Notes: a model not told the origin generated them from the letters alone. DNA of 63,998 nucleotides, filler included, from Stramenopiles sp. TOSAG23-2 (GCA_900128395.1; 3 parts of 3 records of this genome joined end to end with filler, not necessarily neighbours in it), one strand, 5' to 3'; counted from the first letter of the whole stretch, positions 1-63,998 are shown. A program made the numbers and translations.

Positions 1-539
1 AAGCAAGCGGAAGTTACATGTTAGGACTAATGTGTGCATTATGCGCTACTATTACAAGTGGTATTGCAGGTACATTTATGGAATGGGCAATGAAAACAAC
101 GAAAAGTACTGCTTCAACTGATGTTTTACATACTTGGGAGCCAACGATGTGGACCAAAAATATTGCATTAGCATTCTTTGGCGTTGTTGGAAGTTCAATT
201 GCTATGTTAACAAAAGATCGTACGAAAATATTGGAATATGGTGTTTTTAACGACTTTAAAACATCATTATTAATTGCTATTATATTGCAAGCTGCTGGTG
301 GTTTATTAGTTGGTGCAGTATTGAAATATGCAGATAATATCATTAAAGGTTTTGTCACATCAGTTGGTGTAATCTTTGCAAGTTTAGCATCTGTTTACTT
401 ATTCAATTTTGTGATCACCACGACATTTGTGATCGGTGCAATTATTGTATTTACATCTTTACATGTATACAATTCAAAACGAAATTATTTATTGGAATAT
501 GGATTGATCACATCCGATAGCATTGCACCAAGTAAATAA
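1..539 (+). CDS. Nucleotide-sugar (UDP-Gal/CMP-Sia, SLC35A-type) transporter, 5'-truncated by the window edge
   Basis: Multi-TM ORF with the SLC35A signature GGLLVGAVLKYADNIIKGF and a W.KN..L motif; frame is open from the window start. Confidence 0.9.
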   Translation, partial: ASGSYMLGLMCALCATITSGIAGTFMEWAMKTTKSTASTDVLHTWEPTMWTKNIALAFFGVVGSSIAMLTKDRTKILEYGVFNDFKTSLLIAIILQAAGGLLVGAVLKYADNIIKGFVTSVGVIFASLASVYLFNFVITTTFVIGAIIVFTSLHVYNSKRNYLLEYGLITSDSIAPSK

Positions 540-919
540 ATGTAATATTACATTTTATATAGACCGTGTTTTAATATATCTTAGAGAGGAGAATGGGAAA
601 ATAGAGAGATGCAGCGTATATTATAAGGGGATTATAAAATTATTCTAATATTACAGTACGTATATCATATTATTTATATCCCTTTTCTTTGTTGTTGTTT
701 TTTGCATGTCGTCTTACCCAATAATTAATGTAATAATAAATAAATACAAAAGATACGTGTGTATTGTTATATCTATCTGCGAAAATATCTATACATAACT
801 AGATATAGTTTCTCCCTAATAAAAAAAGAAAGAAAAAAAAACATACTCATATATATCTTGCGAATATATATATATATATATATACATACAATACAAACAC
901 ACAATATTTTACTCTATAG

Positions 920-4690
<3,771 letters not shown>

Positions 4691-5231
4691 AAAAATATGC
4701 ATATTTATGATGTACGCGCTGTAAACTTTATTTTGTTATTAAAAAAAATATTTTTAATGAGAGATATTTGTGTAAAAAAATCGTTCTTTTTAATTAAAAA
4801 TATTACTTCGTACGAGAATTTAAAAAGTACTTTTTATAAAAATGGTTCATGTGACCATTACTTCGTACGAACTTCGTATTATTTATTATTTTATTATTTA
4901 ATTTACAACAAGAACGCGTAAAAATGCTTACATGTGTAGCGTTACCTTTAAAAATATACTTTAGTGTAAAATGAAATCTGGCCTTTTTTTTAACAGGCAA
5001 AATGTTATTTACACTTTTCAAAATGTACTTTTTCAAGGCAAAAAAAAAACGCTTGTACGCATACATATATCATACATATTTATATAATGCATTACTATTT
5101 ACCATACAGTGATTGTAACTTGTAGTATTTGAAAAAATTTCATCAACATCGTGTTTGTAAAATCAAAAAAACCAAGTCGAAAAGATGAATTTGCTTACAA
5201 CTGAGAGAATGTAATTTTAGAACCGAAAAAA

Positions 5232-8200
5232 TTATTTTTCTTTCTTACCACAATTAACTTTTGGTAAGTTCCCAAATGTACCTTCCGGGCCCATGACTAC
5301 ACACAGCGAAAGGAACAAACCTAACGAGTACATAAATGAAAACATAATTGTTACTACAATTAGCACAGCCATTTTGAAAAAAAATCCCAATTGACAGAGA
5401 AACATGAAGCTACCGGAACCTGCAGTGGTTATAGCACCTGCAATGACCGTGGAGCCCATTTTCGTTGCAGAATGTTTAAATCTTTCTTCTCTCGTTTGAT
5501 AATGATATTCGCAATGTGCAGCATCTTCATACATATGTGCTTGATGCACAACATAATCAACTGCTAGACCAACCACAATGATGCCAGCAAACGTCTCTGT
5601 GACTCCTAAATTCCAGCCCATGTATAATTTACAAAAGCCAAGCACACTCACAACAACACTTCCAACAGAGAAAATAGCATAGAAGGATAAAAGTATGTTT
5701 TGCGTAGCATAAATCAAAACCAACGCAGCAATCGGAAATGAAAATGCAAGTCCATTGAATAAACTTTGTACCAATGCCATTTCTGTAGACATAAATACCC
5801 ATCCAAAAAATGATGATTCGTGCATGATACTTTTTAATCCAGCAGGTGCATCTTTTCTAAATTCCTCAGCAATTTCATTGTATATCAAATACACTGGATG
5901 TTTGACACCTTGAGGATCAAACGGAGCAATAGTTGTTCGCAATTTTATGGATACAAACTTTAATTTACCATCGATAAAACCAATTGAATCTTTCCAAGTT
6001 TCTAAATTTGCTGCCTTTGGTTTTTCAGTTTTACGAAATAAAAGCAACCTTTCCAAGAAAACCGCTTTTGTCAAACCATATGTGGTGGCATTGCTGTAAG
6101 TGCTTAAATGCCATTCTTGAAATTCACGTATCCAACACCGTACTGATCCTGTCCTTGCAAGCATTTGCTCCGAGTTACACCCTGCAATACCATCTTTACA
6201 TTTGTACGTTTCTAAAGTTGTGCAAAAATTCAATAAATATTTCTGCGCTGCTTCTGAACTAACATCAAATTCATCATCGTAAACCGGATTGCCCCTGAAT
6301 GTGCTTAAGGTATCGTATTTATCAAATCCAGCACGATCAATATCTTTTATACCAATGACAAATCTGCCTTGTAAATACGTATTGTCCTCATCGCCGTAAA
6401 AAACTCCACGCGTTTTACCTGTCCAATCTGACATCATATGATCTTCTTTCACCCATTCTTCTTCTTCTGTAGGGGGTGTAAGCTGAGCAGTAAAAATAGT
6501 CGCCTGGATTGTATTTGCAACTAAAATTACAATAATGAAGATTGGTAAAGGTTTTAACCACTTCTTGCCCCCAACACTTTTTGTCATCAATGGAACATAA
6601 ACTTTTTCTAAACAACCACTTGCTTTTGCTTCATTATTATCACCCTTTACGGCTACTGGTGTAACTTTCTTTTTACAAAATGGGATACATTTTCCAACAT
6701 GTTTATCCATGAATGGACGAATGTATAACTCACGAATCAACAATGCTGCTGGTGTAAAGGTGATAACGTATACATAGTTCATCACAATGCATATTGCTGC
6801 AAACCATCCAAAAGTTGAAAAACCCATTAACGGACTAATACCAGTACCGACAAATGCCATTGCAGTTGTTAAAGATGTATTTAAAACAGCACGATATGTA
6901 CGATGATATGCATATCCCATGCGTTTTGTTAAATACACAGGATCAGATTCATTTCCATCTTGTGGTTTCTCTATTTCAATTTCGCTTTGCTTCCATGCAT
7001 CAACCAATACAAAGACATCGTCCGCGCCAACACCTAATATGATAAACACTGCCAAGATGTGCGTCTGTGCAAAGTATGTAATTTGAAATACATAATAATA
7101 AAAAAAGAAAGATACCGGGATACTTAGCATGATTTGAAGAATGCCAATACTTCCATAAAAAAAACTGCCCGTATGCACGGAAATGTAAAAATATACAAAT
7201 AACACTGAAAACATTACCATTGAAAAGTCATTATTTGCTGTTGCACCTGCGTCTTTATTAAATAATAAAAGGCTCATCCATTTTACATTTAAATCACCAT
7301 CATCTGTATTTAATTGACGATATGGCGATTTAAATGGAGTCGTTACTGAATTAAATCGTTCGAATAAAAATTCTTGCACGACTTTAAAAAATTTAAAAAA
7401 ATGTTCCCTTTGCTCATCAACTTTATCATTGCTATCGATAAATCCTTTTGGCGGACTGCCAAGCTGCAAAAGGGAACGGGATGAAAATGTTGCCTTTGGA
7501 TTACGTGTTAATGTTTCTTTGTCAATAAAATAACCATATAATTGCTTGCCACTCATTGGTGGTGCTACATTCATTGGAAATGTAATTTCTTTTTTTCCAG
7601 CTTGATCATATAACCATTCACGAGTAGCTTTAACTTTCCATTCATCTAATGAATCACACTTTGAAAAGTTAAAATCACCCCTAGTTATCATAGACATACT
7701 TGAAACTTTATATAATTTCGAATCGTGAGTATAGTCATAATAATAATCATTCATTGCATCGAGCATAAATTTTTGTTGTATAGCAGGTCCATTTCCACCT
7801 GACGCAAGTGATGATAATGTAGTATAATCCACAAACGTTGCACCATAAAAGATATGCGCAACAGACAGGGCAGGTGCCATGCAGCTTGCGCAAGTGGTAT
7901 TTTTACATCCCGTTGGATATGTCAAAGTGCAATAATCATCATAATCTTTATGATTGTAGAATTGTTGCTCATACGTACAAATTTGCTTTAAATTTTTCGC
8001 AGTAAATATATCCTGATCAGTTTTAATTGATTTGTATAAAAATTGCATAAAACCATAATTTAAATCTCCAGAACTACGTTCCAATGGTTTGTCAGAACCA
8101 GTTAGAGAATCTAGCTTTTTATCTGCAGCTGATATAGCATCGAAATTTTCCACTGCTGGATGGTCCGCTGGTGTAAAATCATAATTCGGGCCAACATTTT

Positions 8201-8504
8201 CTGCGATCTGCATTTTGGCTCCACCAATTGCTGTAAGTACAAAAGTAAGTAACAAACCAAGCCAAAATATTTTGCAATGATGTGTTACTAAATTGCGAGA
8301 AATAGTTGCGCAATGGGTACCGCTTGAATTTTCATCGGAGCTAACACCTTTTTCCATTTCCATAGGATTAACATTATTCATGTCAACATTAGCAGTATCT
8401 AGCTTATAATTTTTTTCATTAGTATTACTAGGTCTTTCTGGTAATTTATAATTTTTTGCTTCATTTTGCGCCGCTTCCACATCTTCTTTTTTATTTACTT
8501 CCAT
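5232..8504 (-). CDS. Dispatched/Patched-family RND membrane protein with sterol-sensing domain
   Basis: 12-TM RND layout with two large luminal loops; GVGADDVFV and GLAVDYVVH motifs; first ATG at 8504 (ORF track starts at TTG 8555). Confidence 0.9.
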   Translation of the reverse strand: MEVNKKEDVEAAQNEAKNYKLPERPSNTNEKNYKLDTANVDMNNVNPMEMEKGVSSDENSSGTHCATISRNLVTHHCKIFWLGLLLTFVLTAIGGAKMQIAENVGPNYDFTPADHPAVENFDAISAADKKLDSLTGSDKPLERSSGDLNYGFMQFLYKSIKTDQDIFTAKNLKQICTYEQQFYNHKDYDDYCTLTYPTGCKNTTCASCMAPALSVAHIFYGATFVDYTTLSSLASGGNGPAIQQKFMLDAMNDYYYDYTHDSKLYKVSSMSMITRGDFNFSKCDSLDEWKVKATREWLYDQAGKKEITFPMNVAPPMSGKQLYGYFIDKETLTRNPKATFSSRSLLQLGSPPKGFIDSNDKVDEQREHFFKFFKVVQEFLFERFNSVTTPFKSPYRQLNTDDGDLNVKWMSLLLFNKDAGATANNDFSMVMFSVLFVYFYISVHTGSFFYGSIGILQIMLSIPVSFFFYYYVFQITYFAQTHILAVFIILGVGADDVFVLVDAWKQSEIEIEKPQDGNESDPVYLTKRMGYAYHRTYRAVLNTSLTTAMAFVGTGISPLMGFSTFGWFAAICIVMNYVYVITFTPAALLIRELYIRPFMDKHVGKCIPFCKKKVTPVAVKGDNNEAKASGCLEKVYVPLMTKSVGGKKWLKPLPIFIIVILVANTIQATIFTAQLTPPTEEEEWVKEDHMMSDWTGKTRGVFYGDEDNTYLQGRFVIGIKDIDRAGFDKYDTLSTFRGNPVYDDEFDVSSEAAQKYLLNFCTTLETYKCKDGIAGCNSEQMLARTGSVRCWIREFQEWHLSTYSNATTYGLTKAVFLERLLLFRKTEKPKAANLETWKDSIGFIDGKLKFVSIKLRTTIAPFDPQGVKHPVYLIYNEIAEEFRKDAPAGLKSIMHESSFFGWVFMSTEMALVQSLFNGLAFSFPIAALVLIYATQNILLSFYAIFSVGSVVVSVLGFCKLYMGWNLGVTETFAGIIVVGLAVDYVVHQAHMYEDAAHCEYHYQTREERFKHSATKMGSTVIAGAITTAGSGSFMFLCQLGFFFKMAVLIVVTIMFSFMYSLGLFLSLCVVMGPEGTFGNLPKVNCGKKEK

Positions 8505-9559
8505 CTTCTTCTCGTCTTTTGAAAAAACAGCAATAAAAAGTATTTCGTCAAACAATGTTATTGATCTCTTGTCTTTTTGTAGTCTTTCTCTTTTTTTTAC
8601 AAATAAAACTTCTTTTTCCTTTCCCTTGACGTCTACACTAGATAAAGTTTTTTTGAAAACTCGATTCTAAACCACAGGTTAACGTTCGATTTGTACCACA
8701 AAAAAGGCCCGGAAGCGTAAAAAAAATGTAATTTAACACTTCCAGAGAAAATCATATTATAATGCTATTTACCTGTAATATTCTTATGATAAAAAGAAAA
8801 AATAATTTACAGTATGTTTTTGTGTGCGTGTTCTTTTTCCGATTCTAGTTTTCGAGATTCGGAATTCGTCGGGTATTAAAATTTACAATTACAGTTGTAA
8901 TCTATATGAAATATCCGATATATATGTATTTTAAAAAAACTATATTACAATCTAAATCTAAATCATTTGTATCACAATCAGACTCTCTGACACAATCTAA
9001 ATCTATAAATCCCCTTTTTACACCAGTAGTGGTATGCTACCTGGTATGAAGTTTAGAGGGCATTATCAAGAATTTTAACTTTGAGAGTATCTTTTGTTGC
9101 TTTTTTTATTTGTAAAATACATTATCCCTTAGCTTGTAGCATGTTAGGTATGGTAGTATCCCTCACGGTTTACACAAGGTTATGCATCTTACGTTATAAG
9201 AAACAATCTATGTCTTACAGGGGTGGAGGAATCAATGTTATTTCTATCGTAAGAACATCAAAAATGATAAATAACAACCATTTATTTTCATTTCATATTT
9301 AGTAATATTTTGTTTAATACAATTGGAATTTTATGTTGTAAAAAATAATTATTATTTTTTAAGGAATTTTAAATCGATGAAATGTTTGCATCAAGAAAAA
9401 GATACATACACGCGGTTACGGTTCGTTTTAAAAAAATAAATTTATAGTAATAAACAATATATTTATTATATAGATGTAAATTTTTGTCTGCCCTGTCTAG
9501 TTTTGTAGGATACGATATAAACAAATGAAACAGAAGGACAAGAAAAAATATTTATCTAG

Positions 9560-10123
9560 ATGAATCAAATAATAAAACGATTTTTAAGTACGTCGCGGCA
9601 ATACCCTGCCCATCCGTTGGTTGGTGTCTCTTGTGTCATTTTTAAAGAACCTGATTATAAAAAAGTGGTATTAATTGAAAGAGGAAAACCTCCAAAATTA
9701 GGTGAATGGAGTTTTCCGGGTGGTTTGGTGAATGCTGGGGAAACCATTGAAGAAGCAGCAAGACGTGAAGTTTTTGAAGAAGTGGGATTAACAGATATCA
9801 ATATTATTCATGCTGCTAGTAATAATATGGATAATAATACTGATACTGATTTTACTCAATTTTTGTCCCCAGCATTCACAACGACTGAGCATATTTATTT
9901 TGATGAAAATAAAAAATGTCAATATCATTATTTTTTAGCCCAAGTATTAGCAACTACAAATGCAGAAGAACATACATTAAAAGCAGATGATGATGTAAAT
10001 AATTCCAACTTTTTCCAAGTCAACGATGTAATAAATAAAAATATTGGCAATGATAAAATATTAGTAGATAGGGTACCATATGTCATGTCAAAAGCAGCAA
10101 TGGAGATCTCAAAGATTAAATAA
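9560..10123 (+). CDS. Nudix hydrolase (ADP-ribose pyrophosphatase-like), possible mitochondrial presequence
   Basis: Nudix box [25 protein letters not shown]-terminus [15 protein letters not shown]. Confidence 0.9.
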
Positions 10124-10785
10124 CAACACGTATGATATATATATAGTTTTGTTAAATATGGCAACAACAACATAATATTTTTATGATATGCAGTTGCATA
10201 TATATGTGAATTCATAATTAATAAATCGAAAAAACAGATTTCATATTTTAATATAATAATTTATGAGATAGTGAGAGAGTGAAAAAAATATTTAATAAGT
10301 AAGATGCGTTGGGTTTGTAAAAAGTTTTTTTCTTTTTTGGGAGAGATGATTCATCTCGATCTTTGTGTAACTATATAGAATGTTTTGTGGGTATAATGAG
10401 ATTTTTTTACTCGCGGATGGGATATCTTTTCACAAATTACAAATTCGATACATTTAAGGTTTTTAATAGATTTGTGTACTTCGTGTACCTATTTAGTATA
10501 TTATAAATAATACTTAATCTTATTTAATAAGGTCACACCATCAGGAATATTATCAGTTTTTTGCCGTTTTTTGGTATGTGAAAAGTATATATTTATAAAA
10601 ATGACCTCGAAAATCCAAAAAGAAACATAGATGACGGACAATAGAAAAGAAACTATATTTGCTTTCATCTCACTGTATAGATTGTTACTTTCCATAAAAG
10701 ATAATAATTAATTTGCATTAATACTATTTAAAATTCATAAACACTTTATAAAATTATATTTAAGAAAACATCGAATAGAAAGAAA

Positions 10786-12129
10786 ATGGCAGAAATGACA
10801 GAACATGATATGAATAATATAAATAAATTAGATAATTTACTTACTGGTTTTGAGCAAGATTCTGTTGATTTAATTTGGAAGAAATTGGATGGAGTCGATG
10901 ATGACTTGGTGGACTTCACTAACTGGAGAGTAAAAGTCGGTTCTAATGTTTACGCTGTACATAAAGCAATAATCGGAGATGGAAAGCGACAATCTAAATT
11001 TTTCAATACTCTATTTAAAAGATGGGATAATAATAGTAAGAGATTAACAGATTTATCAAAGATGCTTCCTAAATTATGTAGGAATCATTTTGAGGAAATA
11101 TTAACATACTTTTATTATACTGGTGAAAAAAAGTTGCACCTTTCTGGAAAGAATGTTGTTTCGTATTTTAAGATTGCTCATATTTTACAAATGACACATC
11201 TAGCAAAATTATGTGTTAATTGGATGAAGCAAAGTTTTCCTAAAATACGCAAAACAGCTATCCCAATGCTACAGCAAGCTGTAATACTTTCTCCAGGTGA
11301 GTTGCTTGATTCAATTAAGAAAAATTGCATAGATGTTTGTGCAAAAAAATTTAATAAATCTCAAGCAGAAGATTTTTTAATACTTGATGCCCCATCATTA
11401 GGAACGATTTTAGACGAAGCAAAAACAAAATATGGTGCAGAAGATCGTAAAATATGCCATGCAGTCACTGTATATGTACGTAATATTGTTGGTAATGATC
11501 AAACTGCTGTGTTTTTAGAGTTGTCAAAACACATTTTTAGTATTCCAAAAACTGCAGCAAAAGATGCAATGTATTTACTCAGTAAATCAATTCAATACGA
11601 CGTTGATCGTATAAAGAAACTTTGTATTACTGTAGTTGCAGAAAATTTTAAAGATGTAAATCATGAAGATTTGATTAGAATATCTGATCATAAAACTATA
11701 TGTGATATATTAGATCAAAACAATCTTCGTGTTAATAGTGAAGATCAAGTTTTCGATGCTATATATAACTATTGCAAGTTGAAAAAAGATAGTTTAACTA
11801 AAGTACAGATGGAAAATATATGGTGTCGATGTCGATTTTTATATTTATCTCCAAAATGTACAGAGAAAATGCTTAGTTTGAACATTGAGGAAATACCTTG
11901 TCGTTCTCTTCAATTGGCCTTTGCCGGTAGAAATATTCAAGATCGTACTTCTAGAAATTTTAAAGACTTTGTTGAAAATCAAAACTTATTGGAAGGACAA
12001 CGCTTGACTCGTAGGATATGCAATATAAATGAAGATAAAGGAGGATGGTTAAAATCTAAAAAACTTGTCGATGAGTATCTTATGGCAATGGCTATGCAAA
12101 AAATGTGTATACAGCAGCAGAGAGAATAA
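10786..12129 (+). CDS. BTB/POZ-BACK domain protein
   Basis: YAVHKAII...SKFFNTLF, FEEILTYFY, and BACK motif LRVNSEDQVFDAIYNY...RCRFLYLS. Confidence 0.85.
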   Translation: MAEMTEHDMNNINKLDNLLTGFEQDSVDLIWKKLDGVDDDLVDFTNWRVKVGSNVYAVHKAIIGDGKRQSKFFNTLFKRWDNNSKRLTDLSKMLPKLCRNHFEEILTYFYYTGEKKLHLSGKNVVSYFKIAHILQMTHLAKLCVNWMKQSFPKIRKTAIPMLQQAVILSPGELLDSIKKNCIDVCAKKFNKSQAEDFLILDAPSLGTILDEAKTKYGAEDRKICHAVTVYVRNIVGNDQTAVFLELSKHIFSIPKTAAKDAMYLLSKSIQYDVDRIKKLCITVVAENFKDVNHEDLIRISDHKTICDILDQNNLRVNSEDQVFDAIYNYCKLKKDSLTKVQMENIWCRCRFLYLSPKCTEKMLSLNIEEIPCRSLQLAFAGRNIQDRTSRNFKDFVENQNLLEGQRLTRRICNINEDKGGWLKSKKLVDEYLMAMAMQKMCIQQQRE

Positions 12130-12381
12130 ATATTATGTTTAATACGTGTTTGTAAAAATGGTTAAATATACCAACAAAACTTAAAATAATTAACGGTCTT
12201 ATATTTTTAATACGAAGTCGTAGTGTAATCATATTATAATATGATATAATCGTTGTTTATGATTTTGGCCCCCAACCACCAACGCTTTCATCGCCTTCAT
12301 TTTCATCACTTTGGTCTTGGTTGTATTTCGCAATATGGCCACGTAAACGTTTATGTTTAGGACCATTGCTTTCTTTCTTGT

Positions 12382-13779
12382 TCATGTACTCTTCCCTCCT
12401 GGACTCATTATACTAAATCTTGGATGTCGTTTATATATCATTTCTACTGATTTACTAACTTTTTTCTTTGGTTTCTGATCTTTTTTATTACCTTCCTTTT
12501 CTAAATATATCACTATATTTGAATCTTTCACCAATTTTACTATAAGAATAAACGTTAAAAAATTAAGACCAACAGTAGTATATAAAAATATCTGCAACAA
12601 TAATCTAGATTGTGAGTATGACATAATTTCCAAATTAAAACCATCCAATGTAAAAATGAATCCTAAACGCAATATTGTTACGACTGTTAAAGTGAATTCT
12701 GATGTTGAAATATTTACGGAAAGGATATCTTCAATTGATAATCGACATATTCGAAGTAATACTTGTGATGTTATAACTAGTAAAGACCATTCTAATATTT
12801 GCCATGTCGATAAAATGAATTTAATTGCATTGGCAGCAAAATCTTTTATACCATCTTCTAACATAATTTCTTGTGCTGTTTGTGGTAAATCAGGAAAATA
12901 TCGATCGAATTGCGACGATGGTTCTGTACAATTCACCCATAAACCTTTCGTAATACTACCGGTTTGACTTTGCGTGTTATCAAAATATGCACCGGGTACA
13001 TATGGACATAAATCATCAAGAATTAATTTCTCTGAAATGATGCATGAAATTCCTGTCATACAAAAGTAACAAACGATAGGCAATCCTGCAATTATTTTTG
13101 AGCTTAAACGAGCAGATACACCATGTAAATCTTTGGAATAATTATATCTTAACGCATTAGCCATTGATGGTAACAACCAATATAAAAATGCCGGTACCCC
13201 CAACGTGATTAAGGCCTGAACTATTAAAACGATCCATTCGCCTTTTGAAGAATAATTTATAATAATAATAGTAATTAAATTGATAAATGGAATTGGAATA
13301 CCAACCATTAGTTGCCATGGATTTCGTTGCAATGGCAACGTCGCTGCCCACAATAAAAGCAATAAATAGACATTAAAACCTTCGGAGACATATTCATACA
13401 TTCTGCCATTTGTATATATTGTAGCTAGAAATGAAACAATTGTTATGAAAATCATAAAAAATATAATAACATTCGCAAATAATTTCTTTTTCTTCTGTCT
13501 TGCTAATTCTGCTGTATTTTTCCATTTCAATGAACCTTTACCTTTATTCCAAAATTTTTGAATACGAAGTGCTGCTTTATTTTCTTTCATTACCAATGTT
13601 GGACTTTTTTGTCGATTTTGCTTTTTTCTTTTCTTATTAAAACTCCAGCTATTACGATTCTTTCCCATTGTTGCTGGTGTTGACGTGGTATTATTGTTAT
13701 GAGTAGTATTAATCTGTGAGGAGGATAAGGAAGTGGATAATAATAATTTACTATCATTTTGATACGTATTTGTTGCCAT
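12382..13779 (-). CDS. Uncharacterised multi-pass membrane protein with an IQ-like motif
   Basis: 465 aa; AALRIQKFWN IQ-like motif followed by about 8 hydrophobic segments. Confidence 0.7.
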   Translation of the reverse strand: MATNTYQNDSKLLLSTSLSSSQINTTHNNNTTSTPATMGKNRNSWSFNKKRKKQNRQKSPTLVMKENKAALRIQKFWNKGKGSLKWKNTAELARQKKKKLFANVIIFFMIFITIVSFLATIYTNGRMYEYVSEGFNVYLLLLLWAATLPLQRNPWQLMVGIPIPFINLITIIIINYSSKGEWIVLIVQALITLGVPAFLYWLLPSMANALRYNYSKDLHGVSARLSSKIIAGLPIVCYFCMTGISCIISEKLILDDLCPYVPGAYFDNTQSQTGSITKGLWVNCTEPSSQFDRYFPDLPQTAQEIMLEDGIKDFAANAIKFILSTWQILEWSLLVITSQVLLRICRLSIEDILSVNISTSEFTLTVVTILRLGFIFTLDGFNLEIMSYSQSRLLLQIFLYTTVGLNFLTFILIVKLVKDSNIVIYLEKEGNKKDQKPKKKVSKSVEMIYKRHPRFSIMSPGGKST

Positions 13780-14814
13780 GTCTTTATATATAAGATATTA
13801 TTATTATTATGATTATATTTATATATATATTATATATAAGTACTACAAATATAAGCAAGCAATTGATGGTTATCAATGTTATAGCTCTTGTTTGCCCGGC
13901 TGGGTGTTGATTGATATTTTGTATTATATCAATATTATATATAGGGATATATACATTTATTGATTTGTATTTATGTAAATACATACAGGTAAAATAAAAT
14001 ACATATATATATAATTCTAAATTCTAAGGAATGATGGTGTCCTAAAATATCATAAATAATTTCAATATAAATTCATAAAATATCCGCAAATAAAAAACAT
14101 ATTTAGAGGATTTTAGGAATTTATATACTTTCAGTATGTCTAGTATATTTTATGCTATTTAGATTATTAAATTCTTCAAATAGAATGTACTTATGTGCTT
14201 ATAGGGTTTCATAAATGGCCAAATAATGGGCACGAGATAGCATCACACAGCACTCACTACAATTTGCTAGCACCATTAGTAATGCTATTCCATGCTAAGT
14301 TCAAAATTGGCCGTTGCAGGCACACAGCATGGGCTAAAAAACATCAATAAATTATATCGATACACTATAGGAAAATGGGTCTCACTATTTCCATTAGCAT
14401 GACATAGCATAATCCAATTCGACGCAGACTTACCTCTCGTACTCTCGTAAATGTGATCGAGTGAAAATCGATGCATATTCTAATTTCCGCTATATCAAGT
14501 ATAAATTATTGTAGTTCTACGTAGTCATTTGATAGGTGAATCTACTCAGGAAAAAACCTTAACGAGCAAATCCACTACGCACCTTGCACCTCAATCGGAG
14601 CGTAGCGTATTAAGGTGAATCGATGAGGACAATCACCAACAATTTTTCAAAAAAAAAAACACAAATATTTATTCAAACATAGATATACCTCACCACTTAC
14701 TATAAACAAAATAGTAGTTCCAAGAAATAACAGTACAATACATTCAAAATGCTGATATAGTTAACATATATATATACATATATATATAGATATACGTATT
14801 TATATTTTTTTTTT

Positions 14815-17055
14815 ATGTTCAAATATACCATACAAACAATATTCAGAATTCACAACGGAAAACAACAAATATTACGCAATATGACATCATTAGCAAAATT
14901 AGATGCACCTATTGCTCCACAAAAACCGCATAAAGTAGCCTTTGGAAAAGTTGAAAATGAAAACAGAGGTGAAAATCCTTTCTTCCCTCTTCGATACCGC
15001 GATGACCCGTGGTTTTGGTTACGTGACGATACACGTAAAAATGAAGAGATTTTGGATCATTTAAGAAAAGAAAATGCATATACGGAGGAGAAAACAAAGC
15101 ATTTGACAAAGTTTCAAAAAAAATTATATGATGAGCATATTTCACACTTAAAAGAAACAGATGAAAGACCACCATATCCATATGGTCAATATTATTATTA
15201 TACGAAAACAGTGAAAGGTTTATCTTATAAAATGCATTGTCGTAAAACAGCATTATCATTGGAGGAATTAGCAACTGCGGCTGAAGAGACGATTCTTGAT
15301 GAAAATAAAATTGCGGAAGGCCATAAACAATGTGTAATCAAAGGTGTTAAACCATCACCAGATCATACTTTTTTAGCGTATAGCGTTGATTTCAAAGGTG
15401 ATGAAACGTATACAGTTAAATTATTAAATTTACAAAATGGTGAATATTGCAAGGATGTTGTTGAAGGCGTTGCTGGTGGTATTCAATGGGGTAAAGACAA
15501 TAATACATTTTTTTATTTAAGCCAAGACAAAGCAAAACGACCATATAAATTATGGAAACATATTGTAGGAACCGAACAAAAAGATGATATATGTTATTAT
15601 ACGGAGGAGGATGAAGTATTTTGGTTCGGACTCGGAAAATCAAAAGATGGTCGATATTTATTTCCAGGAAGTGGCAGTTCAGAAACTTCAGAAATACGTT
15701 TTATTGATTTACATGCAGAAGAGACCAAATTAGTTGTAATCCAACCACGTGAATTTGGTCTACGTTACGATGTTGAACATCGTGAAGGTATGTTATTTAT
15801 CTGGACCAATATGAATGATGCGATTAATAATCGTTTAATGGTAACAAGTATTGATAAACCTGGTAAAGAACATTGGAAAGAAATCATACCATATGACTCT
15901 ACCAGAAAAATTGATGAAGTGGAAGTATTTAAAAATTTCATAGTGATTCAAGGTAGACAAGATGGTTTGACTCAAATTTGGACCATGGGATTGAACGAAG
16001 ATTCAACCGTGAATCCACAATCGTTTAAAAAAATACAATTCAAAGAAGAAATGTATGAATGTGCTATTAGTACAAATAAAGTATATGATACAAATTTTAT
16101 TCGTACATATTATTCATCATTGACTACACCAGATCAATGGGAGGATTATAATTTCAATGATGGTACGTTTAAATTAGTAAAACAAAAAGAATGTTTAAAT
16201 TTCGATTCATCTTTATATGTTTGTAAGCGTTTATTTGCAAAGGCAAATGATGGCACACAAATCCCAATGTCCATGGTACATCGTAAAACAACGAAAGTGG
16301 ATGGTGGCAATACACCAACGATGTTATATGCATATGGTAGTTATGGTATTTGTATTGATCCATGTTTTCACCGGATGATATTGCCATATCTTGATCGTGG
16401 CATGGTATATGTCATTGCACATATTCGTGGTGGTGGAGAAATGGGACGTTATTGGTATGAAGAGCAAGGAAAATATTTAAACAAACGCAATACATTTAGT
16501 GATTTCATTAATTGTGCTGAACATTTAGTGGAAAGCAAAGTAACAAACCCAGACAAATTATCCATTGAAGGTAGAAGTGCAGGTGGTTTATTAATGGGAG
16601 CAGTTTTAAATATGAGACCAGATTTGTTTAAAATTGCAGTTGCTGGCGTTCCATTTGTTGATTGCGTAAATACAATGTGTGATCCATCAATACCATTAAC
16701 AACAGGGGAATGGGAAGAATGGGGTAATCCAAATGAAAGCAAATATTTTGATTACATGTTGAGTTATTCACCATATGACAATGTACGTGAACAACCATAT
16801 CCAAATATTTTAATAACATCTGGATTGTATGATCCACGTGTTGCATATTGGGAACCAGCAAAATGGGCAAGTAAATTACGTACGATGAAAACAGATAATA
16901 ATGATGTTTTAGTGAAAATGGATTTGGACGTTGGTCATTTTAGTGCAAGTGATCGATATAAATACATCCGTGAAAAATCATTCGAGCAGAGTATTGTTAT
17001 GGATTATTTAGGTATTGTTGATGAGGATTGTAAAGATGATGATGCGAAATTGTAA
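14815..17055 (+). CDS. ptrB: Oligopeptidase B (protease II, S9A)
   Basis: DPWFWLRDD, YAYGSYG, HIRGGGEMG, catalytic GRSAGG, DPRV and GH motifs; second ATG at 14881 after a presequence-like N-terminus. Confidence 0.95.
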   Translation: MFKYTIQTIFRIHNGKQQILRNMTSLAKLDAPIAPQKPHKVAFGKVENENRGENPFFPLRYRDDPWFWLRDDTRKNEEILDHLRKENAYTEEKTKHLTKFQKKLYDEHISHLKETDERPPYPYGQYYYYTKTVKGLSYKMHCRKTALSLEELATAAEETILDENKIAEGHKQCVIKGVKPSPDHTFLAYSVDFKGDETYTVKLLNLQNGEYCKDVVEGVAGGIQWGKDNNTFFYLSQDKAKRPYKLWKHIVGTEQKDDICYYTEEDEVFWFGLGKSKDGRYLFPGSGSSETSEIRFIDLHAEETKLVVIQPREFGLRYDVEHREGMLFIWTNMNDAINNRLMVTSIDKPGKEHWKEIIPYDSTRKIDEVEVFKNFIVIQGRQDGLTQIWTMGLNEDSTVNPQSFKKIQFKEEMYECAISTNKVYDTNFIRTYYSSLTTPDQWEDYNFNDGTFKLVKQKECLNFDSSLYVCKRLFAKANDGTQIPMSMVHRKTTKVDGGNTPTMLYAYGSYGICIDPCFHRMILPYLDRGMVYVIAHIRGGGEMGRYWYEEQGKYLNKRNTFSDFINCAEHLVESKVTNPDKLSIEGRSAGGLLMGAVLNMRPDLFKIAVAGVPFVDCVNTMCDPSIPLTTGEWEEWGNPNESKYFDYMLSYSPYDNVREQPYPNILITSGLYDPRVAYWEPAKWASKLRTMKTDNNDVLVKMDLDVGHFSASDRYKYIREKSFEQSIVMDYLGIVDEDCKDDDAKL

Positions 17056-17743
17056 ATTAAGTGTGTACGTGTATACACAAAGGTAATTTTTCTTCGAGAA
17101 TGATTTGTGTGTGTGTGTGTGTGTGTGTATGGAATTGAAAAAAATACGAGTACCACACCCGGTCAAAAATAACAAAAACAATGTTTTTTAATTTTCACGA
17201 CGCACACGAAAAAATATAATCTCCTCCCATACCAGCGCGGGCCAGTGCTATACCTGGTATAGCATATTATAAAAAATGTAATATATCATATAAAAATATT
17301 ACGTTTCGTATTTTATAATTACACATCATGATATATCATTATGTATTATAAAACACACACCTTAGACTTTTAAACCATCAAAGTATTTATATATATACTC
17401 TCTCGTGTTATATTTTCAAATGGTTTTAAAATCTAAAAATTGCGTCAATTTTAAATCTCTCCTGCAATTTAATAAAAAAAAGAAAAGAGTTTTTTTAAAA
17501 TGGTCGTACATCATACGAGCGTTCTCAAGTATAAATTATTGTAGTCATTTGATTCCTAGCTAAGGCTAGCTTTCCATATTTAAAACACAAAAAAATGCAT
17601 AAAAAACAACAAAAAATGCATAAAAATAATAAATATACAAGGACAACCAACACACATGGTGGTGGAGGAGGATTATCATCACGCGGTTGTATCCCATAAA
17701 CACGTTGCATCAAGATAGATCGAATAGATACAGTATATATACA

Positions 17744-19657
17744 ATGGGAGAAAGTGTAGTGTTGATCGTCTTTACGACCATCATTTTTATTTTATTATTC
17801 ACCTCGTTTCAAGCGGTGAAATTTTATATAGATCCACGTTTTAATGATTATTTAACGACAATTATCAGTTCCATATGTTTAATGTTAGTATTGTCATCTA
17901 TTTTTTTAATACCAATTGATGTATATTTAGCACAAAGTCGTAATGCCGTGTTAGCAGTCGATGCTGTCCTTGGTATATATCATTTTGTATTCATATTGCT
18001 ATTGATGCTATATTTCATTGTATTACCATTTGCATATTTTTATTATGATAGTCCAACGGATTGGTCTTCACGTAAGAAAATGAATAGTGCTTCGAAATAT
18101 ACATTTTTATCTATATTATTGCTTGTATTATTATTAATTGTTGGTATGTTAATAGAAGCATTTCGTTATCGTGGCGTTACTGATGCTGGTGGTATCTTGT
18201 TACTTTTTGAAAACAAACATTTTTTAGTATCAACGATGGAAGTATGCATGGGAATTTTGTTTTTAAGTGGAAATGTTGGTGTTATGATATATTGTTCGTT
18301 TGGATTAGCAGCAATGCCTATTTTACAATTTTTAAAACGTTGTAGTGATAATTTACCATACAACGATGATCCACATTTTAAAGGTCGAAATGAAATATAT
18401 CGAGAACGATCAATTAATTTAGAAAATAAAAAGAAATTATGGAGAAAATATAGATTGACTGGGAGAAAAATGAATAGATCACAACGTATGAAATATGAAG
18501 AAATCAATGAAAGAGAAAGATTATTAAAAGATCGTGAAGCTAGATTAATACCATCAAAACGAAAAACATATTTTTCTAATTTAGTTCAACGTCATGGTTG
18601 GATGAAAGTTATTATTGGAATGTTATTATTATTAGGATCGTGGAATATTGTATTTTCCATTATTATTTCCATTGTGGATAGATTTGGTCAATGTGAATCT
18701 TATTTAGATTGCCCAACTGGGTATTTAATGAAACAACGAAATGTGGAATCACCAATGGATTGGTTTTTATTATTTGTTTCACGATTTTTCCCTTTTGATT
18801 ACATTGTACTTGGTATTGTTGTATTATACTTTTTAATATCAGCAATACATGCCATGTCTAGTTTAGGTGTTCGATTTTTATTTTTTTTCTCTATATATCC
18901 ATTACGTGAGAAAAAAACATATCCACAAGGTATTATTTTAGCAACGGCTAATATAATTTTAATAATGTTTGCAATTACATTTCAAATGGCATATATTGCA
19001 CCACAATATACATCATTTGGTTTACAAGAATATAAAGCACCAGATGGCACTATGTTACCATGTACATTGATTATGAGTGTCGATTCAGCTATACCAACTA
19101 TACAACATATTGATACGCAACACCATGATCATATTGCAAAACAACATCATCATAATCATCATCACCACAATCAATTTTTAAACAACCATGAACAAAAGCA
19201 ATTTTTTCCAACATCGATGAAATTAACAAATGAACCACCACCATTTCCACCACCAATCTTTTTTGTTGAAATTGCCAGTAATGTAAAATCAAATAATATA
19301 ACAAAATTGTTAATTCCTAAAAATAATAATGCTACAGGTGGTAGAATTGGTGATCATAGTATGAAAAAAACACCAGCACAATGTCAACCATCTCAATTAA
19401 GTATGATTATTAATGGTTTAATGGCAAAATATAAATTTTTTGGTATTATATTCCAATATACTGAAATTGGATTTGTGTTCTTTTTTATAATCTTTAGTAT
19501 TATTAGTATTGGGCGTAATCCACGAAAACGTTGGATAGATAGTGATGATTTAAGTGATGATGATGATATTGATGAAGAGATTGCTAATGCATATTTTGAT
19601 GATGATGATGATGATGAGGATGATGAAGAGGATGAAAATGGTTTTGGGAGGATATGA
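17744..19657 (+). CDS. LMBR1-family membrane protein (LMBRD1-like lysosomal cobalamin escort)
   Basis: LIPIDVYL, VLPFAYFYY, GLAAMPI, FPFDYI, APQYTSFGLQEY motifs; acidic tail; first ATG at 17744. Confidence 0.85.
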   Translation: MGESVVLIVFTTIIFILLFTSFQAVKFYIDPRFNDYLTTIISSICLMLVLSSIFLIPIDVYLAQSRNAVLAVDAVLGIYHFVFILLLMLYFIVLPFAYFYYDSPTDWSSRKKMNSASKYTFLSILLLVLLLIVGMLIEAFRYRGVTDAGGILLLFENKHFLVSTMEVCMGILFLSGNVGVMIYCSFGLAAMPILQFLKRCSDNLPYNDDPHFKGRNEIYRERSINLENKKKLWRKYRLTGRKMNRSQRMKYEEINERERLLKDREARLIPSKRKTYFSNLVQRHGWMKVIIGMLLLLGSWNIVFSIIISIVDRFGQCESYLDCPTGYLMKQRNVESPMDWFLLFVSRFFPFDYIVLGIVVLYFLISAIHAMSSLGVRFLFFFSIYPLREKKTYPQGIILATANIILIMFAITFQMAYIAPQYTSFGLQEYKAPDGTMLPCTLIMSVDSAIPTIQHIDTQHHDHIAKQHHHNHHHHNQFLNNHEQKQFFPTSMKLTNEPPPFPPPIFFVEIASNVKSNNITKLLIPKNNNATGGRIGDHSMKKTPAQCQPSQLSMIINGLMAKYKFFGIIFQYTEIGFVFFFIIFSIISIGRNPRKRWIDSDDLSDDDDIDEEIANAYFDDDDDDEDDEEDENGFGRI

Positions 19658-20354
19658 GAGAGAGAGAGAGAGAGAGACTGTGTATATGATGTGTGTATGG
19701 ACCGTGTTTTGTGTGCACCCGTGTGTGTGGAAATTGATTTTTACTTTTAAAAATAAAAATATAAAAAATTATAATAAAATCTCATTTTTTACGAAACTCG
19801 CTTAATTTCACCACTCACACATGGTATTTTTACTCTTTTCATTTTCACAACACACACAAGATACATTAGTGCGTATTAAACTTCACTCTCCTCACTCCTC
19901 CCTGGATGCACTTTCTTACCACGGCAACATTGCATCAACCCAAACACAATTAACATTCCAATCCATATAAACATCCAAGTTCACACCATACACTATTTTT
20001 AGATCCATCCACATTCGGGCAAAAAAAGAAATGAAGAAAAGAGGACTATCTAGATTAACATAAACATAGCATTGATTATTAGTATAATATCAAATAGGAC
20101 ATAATATAACTATACATTTATATCATATACTCTTACCTCAAAATCATCAAAATGTAACGAGAATTATTGAGTGGCCATTGTGCATTTTGTAGTATTAATG
20201 CCACAGGAATCGTTATTACAGTTATCACACTCTCTCTATAGATAAATCTAAAATGGTACTAGACACTAGACGACTAAAGTCACACAGTAATATAATACAA
20301 GTATTTAAATTAAAAAATTTAATACGAGAAGTAAAAAGACATTACGTATTAATT

Positions 20355-21668
20355 TTATAAAGTATACCCTAAATACTCTTCCTCTGGTATCGTGGTCCAC
20401 GGAATACCATTATTTTGTGCACCACATAAAACAGTTAACATTTGTAAACGTGTTGGTGGAAAATAACACAATGGACCAAGTGTTAAATCCCGTAACCAAC
20501 CAATTGTTTTTGAATCAGATTGAAAGACTGGCGTTAAAAGCCTAGAATTTAATTGATAAAAACGCAAACGCCATTTTCTCTCTTCATTGTATTTATAAAG
20601 TGCTTCATGTACTGATGTTGACATTGTCTTACTATTATTATTATTATTTATTGAAGATTGTATTGCATTTGATAATACCCATGCATCTACTAATGCTAAA
20701 TTCGCACCTTGTCCTAGTTGTGGACTTGTTGCATGTGCACAATCGCCAATAAATGCTGTATTCGTTGTTTCATCAAATAATTTAGGCATATATGTATCAG
20801 AATATGTCGCTTCAATTAATTGATCGAAATTTTTAATTTCATTTAATAAATTAAATGTTTTTGGTTCCAACCTATACACCTCTTCTTTCCAATTTTCTAA
20901 TCCTTTTGCTTTAATCGATGAAAAATCAGATACTTTACATGACCAGAATAATGATACAAGTTCTTTATTTTTCTGTTTAGGGGAAGTACCTGTTGGTAAC
21001 AATCCTAACATTGTTTTAGCAGAATCTAATCTTTGATACAACGTTTTTTTATTTACAAAATCATTTTTTTTATCCGGTATTATACTCCATAAGCACCCAT
21101 ATTTATATTTTTTTTCATAAGATTTTACATGTTTCATATTTTTACGTATTGATTCTCTTCCATCTGCAATAATAATTAAATCAAAAGGCCCATCTTTTTT
21201 CCCATTGTCCATTGATATATATGATCCTTTCTTTCCATTTACTATTTCAACATTTTTTACATTAGCGTTTGTTACAATATTAATATTTTCATTTTCATCG
21301 TTGTTGTATATTTGATTGTATAATGAAGTAAATAATGCATCTCGATGTAAACCAATACCATATAATTTATCATTAAAATCAGCATATTTTAAATCAAGTA
21401 CTGTTTTTCCTTCTCTAGTTAATGAATGTAAATGTTCAATTTTTGCACCGTGACTTAATATATCATTTAATATCCCTAATCGTTTCAAAACTGTCAAACC
21501 TATTGGTTGAATCCCAAGTCCAGCGCCAACAGGAGATTCCAAATCATTTTGTGATGTCTTTTCAAATATTGTTACATGATGTCCTAAACGTTGTATAAAA
21601 ATTGCACTTGCTAGACCACCAGTACCCATTCCAACAATACCAATACGTAATGTTTGTTGTAATGACAT
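20355..21668 (-). CDS. FAD-dependent monooxygenase (group A flavoprotein hydroxylase)
   Basis: GMGTGG Rossmann motif, IIADG motif, GDCAHATSPQLGQGANLALVDA motif. Confidence 0.92.
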   Translation of the reverse strand: MSLQQTLRIGIVGMGTGGLASAIFIQRLGHHVTIFEKTSQNDLESPVGAGLGIQPIGLTVLKRLGILNDILSHGAKIEHLHSLTREGKTVLDLKYADFNDKLYGIGLHRDALFTSLYNQIYNNDENENINIVTNANVKNVEIVNGKKGSYISMDNGKKDGPFDLIIIADGRESIRKNMKHVKSYEKKYKYGCLWSIIPDKKNDFVNKKTLYQRLDSAKTMLGLLPTGTSPKQKNKELVSLFWSCKVSDFSSIKAKGLENWKEEVYRLEPKTFNLLNEIKNFDQLIEATYSDTYMPKLFDETTNTAFIGDCAHATSPQLGQGANLALVDAWVLSNAIQSSINNNNNSKTMSTSVHEALYKYNEERKWRLRFYQLNSRLLTPVFQSDSKTIGWLRDLTLGPLCYFPPTRLQMLTVLCGAQNNGIPWTTIPEEEYLGYTL

Positions 21669-21741
21669 TATTATTATTTTTAAAATTATTATATCTATAT
21701 ATTTCCTTCACTTAATTTTATTTTCCAAATTATTATTTATT

Positions 21742-21979
21742 AGATACTACTGTTTGATATTATTTTTTCCCTTCCCAATTGATATTATATTCCTGAGTTA
21801 GATTATACAATACAAATAATAATAGCATATATGTTTTCCCTCACGCCAGAAGATATATCCAGATACTACTGTTTGATATTATTTTTTCCCTTCCCAATTG
21901 ATATTATATTCCTGAGTTAGATTATACAATACAAATAATAATAGCATATATGTTTTCCCTCACGCCAGAAGATATATCC
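21742..21979. repeat. Perfect tandem duplication, 2 x 119 bp
   Basis: agatactactgttt...gaagatatatcc occurs at 21742-21860 and again at 21861-21979. Confidence 0.9.
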
Positions 21980-22726
21980 TAGACGAACTCATTTCATTTC
22001 AGAATAATATCTTTGTAGTTTTAAAATTGTTTTATTGTTTTATGCACAAAGTTCAACAAGAGCACAAGAAAGAAGAAAATGAAGAAAGAAGAGCAAAAAA
22101 AGAAGAAAGCGATCATCATATTTAGTATACTACCCGGTACAAATTATATATTGACTGGAAAAATACATATACTACGTGGTACAAATTATTTATTGATAGA
22201 GACAATATATTACTATTTAAGGTATTTACGCACTCGTTCAAAAATCAGCCGACGCGACATGACACGACGCGACGACGACGACGACGAAAAAAATACAAAT
22301 AGTTTGCGATCAACATGGCCCACTTGGAAAAACACGACGCCCACTCCCCCCTCCCCCCCCCCCCCCCCACCAAAAAACCCCAACAAAAAAAAACATAAAA
22401 AGGCAAATCTCAAATATTAAAATTTCCCCCAACAAAAAAAAAAAAATAAAAGCTGTTGGTGCTGCTGTAGCTCTGGGAGCTCTAATACTATAATATTCTA
22501 ATAATATTAATACTCGTATATTACATATTACCGATTACCGTAATATGTAAAATCGTAAAATCTAAATCTCGCTGTGGCACTCTGTGCTTCTCTGGACACC
22601 AGAGGCATTTCCTGGTCCAAATCTACGTTTTCCCACACTGTGCTCTGTGATAATGTGATATAATATGTAATATGATAATAATAATTCATAATACTTTTGG
22701 TATAGTTATTAGTATACTGGTATTAC

Positions 22727-22826
22727 NNNNNNNNNNNNNNNNNNNNNNNNNNNNNNNNNNNNNNNNNNNNTTAATTAATTAANNNNNNNNNNNNNNNNNN
22801 NNNNNNNNNNNNNNNNNNNNNNNNNN
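22727..22826. other. Artificial contig spacer (44 N + TTAATTAATTAA + 44 N)
   Basis: 100-nt N run with an all-frame stop linker; identical structure at 45548-45647. Confidence 0.97.
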
Positions 22827-23122
22827 TGAAACATTTTGACGCTTGTATCCCTTGCTGTGTCAATGCTATTAATTAGCAGGTATATAGCAGTGAAAATGGA
22901 TGGAAAATTGGGACGTGATTTATATAGAAATAATTGGTCACTAACAAGTATAAGCTTCCTATCAAAAGGCAAAAATGATTTTATATAGATTCCCCCCACT
23001 ATGCACCTGCTAATACAATAGTATCGAGATAGCACTCACATGATGGATATCCCTTGCTATGTACCTCCTAATTAATAGCATCGACACAGCAAGGGATACA
23101 AGCGTCAAAATGTTTCATAGTG
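22827..23122. mobile_element. Non-autonomous CACTA (En/Spm)-type element, left CACTA cut off by the contig start
   Basis: 63-bp inverted arms 22827-22889 and 23055-23117 with 3 mismatches; right end reads ...TTTCATAGTG (reverse complement of CACTATGAAA); degenerate internal copy of the arm near 22995-23035. Confidence 0.75.
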
Positions 23123-23129
23123 TAAGAAA

Positions 23130-23622
23130 TGCCGGCCAGTCGATGTTCGGTAACAATTGTGTGTATACTTAAATATTATATTTACCTATCAAATACACAA
23201 ATTACAACAGAGTACAGAGTACAGAGATGGATTCGCGATGGAAAAAGAGATCGAAGGCAGTATACATCGGAGTATTATGTACATTTGCAAAATACGTTAA
23301 TGAAAGACACATTTGATCGTCGTATCAATCTTCAACAAAGTGATCTGTCATGTGGCTGGAATCTGTCATGGCTGGAATACAAAACACAATTTTTACAATA
23401 CTGCATTATAGTGATGAAGAACACAGTAAATTATTACGTAATTATTACGATATTCTATGATGATGATGATGATGAAAATGAAATAATCGGGTTTTCAGGT
23501 TTTCAATATAAATTTTGAGTGTGTGTGTGAGTGGAGTTTTTTGGATTAACATTTGTGTATTTGATAGGTAATAGTGTTTAAGTATATATACAAAAAATTT
23601 GTACCGAAAATCGTCGACTGGC
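23130..23622. mobile_element. MITE/foldback family B, copy 1, with a ~280-bp internal insertion
   Basis: ~75-bp inverted arms (gccagtcg...ctatcaaatacacaaat); core aatcgg(g)ttttcaggttttc shared with the copy at 29116. Confidence 0.75.
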
Positions 23623-23891
23623 AACAATTATACCTTATACCAGGTATCAGGTCACTGCAAAAAAAAAAAAGATATGATGATGCCTCTGAATTTACATCAC
23701 TGCAACCTAACCAGGCTAAACCACTCTGAATTTTTTATAAAAAAGATACATATTCGTCCTGTATATATACAATAATCGTCTATATGGAGTTTTGAAAGAG
23801 TTATCAGTTCAAGTGACAGATTTGATACAAGAGAGTATAATATTTCATTCGTATCAATTTCAGTACTAGTATCAAAATTGCTTTGCAAAAG

Positions 23892-25424
23892 ATGGCATCA
23901 TCTGTTGTTGCAGGAACAACCTCATCACAAGGACGTCCACAAAGAACGAAAAAAAAACAATTTACTTTGTATGAACCTATTTATGTTATATGGCCTAATG
24001 GGAAAAATTATCCCGGTTATATTACCAAAATAATTGCAGATGGTGCTATGTTTGGAGTGGTCATGGATGAAACTAAAGATTCAGCCGCTTGTTACTCTAA
24101 TGAAGTGAGACCAAAGTATTTAAAAAAACGACCAAATGGGACACCGTATGATCAATCAAAGTATCAAGATATGAAAGATGATGTACCCCCAGATATGAAA
24201 GGTGCAACTCCTAAAACTGAGAGAAAAAGAAAGCGTTCTAAATCAAAGATGAAAATCAAACAAGAAAAAGACATTAAATTATTTAGCATGAAGAAACCAA
24301 AAGTAAAGAAGAAGAAGAAGAAGAAATTACGGTCAAACACAGAGAAAAAAACAGCATTTGAAGATATGGCAACCCTTCTGGTGAATAAGAATAAATTATT
24401 GAAGCTCAGAGAAAATCAAAAGCCATCACAAAGTACCAACAAAGAAGAAATAAGACTAAAAGAACTTTTAGAAACAGCAAAAGCTAGGTTGGAAAGTAGA
24501 ATGAATGCAAAACGAACAAAGAAATCAAAATCACCAACAGTGTCATCTTCTTCCTCAGAGGTAAATGATAAGCCAAATTTTCATCATGTAAACTCATTTC
24601 TTAAGACACCACCTGGGGAGAAAGGTAGTGGCAAGAATATAAATGTGGGGTTTGGTTCATTTATACGTGAAAAGCTAGTAACTGTTGGATTTTTTAGCCT
24701 GCATGATGTACTTGGAACTTCTAGCCCTGGGGGGATAGGTGCTTTTCTGGATAATGCCAAGAAACTAGTGCAAGAACAAGCATCTCATGTACCAGGTGCT
24801 ACTCAATTTGTAATACGGGATGCATTAAAAATGATGGCCCCTGATCATGACATGAGCGATTGTCGACAAGTTGCAACATGGCTCACCAATGTGAAAAAGG
24901 GTGATTATATCATAGTTCGGCATAATAACAGGGACAAAACCACAGCACAAATGCATTACACACCTAAAAAACTAAAAACATTGAATAATGGAAGCTATTC
25001 ACCAGTTTTTGCTTTGATGAAAGTGGTCAGCCCTCCAAATGAGTGCGATGATAATGGACAAATGAAGAATGTAGCAAAAAAGTTATATGTAGAATCACCA
25101 AGTATCAAATTGCCATACCACTTTAAGAATTACAATAATAATAATGGGAACGGTTGGGGAATGCATGCTGCATATGCCAGAGTAGAATTAATTGGCATGG
25201 GGTTGATTGAGGATTTACAGCATGACACACGCAAATATCTTACTGCAGTGTGTCAACCAACGCTATCAACATTTAGGAGAAAAATGGGAGGAAATGGTGG
25301 AAAATTCACTAACAGAATGGAGAAAGACTTCATTAATACTGCAAAAAAGTTTGCACTAAAAAGTGATGATTTCCCTGAGTTCATAACTATTTCAAAAAAC
25401 GACTTGAAGAAAAAGCATCAGTAA
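23892..25424 (+). CDS. Nuclear protein: Tudor-like N-terminus, Lys-rich linker, putative PUA/SRA-like C-terminal domain
   Basis: IYVIWPNGKNYPGYITKI...FGVVMDE Tudor pattern; poly-K NLS-like tract; C-terminal VTVGF...QVATWLTNVKKGDYIIV pattern; first ATG at 23892. Confidence 0.7.
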   Translation: MASSVVAGTTSSQGRPQRTKKKQFTLYEPIYVIWPNGKNYPGYITKIIADGAMFGVVMDETKDSAACYSNEVRPKYLKKRPNGTPYDQSKYQDMKDDVPPDMKGATPKTERKRKRSKSKMKIKQEKDIKLFSMKKPKVKKKKKKKLRSNTEKKTAFEDMATLLVNKNKLLKLRENQKPSQSTNKEEIRLKELLETAKARLESRMNAKRTKKSKSPTVSSSSSEVNDKPNFHHVNSFLKTPPGEKGSGKNINVGFGSFIREKLVTVGFFSLHDVLGTSSPGGIGAFLDNAKKLVQEQASHVPGATQFVIRDALKMMAPDHDMSDCRQVATWLTNVKKGDYIIVRHNNRDKTTAQMHYTPKKLKTLNNGSYSPVFALMKVVSPPNECDDNGQMKNVAKKLYVESPSIKLPYHFKNYNNNNGNGWGMHAAYARVELIGMGLIEDLQHDTRKYLTAVCQPTLSTFRRKMGGNGGKFTNRMEKDFINTAKKFALKSDDFPEFITISKNDLKKKHQ

Positions 25425-25663
25425 AATGAGATACACACAATTTAATGAGATCTGTTGAGGATTCTTTTGAAATCTGAGTTCTAATTACTTACGAAACGTT
25501 TAGTATTAGGGGTATGTATTAAAATATGAAGTAAAATCTAATTATTATTTACGCTTACGACTCCTCGTTATACTAATATTCTTGCTCAGTATTTAAAAAA
25601 TCAGCAGTGCCATTAAATTGAAATTAATTTTACTGTACACGTCGTATGATATTACGAAGCTTT

Positions 25664-28564
25664 TTAGTAATATTCACCTAAATGCTCAACCCTTAAGTTA
25701 TTTTTTAATTCATTTATAACCACACTATCAACTACACCGTCAAATGGTATAAATGTTATATTTTCCACTGTATTTGCTTTTAATGCAAACCAATTTGGCG
25801 AGAAATAGCCATTTGCATTGCTCGTAAACGCAACCCATAATGCCGCCTTCCCCTCTCCTGCTTTAGCTTGGATGGTAACATTATTTCGATTTGTCGTTTC
25901 TAATATAGTGTATGATATTTTATTATTATTATTTAACTGTAATTTTTTCAGTTGTACAACAGATTGTATATTTGATGAAACGGGTATTGTATTTTTAGTA
26001 CTAAAACTAAATAATTTAGTTTCAATCACACAAGTTCCATCAACACAAATGGTTTGCAACATAGATGATATTTCATCGATCCATAGAATATTACCCCATG
26101 CTACTGAAACATTCGCATCATACAATTCTATATCTTCGTTTTGATTTAACTGTATTGTTTTTACTGTTATTCTTCCAGTAAATTCAATTGGCAAGTCATT
26201 GCGAATATAAATACTTCTATTTGCACATATAACAGCAGTCACTGGAGCATAAACTGATTGGTGTAAAAAATGCATTGCAGCTTTCCATCGTCCACCAATG
26301 ACTTGTCCTGTTACGTTGCTTCCATATTCTATAACACCCCATCCTCCAGTTGGCCAAACTTCAGATAGTTGCCATACAATCAAGCCATACGAATTGACTC
26401 CACGCCTCTGTTCAATATCAGATTTTAGGAATAATCCTTGAGCTAACATTGTTAAATATAATTGTTTTTTGAATATAAATTCTCCATATGCATCATCTTC
26501 AGGCGTATAGTTAAAGTACGAAATTAAAAAGTTATCTACAGGGTAATTCCGTTGTTCCCATATAGTTGAATTGGAATGCAGACCCCAGTATTTTGGTGAA
26601 AGTGTGCTGGACATACTTTCAAACGAACTTGCCCCAACTACCCCGAATTCCGAGGCAAATGTACCATCGTATCTAGGGCCAATGTCTTTACATTTGCAGC
26701 TGCACCCAGCAGCATACCATTGGGGGGTGCACTGAAATGTTCCAGGTGCTGGTAACATCTGTGGGGTAAAAGTCTTTAATGTGCTACCACCATTAACAGG
26801 TTTAAAGTAATTGGTAGATCCAAAAATATAAGGCCCATGAGTCTCATTGACCGGTCTTCCACCAAGTAACAAATTTTTGCCGTTTGGATATCCTGTGAGA
26901 GTATTAACACCGGAAAGCCAACCATGGTGTGCAGGCGATGCTGGCCAAATAGCTCTGGTTGGATCCACATTTGCAACTACGGGCATAGCGAATGATGCAA
27001 TTAAACCTGCACCACCACCACACTCGTTACATCCGTTCCACATTACTAAACATGGTTGATTCATTATTTTTCTTACATTGTGTTTAATCTCCGCCGTATT
27101 GAGCATATCGGCAGTGGGCATATGGCTGCCAGTATACATTAAGTCGTGTAAAACCATAATACCAGCCTTTGAAAGTTCATCATAAAAAAAATCTGGCATA
27201 TAAATTCCACCGCCCCAAATTCTTACTGCCGTGAAATGCGAGGCTTTAATAGACGTTACTAGGCTTCGATATGCTTCTAGTGTAACGCGACCTTCTAGTT
27301 CATCCAATGGAATAACGTTAGCACCTAATGCTACTACGGGCATTCCATTTAAACGAATCATCATTGTTTGACCACCATTTCCATCCCCATTTAATGCCTT
27401 CCGTCGAAAATTTTTATCAGTATCGTTCCCAGTTACCAGGACAGCATATCTGAAAGCTATTGGTACAATTGTTGAAATACTTGGGACATTGTCTGTATTG
27501 GAATTAAAATACGATATATTCAAACTAAATAGTTGCTGTTTTCCATAACCATTTGGCCACCAAAGAGACGATGAAGGTAGGTTCATAGCAGTCAGATTAG
27601 CTTCTACAATTTGGGATGATCCAAGGGTCGGATCCACTTTAATAATCTGTTTTCTCTTTCCATTTTGCCAATTACCAATGACAACGAGCTCGCCTGTAGT
27701 TGCTCTTGATATGTTATGAAGATAAATCAAAGTTGAAATATCAAAATTGGCTTTTTTATTTAATAGAGGCTCAGTAGGATATTCATCTTGAAAGACAATT
27801 TTTGGCGTAACATATTCGATCAGTAAACTTTCTTCTTTCACATACGCTAAATAAACTGATTTAACAATTCCCTTTGAAAAAGTATGAGAATTATTTAATG
27901 TAGTATTAATGAATGTCGTTGTGTATGCTGCCCAATCCCATCCACCTGTACATGCCATATATCTATTTTCGATATCAACTTTTGTATCATTAAACTCTAT
28001 CATGATATTTAGTTTCAATGGTGACGTTGCCATAGTATCAAAATGTAAATATTTTTTAATTGCAAATTTATATCGTATGAATTGAGATTGAAAAATGCCA
28101 ACTTGGATCCCGTTTAAATATAATGTTGCACCCATTTTTACAGAATCAAATACAAGAAAAATCTCTTTCGATGATTCCAATAACATGATATCTAGCATGA
28201 TATCTTTTGTATATAACCAACCATTTGCATTCCATAAATCTATAGCCTTCGAGTCTAACCAATTGATATCAGTTAATTGATCAGCGATGATTCCTGCATT
28301 TGTTAAATCCGTAATAACATCACCAGGAACATTGCCAGATATATTTATATTTTTATCATGATGAATTAAATTCCAATCCGATCCATCTAAATACTGAATC
28401 ACATTAGCACCGATTGGCCGGTCACCAGACGTAGAATATTGAGTATAATTTCCCTCTTCATTTTTAATTAGCGCCACACAGTCATCAGTAAAAAGAGCAA
28501 TTAATTCAACAACAACAACAAAAATAAAAATAAAAGAATTCATATTTATGCCCCGAAAAAACAT
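25664..28564 (-). CDS. GH2 beta-mannosidase, secreted or lysosomal
   Basis: Signal peptide; GWDWA, WWPNGYGKQ, GANVIP, RIWGGGIY, WNGCNE and FASEFG motifs. Confidence 0.92.
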   Translation of the reverse strand: MFFRGINMNSFIFIFVVVVELIALFTDDCVALIKNEEGNYTQYSTSGDRPIGANVIQYLDGSDWNLIHHDKNINISGNVPGDVITDLTNAGIIADQLTDINWLDSKAIDLWNANGWLYTKDIMLDIMLLESSKEIFLVFDSVKMGATLYLNGIQVGIFQSQFIRYKFAIKKYLHFDTMATSPLKLNIMIEFNDTKVDIENRYMACTGGWDWAAYTTTFINTTLNNSHTFSKGIVKSVYLAYVKEESLLIEYVTPKIVFQDEYPTEPLLNKKANFDISTLIYLHNISRATTGELVVIGNWQNGKRKQIIKVDPTLGSSQIVEANLTAMNLPSSSLWWPNGYGKQQLFSLNISYFNSNTDNVPSISTIVPIAFRYAVLVTGNDTDKNFRRKALNGDGNGGQTMMIRLNGMPVVALGANVIPLDELEGRVTLEAYRSLVTSIKASHFTAVRIWGGGIYMPDFFYDELSKAGIMVLHDLMYTGSHMPTADMLNTAEIKHNVRKIMNQPCLVMWNGCNECGGGAGLIASFAMPVVANVDPTRAIWPASPAHHGWLSGVNTLTGYPNGKNLLLGGRPVNETHGPYIFGSTNYFKPVNGGSTLKTFTPQMLPAPGTFQCTPQWYAAGCSCKCKDIGPRYDGTFASEFGVVGASSFESMSSTLSPKYWGLHSNSTIWEQRNYPVDNFLISYFNYTPEDDAYGEFIFKKQLYLTMLAQGLFLKSDIEQRRGVNSYGLIVWQLSEVWPTGGWGVIEYGSNVTGQVIGGRWKAAMHFLHQSVYAPVTAVICANRSIYIRNDLPIEFTGRITVKTIQLNQNEDIELYDANVSVAWGNILWIDEISSMLQTICVDGTCVIETKLFSFSTKNTIPVSSNIQSVVQLKKLQLNNNNKISYTILETTNRNNVTIQAKAGEGKAALWVAFTSNANGYFSPNWFALKANTVENITFIPFDGVVDSVVINELKNNLRVEHLGEYY

Positions 28565-29115
28565 GCCAGGATTTGTCGTGTATTTTTCTCTTTAACGTTT
28601 ATAACCTGTTTGTTAAATAACCTGCGATAAAGGTACTGTCTCTTACAATACTCGCGTATGCATTAATTTATCAATCAACAAAGAAACTTTCTGTATACAT
28701 ACAGTATATTATGATATATACCTACTTGCGGGTTTAGCTTGTTTTTTGTTTTTTGCCCTCGGCTTCGGTGGTGAAAAGTACCACCGTAGTGCATTGGTGC
28801 ATTGACGGAGTATAGGTGGCACATTTTTTTTTACATTTTACCTTAACCTGTTTTCCATGTTTCCATTTTGCAGCATTCTATAACATTATTGCATTAATAA
28901 CATTCCATCAGGCATTCCACTCCATACACATCACATTCCATTCCCTGTCCTATTTATTACAATACCTATACGATATTATAGTACTTCTCTATAATACACC
29001 TTAATTTTATTCTGGCAACTTTTGGCTTTTGGACGAGTGCACGAGACGACGGGCTTCGCAAAACCATCAATTTTCATATTCTAATTCATGATGATGAAAT
29101 TGGCCATAATCAATC

Positions 29116-29352
29116 ATCCCCGATATAATTTTTACTGTGCCGGCCAGTCGTAACTTTTCGGTACAAATTTTTTATTATACTTAAACACTATATTAGCTAT
29201 CAAATACACAAATTAATCGGTTTTCAGGTTTTCGAGTGGTTGAGTTTTGGATTAATTTGTGTGTTTGATAGTTAAATATAGTGTTTAAGTATACCAACAA
29301 ATTTGTACCGAAAATTTACGACTGGTCGGCACACTAAAAATTATATCAGGAT
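29116..29352. mobile_element. MITE/foldback family B, copy 2 (compact)
   Basis: ~100-bp imperfect inverted arms atcc(c)cgatataattttta(c/g)tgtgccg(g/a)ccagtcg...tacacaaattaatc around a ~30-bp core. Confidence 0.85.
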
Positions 29353-29826
29353 AGTTGGTGGTGGGTGGTGGCGTGGTGGCGTGCCAGCGTGGTGGCACCT
29401 AAAAAAACCTCCAAATTCGAGGCGTCCTCTCGTAGTCTCGTAGTACATTCAGATTTCAAATTTATCTTTAACATATAAATAGCATCGTATTTCTGTTTGG
29501 CGTATTATACTTGTATACTTGTTACAGTACTTTTTCAACTTTAACTTTTCTTTTAGTATACTTTTATACTTATTAGAACATATATATATATATAGTATGA
29601 TAGGAAGCTTTATTTTTTTCTAAAATATTATCTATCAAAAATTATACGGAAATAAGAAATAACTAAATTTTACGAGTATTTTTTATTTAATAATATTTTT
29701 TAAATATGACTCTAAACTCGAATATTTTTTATAATAAAAACAAAAAAGATGGTATGCATAATGAGATATCGTATGATATGTAATCTTCATAACCATATTT
29801 CTCCAAGACATCATTCCACATTTTCC

Positions 29827-32800
29827 TCAAAATTCATCATCTTCATCTCTTTTAATCCGTGCTGGAGTGATTTTTTTAAACGAATTCAATGCTTTGATTT
29901 TTGTTTTTGCCCTAGATGCCTTCTTGTTACGCGTACCACGCAACCAATGAGGAATGCAACATTTAAATAATTTGGCAACTTGAATTAATACTGCACTTCC
30001 TTTAGAACCATCTGACATTTCTTCATCCATATCCATTACCTTTAAAATAACGTATAAACGCACAGCAAATAGCATATAAATCGCATTGGCTGAAATCAAC
30101 AACACTGTAATCACCAATTGGAATGTGCCTACAACAGCATCTTGAAAAAATAATAAGCCGCACCACATCGTAAAAAATGCAACCATTAGTGCCCCAGCTT
30201 CAGCATCATGCAATGTATGGTGTTTATCAGTGATTGCCATATAAGGCCGTTGATCAACATGCATTATTAAATATATAACAGTCACAATTAGTGCAAATAA
30301 TGCTTGCAGTTCTGTGCCCATATTATTTAAAAATACTGATATGGCAACAACAGCCGCCTTGCGAGTTGCTATGACTGTCTCCCAATAATATGCTGATGAT
30401 GTATAACCAGAGTACAATATACCAAATCGAAATTTAACTCTTGATGACTTTAAATGGTGCTTATTGCAACGCAGCATACACGTTGAAAGCATTGGAAGGC
30501 CTAATATATATATAAATAATGATGGGAAAAAAAGTGCATATAGCCATCCCATGTGTTCTTTTTCATAACATGGTAAATCTAAATCCATTTGCAGATATAA
30601 TTTTTTTCCTACCGGTTTGCACGCAACTAATGAAAAGGTCGATTTGCAAAGTGTTGGATACAGTAAATATAACAAGATGACAGTAGTTGTTGTAAATTTA
30701 TCACATGCATTGAATTTTTCACGCTTACGCTTGTAAATGCATCTCAGACAACAATTTTTTATCGCGACTACGGTCCAAAAAAGGGCAGATAGGGCCATGC
30801 AAATGAAAGGGAGTGATAGCAACCCAGCTTGCTTCTGGAAAAACAAGCTATTACCTTGCTCTACAGCCTCTTCTGTACATGCTGGATTATACATATAGTC
30901 ACCAGCACTGCCCATGACTCCTTGCACTTCAAACATTGCTTCCACTGCATCTGGCCATTTCATTGGAAAACCTGACGCTAGTGAAATAAGCTGCAAATGG
31001 TCTGTGAAGCGTAGCGTATGAATGAGCGATGTGTTAGAGGGTATATTTTTTTTTAGTTTAGGGAAAATAGAATTTACTTACTCAAAATTATCTTCTGCAT
31101 GGGCTGTGCAAAATGATGATGTGGGCTTGTTGCGTTTTTGCCTTGTTCATCCAATGCTGTTTTGATAAACGTGTAAAGCATAAAGCAAACAAAAAGTACG
31201 CCTAGAGCAGTTACTATGTAGTTTAATAGTGGAGGAGGACACAATTTACAATTCGATACACCTTGAGCCCAATAACCAAAACGACACGCACGGCATAAAC
31301 GCGGACGGCATTTCATTACTTTACCATTCACTATTAACTGGCTGCTATTGTCTTTGCTACCTTTACATTCGTCTGCATAACCCAAATATTTATTGCATCC
31401 TTCATCATCATTTGCTAAGGACATATCAGGATTTGCATGGCCAGCCTCTTCATGAAAATATCGGCCTTCCAATTGAAGATTGATTCCACCTAAACATGCC
31501 ATTGGATTTAAGCATACATCAAAGAAATCTGGGTCCGAATCAACTGGACCAAGGCGAAAATATCCAAACTTTGGCTTTATATCAGTCCATATCGTGTGAC
31601 CATTGCAATCGCCACCCTTCGGACAAGTTTGACACTGCCATTCCCGTGGATTTTCAGATGCTTCATCTAGGTACTGTGTCGGCCCACAATCAGTTGCTAA
31701 AGACCAAAATGGATAAGGCTGATGCGTGAAGTGTAATATATGAAAGATTGTTGTGTTAGAGAGAGAATATTTACCTATATGGTTTAGGTGAATAGCAAGT
31801 TATTAAGGGAAATAGTAATTTACGTACATCGCTCGGCACCCCGCGTCCGGCACTTGTTTCCACGCCAACTTTATATGAACTTGTATCTAAATAAACTGGT
31901 GTGCTTGTATCACTAGTAGAGCAATACGTGCAATGCGTACCATACTCACATTCTACCATTACTTCGTTTATATCTTCCGGCTTTGAGAACGATCCTCCTT
32001 TTTTTATGTATTGAACAAAATATGTTGTTGTCACTTCGTTATTTGCATATACAGTAGTATCAGGGTCGAAAGATAAGCATAACGTTATTCTAGGTTCATT
32101 TAAAGGAACTGTAACAGTTAATTGTTCAGGAGGCAAGCGATCAATAATATTTAACATTGCACTTTTGCACATCGTGGAACCTTCAACATCAGTTGTCATG
32201 CCCTCAGGGCAGACGTCACAGCTTTCTCTTCCTTCACACATCGTAAATTTTCCTATTTCGCACAATTGGCACGCCCCTGATGCGTCCCCGTACACATTAT
32301 ATTTACCAGCCAAACATGTACTGCAAGTATGATCTGAGGTTGTACTTCCAAACGTCGATATATATTCCCCACTACGGCAAACTGTAAAATCATTACAATA
32401 CTTAGCATTCATTTGGTTCGAAAAGCGACCGTAATTACAGTCATGACAAGTTCTATCACTTTGACTACTAGGTTCAGCCCCTACATACCAACCGGGATCA
32501 CAAGAAGTGTGTTCAAAACAATTAATACCAAATATTTTTCGCGCGTTCCAATCCATCGAGTTGTGCTGATTTCGATCATAATTTGTACTACAATAGGTAT
32601 CCGTACTTACATGCGTTGGGCACGCTGTATCAGAACACCAGTCCTGTGTAACGCCACAGAAAAAAGTGTAAAATTTATTATTTTTTGTATAACATGTACC
32701 AACTGGGCCACTAAAATGATCTCGTACTTCAGGATGGAGACCATTATAAAGCAGCTCTAGGGTACCATCACCAAAGTAGTTGTTATACTTATTCTGCATA

Positions 32801-35800
32801 TTTATCATTGTAAAATGTCGTAATTTATTCCCATTTTCTGCCAAAATCATGTAATATACTTGGTGGCCTTGGCTGTTAGGCTTTGAAATATCATTGGCGG
32901 TATTATTTTCAATGGTGATGCCAATAAAGTTTGCTCGCGTATAATTAATCGGTTGATCGCTGTCATCATGGTCATGAAAATAATTGCTTGTATCAATAAC
33001 AATACCTCCACCTGTTGATTTTGCAATGTTTCTTGTGATAAACGAATCGTACACGAGAAAATTGGTTTTTCGGGCAAAGGTGGTATAAATGCCACCGCCA
33101 CTTACGTTTGCAACATTTTCAGACACATTGGTGTTGTTCATAATAAAAGTTGCATCATGATTACCCGTCAAACCTTGCATAGATTCTTTTCTACATCCAC
33201 TATTGTATTTGCATTCTTCGATAGTATAACTGTGACAAGAACTAGATTCCACTGTTCTAAGATAGTGAACACACTGAACATGCGATTGGTGGTATTTTAT
33301 GCCACCACCTGATGCTTCAGCGATATTATTTTGTATATTGCTATTACTAATGGAAAGTCGAGTCCCAGACGATGCATATATACCACCTCCACTACCATAG
33401 CTTAAACATGTTTCTTGCTTAGCGTCGGCGTTTAAATACTTTGCATTATTCAAATAAAATTCGAAACAAGGACTATGGTAACAGTTGTAGAAATAATCGC
33501 CTGATATTCTAACATACTCATTTAGAGAATATCCAGTACCACCGTTTTCAATAATTATATTTTCTACTTTCACATCATCAGAGTTAAAATTGTCTCGGTT
33601 TAAAAGTAAAATTAGATCTTCCGTTAGCCCAACGTTTTCCTTTCTTATAATTAATTTATCAAAGGTAGTATAATTAGACCCAGGATCACTTGCAACTATA
33701 TCTCCTATGCTATTATTATACCCGTTATACATTCCATGATGAATTGAGATGTTGAACCGAGCCCCGCTCCCTAATGTACTAGTCGTTATAGTTGGTACAT
33801 TATAATACCATGTCAGCGCATATTCTGAATTACAATTACCACATCCCGAGGATAACCAATAATCTGAGTAATGGGACGAAACAATACTATTATGATGATT
33901 ATACCCATAACTTCCATACATGTTATATTGCACATTATGACGCAATGGACCTCTGACTTCAATAGTAAACCTAGCCCCTTTGCCTGACATTGAGCTGTAA
34001 CTTGGTACATTCTTATAAATGCCTACTCCAATATGAAAATAACTTCCAAAATTGGTGTGGTCATGTTTTGTAAGATTCACTATTTCATTTCCGCTTTTTG
34101 ACACAATCTCACACTTCAGTTTTGTTGCAATGTTAGACATAATAAGCGAGTGTTGGATGCTTATGTCTGCATTGTATGCTCCATAAATGGCACCACGCCC
34201 GCCAATATTGTTTTGGATTATGGTATGGATCATGGTTAGCTTACTATTTGCATCTAAATATATCGCCGAGCCATAACAAGAATAACAAGAACGATTCTCA
34301 CGGTATTCCATTTCAGTATATTCATACCCTGTAAGTTGAGAATAGCTTTCTCCTTTACAGACATCAGAACTTTGACAGTGTTTTGACTGGTTAACGCCAC
34401 TTAAATTTAAATATTTTATTGTTAAATGTGCACCATTCAAAATTCGAAAGATTTGCGCTCCACCATTAGAAGCTACTATACTCCTTTTCGTTTCGGTAAG
34501 ATTTTTACCAGTGCATAATTTACATCCACAATATTTTTGTTCATCAAATGACGATGAATTGCTATCGCCACTAATGAAATACTCTGAGCCACTTGATCCA
34601 GACCAACTATTAGATGCACTGTAATAGTCATCGGATGGACCACTTGATCCAGAAGTACCGGAACTGTAATAGTCATCGGATGGACCGCTTGATCCACTAT
34701 TGTCAAAAGGTCCAGAACTATCGTCATAACTACCAGAACTACCGCTATCGTCATAACTACCAGAACTACCGCTATCGTCATAAGGCCCAGAACTACCACT
34801 ATCGTCAGAAGGCCCAGAATCAGCATCATTGCTACCACAACAGATACAACCAATAATATGTAAGTGGGCGTTCATCGTTTGAACAACTTGTGTATAATTA
34901 TTTGTATATATATCATCTTTTATCCCATGTATACTTTCAATGTCGGCATTATGGAAATCTGGTTCGGTTGGCAACCATCCTGTAAGTACATTTACTCTTA
35001 TTCTATATTCCCCGGCAACATAATGATTCAAAAACAAGTCTGTTCTACCATTCTCAAATGCGATGGTATATTCCTCGTCACTGTTCATAGGAAAATTTTC
35101 AGCACCAACATTCAGCGAGAAGAAAGTAGTATCTTCAAAATTATCGTTATTTTGTGGTCCGACCCAACCAGAAACTATATCCACACCATCTTTATCTGTC
35201 AACGTTATGTTAGAGGAACAAGAGGAACACTGAGCACCATCGTTCCATCCATCATTCAGAGAATCTTTCCCTTTTAAAGTGTAGTCTCCATCTGCTAAAC
35301 AAATTTCAGTCGGTCCATCATCTTGCGTTCCCGACTTGACCGTAACGTTGTTGTTGTTAAGAATTTCCCATGAGTTCTCATGAGTGCTAGGTCCATTATA
35401 AAATGATATATTTACTTTGCTTTCTCCCACATTGCAAGTAGTAGGACGGGGCTGTTGTTTTTGATAGCTCATACCGGGTGCACAAATATTTAAATCACAA
35501 TTGAAACTACGGCAATCATTATTGGTCGCACACGTAGAACCATCATTTAATAGTGCATTGCTAGATGATGCATTACCAAATGTGCAATTAATCCTTAAAT
35601 TTGCTGTCCTTTCATTTTCCCTTGCAGATACAGTAATAATATAATCACTTATTGTTTCATCAAATATCGTTCCTAATGCTGTTTTATTATTAGGAAGATG
35701 TAAGCCAATAGTATTATTTTGATCATCTTTAAATTCACAAGAATGAATTTGTGAATTTGGCTTCAGATCATGATTAGGCATCATGGCAAAAGCAGCAGGA

Positions 35801-36858
35801 TTGAAATCCGTTACAAGCTGTGGAAAAATTTTATCGCGACTAGTCTTCATTCGATAATATATCTTTCTCGTCGATGATAAAGATTGAGCATTTTCAAAAC
35901 GATCTGAGTAAATTTTAAATCGAAACTCTTCATTGCCTTCAATTTTGCATTCCTCTCCTCCATATTTATTAAGATCATTATGTAAAGTTATTTTATAATT
36001 AAAAATATCTACATAGCCATACCCTGTTGTTTTCGAATGTTGTACAGATAGTGAACAACTTTCTATCCCACCACTAACTGGAGACGCGTAAAGATCTTCA
36101 TTATTATCATTTATTCCCCAAGGCAAATATCCACTGTAATCACTCCAATCAACTGAAAATACACTAACCGTTATAAAATCACCATCTTTCAACATTCCTG
36201 AAGATGAAGGTTTTCCAGAAATATCGATCCAATTTGGCTTACCGTATATAATTCTATTATTAATTTTCATTGAGATAATACTCATGGAAGTACCAAAATC
36301 TTGTTTCTTTACGGAACTTTTATTTAAAACGCTATCATAGCTATACCGATCTTTTGACGCACAAATTTGAACTTGGAATGCGTTGTATTCTATTGAAATT
36401 TGATGACTATGTTGATTATAGTCATGGTTGTGATTTAGGTCGTTAGACATCCATGTTTTTATCTTTCCAGTTATACTGTTGTCAGGATAATTTCCATTTG
36501 CATCCTGTATATCACACCACCCATTATCATTACAGAATACGTTGAATAACATATGTACTTCATCAGTTGAAATTGCATAGCAATAATAGTACGAATAGTC
36601 TGTATTAAAGTTTATTAAAGATGTATTTAGGTAAATATTTGTTGCAGAATTTGGTATCTCATAGCCACTTGAGCCTGGGGGGTAATTCCATTCACTGTGA
36701 GGGAAAGTTACACGTGGACCAGATGGTTGAAAAAGTGGTACGATGTTTTCCAAACCTTTAAATGGTGCAACAGTTCGCGATTGCGACGTTGACAGTTGAA
36801 ATTTTACAGCAAAAGAAATTAGGAATAGTTTACTGATGAATACATACTTTTTATTCAT
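29827..36858 (-). CDS. Giant cell-surface protein (~2280 aa): signal peptide, S/G/D repeats, Pmp/pectin-lyase-like GGGI repeats, Cys-rich repeats, C-terminal multi-TM domain; exons 36858-31828, 31718-31082, 31001-29827
   Basis: Two GT-AG introns (31827-31719, GTACGT..CAG, 109 nt; 31081-31002, GTAAGT..CAG, 80 nt), each with a CTCTAACAC branch point, join three ORFs in frame (PSD|PYPFW; KIILN|HLQLIS). Confidence 0.85.
34590..34830 (-). repeat. Coding minisatellite encoding DDSGSSG(P/S)Y repeats
   Basis: Imperfect ~27-bp units such as ccagaactaccgctatcgtcataacta. Confidence 0.8.
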
Positions 36859-37063
36859 TGTTGTTTATTATTTCCATATAGATATATTCACAAAATAATT
36901 GCATACAATATGCAGCAAAGCTTGATGCTAAAGATTATTTCAATGTTGTGAGAAATGTTTGAGTTACTATCTTTTTTTATCAATATAATAATTATATTTT
37001 ATTGTTTCAGAATTATTACGTCATAATAAACTATGCTTTCTATTTAACTATATAGTATATATA

Positions 37064-37308
37064 AATATCGCGCTTCTGCCTAATTATGCCTAAAATTTCC
37101 TAACTTTTCCTAACGCAAATATATTCTAAGTTAGTGTTTTATTTTAGGATTACTGTGAAATCTAACGATATTTTTGATAGAATTAAGGAACAAGTCTAAT
37201 TACAATCAAAATAACAATTCTATTTGCCTAACGCAATACAATGAAGAAAATAATCTAGTTACCATTATAGGACTTACCGACGGCATAATTAGGCAGAAGC
37301 GCGATATT
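37064..37308. mobile_element. MITE family C with perfect 27-bp inverted ends, possibly including a TA target-site duplication (Tc1/mariner-like)
   Basis: aatatcgcgcttctgcctaattatgcc (37064-37090) is the exact reverse complement of 37282-37308. Confidence 0.8.
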
Positions 37309-37790
37309 AATATTCCGCCATGTGGTCTTATATAGGGACTGGTCGTAGTGTTCCAAGCGTTTTCTTGAGCTTTTACTTGAGCTTTTTCTTGAGCTATACT
37401 TGAGCTATATTTTCATACTCTACTTGATAGGATTTCATCAAGTGAAAAAAAATAATTTCACTTGCTCTTGATTATACTCTTGAGCGAATTCACTAGAAAA
37501 TTGAAGATTTCATAAAATAGTATAAAAATGATAGGTGATTTTTTAATGAAAAAAATAAAAAAAAGCAAACCGATTTTTTTTTTGATAAAATCTCTCCATT
37601 TTGTTTTTTTGGAAAGTATAAAAGGTACTAAAAATTGTAGTCTAATAAAAATATTGTATTCAAATATTCCGGATAGGAAATTTGGGTCATGTTAGGGGGT
37701 CATACAGTAGCTTATAAGTATTCTAATTCAATTACTTATTGAAATTTCTTAAAATTGATTGTAATTTATTATTTTTAATAGGAGTTATTT

Positions 37791-38309
37791 ATGATGTCTT
37801 CCCCTAGTTCTAAGAATACGAGCGAAATGCCTATGAATTATACTTCATTTGCGTATAAAAAAATTGCGAAAGCAAACTACAAAACTGAAGAAGGGATACC
37901 TTCTGCTGTAGAACGAGCAAATTTTATACAAGTTACTGCGCCATGCCCTGTTCAAATACTAGCGTATGATAAAAATGTAGAAAAGGATTACAAATTCAAA
38001 TGTCCTATGGATATTATGGTCGTTACTGACCAAGAAACAATTGTAATTCCTGTAAAACGAACTGATTATGTATTTTCAGTTAAGCATATTAAACAGTTGG
38101 ATAGTGAAGAAGGTTCATTATCAGCAATTCTTCACTATTTAATGAAGATTAAAAAAATGAGTAAATTATTTGAAGCAGATTTTATGAAAGTCAAGACTAA
38201 TTGTTGTTGGGTTTGGGATAACGATACTAAAACAGCATTAAGGTTATGGCGTAGTTATAAAAACGGGAATAGAATTTGGTTTGAAATATCTGTAGCAACA
38301 TATAATTAA
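37791..38309 (+). CDS. Hypothetical protein, 172 aa, with a weak degenerate PD-(D/E)xK-like pattern
   Basis: Clean ATG-TAA ORF; MDIMVVTDQETIVIPVKR...HIKQL. Confidence 0.6.
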   Translation: MMSSPSSKNTSEMPMNYTSFAYKKIAKANYKTEEGIPSAVERANFIQVTAPCPVQILAYDKNVEKDYKFKCPMDIMVVTDQETIVIPVKRTDYVFSVKHIKQLDSEEGSLSAILHYLMKIKKMSKLFEADFMKVKTNCCWVWDNDTKTALRLWRSYKNGNRIWFEISVATYN

Positions 38310-38360
38310 ACTTCCACGACACTTCCACGACACTTCCACGACACTTCCACGACACTTCCA
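38310..38360. repeat. 11-bp tandem repeat (ACTTCCACGAC) x4.6
   Basis: Starts immediately after the stop codon at 38309. Confidence 0.92.
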
Positions 38361-38736
38361 TTACAAAATTTTTTATCGCGCACTTGGTATATGGTCACAC
38401 TTCAACCCGATAGCTGTTGAATGTCCATGAACGAATGGATGGGGGGGGGGCACGAAATGCCCAAAGGGGCGCCCGAAATACTAAAGTTTTGAAACATGAA
38501 AATAATTTTCAACTTCAACAAAACTAACATAATTAAGAAAGTGCCCCCCCTGTTTCTTAAGGTAAGGTTTTTACAAGTAGTCGTCAATAAACCAAAGCAT
38601 TATGCTCTCAACGAAAGGGGGGGCATCAAAATGCCCCCTCAAACCACCCCAGGTGCCCCCCCTGCCCCCCCTTGCCCCCCTGGGTGAAATACATGACAAA
38701 TATATGGGCAAATCAACTGTCTATCCTAGAACAATG

Positions 38737-39110
38737 TAAGTGAATTTATTTTTTTTCACTTGGAATCCGCCCTATGGTGTGTAGGTGCTATCAAGTGAAT
38801 TTTTTTTATTTCACTTACACTCCATGTATAGGGAGTGCATAGCATGGGACGGTCAAGAGGCTAGGTCAAGTGAATTTATTTTTTTTCACTTGGAGGTCAA
38901 GTGAAATTATTTTTTTTCGCTTGGAATCGGGTCAATGGTATGTAGGTGCTATCAAGTGAATTTTTTTTTTTTCGCTTACACTCCAAGTATAAGCTGGAAA
39001 TAGCATGGGACGGTCAGGAGGTTAGGTCAAGTGAAATTATTTTTTTTCACTTGGAATCGGGTCTATGGTGTGTAGGTGCTATCAAGTGAAATTATTTTTT
39101 TTCGCTTACA
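38737..39110. repeat. Array of seven 26-bp palindromes CAAGTGAA-(A/T)10-TTC(A/G)CTT(G/A) in a ~130-bp higher-order repeat
   Basis: Copies near 38737, 38792, 38867, 38898, 38953, 39028 and 39083; an eighth, inverted, at 37439-37464. Confidence 0.9.
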
Positions 39111-39602
39111 CGCCCTAGTCTTGACTAGTCTTGAAGTATAATATTTTACCCTATTTCATTTAGGGTTTTCCCATCCAAATATCTTCACACATGATAGTCT
39201 CCAACATATGATTAATTGCTATCACTTTATGATATCTCCCGCTATATAAATTTGTAGTATGACACTACTAGCTGGCTAGCGTCGTTGCCCATTACAGACC
39301 ACACAATCATCAATAATCATCAATCTTCTTAAAATAATTAATAATAAATAAATAATAATTATCTCCCAATCAATCCTTTCGTCCCGTATAATCACCAACA
39401 CCACCAATTTCTGGAAAGAAAACGAGAACATCACAAACAAAAGCAGAAAACGCTGCTAAACGCCTTTGCTAAAACTGGGAACACTACCGCCATCACCATC
39501 GTAATCAACCAAGTAACTGGTCATTTCGTTCGCGACAACTTTAAATCAGATTCCCGTACCGTCTAATAAAATTGACGAATAACCTTTTAGTGAAATTAAA
39601 TC

Positions 39603-41573
39603 ATGCAAGAAGTAAAAACGACGGAAATAAATGAATCCCCTCTTCAACCCAATGACATAGGCAACTTGGAAATAGAAATGGAAAACGACGAGGTTCCAGA
39701 GCTTACACGCTGTCGTAAATGCCGTATATTGTGCGGTCGTGAAAGTATCCTTGTGTCCATGGTGGTGCTTGCTTTAGGTGGGGGCAATATATTTATTTTT
39801 TCTGGTTATGCTGGTGGTTTCAACCGTGAAGGGTTGTGGGTATTTTTCGCTCTAGGAATCCTTTCCTGCTTACTCGTGGTATCGTTTATTGTCCGCACTT
39901 GTAAGGCTGTTCAACCAAAAAATAAGAAGAAAACGGAAGAGGAAAATGACGGAAAAGATGAAAATCAAGATGAAAATAAAGAAGAAAATCAAGAAGAAGA
40001 GAAAAAACCATCAAAAATTGCTGCTATGTTTGATACTATGAAAACGCGTTACAACCACCTATTTGATGTCAATGGAAAATATTACTTGAGCAAAATGTAT
40101 GCCGCCGAACTGTTTGAGCACGCCCAACAAGTGTATTCCTTGACCACCATTTACCTGTGCTTGATGCCCGTAGAAACATCCACTATTGTGTGTGCCGTTT
40201 TGACCGTTGAATTGCTCATCAACATTTGGGCTACTTTTCACATCGGTTCTCAAGAAGTACGGGATAGGTTGATATTTCTAGATATTTTGACGGATGTATT
40301 TTGTATGGCGTTCCCGCTTGCGTATTCACGCTTTGCCCTTAATATGCCTATACACCTTGAAAGTATGCTTCTCATTGTAGTGTATCCAACACTGTCGTTG
40401 TATTCAAAATTGAACGACATTTGGGAAGATTATTTCAAGATGGATTTGGAGCGGATTGAACAGACAAAAAAAAAGCAGAGCAAGGGGAAGGCAAGAAACT
40501 CGCGGCGTTCAAGTGTCCTCAATTTGTCCCACAATCGCGACACACTTGACGCGCAATTAGAACATTTCCCCAAATGGCTGCGTTACGCCTTTACGGTGCT
40601 TAACATTGGTTTCGTGTTGTTTTTTGTTAGTTTGGTAAGCGTCCAGTTAGCCACCCAACCTTCCACTGATACATGTAGTGGTATTTTCACGAAAGAAGTG
40701 TGGGGAGGGTGTAAAGTTGAAGTCCCGTTTTGTCAAGAATTGTTTGTTGCGAAGTGCGATTGTGCCGTGGTGGAAATGACCAATTACACCCAAAAAGCAC
40801 TGCCCGAATCGTTTGGAGGTTTAAAGTCGTTGGTCAAGTTGGGCGTTTATACGGGTCAGTTGGAAGAATTGCCGCAGCCGCTAGGAGACAACCATGAGAG
40901 GTTGCTTGTGCTCCAAGTAATAGGAAACCAACTAAAATCGTTGCCCGACAGCGTGGGAAAGTTACAGAATTTGCTTCACCTTTGGGTCTTCAACAACCAA
41001 CTGACATCGTTGCCCGACAGCGTGGGAAAGTTACAGAATTTGCTCAACCTCCAGGTCTTCAACAACCAACTAAAATCCTTGCCGGATAGCGTGGGAAACT
41101 TACAGAATTTGCTCAACCTTTATGTCTTCAACAACCGACTAGAATCCTTGCCCGACAGCGTGGGAAACTTACAGAATTTGCTCTTCCTTTATGCGTGGAA
41201 CAACACATTAACCGCTCTGCCCAAAACAGTAGGTGATATAAAATCATTAATTGTGGTAGATGTTCGTCACAATGGTTTGACCGATTTACCGTCGTCGGTG
41301 AGCCAATGGAGCAAGGTAGAATATTTGTATCTAGCAGGCAATCCCTTATGCGCGAACTTGGACATTCCTAGCAATTTAAAAGACGCAACAGGGTTGTGCG
41401 AGCAACAATGCTCTGTAGATTGTCCTGCTCATTGGTTGGGTCGTTACGGGTGCGATGACAATGATTACACCTACCGTTACACAAAAAAATATAATCCCAA
41501 TGTAAAACCAAAACCGAATTCAGGGTGTAACACTGCCGCGTGTGAATACGACAAAGGGGACTGTCCTCGTTGA
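39603..41573 (+). CDS. Multi-TM receptor-like protein with C-terminal LRRs and a Cys-rich LNR/Notch-like repeat
   Basis: Several N-terminal TM segments; 23-aa LRRs (NQLKSLPDSVGKLQNLLxLxVFN); LAGNPLC cap; CSVDCP..WLG..GCDD..GCNTAACEYDKGDC. Confidence 0.9.
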   Translation: MQEVKTTEINESPLQPNDIGNLEIEMENDEVPELTRCRKCRILCGRESILVSMVVLALGGGNIFIFSGYAGGFNREGLWVFFALGILSCLLVVSFIVRTCKAVQPKNKKKTEEENDGKDENQDENKEENQEEEKKPSKIAAMFDTMKTRYNHLFDVNGKYYLSKMYAAELFEHAQQVYSLTTIYLCLMPVETSTIVCAVLTVELLINIWATFHIGSQEVRDRLIFLDILTDVFCMAFPLAYSRFALNMPIHLESMLLIVVYPTLSLYSKLNDIWEDYFKMDLERIEQTKKKQSKGKARNSRRSSVLNLSHNRDTLDAQLEHFPKWLRYAFTVLNIGFVLFFVSLVSVQLATQPSTDTCSGIFTKEVWGGCKVEVPFCQELFVAKCDCAVVEMTNYTQKALPESFGGLKSLVKLGVYTGQLEELPQPLGDNHERLLVLQVIGNQLKSLPDSVGKLQNLLHLWVFNNQLTSLPDSVGKLQNLLNLQVFNNQLKSLPDSVGNLQNLLNLYVFNNRLESLPDSVGNLQNLLFLYAWNNTLTALPKTVGDIKSLIVVDVRHNGLTDLPSSVSQWSKVEYLYLAGNPLCANLDIPSNLKDATGLCEQQCSVDCPAHWLGRYGCDDNDYTYRYTKKYNPNVKPKPNSGCNTAACEYDKGDCPR

Positions 41574-41804
41574 AGGCGGTACGATGTAGCGGCACTTGAC
41601 AGTGGTTTGTCGCAACACGAAAAAAGACGATAAAAATCCATCAAAATAGGTAGCGAAATCAATGGAAAAATAAAGCCGTGGTGGTCAAGAAACACCCACC
41701 AAAACCACACAACCAACAAAAGTATTTGAAAACAAGAGAACCAAACCGAAAATGTCAAGAAAGCCAAAATATGAGAATAATTACAATCAAGAAGCCAATT
41801 GTAA

Positions 41805-42152
41805 TTATTTTGATGAAAGGTAGTCGGTATCCACTTGGGGGTCTTTCATTTCCGCTATTCTAAAGTCGTTCCCAAAGGCATTCAACAATTCGCACACGGA
41901 CAACGCTGTCGTATCAGGAGTCCATTCGCCCGCCTTCATCTGCGTCACCCAGCAATCAAGGCACAACGGGCAATTCAAATACAAAAACTCTGCCTTTGCC
42001 TCCATGTGTTTGTTGTCATGACACAACCGACAATCTAGTTCAAGGTTTCTAGCACTCCTGTAGCGGTTTGGGCGTAACCATTCGTTGTTCAATTTACTGC
42101 TCATCTCTAGTCTAGTAAGAAGTCGTGGCTTTATATCCGTTTCATATATCAT
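41805..42152 (-). CDS. Small putative Zn-ribbon protein
   Basis: 115 aa with CRLC...CPLCLDC; divergent from the 42348 ORF. Confidence 0.55.
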   Translation of the reverse strand: MIYETDIKPRLLTRLEMSSKLNNEWLRPNRYRSARNLELDCRLCHDNKHMEAKAEFLYLNCPLCLDCWVTQMKAGEWTPDTTALSVCELLNAFGNDFRIAEMKDPQVDTDYLSSK

Positions 42153-42347
42153 TTAATGGACATCGCTTAATGATTTTAACGGGACACGGCTCTTTACCTA
42201 ACGCCACCACACCATCCGTCAAGGGAGTGCCGTCGCCATTCATCGTCAAGGTAGCGTACCATTGATGTAGGCAACGCAAGTTTTCCTAACCGCCCCACAC
42301 CCAGTCGCCACCAAGCAATTATTTCTCTGTAGTATATTTAAGACAAG

Positions 42348-45300
42348 ATGACATCTTTACAACAACCGTATTTTTTAGAATGTAACCGAAGTAATTCAAC
42401 GATATTAAGCGAAAACGATGATTACAACGCCGTCTGGAGCAGCGATATTGCCCCATTCCAATTGCTTCCGGGAGACCAAGTTAGCGTCAGTTCTGTGGCG
42501 ATTGAAGCCTCAAGCATAGGGACGCCGGATACAATTGAATTTACCGCTGAGCCGGTCAAGGTCAATAATGTTCAAAAAGAGTATGTGGATAACAAAGTGG
42601 TCTTGGAGATAGGATTTTATTTGTTAAATGCGAATGGCTCGCATACTTGCGTGCTGCCCTTGAGATTTCCATCGTATTACAAAGATATAACTGCGAATTA
42701 TCGTCTAGCAGTAAATGATGCTACCACACAATTTATTGGCGCTCCAAGTATGCCTGGATTTAGTGAAAAAGGAACCATTGGGTTTACCAATCCTGGTCAA
42801 AAATATGTGTTTTACGAAGGCGTGGATACTAGCGGCAATGTCCTTCCACAAACAGGTCAATATACCTATCTTACCAAAATTATTTTGTCACAACCGGCAG
42901 ACCCAAACCCGAATGGATTTTTATTGGTAGATTATGCCACCGATTACGATGGAAATACAGGAAATTTTAGAGCCATGGACGGGATGGCGTGTCAAATGGA
43001 GAATGCGTTGAATCAAGTATATGATTTAGGAATTGTCAAGAAGATAGATGCTTCAGGAACTCGCGTAATGCTAGAATTGGACGAGCCTGCTCTAGCTCCT
43101 TTTATGTTCCAACCTTCCGCACCAACTGTAAATGGTAGCCCTGTAACTTTTTATGTTAATTTTCCAAACGACAATCGTGGATTGGGATTGATGAACGCAG
43201 ACATGAACGATTATTCAACGCCGGCACCGACATTCAAAGTAGAGCGTGGAAATGTGTTGTATGATATAACAAGCTATCTAGGTAATTCAACAGAAGGAAG
43301 GAATCCAGTGTATTACAAAAGTTTTAATTTGAGAGAAGGCTTTAGCAACACGCCTTACATTTTATCAAGGCAAGACTACCAAGGCACTCAAGTCAGCGGC
43401 AATGCGATGAAAATGTCGCCTTTGCTTCAGCCAATGACAGCCTTTGTAACTTTATCGGCAACTGAAATTTTTGAAGATTGTAACAGGCTGGCGGAACGAA
43501 TTGAAGCTCAATTGCGTGAAGTTAGCACCATATTTGGACTCAATGAAAAAAGCAAAGAAATTATTGACGAAGATACCACTTACAAAAAAAGCAATCAAAT
43601 CATTCCGTATCAGCAGTATTTTGGACATTTTCAGCCTGGTGTTGTTCCTTCCACCAACCCGAATTACATCAATTTTTCTAGATTATGGGATAGCATCATT
43701 CAAATCAATACCAGTCCAACGGTCAAGGTCATCCCAGCGAATTTGTATTTTGCGCCTGATTTTTCATTATATTCTAATTCTTATTTTTACGAACTTGAGG
43801 ATGATAGAATCAATTACCTACATACGGCAATGGATAGTGGTGGAAGGAAGCAGGATGCTTACCCTAGTGAATTTATCAACAACCAGATTTATGGGAATAT
43901 TGCTTGGAAGGACATGTATAAAATGATGGCGGGTGACCGTTGGTTGCGTCTTGAGGTTGATAAGTTGTCAAGAAACATTTGTCGTCCCGTTATCTTGAAC
44001 ACACAAATAAAGATTAAAGCCATTCCGTTTGGAACACCAGTTACGTATGACCTTTCAAGTTCGTATATTCCATACGATTTTCCCATATTCACCAACATCA
44101 AGTATAACGATGCGAATTTAAAAATGATTCGTGAAGGAATGAAGTTGAAAGAGATTTATAAACCAATTCAATTCAAAGGGTATAATACTTGGGCACAGCA
44201 GAAAACCGATGCGAATGGTTGGATTTACCCTGAAATGGATTTGGGTATTTGTAACGATTACTCAAGCAATCCCATTTTGTCCCCTGGAACTTATGTTGCT
44301 GATAGGTATGTAGGCATTACACCACCTTGGAAAACAAGTTACCCTCCTGACGCATCGTTCAATAATCCAAATAACTTGAGCAACCCAACAAGTAGCGATA
44401 TCAATACCATATGCCCGCCGCAAAGTGATGGTGGAATTGGGGATGATGAACCAAGCGCGAGAAGCATAGGTCGTTTGAAAATTTACAGCAGGTATAGTCA
44501 AGATTATTTCACGCGGGCAAGCACCTCCATCAAAAACGCCATTGGTGACAATGAAATTGGTAACTTGTTGTATCAAGCGAATGGAAATGTATTTGATGCG
44601 ACTTTATCTAGGACAAACAATGTTGCGGCATATCCATATCGCAATACATTAACGAATGAAACGCTTTGTTTTTTTATGTCAGCTGACAATTATGATATAG
44701 GCAATCAAGAAGCTACATTCATTAATAAATATTACCAATTGGGTGTGATTAGTTGGGGGACGCCCTTTTCCATGGCTGATTTTTCCACCTTGAGCAATCC
44801 GGCGCTGATGCCAATGAACAACAACAAATACAAAGTCAATACCTTCACAAACTCATCGGGCGGACAAAATTATCCAAATGAAGCTTACTTCGTTAATAAT
44901 GTAAATTTTATATGGGCAGGGGCTAACAATCCTCAAATTTCGTATGATTCAGCAACGAGCCGATTTCAGCTAGCAAATTTACATACCAATGTGTTTTATA
45001 CGAATGATGACGCACCTAGCGAGTTTAAAGATTCTGTGGAGGCTGGCAATCAATGCGCAAGAGTAAATATTTCGTTTGCGGATAATACGCATACAAGTCA
45101 TAATAATAATGTGGATGAAAATACTAATTATACCCAGAAAAATACAGGCATACTTGACCGTCAAAGTGGTATTTTTATTCATAAAATTTATTTGCCTAAG
45201 TCAAGTGATTGGTCACCACCGGAAGATATAAATCCATTGAGTTATTGGAGCAACGATACTATGGATGCGACAGAGAACAACCGCCAAGAAATCATAAAGG

Positions 45301-45492
45301 ATTTGATTGAAGCCGATGAAGACAATTACGAATCATGTTTGCTGAGCAAGATGGGGTTTAAGTATGAGCAGCTGATGCCGAGGTATGGAAACCAAGATGC
45401 GAGATACAATGAATCTACATACAACAATCCCAATCCAAATATTATAGGTCAAGGTGTGAAACCATTTATGACGAACTGTTTGATTGACAGTG
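42348..45492 (+). CDS. Large hypothetical protein, possible viral structural protein (PLV minor capsid-like), 3'-truncated
   Basis: >1040 codons, N/Y/P/D/T-rich with no signal peptide or TM; N-terminal FLECNR...NAVW..D...QLLPGDQVSVSSVAIE...TIEF; the last 55 nt before the gap are a chimeric inversion. Confidence 0.6.
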
Positions 45493-45547
45493 CGGCGTTG
45501 AATAATCGTTCATGTCTGCGTTCATCAATCCCAATCCACGATTGTCG

Positions 45548-45647
45548 NNNNNNNNNNNNNNNNNNNNNNNNNNNNNNNNNNNNNNNNNNNNTTAATTAAT
45601 TAANNNNNNNNNNNNNNNNNNNNNNNNNNNNNNNNNNNNNNNNNNNN
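45548..45647. other. Artificial contig spacer
   Basis: 44 N + TTAATTAATTAA + 44 N. Confidence 0.97.
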
Positions 45648-46079
45648 TGCTGTGTCAGTGCTAAGTTAAGGTAAAAATTCACTATATAATTACACTTTAT
45701 TTCTCATTGTTTTAGCCCTTCAAAGTCGTTTGAAATGCTTCATGGAAGTGTGTACGACACACATGTTTTACACAAAAAATTATGAAAAAATGATATCTGT
45801 GCGTTTAAACTTCATTAATATGTTCACTAAGTATGTATATTTGAAATATGAACTAACATTAACTCACAACATACAACAATAATAGTGTTTTATATGGAAT
45901 TATGTGGTACGACCATCAATTTTTTCGTCTGAGGGACACATTTGCCAAAAAAAGTAAAGCATGGCAAATACGAAGACTTCCAGGAATACCACAACAATGC
46001 GATATATAATATGTATTTTTTTTCATACTTTTAAATAATAACACACCATGTTCTTTTTTTCGTCTCTCTCTCTATATAT

Positions 46080-46352
46080 ATATATATAACAATCACTTTT
46101 GAACTACAAAACCTTGTGGATCATTTGATGAATTATTTTTATCTGGTAACAACAATACTTTTAAATTATTTTTCAATAAATTATTCAGATATTTTCTACT
46201 GCATAATAATTCAACATATATATAACAATCACTTTTGAACTACAAAACCTTGTGGATCATTTGATGAATTCTTTTTATCTGGTAACAACAATACTTTTAA
46301 ATTATTTTTCAATAAATTATTCAGATATTTTCTACTGCATAATAATTCAACA
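46080..46352. repeat. Tandem duplication (136-bp period) of the NPRL2 3' end
   Basis: aacaatcacttttgaactac... at 46088 and 46224, one mismatch seen. Confidence 0.88.
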
Positions 46353-47662
46353 CATATTTCATCAATACTACGAGTACCATCTGCTAAATTTTTTAATGCT
46401 TCAATTTTGATTTTATCGCTTTGGCTATTATTTTTATTAGAGCTAGTATTACTATTAATATTTATATTATTATTATTATTATCATTGTAACTTGAACCAT
46501 ATAAATTACCACCATAAATATTATTATTATTGTTGTTATAATTGTTATTATTATTATTTAAATTACTTGTATCATTAGATGGTAAATATATTGGATATTC
46601 ATGTACTCTACGTATTAAACCATGAATTAGACCAAATGTTACAAATCTTCGATCATCAATATGTAATGAATTTGTATCATGTGTTAAACAAAAATCAGCT
46701 AAACGTGTTGATGGGTCCATGGAACAATATAAAGAAAAAACTTTGGATATTAATGGCTTTGCCATTGATCGCTTTGTCACATATGCAACGCATTGACGTC
46801 CAAATTCTTGATTACTAGCTAATAAATTAACACGTCTACCAGTTGTATATATATTACTATATTGAAAAATATCTACAAGCGATACGCAACCATAATATAA
46901 TAATTGACGTACACAATGTTTTACTAAAGCAACTTCGACACCAGCATCTAGACTAATACGTTTTACAAAACGAACACCATCCACATATGGTAAAATTTGT
47001 TGCAACGTTAAATCCCATTCAGATGTAATTGATGTTCCTAATTCACGGACACGAACAGGAACATCATGATCCCGTACGGATGATGGATCTGGCAAAATAT
47101 GAAATAATTTTAAACTTAACATATTTGCGTTGTCTAATGGTAAAACACACCTTGCTTGTAAATTTAATTGATTGCGTGTCTCTATTAATATTTTTTTCAA
47201 CCTTGTCTTAGATGCCTCTTTGTACAGAAATTCACTCTCGATTTCCATGGCATATACCGTAGATGCTAATTTTCGTACTAGTGGATACCATGGTCTTGCA
47301 TCTGTTTCACGACGAAAAACGAAACAAAAATTAAAAGACAATTTATTTCTACCATATTTAGAATCTTCTATATACAATGGAAACCCGACAATTTTCTTTG
47401 CTCCAACACATACAGATACAATTTTATTACACAGAGGATTGGGACAAATAACATAATCACTAGCTTGCTTTAAAAGTTCCGTCGCTTCATACTCTTCTGG
47501 TGCACAATATAATACCACAGGTCCTAATTCATTATCAAACTCTGCATAAAAAACACACTCCAACGGTACAGCGTGGTGGGAAAGTTTTGGTGATAATTTT
47601 CCAGTTGATTTTTGATTTTTCCGACGAAGTTTAGATGTATTAGTATTAGAATTGTTAGACAT
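46229..47662 (-). CDS. NPRL2: GATOR1 subunit NPRL2/NPR2
   Basis: VFYAEFDNELGP, KYGRNKLSFNFCFVF, MEIESEFL, WDLTLQQILPYVDG, LVDIFQYSNIY, DDRRFVTFGLIHGLIRRVHEYP. Confidence 0.95.
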   Translation of the reverse strand: MSNNSNTNTSKLRRKNQKSTGKLSPKLSHHAVPLECVFYAEFDNELGPVVLYCAPEEYEATELLKQASDYVICPNPLCNKIVSVCVGAKKIVGFPLYIEDSKYGRNKLSFNFCFVFRRETDARPWYPLVRKLASTVYAMEIESEFLYKEASKTRLKKILIETRNQLNLQARCVLPLDNANMLSLKLFHILPDPSSVRDHDVPVRVRELGTSITSEWDLTLQQILPYVDGVRFVKRISLDAGVEVALVKHCVRQLLYYGCVSLVDIFQYSNIYTTGRRVNLLASNQEFGRQCVAYVTKRSMAKPLISKVFSLYCSMDPSTRLADFCLTHDTNSLHIDDRRFVTFGLIHGLIRRVHEYPIYLPSNDTSNLNNNNNNYNNNNNNIYGGNLYGSSYNDNNNNNININSNTSSNKNNSQSDKIKIEALKNLADGTRSIDEICVELLCSRKYLNNLLKNNLKVLLLPDKKNSSNDPQGFVVQK

Positions 47663-48232
47663 ATTTAAAATTTAGTAATATAATGATATATTGTCATATT
47701 GTCTATTTTATTAATCTTTCTATTGACACATGTATCTATGTCTGTTCCTATATTTTGTTTTTCTTCTTATACTTTTATTTCATTTATTCTGTATCAATTC
47801 AATCAATAATTATTACAGTAAATATATAATAATAAATAATAATTAATATTTAATAGTGGAAAACGGAGATTTGAACCTGATGATGGAATAGGAAGATCTA
47901 TGGTGTCCAGAGGAAGTGTGTAGTGAGTCCTGTATATATATTAATGATTGTAATGCTATTTTTGATACTAAATATTGTGGATTTTTATTTTTTACAGGCC
48001 AATATGCGGAATTGCAATAATAATTTATTTTATTATTAATTTAATAGCACGATAATAAATGTAAGATATATGGATACTGTAAGAAGTGTAATATTAATAA
48101 GTGGCTAATAAGATAATACATCTTAATCTTCTTCTACTGTATAATAATAATAGATCTAAAAAATTATAAAAAAATAAAAAAAATAATAAATGCAATAATA
48201 AAATTCCTATTCCAGATTAAACATATTATAAC

Positions 48233-48449
48233 CAAAAACATTACGAGTATTTTCTCACACATTATGTTTATTACATGGTCCGTTATTTGATTTAGAAACT
48301 GAGGTTAATGAAATGTTACAGAATAATTCACATATATTTTCTAATTTTGTAAAAAAAAAAGATCTTATAAATGATATTAAATGTTTCGTTGAAATGTTAG
48401 TCATAACAATTGCGCGTAAATATAATATTGAACGAAGTAGTACAGTTGA
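48233..48449 (+). repeat. 217-bp inverted duplicate of 58862-59078 (internal fragment of the VPS9-containing region)
   Basis: Apparently exact reverse complement, caaaaacattacgag...gtacagttga. Confidence 0.92.
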
Positions 48450-51400
48450 GGTAAATTAAAAAGTACTATTAAATCTAAGTTGGAAGAATTTATTGTTACG
48501 GATAATTCGAATATCATTTTTGAGAAGACTAAGGAAAAAGACTTTTGCTATCTATTTGCAGTTAAAAGTATAGATGGAAATGATCTTGAAATTAGAAAAG
48601 ATAATCCTCAAATAACAGAAGCGTTAAAACAATTTGGTGGCACTATTGCTATCAATAAAATATCAACTCGTGGAATTATAATTAAGTTACCTGCTATTAA
48701 ATCTCTTCGTAGTAAACCTATATTTGTAAGAGTAGAAAAAGTCAATGTAAATATTACTCTGAATGATAGGGATAATATGGATGAAAGTGAAGCGGAGAAA
48801 GAGGCGCATATAATAGCTAAACGTAATCATTTAATTGCTTCAAACCATATGAAAATGATGAATGAATTAAAAGATGCTACGCTAGATGGAAATGCAAAAA
48901 GTAGTGGTTACTTTCAAAAATTACTTGTCGATGTCTTGCAAAATATAGTGGTAGAAGTGACGGATATAAATATATGTGTTGCTGCCACATTGCCGAATGG
49001 AAAACGTTTTAAATTTGGTTTTGCTGTAAATAGACGTGGTAATAATAATGATAAAAATACTCGTGGCAATGTTATACAAAACGGGATTACAATTCGTAAC
49101 AAGGATTTGTCGAAAGATAATACCATACGTGAATTGATTGTGAAAAATGTTTGTATATATTGTACAAAAGCTGATAAGAAAGATAGTAGAAGCGATAATA
49201 ATAATGATAATGATAACATTAAACCAAAAGCAAGAATATTACAAGATTTTGATGTTGCATTAACAGTTGTAAATAGAGGCAAGGAATTGACTTTAATCGT
49301 AAACATTGATACAGATTTGCGATTTATCTTGCTATCGAAGCAATATTTAAATTTGACATATGTTGCAACTTCATTATCGAATAGGTTGGATTATTTACAA
49401 ACATTAGCAAATGGTAAAGTAGCAATTATTGAAGATGGAAATTCCAATACAATGGAGAGCAATAATGATCAATCGAAGAACAAAAGCAAAAAAGAAAGAG
49501 AATATAAGAGATACATTGAATATTATAAAAGTATTCTTCTAAGCAAAAAGCAATTAGAAGATAAAACGATGCCATTGGATACAATGATTCCAAAAATAAG
49601 TGAATATGATACTCTGATTGAGAAAGATGCACTATGGGCAGTTAAAAATATATATGGACGGCACAAATGGGCCATTGCTGATATACAAAGTGCACATGCA
49701 TTTGCTCTACAAAGCGCCATTGATGAAGTTCGTAGAAAAAAGGAAGAAAAGAAGGCAAAATCACTTGGAAATTCCATAGCTAGCGGATTCAGTTTCATGA
49801 AGAATTCTTTCTTCGGTAGCCGAAATAAGAAGACTAATGATAAAAAGTCTCAACCTGAAACTAAATCTACGAAAGAATTTGATCAATTACAGAAAGACTT
49901 AGATGACTTGCAAGAGCAAGAAACTGCATTAGCAAATAAAGATAAACATGAAAGTATTTTAGAGAACAAAGATAATTTATTTGTTTTTTTCAAAATTGAA
50001 AAAAATTTAGAATTCATACTTGCAAGGAGTAAAAAGACAAAAGAGAAAAAGTTAAAGAAATTTCTAAAATTTTCTTTAATTGATGGTGTGGAATTAAATG
50101 CTAACAAAAATAACGAATATGTACGGGTAGCCCTTCGGGTTGGATTAATAGAACTTCAAGATATCCGCGAGACAAGAATAAATATACTAGAAAACGGTCA
50201 AGGCAAAAGTAACCAAAAGGATGATACGTGGAATGTATTTAATGGGAAAGAATCCCTGACAAACCCATACTCAAGCACTTCAGCAAGAAAGGCATCTGAA
50301 TTTACTTTTAGATTTCAAAAGCTAAACAAAACCTTGCAAAAAAGTATATATGCCCGCATTTTAGTGAAATCAAAATTAGTAGCAGATTTAGATTTAATTA
50401 AAGATGTAAAAAATACATTTGCAGCACCTGTTGGAACCCAAGGATTTCATGGTGCTCAACGCTTAGCACATGAGGTCAAAACTTTGGGCAACAAAGAAGC
50501 AAAATCAACAACACCGGAGGAAGTTCTTGATAATCTTCTCATAGATGTGGAGCTGTTATCACCCACAATTGTTGTCCCCAAAAATCTAAGTAAGTGGAGA
50601 AATGATGGCAAAGACAATTTGAATACAATTGTTTTTACATTAGGAAAATTAAAAATTAAATCACAACAAAATACACCAGAAATTACATTACATTTGATCT
50701 CTGGCTCAAATGATGCTAATGTATTAGATATCATTGGTAATGAAAGTCTATCGAAGTTAAAGGTGATCGACAATTTTGAAGGTGACATTGAAATTGCATC
50801 GACGAATGATGATGGGACAAAGGTCAATTTGAAAACGAAAAGTGACGAGATAAAGGTTTTGCTTGATAATGACAAACTTATGGTAACTTTATCCATCTTG
50901 GATGGTTTGTTGCATAATCAAGGAACGCTTATTGAAAGTCAGGACAATAAGAATATTGTGGAAGACAAAGGTGACGTTGTAAAAGCAAGAATAAAATCAA
51001 AGCCAGCGTTGCTGGGATCATCAATACGAAAGATAGTTGTAGGAGAAACTGGGTATACATTATCAGTGAATGATATATTTGTGCCTGGAACATATACAAA
51101 TGTAATTTTTCCTACCAATGTTGATGGATACGTTTTTGATTTAGATAATGAAAAAGAAGTTTTCTTAGGAAATGTGAAAATTAAAGTAGATGAAAATAAC
51201 ACAACAGTGACAAATAATGTAGTAAATCTTGTCGCTATCAATGCAAATGACGATCGTATAGCATGCAGTTTACATCTGTCAAGTAATAAAGAAGACAAGG
51301 ATGACCTCGAAACTGTTAAGTACAATCAAAGCGTGACTGTTGACCTTGAAGTACCAAATTTGATATTAGAAATAAATGAGTATGAAGAAAAATCTGCCTT

Positions 51401-54400
51401 TGCTATTGAAGTTTCTAGCGAAGGCGAAAACACAAATAAAATTTCATATAGCGTCGCACCTAAAGAAGATGCAGAATTAAATTTGAATTTTAATAACATA
51501 GACATTGCAATTCGTGATCTTACATCAAAAGAATTAGCTTTATCAGCTGGTTTGAATGATGTGGGACTTAGACTGTTGCAAGGTCCGGCTAGTAAATTTA
51601 TAAGGCGGGATAATAGCAAACTCTGCATCCTTCCAACACCAATACCAACAATTTCTGAGTGTACCTTTAAAGCTAAAGTTGTACTCCATCTTGAAGTACC
51701 TTCGAAAGAGGGTAAACTGTTAGATACCATGAAATCTATGTACATCGAAAATCATTACAATGATAATGATGACGACCAGGAAGAAATAAAGGAAGGGGAA
51801 GATGATGATGATGTTCCTCCTAAGGAATTATTTAAAATGAAAGAAATAGCCACAAAATATGAAAATGAAATGTTAAATGTTATAATTGGTATTGATGGTA
51901 AATTTGACACCGCTTTGAAGCAAGATGGCGACAAGCATAATAACTTTTTCCAGGATGTAAATGCAACTATATCCCTGGACGAGAAAGGTTTAAGTGTAAA
52001 ATATTCGAGTATATTGCCAGAAATTTTTGTTGCTCCTTATTTGTGTTCAAAACTAGATATCAAAAAAGCATTTTGTGGTTCTTCTAGCAATCTTTTTGGT
52101 CCAGCTGAAAATTTGGATACCAAAACAAAATTTAGTCTTAGTGAAACCAATAAAGAGTCTGAAGGCTTTGTATGTTACATTTGTGAAGAAGATAAAGCTG
52201 TTGTCCTAACTTGCCAACAGGAATTGTTGAGACGTATCTTGCCTCTTCAACAATTGGGAAGTAAAAATGAACGGTTGGTTGAACGCTCAAAAAAATCGTC
52301 TTCGCAGAAACAGGAGAAAGAAAATTTAGAACGTATAGGCGATGTAGAAATAGATGTTCTATCTAAGGATCCGTTCGTTTTATCATTGGAACTGGTGGAA
52401 TTTAGATTGAAAGACGAAGATGCTATCAACTGTACAAATTTAGGAATTTTTTATGCAGCCAATGTTAATTATCATATGCATTCGTCAAATGTTTTAGAAA
52501 ACAAGTTGCCAATCCAGAACAAAGGTACTGTTATTCATGCTGATGTATTGAAAATTGAAACAATTTTAGAAAATTCTTCATTTAATGTTGCCACTGATCT
52601 TGCATTTAAGAAATCTATTGAAATTAGATATCAAGAGGATGAAAATGCCGTTAAAACCTTTACAAAAACTGATATGACAGTCTTATCTCTTCCGAAACTT
52701 TACGTTACTCATAAGTATCTGGTAAATGAGCAAGAAGCGGAAGAACGTGTTTTGTTTCCATTTTCAATTATGATGGAGCTAGAAGATTCTGATACCAAGC
52801 AGCAAGTAGAATCGGGAAAATATAATGCGTTAGGGAAGCGAATTGTGAAAATGTATATTGATCCAATATATTTATCAATTAATGTCAATAGTATTCAAGA
52901 ATATCTAGAAATGAACGACAAACTGAAAAAAATACAGCTCCTCACTTCAAGTAGCAAAAAAGAAGCGACAACGGCACCAGAAAGCGGGGATGATGTTAAA
53001 CCTACTACGCCAACATTTATTAATATAGTTCAGTTAAAGGGTTTGTCCGTAGTACTTCAACAAGATGCGAGAGTTATTACATCGTTTAACTGTGATAATG
53101 CATTTACGACAGGCACGTTGAATATGGCGAAATCTACTAAAAATATGTTTGTTGAAACACATGTAACTGGAATTGAATTGAATGCTATCGTGTACAATGA
53201 TGTAAATGGAAGACCAATTTTGCCCAGGCAATCTCCAATTATTGAAAATTGGTCGTTTTCCCTTTTTGTAGAAAAATTCAATGACGTGAAGCGTATGTCG
53301 GGTTTTTCTAAAGGACTAAGAGCATCTTGTGTCAGTCCACAGATTTTAAATTTAAATGTTGATCCATCTGTTATTCACATGTTGAAAGAGTTGCAGTTTG
53401 TCCTAAAAAAAGCAATAGAGGATCATGTAAATGACAATGATGAAATTGCGATACATCAGATCGGATCGTTGCTGGAAGGCAATGATCCCATTGGAGAAGT
53501 GGAAGAGCCTTTGCTTGAGACTGAAGAAAAACAATTTGAAAAATTATCACATCGTTTTGCATCAACCGACAAGCCTCAGATATATGGGGAAGAACATACT
53601 GGCGACGAAGACTTAACAAAGAGGGAACAACTCGTTTTAAGTTTAAAATCAGGAACATTTGATAAGCTCGCTGATTTTGCTGGATCATTATATGAAGCTA
53701 GTAAAGAAGATATGGACTCGGTTGCAAATGTAAAAGAGAATATCCAGAATAAAATGGCCGAGCAAGGGGATAGAATCTTACCTTCGTACTCTGCTTTAGC
53801 AGATGGTACAGTTCGAGTGTATACAAGAAATTTAATAAACGATCCTATACAGGTAAAGATAGAATTTACGTCAGAGAAGGGAAAACCCGTTGGAGGTGAT
53901 GAAAAAATGTTACAACCGCGTAAAAGTGTATTTATCCATGATTATACCCCAGATAAAGTTGAAGTGGCAGCATGGATAAATGACCAGCCATTGGACATTA
54001 ACAATGCAGATCAGCGGATAGATAATGATCCAAAAATTGGACACCAGTATCATGTTTCGATTTCTAAGTATACAAACGATAAGATGGGCATCGAAATCAT
54101 AATATCAGTTTACAGCGTTTGCCTTGTTATTAATAATATGGATTATTACATTGATGTCATAGAAAAAGATAAAAACTTGCAAGGTGTGGATTCTGATGAT
54201 TTTACGCATGTTCCAGATTTACCCGACAATGGTTATGAGGTGGAATTTGATGACGAAAATATTCCTCAAAATTTAAAATTCATGGATCATTCTAAATATG
54301 GAACTGGTGAAAACAAAAAAACGGGTGAAGTAATGGAGGTACAAGTGCGCTTATCTGGAATTAATGCTAATGAAGATAAAGATGATACAACAACCACGGG

Positions 54401-57400
54401 TTGGTCAGAGCCATTCTCTATCAACACTGTTGGTACGGAAGGTCAGTTAGATTTGAAAGTACCCGACAAAATGGAACAGAAAACGACGGAGGAGGAAGAG
54501 GAAAATGCTAGGATAGAATATAAGAATGTTGGAATTAATATCAGCTCAACAGAGTTTACAAAATTGTTGTCCATAGCGCCAAGATACCTTTTATTGGATA
54601 AGTCAAGCCACAGAGTTCATGTTCGTCAATCTAGGCTAACAGATGAGTCATGGTTGCCTGAAAATCAATTTTCGTGGGAACAACTTGATGATTGGCACTC
54701 TATTCAGGATGGCGAATTACATTTTAAAGAAGTGCATTTTAGCAAATGGAAAGGGCATGTTTTAAGCTCTATTCAAATAAAAATTGAAGATGAAGCTTTT
54801 GAGAGTTGCTGGAGTAACGAGTTACATGTGCATGCTATTCGCCCACGGCGTATGCATTTTAGGATATGTGACAAAAGTGGTAATAAATGGGTGTATTTGA
54901 CTATGATTATCCAGTTTTTAGGGGCTACGACATTTATTATAATAGAGGATGCAATAACAAATGCAGTGGAGGAAACAAAATTTGAGTCTAGTTTGACGGT
55001 TGAAAATAAAACAGGTGATAACATCTTTAAATTTCGACAATTTAACTATGTCAAGCACGTTTTGTCAGGTGGCGAAAAAGTGAAGAAAGAAGTTCCTGAT
55101 ACCAAACAAGGAGGTTGGTTCAGTAAAAGTAGCGAGGCGAAGGACGAAGAGGAGGATTTCATAGCTGCTGATGATGGTTTTGGTTTAGTTGTTGGCGTTT
55201 GTCCAGGTTTAAACATGCCAAATTATACAGAAGAAAATGCACCTACATGGGTTAATATTGACCCAAAATCGAAGAATTGGTTGTTTTATGACTACGACAA
55301 TGGAAGCAACAATCAATTTGAAATTGCAGATGGTGATGGAAATGTAATATTATCATCTTTAAATATAGTAAAGACTGGTACAACTAAATCTGAAGATGGG
55401 GGATATCTATTTGAAGTTTCCGCGCAGGGGTCAGATAGAGTAATTCGTATATCATCTAATGAAAAAGATAATAGGCATGAAGATAATGTTCATGAGTTCG
55501 ATCAGGCGCAAGTGTTAACTATTAGTCTAACGGGCATTGGTGTGAGTTTATTGAATAATAACAATAAAATCTCATTTGTGGAGGAGGTTTGCTATATACA
55601 CATCCAAGATGTCTTTGGAAAGTTTGCTTTGAATAATTTGAAAACAATTACAAATATTTTGTATTGCTCTTCAATTCAAATTGATAACCAGACCAACGAT
55701 GGAAATTCTGTAATTTTATCTCCAGCGATTCCAAGTAAACCAGATGAGGAATTTTTAGCTTTGCCTGGGGTTTATGATGAATTTTTATCTGTTGCTGTAG
55801 CTTATTTCTTGAAACATGTTGATCTATGGAAAATAAAACGAAGTGCAGATGAACATGTAGAAAATGATGTGACACTAAAGAAAGAGAGGGAAAAAAAAGA
55901 ACAGTATGACTATCAATTGAAAAAGAGGTTGATAAAAGAATTTTGCTTATTTATATTATTAGAGGAACCATGGGCATCTGAGCCTAAATCGGTTAAAGAT
56001 GCTTGGGATGTTTTTCGCAAAGAAATCAGTAAAGCTGAAAATATAGATGATATACCGTTTATAATACCATATGAGGACATGATTATCAACCAAATCGATG
56101 TACATGTTGAAAGTACAACGTTATTTTTCTTTGCGTTTGAGAAAACATCGTCCCAACACCATACAGTGAGGCATCTGGAATTGGATACGCCATATTTTGA
56201 TTTAAAAATTCACGAGGAATTTGTTTTTTCTTTGTTATCTTCCGTACAAGAATTATTTAAGTCTATAAAAGATTTCAATAGCAGTGAAGACTCCGATGCC
56301 GTTGCAAATCAGGAAAAGGAGGAAAAGGACAGTGATCCAAATTTGAAGCTACGTATTATCCAGGAACAGTATTTAACGATACAGTCATCGTTAACTGAAG
56401 CACAGCAGGATGATGATAATAATGCAGAGTATTTTTTTGAAAAAATTGACCTTCATCCGGTAGAAGTGAGGCTTAGCTACAATGGATCTGCGCCTGGGTC
56501 AGAGAAAAAGTTATCATTGTTGAATACAAAATCCAGAGGACTTGGCGCTATTAGCTCTTTGCCTTCAATTGACTCGCTTATTGTCATACTTGCAAGTTTA
56601 CACCAGACGCATGCTGCATATACTTTGCAACAATTTAGTCGTTTAGTTGGAAAATTTTATACGGATCAAGCAATGGCACGTTTGTACAAAGTTGTATTTA
56701 AAATTTCTGTTCTAGATAGTCCTGTAAGAGCAGTGGCAGGACTCGGGAGTGGTGTTTCGCAACTACTACAAACACCGGGGCGAACGTTAAAAGCTCTTGC
56801 GAAGGGAGATGTAACTGCTGCAGCAAAGCAACTTGGTGGTGGTATTTGTGGTTTAGCCCGTGCCATTGTCGGTGGAGGTGCAAAAGTTGCAGGTGGGGCT
56901 GTTGGTGGTGTTGGATTTGTATTTAAAAAGGTAACTGGTGTATCAGCAGTTACAAAAACGTTGTTTTCTCCTGCGTCAAATCTATTTGATTATGCAAGTG
57001 GTAATTTAGAGGGTGTTTACGATAATTTAGTTGAGGATCGTTTGAAATCAAATCGTAAGAACGTTCGTGTCCGTTTACCTCGTAAACCTGATTCAGTTTT
57101 GGTAAAATATTGTTATTTAGATGCTTTAACGTTGCATCTTACGCGCACAATTGATAATTTTACTTTACGCAAAGGTGCTAAAGTTGGACGGCTTGTTCCA
57201 GCAGTAGAATGTGTTCAAAAAGGCAAATTTATTTGTAGTTGTTACGTGTTATATCAAAAAGTATATCAACATGATAAAACGAAGAAAATGTTTATTGAAA
57301 AAGAAAGTGAACAATTTGAAGAACTTTCTTTACTAATATTGTCTTCTTGGCATTTATTTTGTTTAGAGGCGAAGAATGATATAGTAAATAAGTCTAACTT

Positions 57401-57677
57401 GTTATGGGCAATACCATTCAGACGGATACTTGATATAAATGTTATGACTGTTTTAGCAAATGGTTCATCTGAACTAGTGCCAATGGGACAAAGTTACTTG
57501 GAACTAGTTGTAACATACGCAACTGATGATAAAGATGATCCAGATGGTATATATCATGTAGATAGAGAAATTCATACTCGCCAACGACGCATTGCAGCAA
57601 CAAATAGACGACATTTATACGCATTGTATTTGTTATTGCGTAAGAAAGTTTTTGCTTTGAAAATAGAAGAAAGGTGA
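48450..57677 (+). CDS. VPS13: VPS13-like bridge-type lipid transfer protein, start codon missing
   Basis: >3065 aa; VAB-like TKLLSIAPRYLLLDKS..VRQ, ISLTGIGVSLL..EEVCY..IQIDNQ, YFFEKIDLHPVEVRLSY, Gly-rich ATG2_C-like helices; frame open back to a TGA at 48447 that lies in the inverted insert. Confidence 0.85.
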   Translation, partial: GKLKSTIKSKLEEFIVTDNSNIIFEKTKEKDFCYLFAVKSIDGNDLEIRKDNPQITEALKQFGGTIAINKISTRGIIIKLPAIKSLRSKPIFVRVEKVNVNITLNDRDNMDESEAEKEAHIIAKRNHLIASNHMKMMNELKDATLDGNAKSSGYFQKLLVDVLQNIVVEVTDINICVAATLPNGKRFKFGFAVNRRGNNNDKNTRGNVIQNGITIRNKDLSKDNTIRELIVKNVCIYCTKADKKDSRSDNNNDNDNIKPKARILQDFDVALTVVNRGKELTLIVNIDTDLRFILLSKQYLNLTYVATSLSNRLDYLQTLANGKVAIIEDGNSNTMESNNDQSKNKSKKEREYKRYIEYYKSILLSKKQLEDKTMPLDTMIPKISEYDTLIEKDALWAVKNIYGRHKWAIADIQSAHAFALQSAIDEVRRKKEEKKAKSLGNSIASGFSFMKNSFFGSRNKKTNDKKSQPETKSTKEFDQLQKDLDDLQEQETALANKDKHESILENKDNLFVFFKIEKNLEFILARSKKTKEKKLKKFLKFSLIDGVELNANKNNEYVRVALRVGLIELQDIRETRINILENGQGKSNQKDDTWNVFNGKESLTNPYSSTSARKASEFTFRFQKLNKTLQKSIYARILVKSKLVADLDLIKDVKNTFAAPVGTQGFHGAQRLAHEVKTLGNKEAKSTTPEEVLDNLLIDVELLSPTIVVPKNLSKWRNDGKDNLNTIVFTLGKLKIKSQQNTPEITLHLISGSNDANVLDIIGNESLSKLKVIDNFEGDIEIASTNDDGTKVNLKTKSDEIKVLLDNDKLMVTLSILDGLLHNQGTLIESQDNKNIVEDKGDVVKARIKSKPALLGSSIRKIVVGETGYTLSVNDIFVPGTYTNVIFPTNVDGYVFDLDNEKEVFLGNVKIKVDENNTTVTNNVVNLVAINANDDRIACSLHLSSNKEDKDDLETVKYNQSVTVDLEVPNLILEINEYEEKSAFAIEVSSEGENTNKISYSVAPKEDAELNLNFNNIDIAIRDLTSKELALSAGLNDVGLRLLQGPASKFIRRDNSKLCILPTPIPTISECTFKAKVVLHLEVPSKEGKLLDTMKSMYIENHYNDNDDDQEEIKEGEDDDDVPPKELFKMKEIATKYENEMLNVIIGIDGKFDTALKQDGDKHNNFFQDVNATISLDEKGLSVKYSSILPEIFVAPYLCSKLDIKKAFCGSSSNLFGPAENLDTKTKFSLSETNKESEGFVCYICEEDKAVVLTCQQELLRRILPLQQLGSKNERLVERSKKSSSQKQEKENLERIGDVEIDVLSKDPFVLSLELVEFRLKDEDAINCTNLGIFYAANVNYHMHSSNVLENKLPIQNKGTVIHADVLKIETILENSSFNVATDLAFKKSIEIRYQEDENAVKTFTKTDMTVLSLPKLYVTHKYLVNEQEAEERVLFPFSIMMELEDSDTKQQVESGKYNALGKRIVKMYIDPIYLSINVNSIQEYLEMNDKLKKIQLLTSSSKKEATTAPESGDDVKPTTPTFINIVQLKGLSVVLQQDARVITSFNCDNAFTTGTLNMAKSTKNMFVETHVTGIELNAIVYNDVNGRPILPRQSPIIENWSFSLFVEKFNDVKRMSGFSKGLRASCVSPQILNLNVDPSVIHMLKELQFVLKKAIEDHVNDNDEIAIHQIGSLLEGNDPIGEVEEPLLETEEKQFEKLSHRFASTDKPQIYGEEHTGDEDLTKREQLVLSLKSGTFDKLADFAGSLYEASKEDMDSVANVKENIQNKMAEQGDRILPSYSALADGTVRVYTRNLINDPIQVKIEFTSEKGKPVGGDEKMLQPRKSVFIHDYTPDKVEVAAWINDQPLDINNADQRIDNDPKIGHQYHVSISKYTNDKMGIEIIISVYSVCLVINNMDYYIDVIEKDKNLQGVDSDDFTHVPDLPDNGYEVEFDDENIPQNLKFMDHSKYGTGENKKTGEVMEVQVRLSGINANEDKDDTTTTGWSEPFSINTVGTEGQLDLKVPDKMEQKTTEEEEENARIEYKNVGINISSTEFTKLLSIAPRYLLLDKSSHRVHVRQSRLTDESWLPENQFSWEQLDDWHSIQDGELHFKEVHFSKWKGHVLSSIQIKIEDEAFESCWSNELHVHAIRPRRMHFRICDKSGNKWVYLTMIIQFLGATTFIIIEDAITNAVEETKFESSLTVENKTGDNIFKFRQFNYVKHVLSGGEKVKKEVPDTKQGGWFSKSSEAKDEEEDFIAADDGFGLVVGVCPGLNMPNYTEENAPTWVNIDPKSKNWLFYDYDNGSNNQFEIADGDGNVILSSLNIVKTGTTKSEDGGYLFEVSAQGSDRVIRISSNEKDNRHEDNVHEFDQAQVLTISLTGIGVSLLNNNNKISFVEEVCYIHIQDVFGKFALNNLKTITNILYCSSIQIDNQTNDGNSVILSPAIPSKPDEEFLALPGVYDEFLSVAVAYFLKHVDLWKIKRSADEHVENDVTLKKEREKKEQYDYQLKKRLIKEFCLFILLEEPWASEPKSVKDAWDVFRKEISKAENIDDIPFIIPYEDMIINQIDVHVESTTLFFFAFEKTSSQHHTVRHLELDTPYFDLKIHEEFVFSLLSSVQELFKSIKDFNSSEDSDAVANQEKEEKDSDPNLKLRIIQEQYLTIQSSLTEAQQDDDNNAEYFFEKIDLHPVEVRLSYNGSAPGSEKKLSLLNTKSRGLGAISSLPSIDSLIVILASLHQTHAAYTLQQFSRLVGKFYTDQAMARLYKVVFKISVLDSPVRAVAGLGSGVSQLLQTPGRTLKALAKGDVTAAAKQLGGGICGLARAIVGGGAKVAGGAVGGVGFVFKKVTGVSAVTKTLFSPASNLFDYASGNLEGVYDNLVEDRLKSNRKNVRVRLPRKPDSVLVKYCYLDALTLHLTRTIDNFTLRKGAKVGRLVPAVECVQKGKFICSCYVLYQKVYQHDKTKKMFIEKESEQFEELSLLILSSWHLFCLEAKNDIVNKSNLLWAIPFRRILDINVMTVLANGSSELVPMGQSYLELVVTYATDDKDDPDGIYHVDREIHTRQRRIAATNRRHLYALYLLLRKKVFALKIEER

Positions 57678-58230
57678 AAAATAATATGATAAGTGTGTTG
57701 GAAATGGTACGTAGGTTTTATAAAAATACAAAAGTACAACTTTCGTACAAATATATATATATATAATATATACGTATGTGTGTTTTGTTGTGTGTGTGTT
57801 TTACTACGAAAATTTTAAAAACACTAAAAAATATACGAGTTCGTAATTTAATAAAAATATGATTATTACTTCCGGTAAAAATAAATTTTATTTTACTACT
57901 CGTATCATACTGAAAGACCTCTATCTACCAAAGTCCTGTGTGCGAAGACACCGAGTTTATGTATTTACTGGTTATATAATATATACGAGGTAATACGAAT
58001 TATATATAATATATATTTTAAAGAGTAACTTAGATTTTAATCAATTATATACTTCGTATTAAAGAGTGGTATTATTTCTTTGAATTTGATTTTGTCTTTA
58101 CATCAAACATTGGTTTCATACAAATTTATCTGCCTTTTGACATAGATCTAAAAAGACCAGGAAGAGGCTGACGCTTGACGCCGCAGACTATACGCCTGCC
58201 CAGCCTGGTCTGCTTTATTTTTAATACTCA

Positions 58231-61200
58231 TTAACAACCCTGATTCATTGACCCCACAGAAATACTAAATGTTGTTAAAGCATATGCATACCGACCACTC
58301 CAAAAACTGTTTGGAATAAGATCTTCTAACGATTTTAAAATCGGGTTAAGAATATGAGACATTTCAGATTTTATTATTACAAAATCAATAACAGGGGCCA
58401 AGTCCTCTGCCCCAACACTGATTTTTTTACCATGAGATGATGCAACTTCGCTCATTTCTTTCGTAACTAATTCTAAAACATTGTATAAAATCTTTAGACG
58501 ACCTAAAGGATAATTTGACATTGTTAAAATACATTTCAATTGATTAATTGCAACTGCATACGGTTCTAATACACGAGTACTTTCAATAACGACAGTTGTT
58601 GATACAGTGGTATTATTATTTGCTCCTCTTGACGTACGATTTGCTAAATTGACTTTGTAATTTCGAAATATATCTTTCACATGTAGGTCATCAAATAATT
58701 CTGTATTAGTTTTTCTTGTATTTTTTTCAGTACTGCTCTTCATCTTATTATTATTATTATTATCGAGGGAACCTCGTATCTCTTTTAAAAACATTACTCC
58801 ATCAATTCTTTCGCCTAGCATATCAAATATTGCAGATTGTGAAGCAACATATAAAAGCAAATCAACTGTACTACTTCGTTCAATATTATATTTACGCGCA
58901 ATTGTTATGACTAACATTTCAACGAAACATTTAATATCATTTATAAGATCTTTTTTTTTTACAAAATTAGAAAATATATGTGAATTATTCTGTAACATTT
59001 CATTAACCTCAGTTTCTAAATCAAATAACGGACCATGTAATAAACATAATGTGTGAGAAAATACTCGTAATGTTTTTGATAAACTATGTCGAGGCGACGA
59101 TTTAATTATTTTTAATATTCCATTTCGAAATTCATCCCAATCATTGCTTTCATTACTATCTTCATTTTTCCTATTAACTTTGTCAAGGACTTTTTTTAAT
59201 ATACAATTAACAAAATAATCATCATTTTGTCTTGCCTTAACATCATATTCTTTATATTCTTCATTCAATTGCTGAAAAACTTCGGACCATAATTCGTGCA
59301 ATGGAACATCAATCTCATCCGACATGGTTCCAGTTATGCTACTGTATAATACTGTTTCTTGAGCTCTACTTTTTATTCTTTGTAGGGTTGATGTAAATAA
59401 TTGAAGGTATGACATATTATCTGTACTTTTATTTTCTACATTTTCGTCTAAACTGGCTTTCTCTCGCTGTTCTTTTAAAGCTCTGTTTTTTCTTATTTCA
59501 TCAGCAATTTTCCCAGCCTGTTGCTTTTCAAATTTCATATTTTTCTTGTTAATTTCAATTGTTTCATTATAATTTCTTATAAATTTTAAACGTTGTTCAG
59601 ATGTCATATTTACATAATTGCTATTGTTTGGTGGAGTAAACTTTTGTTTCAGGTTATTATATTCTTGTTGTTTATTTTTATCATTTGAATTATTTTGCAC
59701 TATGTTCATTGCTATAGGTATTGTCTTAGCTATTGGTATTGCATTTGCTACATTTATTGTTATAGTTGTTTGCTTCTTGGCTGAGTCTTCATCAAAGTTA
59801 TTAGTTGATGAATAAATATTTAAAAAGTTATCATTGTCGTCATCATCATACAAGTCATCTTCATCTAGTAGATCGTCTAAATTTATATCATCTGGTACAG
59901 TGAAGGATGACATGGTTCTATGGTGGGGGTTTTCTATTCTTCTTATTTTTACTCTTGTTTCTTTTGTGGTGATATTTATACTTTTGAATGCAATTTTAAT
60001 TTGAATGGTGCAATGATTCGGACCACTTTGTTTTGATATTAAATTTGCATAAATACCATTTAAACGTAACAAAGCTGTATGAGAGCCACTTTCAGCAATT
60101 TTACCATTGTCAAAAACATGTATGGTATTAGCATTTCGTATGGTTGATAATCGATGTGCTACTATCAACGTTGTGCGCCCTTTCATCAATATGTTAAGTG
60201 CCTCTTGTACTAAATATTCAGATTCAGCATCTAAAGCAGAAGTTGCTTCATCTAATAATAATATTTTTGGGTCTTTTAATATCGCACGCGCTATTGCAAT
60301 CCGTTGCTTTTGGCCACCAGACAAGGAAGTACCTTGCTCCCCAACTTTTGTATCGTATTTTTCAGGCAATTTTGATATAAAATCGTGACAATTTGCTTTT
60401 TTCGCAGCCACTACCATATCATTATACGAAACTGTTTGATGCTTTAATGCACAACCAAATTTAATATTATCAGCTATTGTTCCAGCAAATAGCGTTGGCT
60501 CTTGCATGACAAAACCAATTTGTGATCGTAACCACATTGGATCCAATATCCTCAAATCCACTCCATCTAAAAGGATAGCTCCATTTTGGGGATCGTAAAA
60601 ACGTTCGATCAATGATAAAACAGTCGACTTGCCACTACCACTGCCACCCACTAACGCAATGGTTTCGCCTTGTTTTACTGACATGGTAAAATCATTCAAA
60701 ACAACTTTATCGACACGTGTTGGATAGGAAAATTTAATTCTATCTATGTCAATCTTTCCATCCACTTTTGATAAAATTTTACCACCACTGTAATTAATTA
60801 AAGATTGACGATCTAATATTTCAAAAATTTTCTCCGATGCACCCATCGCTTTTGCCATTTCTGGCAAGCCGCTCATGATCCAACCTAATCCCATAACCAT
60901 TGCAATCGCCATGTTTACAAATACGATAATTTCCGCCGCTTTGTTAGCAATTGCAGTAGGAGACGAAGTATTGACAATATCGTTTCCTCCATGCCACAAT
61001 GCAACGGTCAAAGCACCATAGAAACCACCGATAACAAATGAAAATGCCAATCCTTGGACGATGACCAAATGTACACCTAAACGATTGGAAATCCATGCAG
61101 CAGCATTATATCGCTCCTTCGTTCCTTCTTGCATCGCGAAACTTACAATCGTACGTATGCCAGCTAAAAATTCTTGTGCTAATCCACCTTGTACATTTTG

Positions 61201-63081
61201 TGCATCCGTGGATTTTTTTGCAATATTTGAAATCAATGTTAACGTCAATGCAAGTGCAAATAATGGAACAAATGCAGATCCAAGAAAAATTCCAGTAAGC
61301 AACGGGGAGTTTACCAATAAATAAACTAAAATTATAAGAAATTGAAAAAAACCACGTAATGCTTGTGCTAATTGCGTAGTCATGCCGGTACGTATCAATG
61401 CCGTGTTTGAACTTAACATGGTAGTCAATTCTCCACTTTTATTTTCATCATAAAAACTCATATCCTGTTCCATCATAGCCATAAATACAAAACGCTGGAT
61501 TCGGGTAACCAAACGCACTCCAGCAGCTTCAACGAAACATAATTGCATCGCATTTCCGCAGTATAACGCAACGCATGAAAGAATCTGTAAGTGTACAGCA
61601 TTTGTGACCCCTGGTTTATCAAAATGTATACTAGATTTAATCAATTCACCAAAACTAACTTGCCATCCAATATTTGATAACGTAGCAAGTAAACCACCAA
61701 TGCAACCTATGAGTAAATATGCATAATCTACCATACCTAATATAACTAAGCGCATGAATGGTTTTGTGTCACCCTTTTTCCTTGTACTTTCAAGTTTTAA
61801 CAAGGCACTTGTTTCTGCATCCATTAAATAATATGGGGATGAACGATGCCGTAATGTAACACAAGCTATGAAAAATATTTCAAAGATTACAAGCAACAAC
61901 ATAATGTACATATAAATCGCTAAAGCATGCGTTGGCAAACTTAATCTCCCAACAAAATATGGCACGATGAAATTGTAAATATGAAATATACTGGAAAAAC
62001 AAAGTAATGAAGCTACAACACGTGGTTCCCACGCTACATGTTTTCTTCCAAAAATATTTCTAATGAAAAAATATGTTGTAAAAACCCATAAAAATGGAAC
62101 CACTGAATTAGATGCAAGTACAATCGCATTATTGTTTTCATTTTCATTTATAAATTTTGATGTAAACGATGCATCGCTTTCAGCATCATTTGAATCCGTA
62201 TTGTGTTTAATATCAGTTTTACTTAATTGAACTACTAACATGATGGAAATGATGCATAATAACAAACTATTCAATACTAATAAACGTGGTACTAACCATC
62301 CTTCTTTCTTTTTCATTTCCAGCTCTAACACTTCACGAATAGATTTTGCATAACTCCGACTACCGCGAAGCAATGGGCCGGCAGCTTTCCCTGAGCTGAA
62401 AATACGATTGCTGTTGTTCTTACTATTACTTTCTTCGGCTTTTGATGTTGGGCTATCATTTTGTTTCACTTCAACGTTACCGTTGTTATCGATATTATTT
62501 TGAAATATAATATTGTCATCTAAAACATGAACCTTTTTTTCAATATCTTCCTCCAAAGTCCCATTTTTAGTTGAGTTAGCGGATGCAAAATCATACATTC
62601 CTACATTATACACATTTGATTTATTTTTATTCTCCTTTTCCTTTCTGTCGTCGGGTTGTGCATTACTGCTATTATTCTCATTTTGTTTCACTTGCTGCGG
62701 ATCTTCATATGGATTATAGTCATTATCTAATAAAGGTGAATAACCATTATTATTCTCGCTAGTCCCGTTTTCTATATCAAGTGATATAGATTTTCTTCTC
62801 CGAGAACTTCGAAATGATAAGCGGCAAGTAACTACAAATTTATACAATAATATAATGAAAGCAACCAAGGAAAACGTGGCCAAAATGATTGAATTAAAAC
62901 ATGGTGTAAAAGAAGCGCTGCCATATTTACCTGATAATACAGGGCCTATTCCTTGTCCTTCACCACAAATTATACATTCAAAACTATTGGAGTCAATATT
63001 ACATATTATCGGGTTAATTGGTGGTAACGTTGGTGGTGTTATTGGTGGATATGTGACTGTTGCTCCTATATTATGATCCAT
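58231..63081 (-). CDS. ABCB half-transporter (TAP/ABCB9/ABCB10-like) in one frame with a VPS9-domain protein (alternative VPS9 start ATG 59913)
   Basis: GGSGSGKST Walker A, LSGGQKQR signature, LLLDEATSALD, AHRLST; then VPS9 motifs GAEDLAPVIDFVI and SGRYAYALTTF. Confidence 0.85.
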   Translation of the reverse strand: MDHNIGATVTYPPITPPTLPPINPIICNIDSNSFECIICGEGQGIGPVLSGKYGSASFTPCFNSIILATFSLVAFIILLYKFVVTCRLSFRSSRRRKSISLDIENGTSENNNGYSPLLDNDYNPYEDPQQVKQNENNSSNAQPDDRKEKENKNKSNVYNVGMYDFASANSTKNGTLEEDIEKKVHVLDDNIIFQNNIDNNGNVEVKQNDSPTSKAEESNSKNNSNRIFSSGKAAGPLLRGSRSYAKSIREVLELEMKKKEGWLVPRLLVLNSLLLCIISIMLVVQLSKTDIKHNTDSNDAESDASFTSKFINENENNNAIVLASNSVVPFLWVFTTYFFIRNIFGRKHVAWEPRVVASLLCFSSIFHIYNFIVPYFVGRLSLPTHALAIYMYIMLLLVIFEIFFIACVTLRHRSSPYYLMDAETSALLKLESTRKKGDTKPFMRLVILGMVDYAYLLIGCIGGLLATLSNIGWQVSFGELIKSSIHFDKPGVTNAVHLQILSCVALYCGNAMQLCFVEAAGVRLVTRIQRFVFMAMMEQDMSFYDENKSGELTTMLSSNTALIRTGMTTQLAQALRGFFQFLIILVYLLVNSPLLTGIFLGSAFVPLFALALTLTLISNIAKKSTDAQNVQGGLAQEFLAGIRTIVSFAMQEGTKERYNAAAWISNRLGVHLVIVQGLAFSFVIGGFYGALTVALWHGGNDIVNTSSPTAIANKAAEIIVFVNMAIAMVMGLGWIMSGLPEMAKAMGASEKIFEILDRQSLINYSGGKILSKVDGKIDIDRIKFSYPTRVDKVVLNDFTMSVKQGETIALVGGSGSGKSTVLSLIERFYDPQNGAILLDGVDLRILDPMWLRSQIGFVMQEPTLFAGTIADNIKFGCALKHQTVSYNDMVVAAKKANCHDFISKLPEKYDTKVGEQGTSLSGGQKQRIAIARAILKDPKILLLDEATSALDAESEYLVQEALNILMKGRTTLIVAHRLSTIRNANTIHVFDNGKIAESGSHTALLRLNGIYANLISKQSGPNHCTIQIKIAFKSINITTKETRVKIRRIENPHHRTMSSFTVPDDINLDDLLDEDDLYDDDDNDNFLNIYSSTNNFDEDSAKKQTTITINVANAIPIAKTIPIAMNIVQNNSNDKNKQQEYNNLKQKFTPPNNSNYVNMTSEQRLKFIRNYNETIEINKKNMKFEKQQAGKIADEIRKNRALKEQREKASLDENVENKSTDNMSYLQLFTSTLQRIKSRAQETVLYSSITGTMSDEIDVPLHELWSEVFQQLNEEYKEYDVKARQNDDYFVNCILKKVLDKVNRKNEDSNESNDWDEFRNGILKIIKSSPRHSLSKTLRVFSHTLCLLHGPLFDLETEVNEMLQNNSHIFSNFVKKKDLINDIKCFVEMLVITIARKYNIERSSTVDLLLYVASQSAIFDMLGERIDGVMFLKEIRGSLDNNNNNKMKSSTEKNTRKTNTELFDDLHVKDIFRNYKVNLANRTSRGANNNTTVSTTVVIESTRVLEPYAVAINQLKCILTMSNYPLGRLKILYNVLELVTKEMSEVASSHGKKISVGAEDLAPVIDFVIIKSEMSHILNPILKSLEDLIPNSFWSGRYAYALTTFSISVGSMNQGC

Positions 63082-63197
63082 TTTGGTTGAAGAATATTAT
63101 TGATCTATTTATTACTAAGACTTATGACCGTTTATAATGAATGGATGAAAAGATTGAGTATAAGAATGATACATCTACATTTATATTTACATTGTAA

Positions 63198-63493
63198 TAT
63201 TTTAATAATCTAGCTAAAAGAAGTGATGATGAATATATATATATATTTTTTCCATTGTTATTAGTGTTGAATAATTTTGAAGTTATCCCCATGTTGTGCC
63301 CATCATCACATCAAGTGTAAAACTTTAGTGTATTGTGGTTTGGTTTATTTTAATAATCTAGCTAAAAGAAGTGATGATGAATATATATATATATTTCCAT
63401 TGTTATTAGTGTTGAATAATTTGTTAGTTATCCCCATGTTGTGCCCATCATCACATCAAGTGTAAAACTTTAGTGTATTTATATTGTGGTTTG
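63198..63493. repeat. Imperfect tandem duplication (~148-bp period)
   Basis: tattttaataatctagctaaaagaagtgatg... at 63198 and 63346 with small indels. Confidence 0.88.
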
Positions 63494-63895
63494 CCTGACG
63501 TTTGCAGCTAAATGCCTGCTACGTATTACAACATTCGCCTGCCAGGCAAGGACCCCTGCCCTGAAATATCATAAGTAATTACTTTTAGTTTATAAAATTT
63601 AAGGGTCTCATAGTAGATTGTCGATATGCTTAGAACATGGTAAAATCGATAGCATTAAATAGCATTATACGTTTTAAATATATAACTAAGAAGTATATTT
63701 ACCTATGAAATAATTGAAAATTTAACTTGGTCAAAATTCCTGTTGAATAGTTTTGGAATCCATTTGGAAAGTGATTTTATGAATTTCTGTGTGATTTTGG
63801 ATGAAGAAATGGATGATTTTGATGGAAATGAAATAGATTTATCGATTTGTTAATGTGATAGGTACAATTAGTCTATGAATTTATGTAAAGCCTAG

Positions 63896-63998
63896 AAAAG
63901 CGGACAGTTAGTCTCTGCTGTGTCTATATACAAAAGCGGACATTTAGTCCCTGCTGTGTCTATGGACAAAAGCGGACAAATAACCCCTGGTGTGTACG
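63896..63998. repeat. 36-bp tandem repeat x3 (AAAAGCGGACA..TAGTC.CTGCTGTGTCTAT..AC)
   Basis: Units start at 63896, 63932 and 63968. Confidence 0.85.

Follow-up and report, generated by a model that had tools for sequence, protein, structure and literature searches.

Does the right end of this protist contig hold an integrated Polinton-like virus (PLV), and does that virus carry a receptor gene? The sequence-only reading proposed both for 37330–45547, where a flank rich in repeats, an orphan ORF, a transmembrane LRR (TM-LRR) receptor gene, a zinc-ribbon-type ORF and a very long ORF follow each other. Integration of small DNA viruses in protist genomes is well known, and the kind of event would therefore not be new. 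The window, by which we mean the whole stretch of DNA that was analysed (63,998 nucleotides), consists of several concatenated contigs. The locus lies on a 22.7 kb protist contig (22827–45547) that also bears GH2 glycosidase genes and a Cys-rich Ephrin_rec_like gene (Pfam) and of which the large ORF forms the right end. An artificial join of the composition N44 + TTAATTAATTAA + N44 follows at 45548–45647, identical to a second join at 22727–22826, and the DNA to the right of it therefore belongs to another contig.

The large gene and its protein family

The large gene (42348–45492, plus strand) is 5'-complete and 3'-truncated and comprises 1048 codons with no stop codon. It had been read as a soluble protein of more than 1000 aa, and indeed no hydrophobic segment was found; the end of the ORF had been misplaced, however, as the gene is cut by the end of the contig. 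Homology to the related proteins P0001 and P0002 ends at 45497, and the last 55 nt of the contig (45493–45547) are a fold-back artefact, 100% complementary to 43169–43223 (inverted pair I1). The apparent gene end thus consists of a fold-back and an artificial linker, and the locus is an example of a concatenated, amplification-derived assembly that mimics an element boundary.

The family is uncharacterised: neither Pfam, PHROG, PDB nor fold searches gave a match to the large protein. It has 113 representatives at E<=1e-3, 45 of them at E<=1e-30, mostly 1100–2500 aa long, and six proteins match the large ORF with E values between 3.2e-256 and 1.4e-73. Homology within the family covers a conserved N-terminal block (residues ~1–110) and a core (~320–1050). 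By tblastn the gene was found in 26 viral contigs of IMG/VR (5,958–29,628 nt), which served as our viral comparison set; in 17 of them long matches reach residue 1041 or beyond. The N-terminal and WAGANNPQ motifs, which the earlier reading likened to marine viral structural proteins, are conserved blocks of this family with its viral members. Nine positions are invariant in 29 sequences of the family, namely the start Met and Pro, Gly and Asn residues; none is of the catalytic type.

The tree places the window's gene in one clade with P0001 and P0003–P0005; P0002 and a 69%-identical relative on another contig, L027, were placed by identity, outside the tree. Towards the IMG/VR genes this clade shows 25–33% identity over long matches, and no member of the clade itself was found in a viral context. 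For the large gene and its counterpart in L027 we obtained a pN of 0.20 and a pS of 0.76; the gene appears to be under strong purifying selection. The two copies also have a 22-nt element, TTTCTCTNTAGTATATTTAAGA, in common, which stands before the start codon (42322–42343, plus strand; 2836–2857 in L027) and is a candidate promoter. It matches once in the window, where 2 of 100 shuffles reach one match, and once in L027, and as an exact pattern it is absent from IMG/VR.

Viral relatives and their gene module

In marine viral contigs with no known host the large gene is the biggest gene of a conserved ten-gene module. An opposite-strand gene for 136 aa is followed, on the same strand as the large gene, by genes for a Walker A/B protein of 250 aa and for proteins of 370, 535, 465 and 510 aa, and then by the large gene, which directly follows the 465- and 510-aa genes in 23 of the 26 viral loci. 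Three of the loci extend further, as far as a D5_N/DUF5906 primase-helicase of 900–950 aa. The ATPase call for the Walker protein is made from its Walker A/B motifs and weak P-loop rows only.

The 465-aa gene models as a double-jelly-roll capsid protein. Its model is weak overall (pLDDT 48) and better over residues 1–230; of 48,161 chains compared, the 13 that score best (Z 11.3–6.7) all come from capsid or capsid-derived proteins of double-jelly-roll viruses, among them PBCV-1, Sputnik, ASFV p72, mavirus and PRD1. Capsid_NCLDV and DJR-like domains occur in 10–16% of the members of its Atlas neighbours. All 102 relatives of the capsid gene, Tara Oceans records included, are situated on contigs of 33,530 nt or less. 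The cluster of the 535-aa gene matches the N-terminal jelly roll of the capsid protein (hhalign 91.7%, E 7.7e-7) and is a better penton candidate than the large gene.

Because 23 of the 26 loci have the capsid gene as neighbour, and the contigs also hold the Walker-motif ATPase and, in three cases, the D5-type primase-helicase, the large-gene family is viral and, judged from gene content, Polinton-like in make-up. The family to which the 42348 protein belongs is carried by small marine double-jelly-roll viruses.

The sequence-only reading had further expected a jelly-roll penton fold for the large protein, which we could not support. The model is beta-rich (pTM 0.75), with the C-terminal ~200 residues absent from both the window and the model, and neither PDB nor BFVD yielded a Foldseek match at E<=0.001. 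The best VIA score (Z 8.1) concerns one barrel of 130 residues only, and a small barrel of the model resembles barrels of phage tail tips and tailspikes (Z 4.7–6.3). VIA rows joining residues 59–63 and 1006–1065 to EhV-201, PBCV-1 and other chains (Z 4.1–5.9) are below the noise level of the tool, and hhalign of the large protein against the capsid-module profiles found nothing. With vertex and spike proteins such as the adenovirus fibre/penton and PRD1 P5/P2/P31 the family shares its place beside the capsid gene, its conserved termini, its variable length and, in the model, the beta-rich structure with a small barrel; it differs from them in lacking a significant fold or profile match to a penton, fibre or capsid protein. 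The large protein may belong to the virion, possibly at a vertex or on the surface; the capsid would then hold the conserved 110 residues at the N-terminus and the C-terminal core, with the variable inserts pointing outward.

Search for an integrated virus

When the 292 ORFs of the 26 viral loci were compared with the window, only matches to the large gene were obtained, plus one match of the capsid cluster (cluster 0) that is at chance level (E 0.007) and lies inside a host gene. Beyond this match there is no capsid-cluster gene in the window, whose contig ends inside the large gene. The 535-aa (penton), 250-aa (ATPase) and primase-helicase clusters had no match in the window either, and in the 20 window ORFs scanned Pfam detected no pPolB, primase-helicase or integrase domain. 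A terminal repeat pair was not found on this contig, beyond which the right end of an element would lie, the only long inverted pair touching the region being the fold-back artefact. As no other gene of these viruses is present in the window, an integrated genome is not demonstrated. What stands of the proposed integrated PLV is the large ORF, which belongs to a viral family and has codons unlike those of the host.

The large ORF is a probable endogenous viral fragment beside a host receptor gene. We hold it to be rather more probable than the alternatives taken together that it is a truncated copy of a viral-family gene next to an LRR gene of a cellular family. The copy would be either a solitary viral insertion or the leftmost remnant of an integrated element. 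It would stem from small dsDNA viruses of an uncharacterised group that are Polinton-like in make-up and have a double-jelly-roll capsid gene, and the rest of the element would have been lost at the contig end.

We also considered that the large gene could be a cellular gene of viral ancestry, kept for the protist's own use outside any mobile element. The frame that is intact over 1048 codons, the strong purifying selection and the 22-nt element kept with L027 though the flanks differ would agree with this, as would the closest clade, never seen in a viral contig, and P0002, which sits on a contig of 62,748 nt. Relatives of 90–98% identity occur in contigs of the oligo-dT RNA library X15, which is not a proof of transcription. 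The codon usage, however, is not adapted to the host, and the neighbours in the window and L027 differ, as expected for independent insertions: the gene directly upstream is the zinc ORF in the window and a methyltransferase-like ORF in L027, and the upstream neighbours in both are not capsid-module genes. Moreover, the copies in the window and L027, and probably also P0003, are broken by contig ends, which suggests a multi-copy or variant sequence. Domestication appears very unlikely to us.

The receptor gene, its flank and its neighbours

The region left of the large gene is rich in repeats and palindromes, as had been noticed from the sequence. A MITE-like dispersed repeat of 255 nt (37059–37313) with 32-nt inverted ends (inverted pair I2, 97% complementary) separates the last clearly host-like gene from the rest of the locus. 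Both arms were found again, with no further copy in the window; in run X1 the repeat has a depth of 427 versus ~20 alongside, and loose ends are seen on both sides in X1 and X2. Between 37439 and 39108 a 26-nt hairpin palindrome, CAAGTGAAA-N8-TTTCACTTG, occurs in eight copies (0.08 expected from shuffles), partly inside 161-nt tandem units; it is absent from the 27 fetched loci and the IMG/VR contigs. An 11-mer tandem is found at 38310–38364. The orphan ORF (37791–38309, plus strand, 172 aa) is present as described, has no Pfam or PHROG match and no tblastn match in the viral loci, and its codon usage is host-like (GC3 0.24, codon z -0.4).

The TM-LRR gene (39603–41573, plus strand) codes for a multi-pass membrane protein of 656 aa with ~5 hydrophobic segments, LRRs (LRR_14 at E 2.1e-21, plus LRR_4 and others in Pfam) and a Cys-rich C-terminal domain, in keeping with the receptor first proposed. 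It has 44 relatives (E 6.9e-151 to 3.7e-18) with 40–85% identity over residues 130–400, which are found in EukProt proteomes and on contigs of 81 kb and up to 110,431 nt; one is Stramenopile-MAST_4 by EukProt naming. Conservation in the family alignment (A7, 27 sequences) reaches the C-terminus. Sequence comparison thus assigns the gene to a cellular multigene family of MAST-4-type stramenopiles. Tandem LRR units of 69 nt (23 aa) lie at 40897–41241 (plus strand, direct repeat family D1), and one X2 contig lacks one of them (40936>41006), which could reflect either a genuine length variant or a repeat collapsed during assembly.

The large gene starts 775 bp after the LRR gene. In between, on the minus strand (41805–42152), lies the zinc ORF, a Cys-rich ORF of 115 aa with a CxxC...CxxCxxC pattern, which matches the earlier description of a zinc-ribbon-type ORF; no Pfam family and only two PHROG rows (E 0.066 and 0.076) were obtained. 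A contig of the X3 metagenome with ~94% identity spans 41953–42367, and the linkage of the zinc ORF to the large gene therefore recurs in a diverged variant.

From 38310 to 45492 the DNA differs in composition (GC and GC3) from the rest, non-coding parts included. Intergenic GC is 0.39 at 38310–39602 and 0.43 at 41574–42347, compared with 0.24–0.32 in 15 of the 16 other intergenic stretches and 0.40 in one. In the 16 other ORFs of the window GC3 is 0.15–0.31; the LRR gene has 0.47 (leave-one-out codon z -4.6), the zinc ORF 0.53 (z -4.8) and the large ORF 0.38 (z -2.7). The codon usage of these three genes unlike that of the 16 host ORFs is thereby borne out. The LRR gene and the zinc ORF deviate further from the host than the large ORF does, which fits cargo better than a plain host neighbour.

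This shift, which begins at 38310 and runs through non-coding DNA, LRR gene, zinc ORF and large ORF, speaks for reading the whole block from ~38.3 kb as one integrated PLV, of which the left arm would hold captured diversifying TM-LRR and zinc-ribbon genes. The junction of zinc ORF and large gene kept in the diverged X3 contig points in the same direction, and L027 likewise has a TM-LRR gene two genes upstream of the large gene, with a GC3 of 0.45 versus 0.30 for the large gene. The two TM-LRR proteins are, however, not homologous (BLASTP E 0.24, hhalign probability 0.5%), and the genes immediately upstream of the large gene differ. Besides the cellular distribution of the LRR family, none of the 26 viral loci contains a relative of the LRR gene, the zinc ORF or the orphan ORF; the conserved upstream element stands before the large gene only and is missing from the LRR gene; and capsid, ATPase, replication and integrase genes and terminal repeats were not found. 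The high GC3 could also stem from biased gene conversion in a repeat-bearing multigene family. We consider a single virus spanning the block unlikely, and a virus that delivers the LRR receptor is not supported by the family's cellular nature, its absence from the viral loci and its lack of the element. The LRR gene as viral cargo is possible; in the preferred reading of a viral fragment beside a host gene it would be a neighbour.

Linkage of the large gene to host DNA

Chimeras are present in this data set, as is evident from the fold-back, to which a strand-switch ('opposite strands') joint 43168/45547 in an X1 Logan contig corresponds. A chimera formed during amplification, or a mis-assembly, could accordingly have linked DNA of a free or infecting virus to that of the host, with no integration, the more so as the window is itself made of concatenated contigs. 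Among the matches listed (32 pieces, of 32 + 473), no Logan contig bridges 37090–37264, 38339–38443 or 40955–41138, three stretches on the way from the last host-like gene to the large ORF that all sit at repeats. Also among the matches listed, the X3 pieces of the large gene are 96–98% identical at depths of 3.4–9.9, while those of the neighbouring host gene are at least 99% identical at ~2.8. Against a join between the LRR gene and the viral-like ORFs, one X1 Logan contig (41138–43168) runs with 0 differences from the 3' end of the LRR gene, its specific C-terminal domain included, through the zinc ORF into the first part of the large ORF. An X2 contig (41969–42870) bridges the zinc ORF and the large ORF and covers most of the junction region, although X1 and X2 are possibly not independent of each other or of the assembly. 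Depth declines smoothly along the contig in both runs (12.4, 11.1, 8.85 in X1), and neither has a step at 38310 or 42348. An artefact of this kind seems improbable to a high degree, and the DNA would be integrated.

Comparison with known elements and significance

PLVs are reported to integrate widely in protists (PMC10120064), and the gene set described for them in PMC4642659 and bioRxiv 10.1101/2022.07.28.501842 consists of a double-jelly-roll capsid gene, a second jelly-roll gene, an ATPase, a primase-helicase and at times a DNA methylase. The ~18–30 kb contigs with distant relatives of the large gene agree with this: besides the double-jelly-roll capsid and second jelly-roll genes, they encode a D5-type primase-helicase and a small ATPase with Walker motifs, and in some cases an N6/N4 DNA methylase. 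In the window, in contrast, no PLV core gene, integrase or TIR was found, and its clade was seen in no viral contig. The parts consulted of PMC4642659, PMC7805220 and the PgVV preprint do not mention the large gene.

Cafeteria burkhardae, a heterotrophic marine stramenopile, carries integrated double-jelly-roll viruses of small size, the endogenous mavirus-like elements (EMALEs); their GC is reported to be unlike that of the host, and short promoter motifs stand directly upstream of their genes (PMC8547959). In the related viral contigs, too, the ATG of many genes is immediately preceded by a stretch resembling TTTCT...TA.TATAA; the patterns behind this likeness were picked with the data in view. 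By an unbiased 5-mer score the upstream region in the window does not stand out, as 9.2% of the window's 35-mers score as high. In contrast to EMALEs, neither this locus nor the related loci examined yielded a virophage hallmark gene (cysteine protease, rve integrase, pPolB).

In the window as in L027, a TM-LRR gene of raised GC3 is found no more than two genes away from a copy of the large gene; the two copies are diverged, and the two TM-LRR genes are different ones. A bolder proposal, which we regard as doubtful, is that MAST-type marine stramenopiles harbour a clade of Polinton-like elements with the large gene near the left end, where host membrane LRR genes are picked up. If true, such elements would move surface receptors between cells and diversify them, and the large gene would be the first host link for abundant hostless marine double-jelly-roll viruses. 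Were the LRR gene cargo, the locus itself would exemplify the transfer of receptor genes from cell to cell by a virus. In the preferred reading, a copy with an intact frame that is linked to genes of a heterotrophic marine stramenopile offers a testable host clue for a hostless viral group or its sister group.

Composition of the window and of the contig end

The window does not represent one molecule but at least three contigs joined end to end. Two identical artificial joins, each consisting of N44, TTAATTAATTAA and N44, occupy the positions 22727–22826 and 45548–45647, and neighbourhood across either of them carries no meaning. Because these joins flank the contig 22827–45547, the region of interest lies at the right end of a 22.7-kb contig; the DNA to the right of 45547, including the NPR2 gene, is a different contig. 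The DNA is AT-rich and eukaryotic, with long ORFs for commonplace cellular proteins (GH2 beta-galactosidase, a Patched-like protein, NUDIX, BTB-BACK, prolyl oligopeptidase, an ABC transporter and NPR2). No tRNA genes were found within the whole window and no Rfam families in 36800–45547. Host-like codon usage was also seen in the ORFs 48777–57677 (2966 aa, no Pfam family) and 31771–36858 (1695 aa, Cys-rich, with Ser/Gly/Asp repeats and an Ephrin_rec_like domain). Two nearly perfect tandem duplications are present, one of 136 nt at 46080–46351, overlapping the 3' end of the NPR2 gene, and one of 119 nt at 21742–21979.

All features listed in the sequence-only reading were found: a flank, an orphan ORF, a membrane LRR gene, a zinc ORF and a long soluble ORF. 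The flank to the left of the LRR gene is rich in repeats and palindromes. A MITE-like unit of 255 nt (37059–37313) has inverted ends of 32 nt each; the depth over this unit was 427 in the DNA sequencing run X1, compared to about 20 alongside, and 141–201 in the two depth bins covering it in the marine metagenome X3. The unit is dispersed and present in many copies in this organism or its relatives. The orphan ORF (37791–38309, 172 aa) shows host-like codon usage. Directly after its stop codon an 11-mer tandem (ACTTCCACGAC, 4–5 copies) is followed by G and C homopolymer runs (38310–38700), and the start of a shift in GC content coincides exactly with this tandem. From 38310 on, the noncoding GC content is 0.39–0.43, compared to 0.24–0.32 in 15 of the 16 other intergenic stretches.

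The claim that the codon usage of the last three ORFs differs from that of the host proved correct. For the LRR gene (39603–41573), the Cys-rich zinc ORF (41805–42152, 115 aa, on the strand opposite to the large ORF) and the large ORF, GC3 is 0.47, 0.53, and 0.38, respectively, whereas 16 other window ORFs range from 0.15 to 0.31. The corresponding leave-one-out codon z scores (−4.6, −4.8, and −2.7) are all below that of the lowest host ORF.

The large ORF and its support by reads

The large ORF comprises 1048 codons (42348–45492), contains no hydrophobic segments and is cut off before its end. The sequence 45493–45547 is the exact reverse complement of 43169–43223, the same strand-switch joint is present in an X1 contig, and homology to the relatives ends at 45497; the real frame is therefore 42348–45492 and the apparent end of the ORF is an artefact. 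The protein relatives P0001 (1285 aa) and P0002 both span the whole window part and run about 230 residues further. P0001, P0002, P0004, and P0005, which are short forms and just 33–46% identical to the window protein, share a conserved acidic C-terminal tail in which an EEK(Q/R)(P/G)E-like motif occurs twice. The copy in the window breaks off before reaching this tail.

Of the words sampled from the window, 94% were present in X1 and 63% in X2, two small DNA runs from one study that may not be independent of each other or of the assembly. According to the sequence-only reading, a chimeric join between the LRR gene and the viral-like ORFs would refute it. None was found: an X1 contig runs through 41138–43168 without differences, so that the family-specific C-terminal domain of the LRR protein is connected through the zinc ORF to the beginning of the large ORF, and an X2 contig covers 41969–42870. 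Among the 32 of 505 pieces listed, the stretches 37090–37264 (the high-copy MITE-like repeat), 38339–38443 (the 11-mer tandem and homopolymers) and 40955–41138 (LRR repeats) were unbridged; stretches without listed X1 or X2 Logan contigs do not count as absence. In both runs the depth falls smoothly toward the contig end, with no step at the compositional boundary.

Among the X3 pieces listed, those on a host gene have at least 99% identity and a depth of about 2.8, whereas those on the large gene have 96–98% identity and a depth of 3.4–9.9. Because of these differences in depth and identity we conclude that variants of the unit of zinc ORF and large gene are more abundant in circulation than the present host genotype. 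One X3 piece with 94% identity reaches from the zinc ORF into the large gene. Contigs with 90–98% identity to the large gene were also present in the oligo-dT RNA library X15, which is no proof of transcription.

Relatives of the large protein in small viruses

By sequence, the large protein had no match in Pfam, PHROGs or PDB, and an Atlas feature search gave nothing useful (best 0.86). A full scan of 1.84 billion representatives yielded 113 relatives, of which 45 reach E<=1e-30. They are mostly 1100–2500 aa long, and their common parts are about 110 residues at the N-terminus and a core corresponding to residues ~320–1050; 16 of 17 relatives scanned lack a Pfam domain.

A pattern scan identified 26 viral contigs of IMG/VR (L001–L026; 5,958–29,628 nt) that encode relatives of the large gene, with 25–33% identity over long matches. 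Their 292 ORFs were clustered to define a gene module. Its order is: genes for ~300–590 and 270 aa, a 136 aa gene on the opposite strand, a 250 aa gene, then genes for 370, 535, ~100, 465, and 510 aa, and the large gene. The large gene lies immediately 3' of the 465- and 510-aa genes in 23 of the 26 loci. A D5_N/DUF5906 protein of 900–950 aa is reached in three loci, and some contain an N6/N4 DNA methylase. This ten-gene module is strongly conserved and nearly without Pfam hits. The 250-aa protein carries Walker A (GKS) and Walker B (ILDD) motifs.

The model of the 465-aa protein is weak overall (pLDDT 48) and better at residues 1–230. Among 48,161 chains, the 13 that match it best are without exception double-jelly-roll virus capsid or capsid-derived proteins (Z 11.3–6.7), and some clusters of its language-model neighbours have Capsid_NCLDV and DJR-like domains in 10–16% of their members. 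The 102 relatives of this capsid gene are all on contigs of at most 33.5 kb. The 535-aa protein is likely a penton or minor capsid protein, since its profile matches the first jelly roll of the capsid protein (91.7%, E 7.7e-7). For the four module alignments, the best E in PDB profile searches was 0.86. We conclude that the 26 loci represent small viruses of the double-jelly-roll type whose gene set is Polinton-like, and in which the large gene is the biggest gene and syntenic. Homology and the viral context of its distant relatives thus support a viral ancestry of the large ORF.

Possible role of the large protein

The window protein had been proposed to be a penton protein with a jelly-roll fold, and structure and profile comparisons gave no backing to this proposal. 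Its model is beta-rich (pLDDT 66.7, pTM 0.75). Foldseek found no match at E<=0.001 in PDB or BFVD. With VIA-align (a wide search and a second look) only a small barrel at residues 135–272 was matched (Z up to 8.1), which resembles accessory barrels of glycosidases and phage tail-tip proteins; matches of the strands at both termini to capsid-associated chains and to others were at noise level (Z 4.1–5.9). Profile comparison of the large protein with three capsid-module families gave nothing. Nine positions are invariant among 29 sequences, namely the start Met, Pro, Gly, and Asn, a pattern typical of a structural protein rather than an enzyme. From the adjacency to the capsid gene, the conserved ends and the very variable length we infer that the large protein could be part of the virion, possibly located at a vertex or on the surface.

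Sequence upstream of the large ORF

Many genes of the viral loci have a TTTCT...TA.TATAA-like stretch directly 5' of the ATG, which may be a shared viral promoter. Patterns composed after inspection of the data, and hence giving a post-hoc enrichment, occurred before 92 of 251 viral genes compared to 2.5% of random 35-mers, or before 41 of 251 compared to 0.5%, that is 15–30 times enriched. The large ORF alone among 20 window ORFs fitted all three patterns. An unbiased 5-mer model, governed mainly by AT-richness, scored the region upstream of the large ORF below the viral 10th percentile. As the patterns are post hoc and the 5-mer model did not support the likeness, we retained only the 22 nt immediately 5' of the large ORF start, the sole upstream sequence common to the window and L027, a contig with a relative of the large gene. 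As an exact pattern, this upstream motif had no match in IMG/VR.

The LRR gene

In the LRR protein (656 aa), LRRs (Pfam LRR_14, E 2.1e-21) are combined with a Cys-rich tail and some five hydrophobic segments. For the membrane domain, 44 relatives with 40–85% identity were found; one is Stramenopile-MAST_4 according to EukProt, and some are on contigs of 81 and 110 kb. The 27 aligned family members are conserved through the C-terminus and vary in LRR number. The LRR gene belongs to a cellular multigene family and suggests a MAST-4-like host. In one X2 contig precisely one 69-nt LRR unit (40936–41006) is missing, which reflects either a real repeat-number variant or a collapsed assembly.

We considered whether the LRR gene could be viral cargo. 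Its strongly foreign codon usage speaks against a plain host neighbour, as does the recurrence of a membrane LRR gene at most two genes away from the large gene in the window and in L027. Both features could, however, arise if variable gene families and insertions cluster in one genome compartment and GC-biased gene conversion acts on repeat-bearing families. Furthermore, the family is cellular, all 26 viral loci are without an LRR gene, and the LRR protein of L027 has no homology to that of the window. Viral cargo is unlikely, and the earlier suggestion of a virus delivering a diversifying receptor found no backing.

Possible integration of a virus

The proposal of an integrated Polinton-like virus stands in so far as homology supports a viral ancestry of the large ORF. 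Integration is no more than plausible: of the defining genes only the large one is present, and the others are missing at the contig end. No other genes of these viruses were found in the window and no integrase or polymerase domains in the window ORFs scanned. The core of the hairpin palindrome had no match in the 27 fetched loci, nor had the palindrome as an exact pattern in IMG/VR. A midpoint-rooted tree places the window protein with P0001/P0003 and P0004/P0005, separate from the IMG/VR sequences. The contigs of P0001, P0002, P0003 and P0004 are 8,189, 62,748, 9,421 and 27,905 nt long, respectively. IMG/VR scans with the window protein, P0004 and P0001 singly gave no close relative in a viral context, and among the 102 capsid-profile matches no contig shared the capsid gene with a member of this clade.

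The sole close relative with DNA is L027 (69% identity over 551 residues), which likewise runs off its contig. Directly upstream of its large-gene relative lies a methyltransferase-like ORF (1990–2823, 277 aa), followed by a membrane LRR gene on the other strand. This ORF had no Pfam match at E 0.01 and contains FKGSGN and NPPY motifs like those of N6-adenine DNA methyltransferases. The flanks differ while the gene and its upstream element are conserved, which would fit independent insertions of a mobile element with its left end just 5' of the large gene. A domesticated gene instead of a mobile element is possible but less likely. Since pN is 0.20 compared to a pS of 0.76 between the window gene and L027, the large gene has, as judged from these two sequences, evidently been under long purifying selection.

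Our literature search found no paper that treats Polinton-like viruses in connection with MAST-4. A large gene of this kind is unmentioned in the available portions of PMC4642659, PMC7805220, PMC10120064 and the PgVV preprint. Virus integration as a kind of event is already known; going by these portions, the family of the large gene and the virus group that carries it appear to be uncharacterised.
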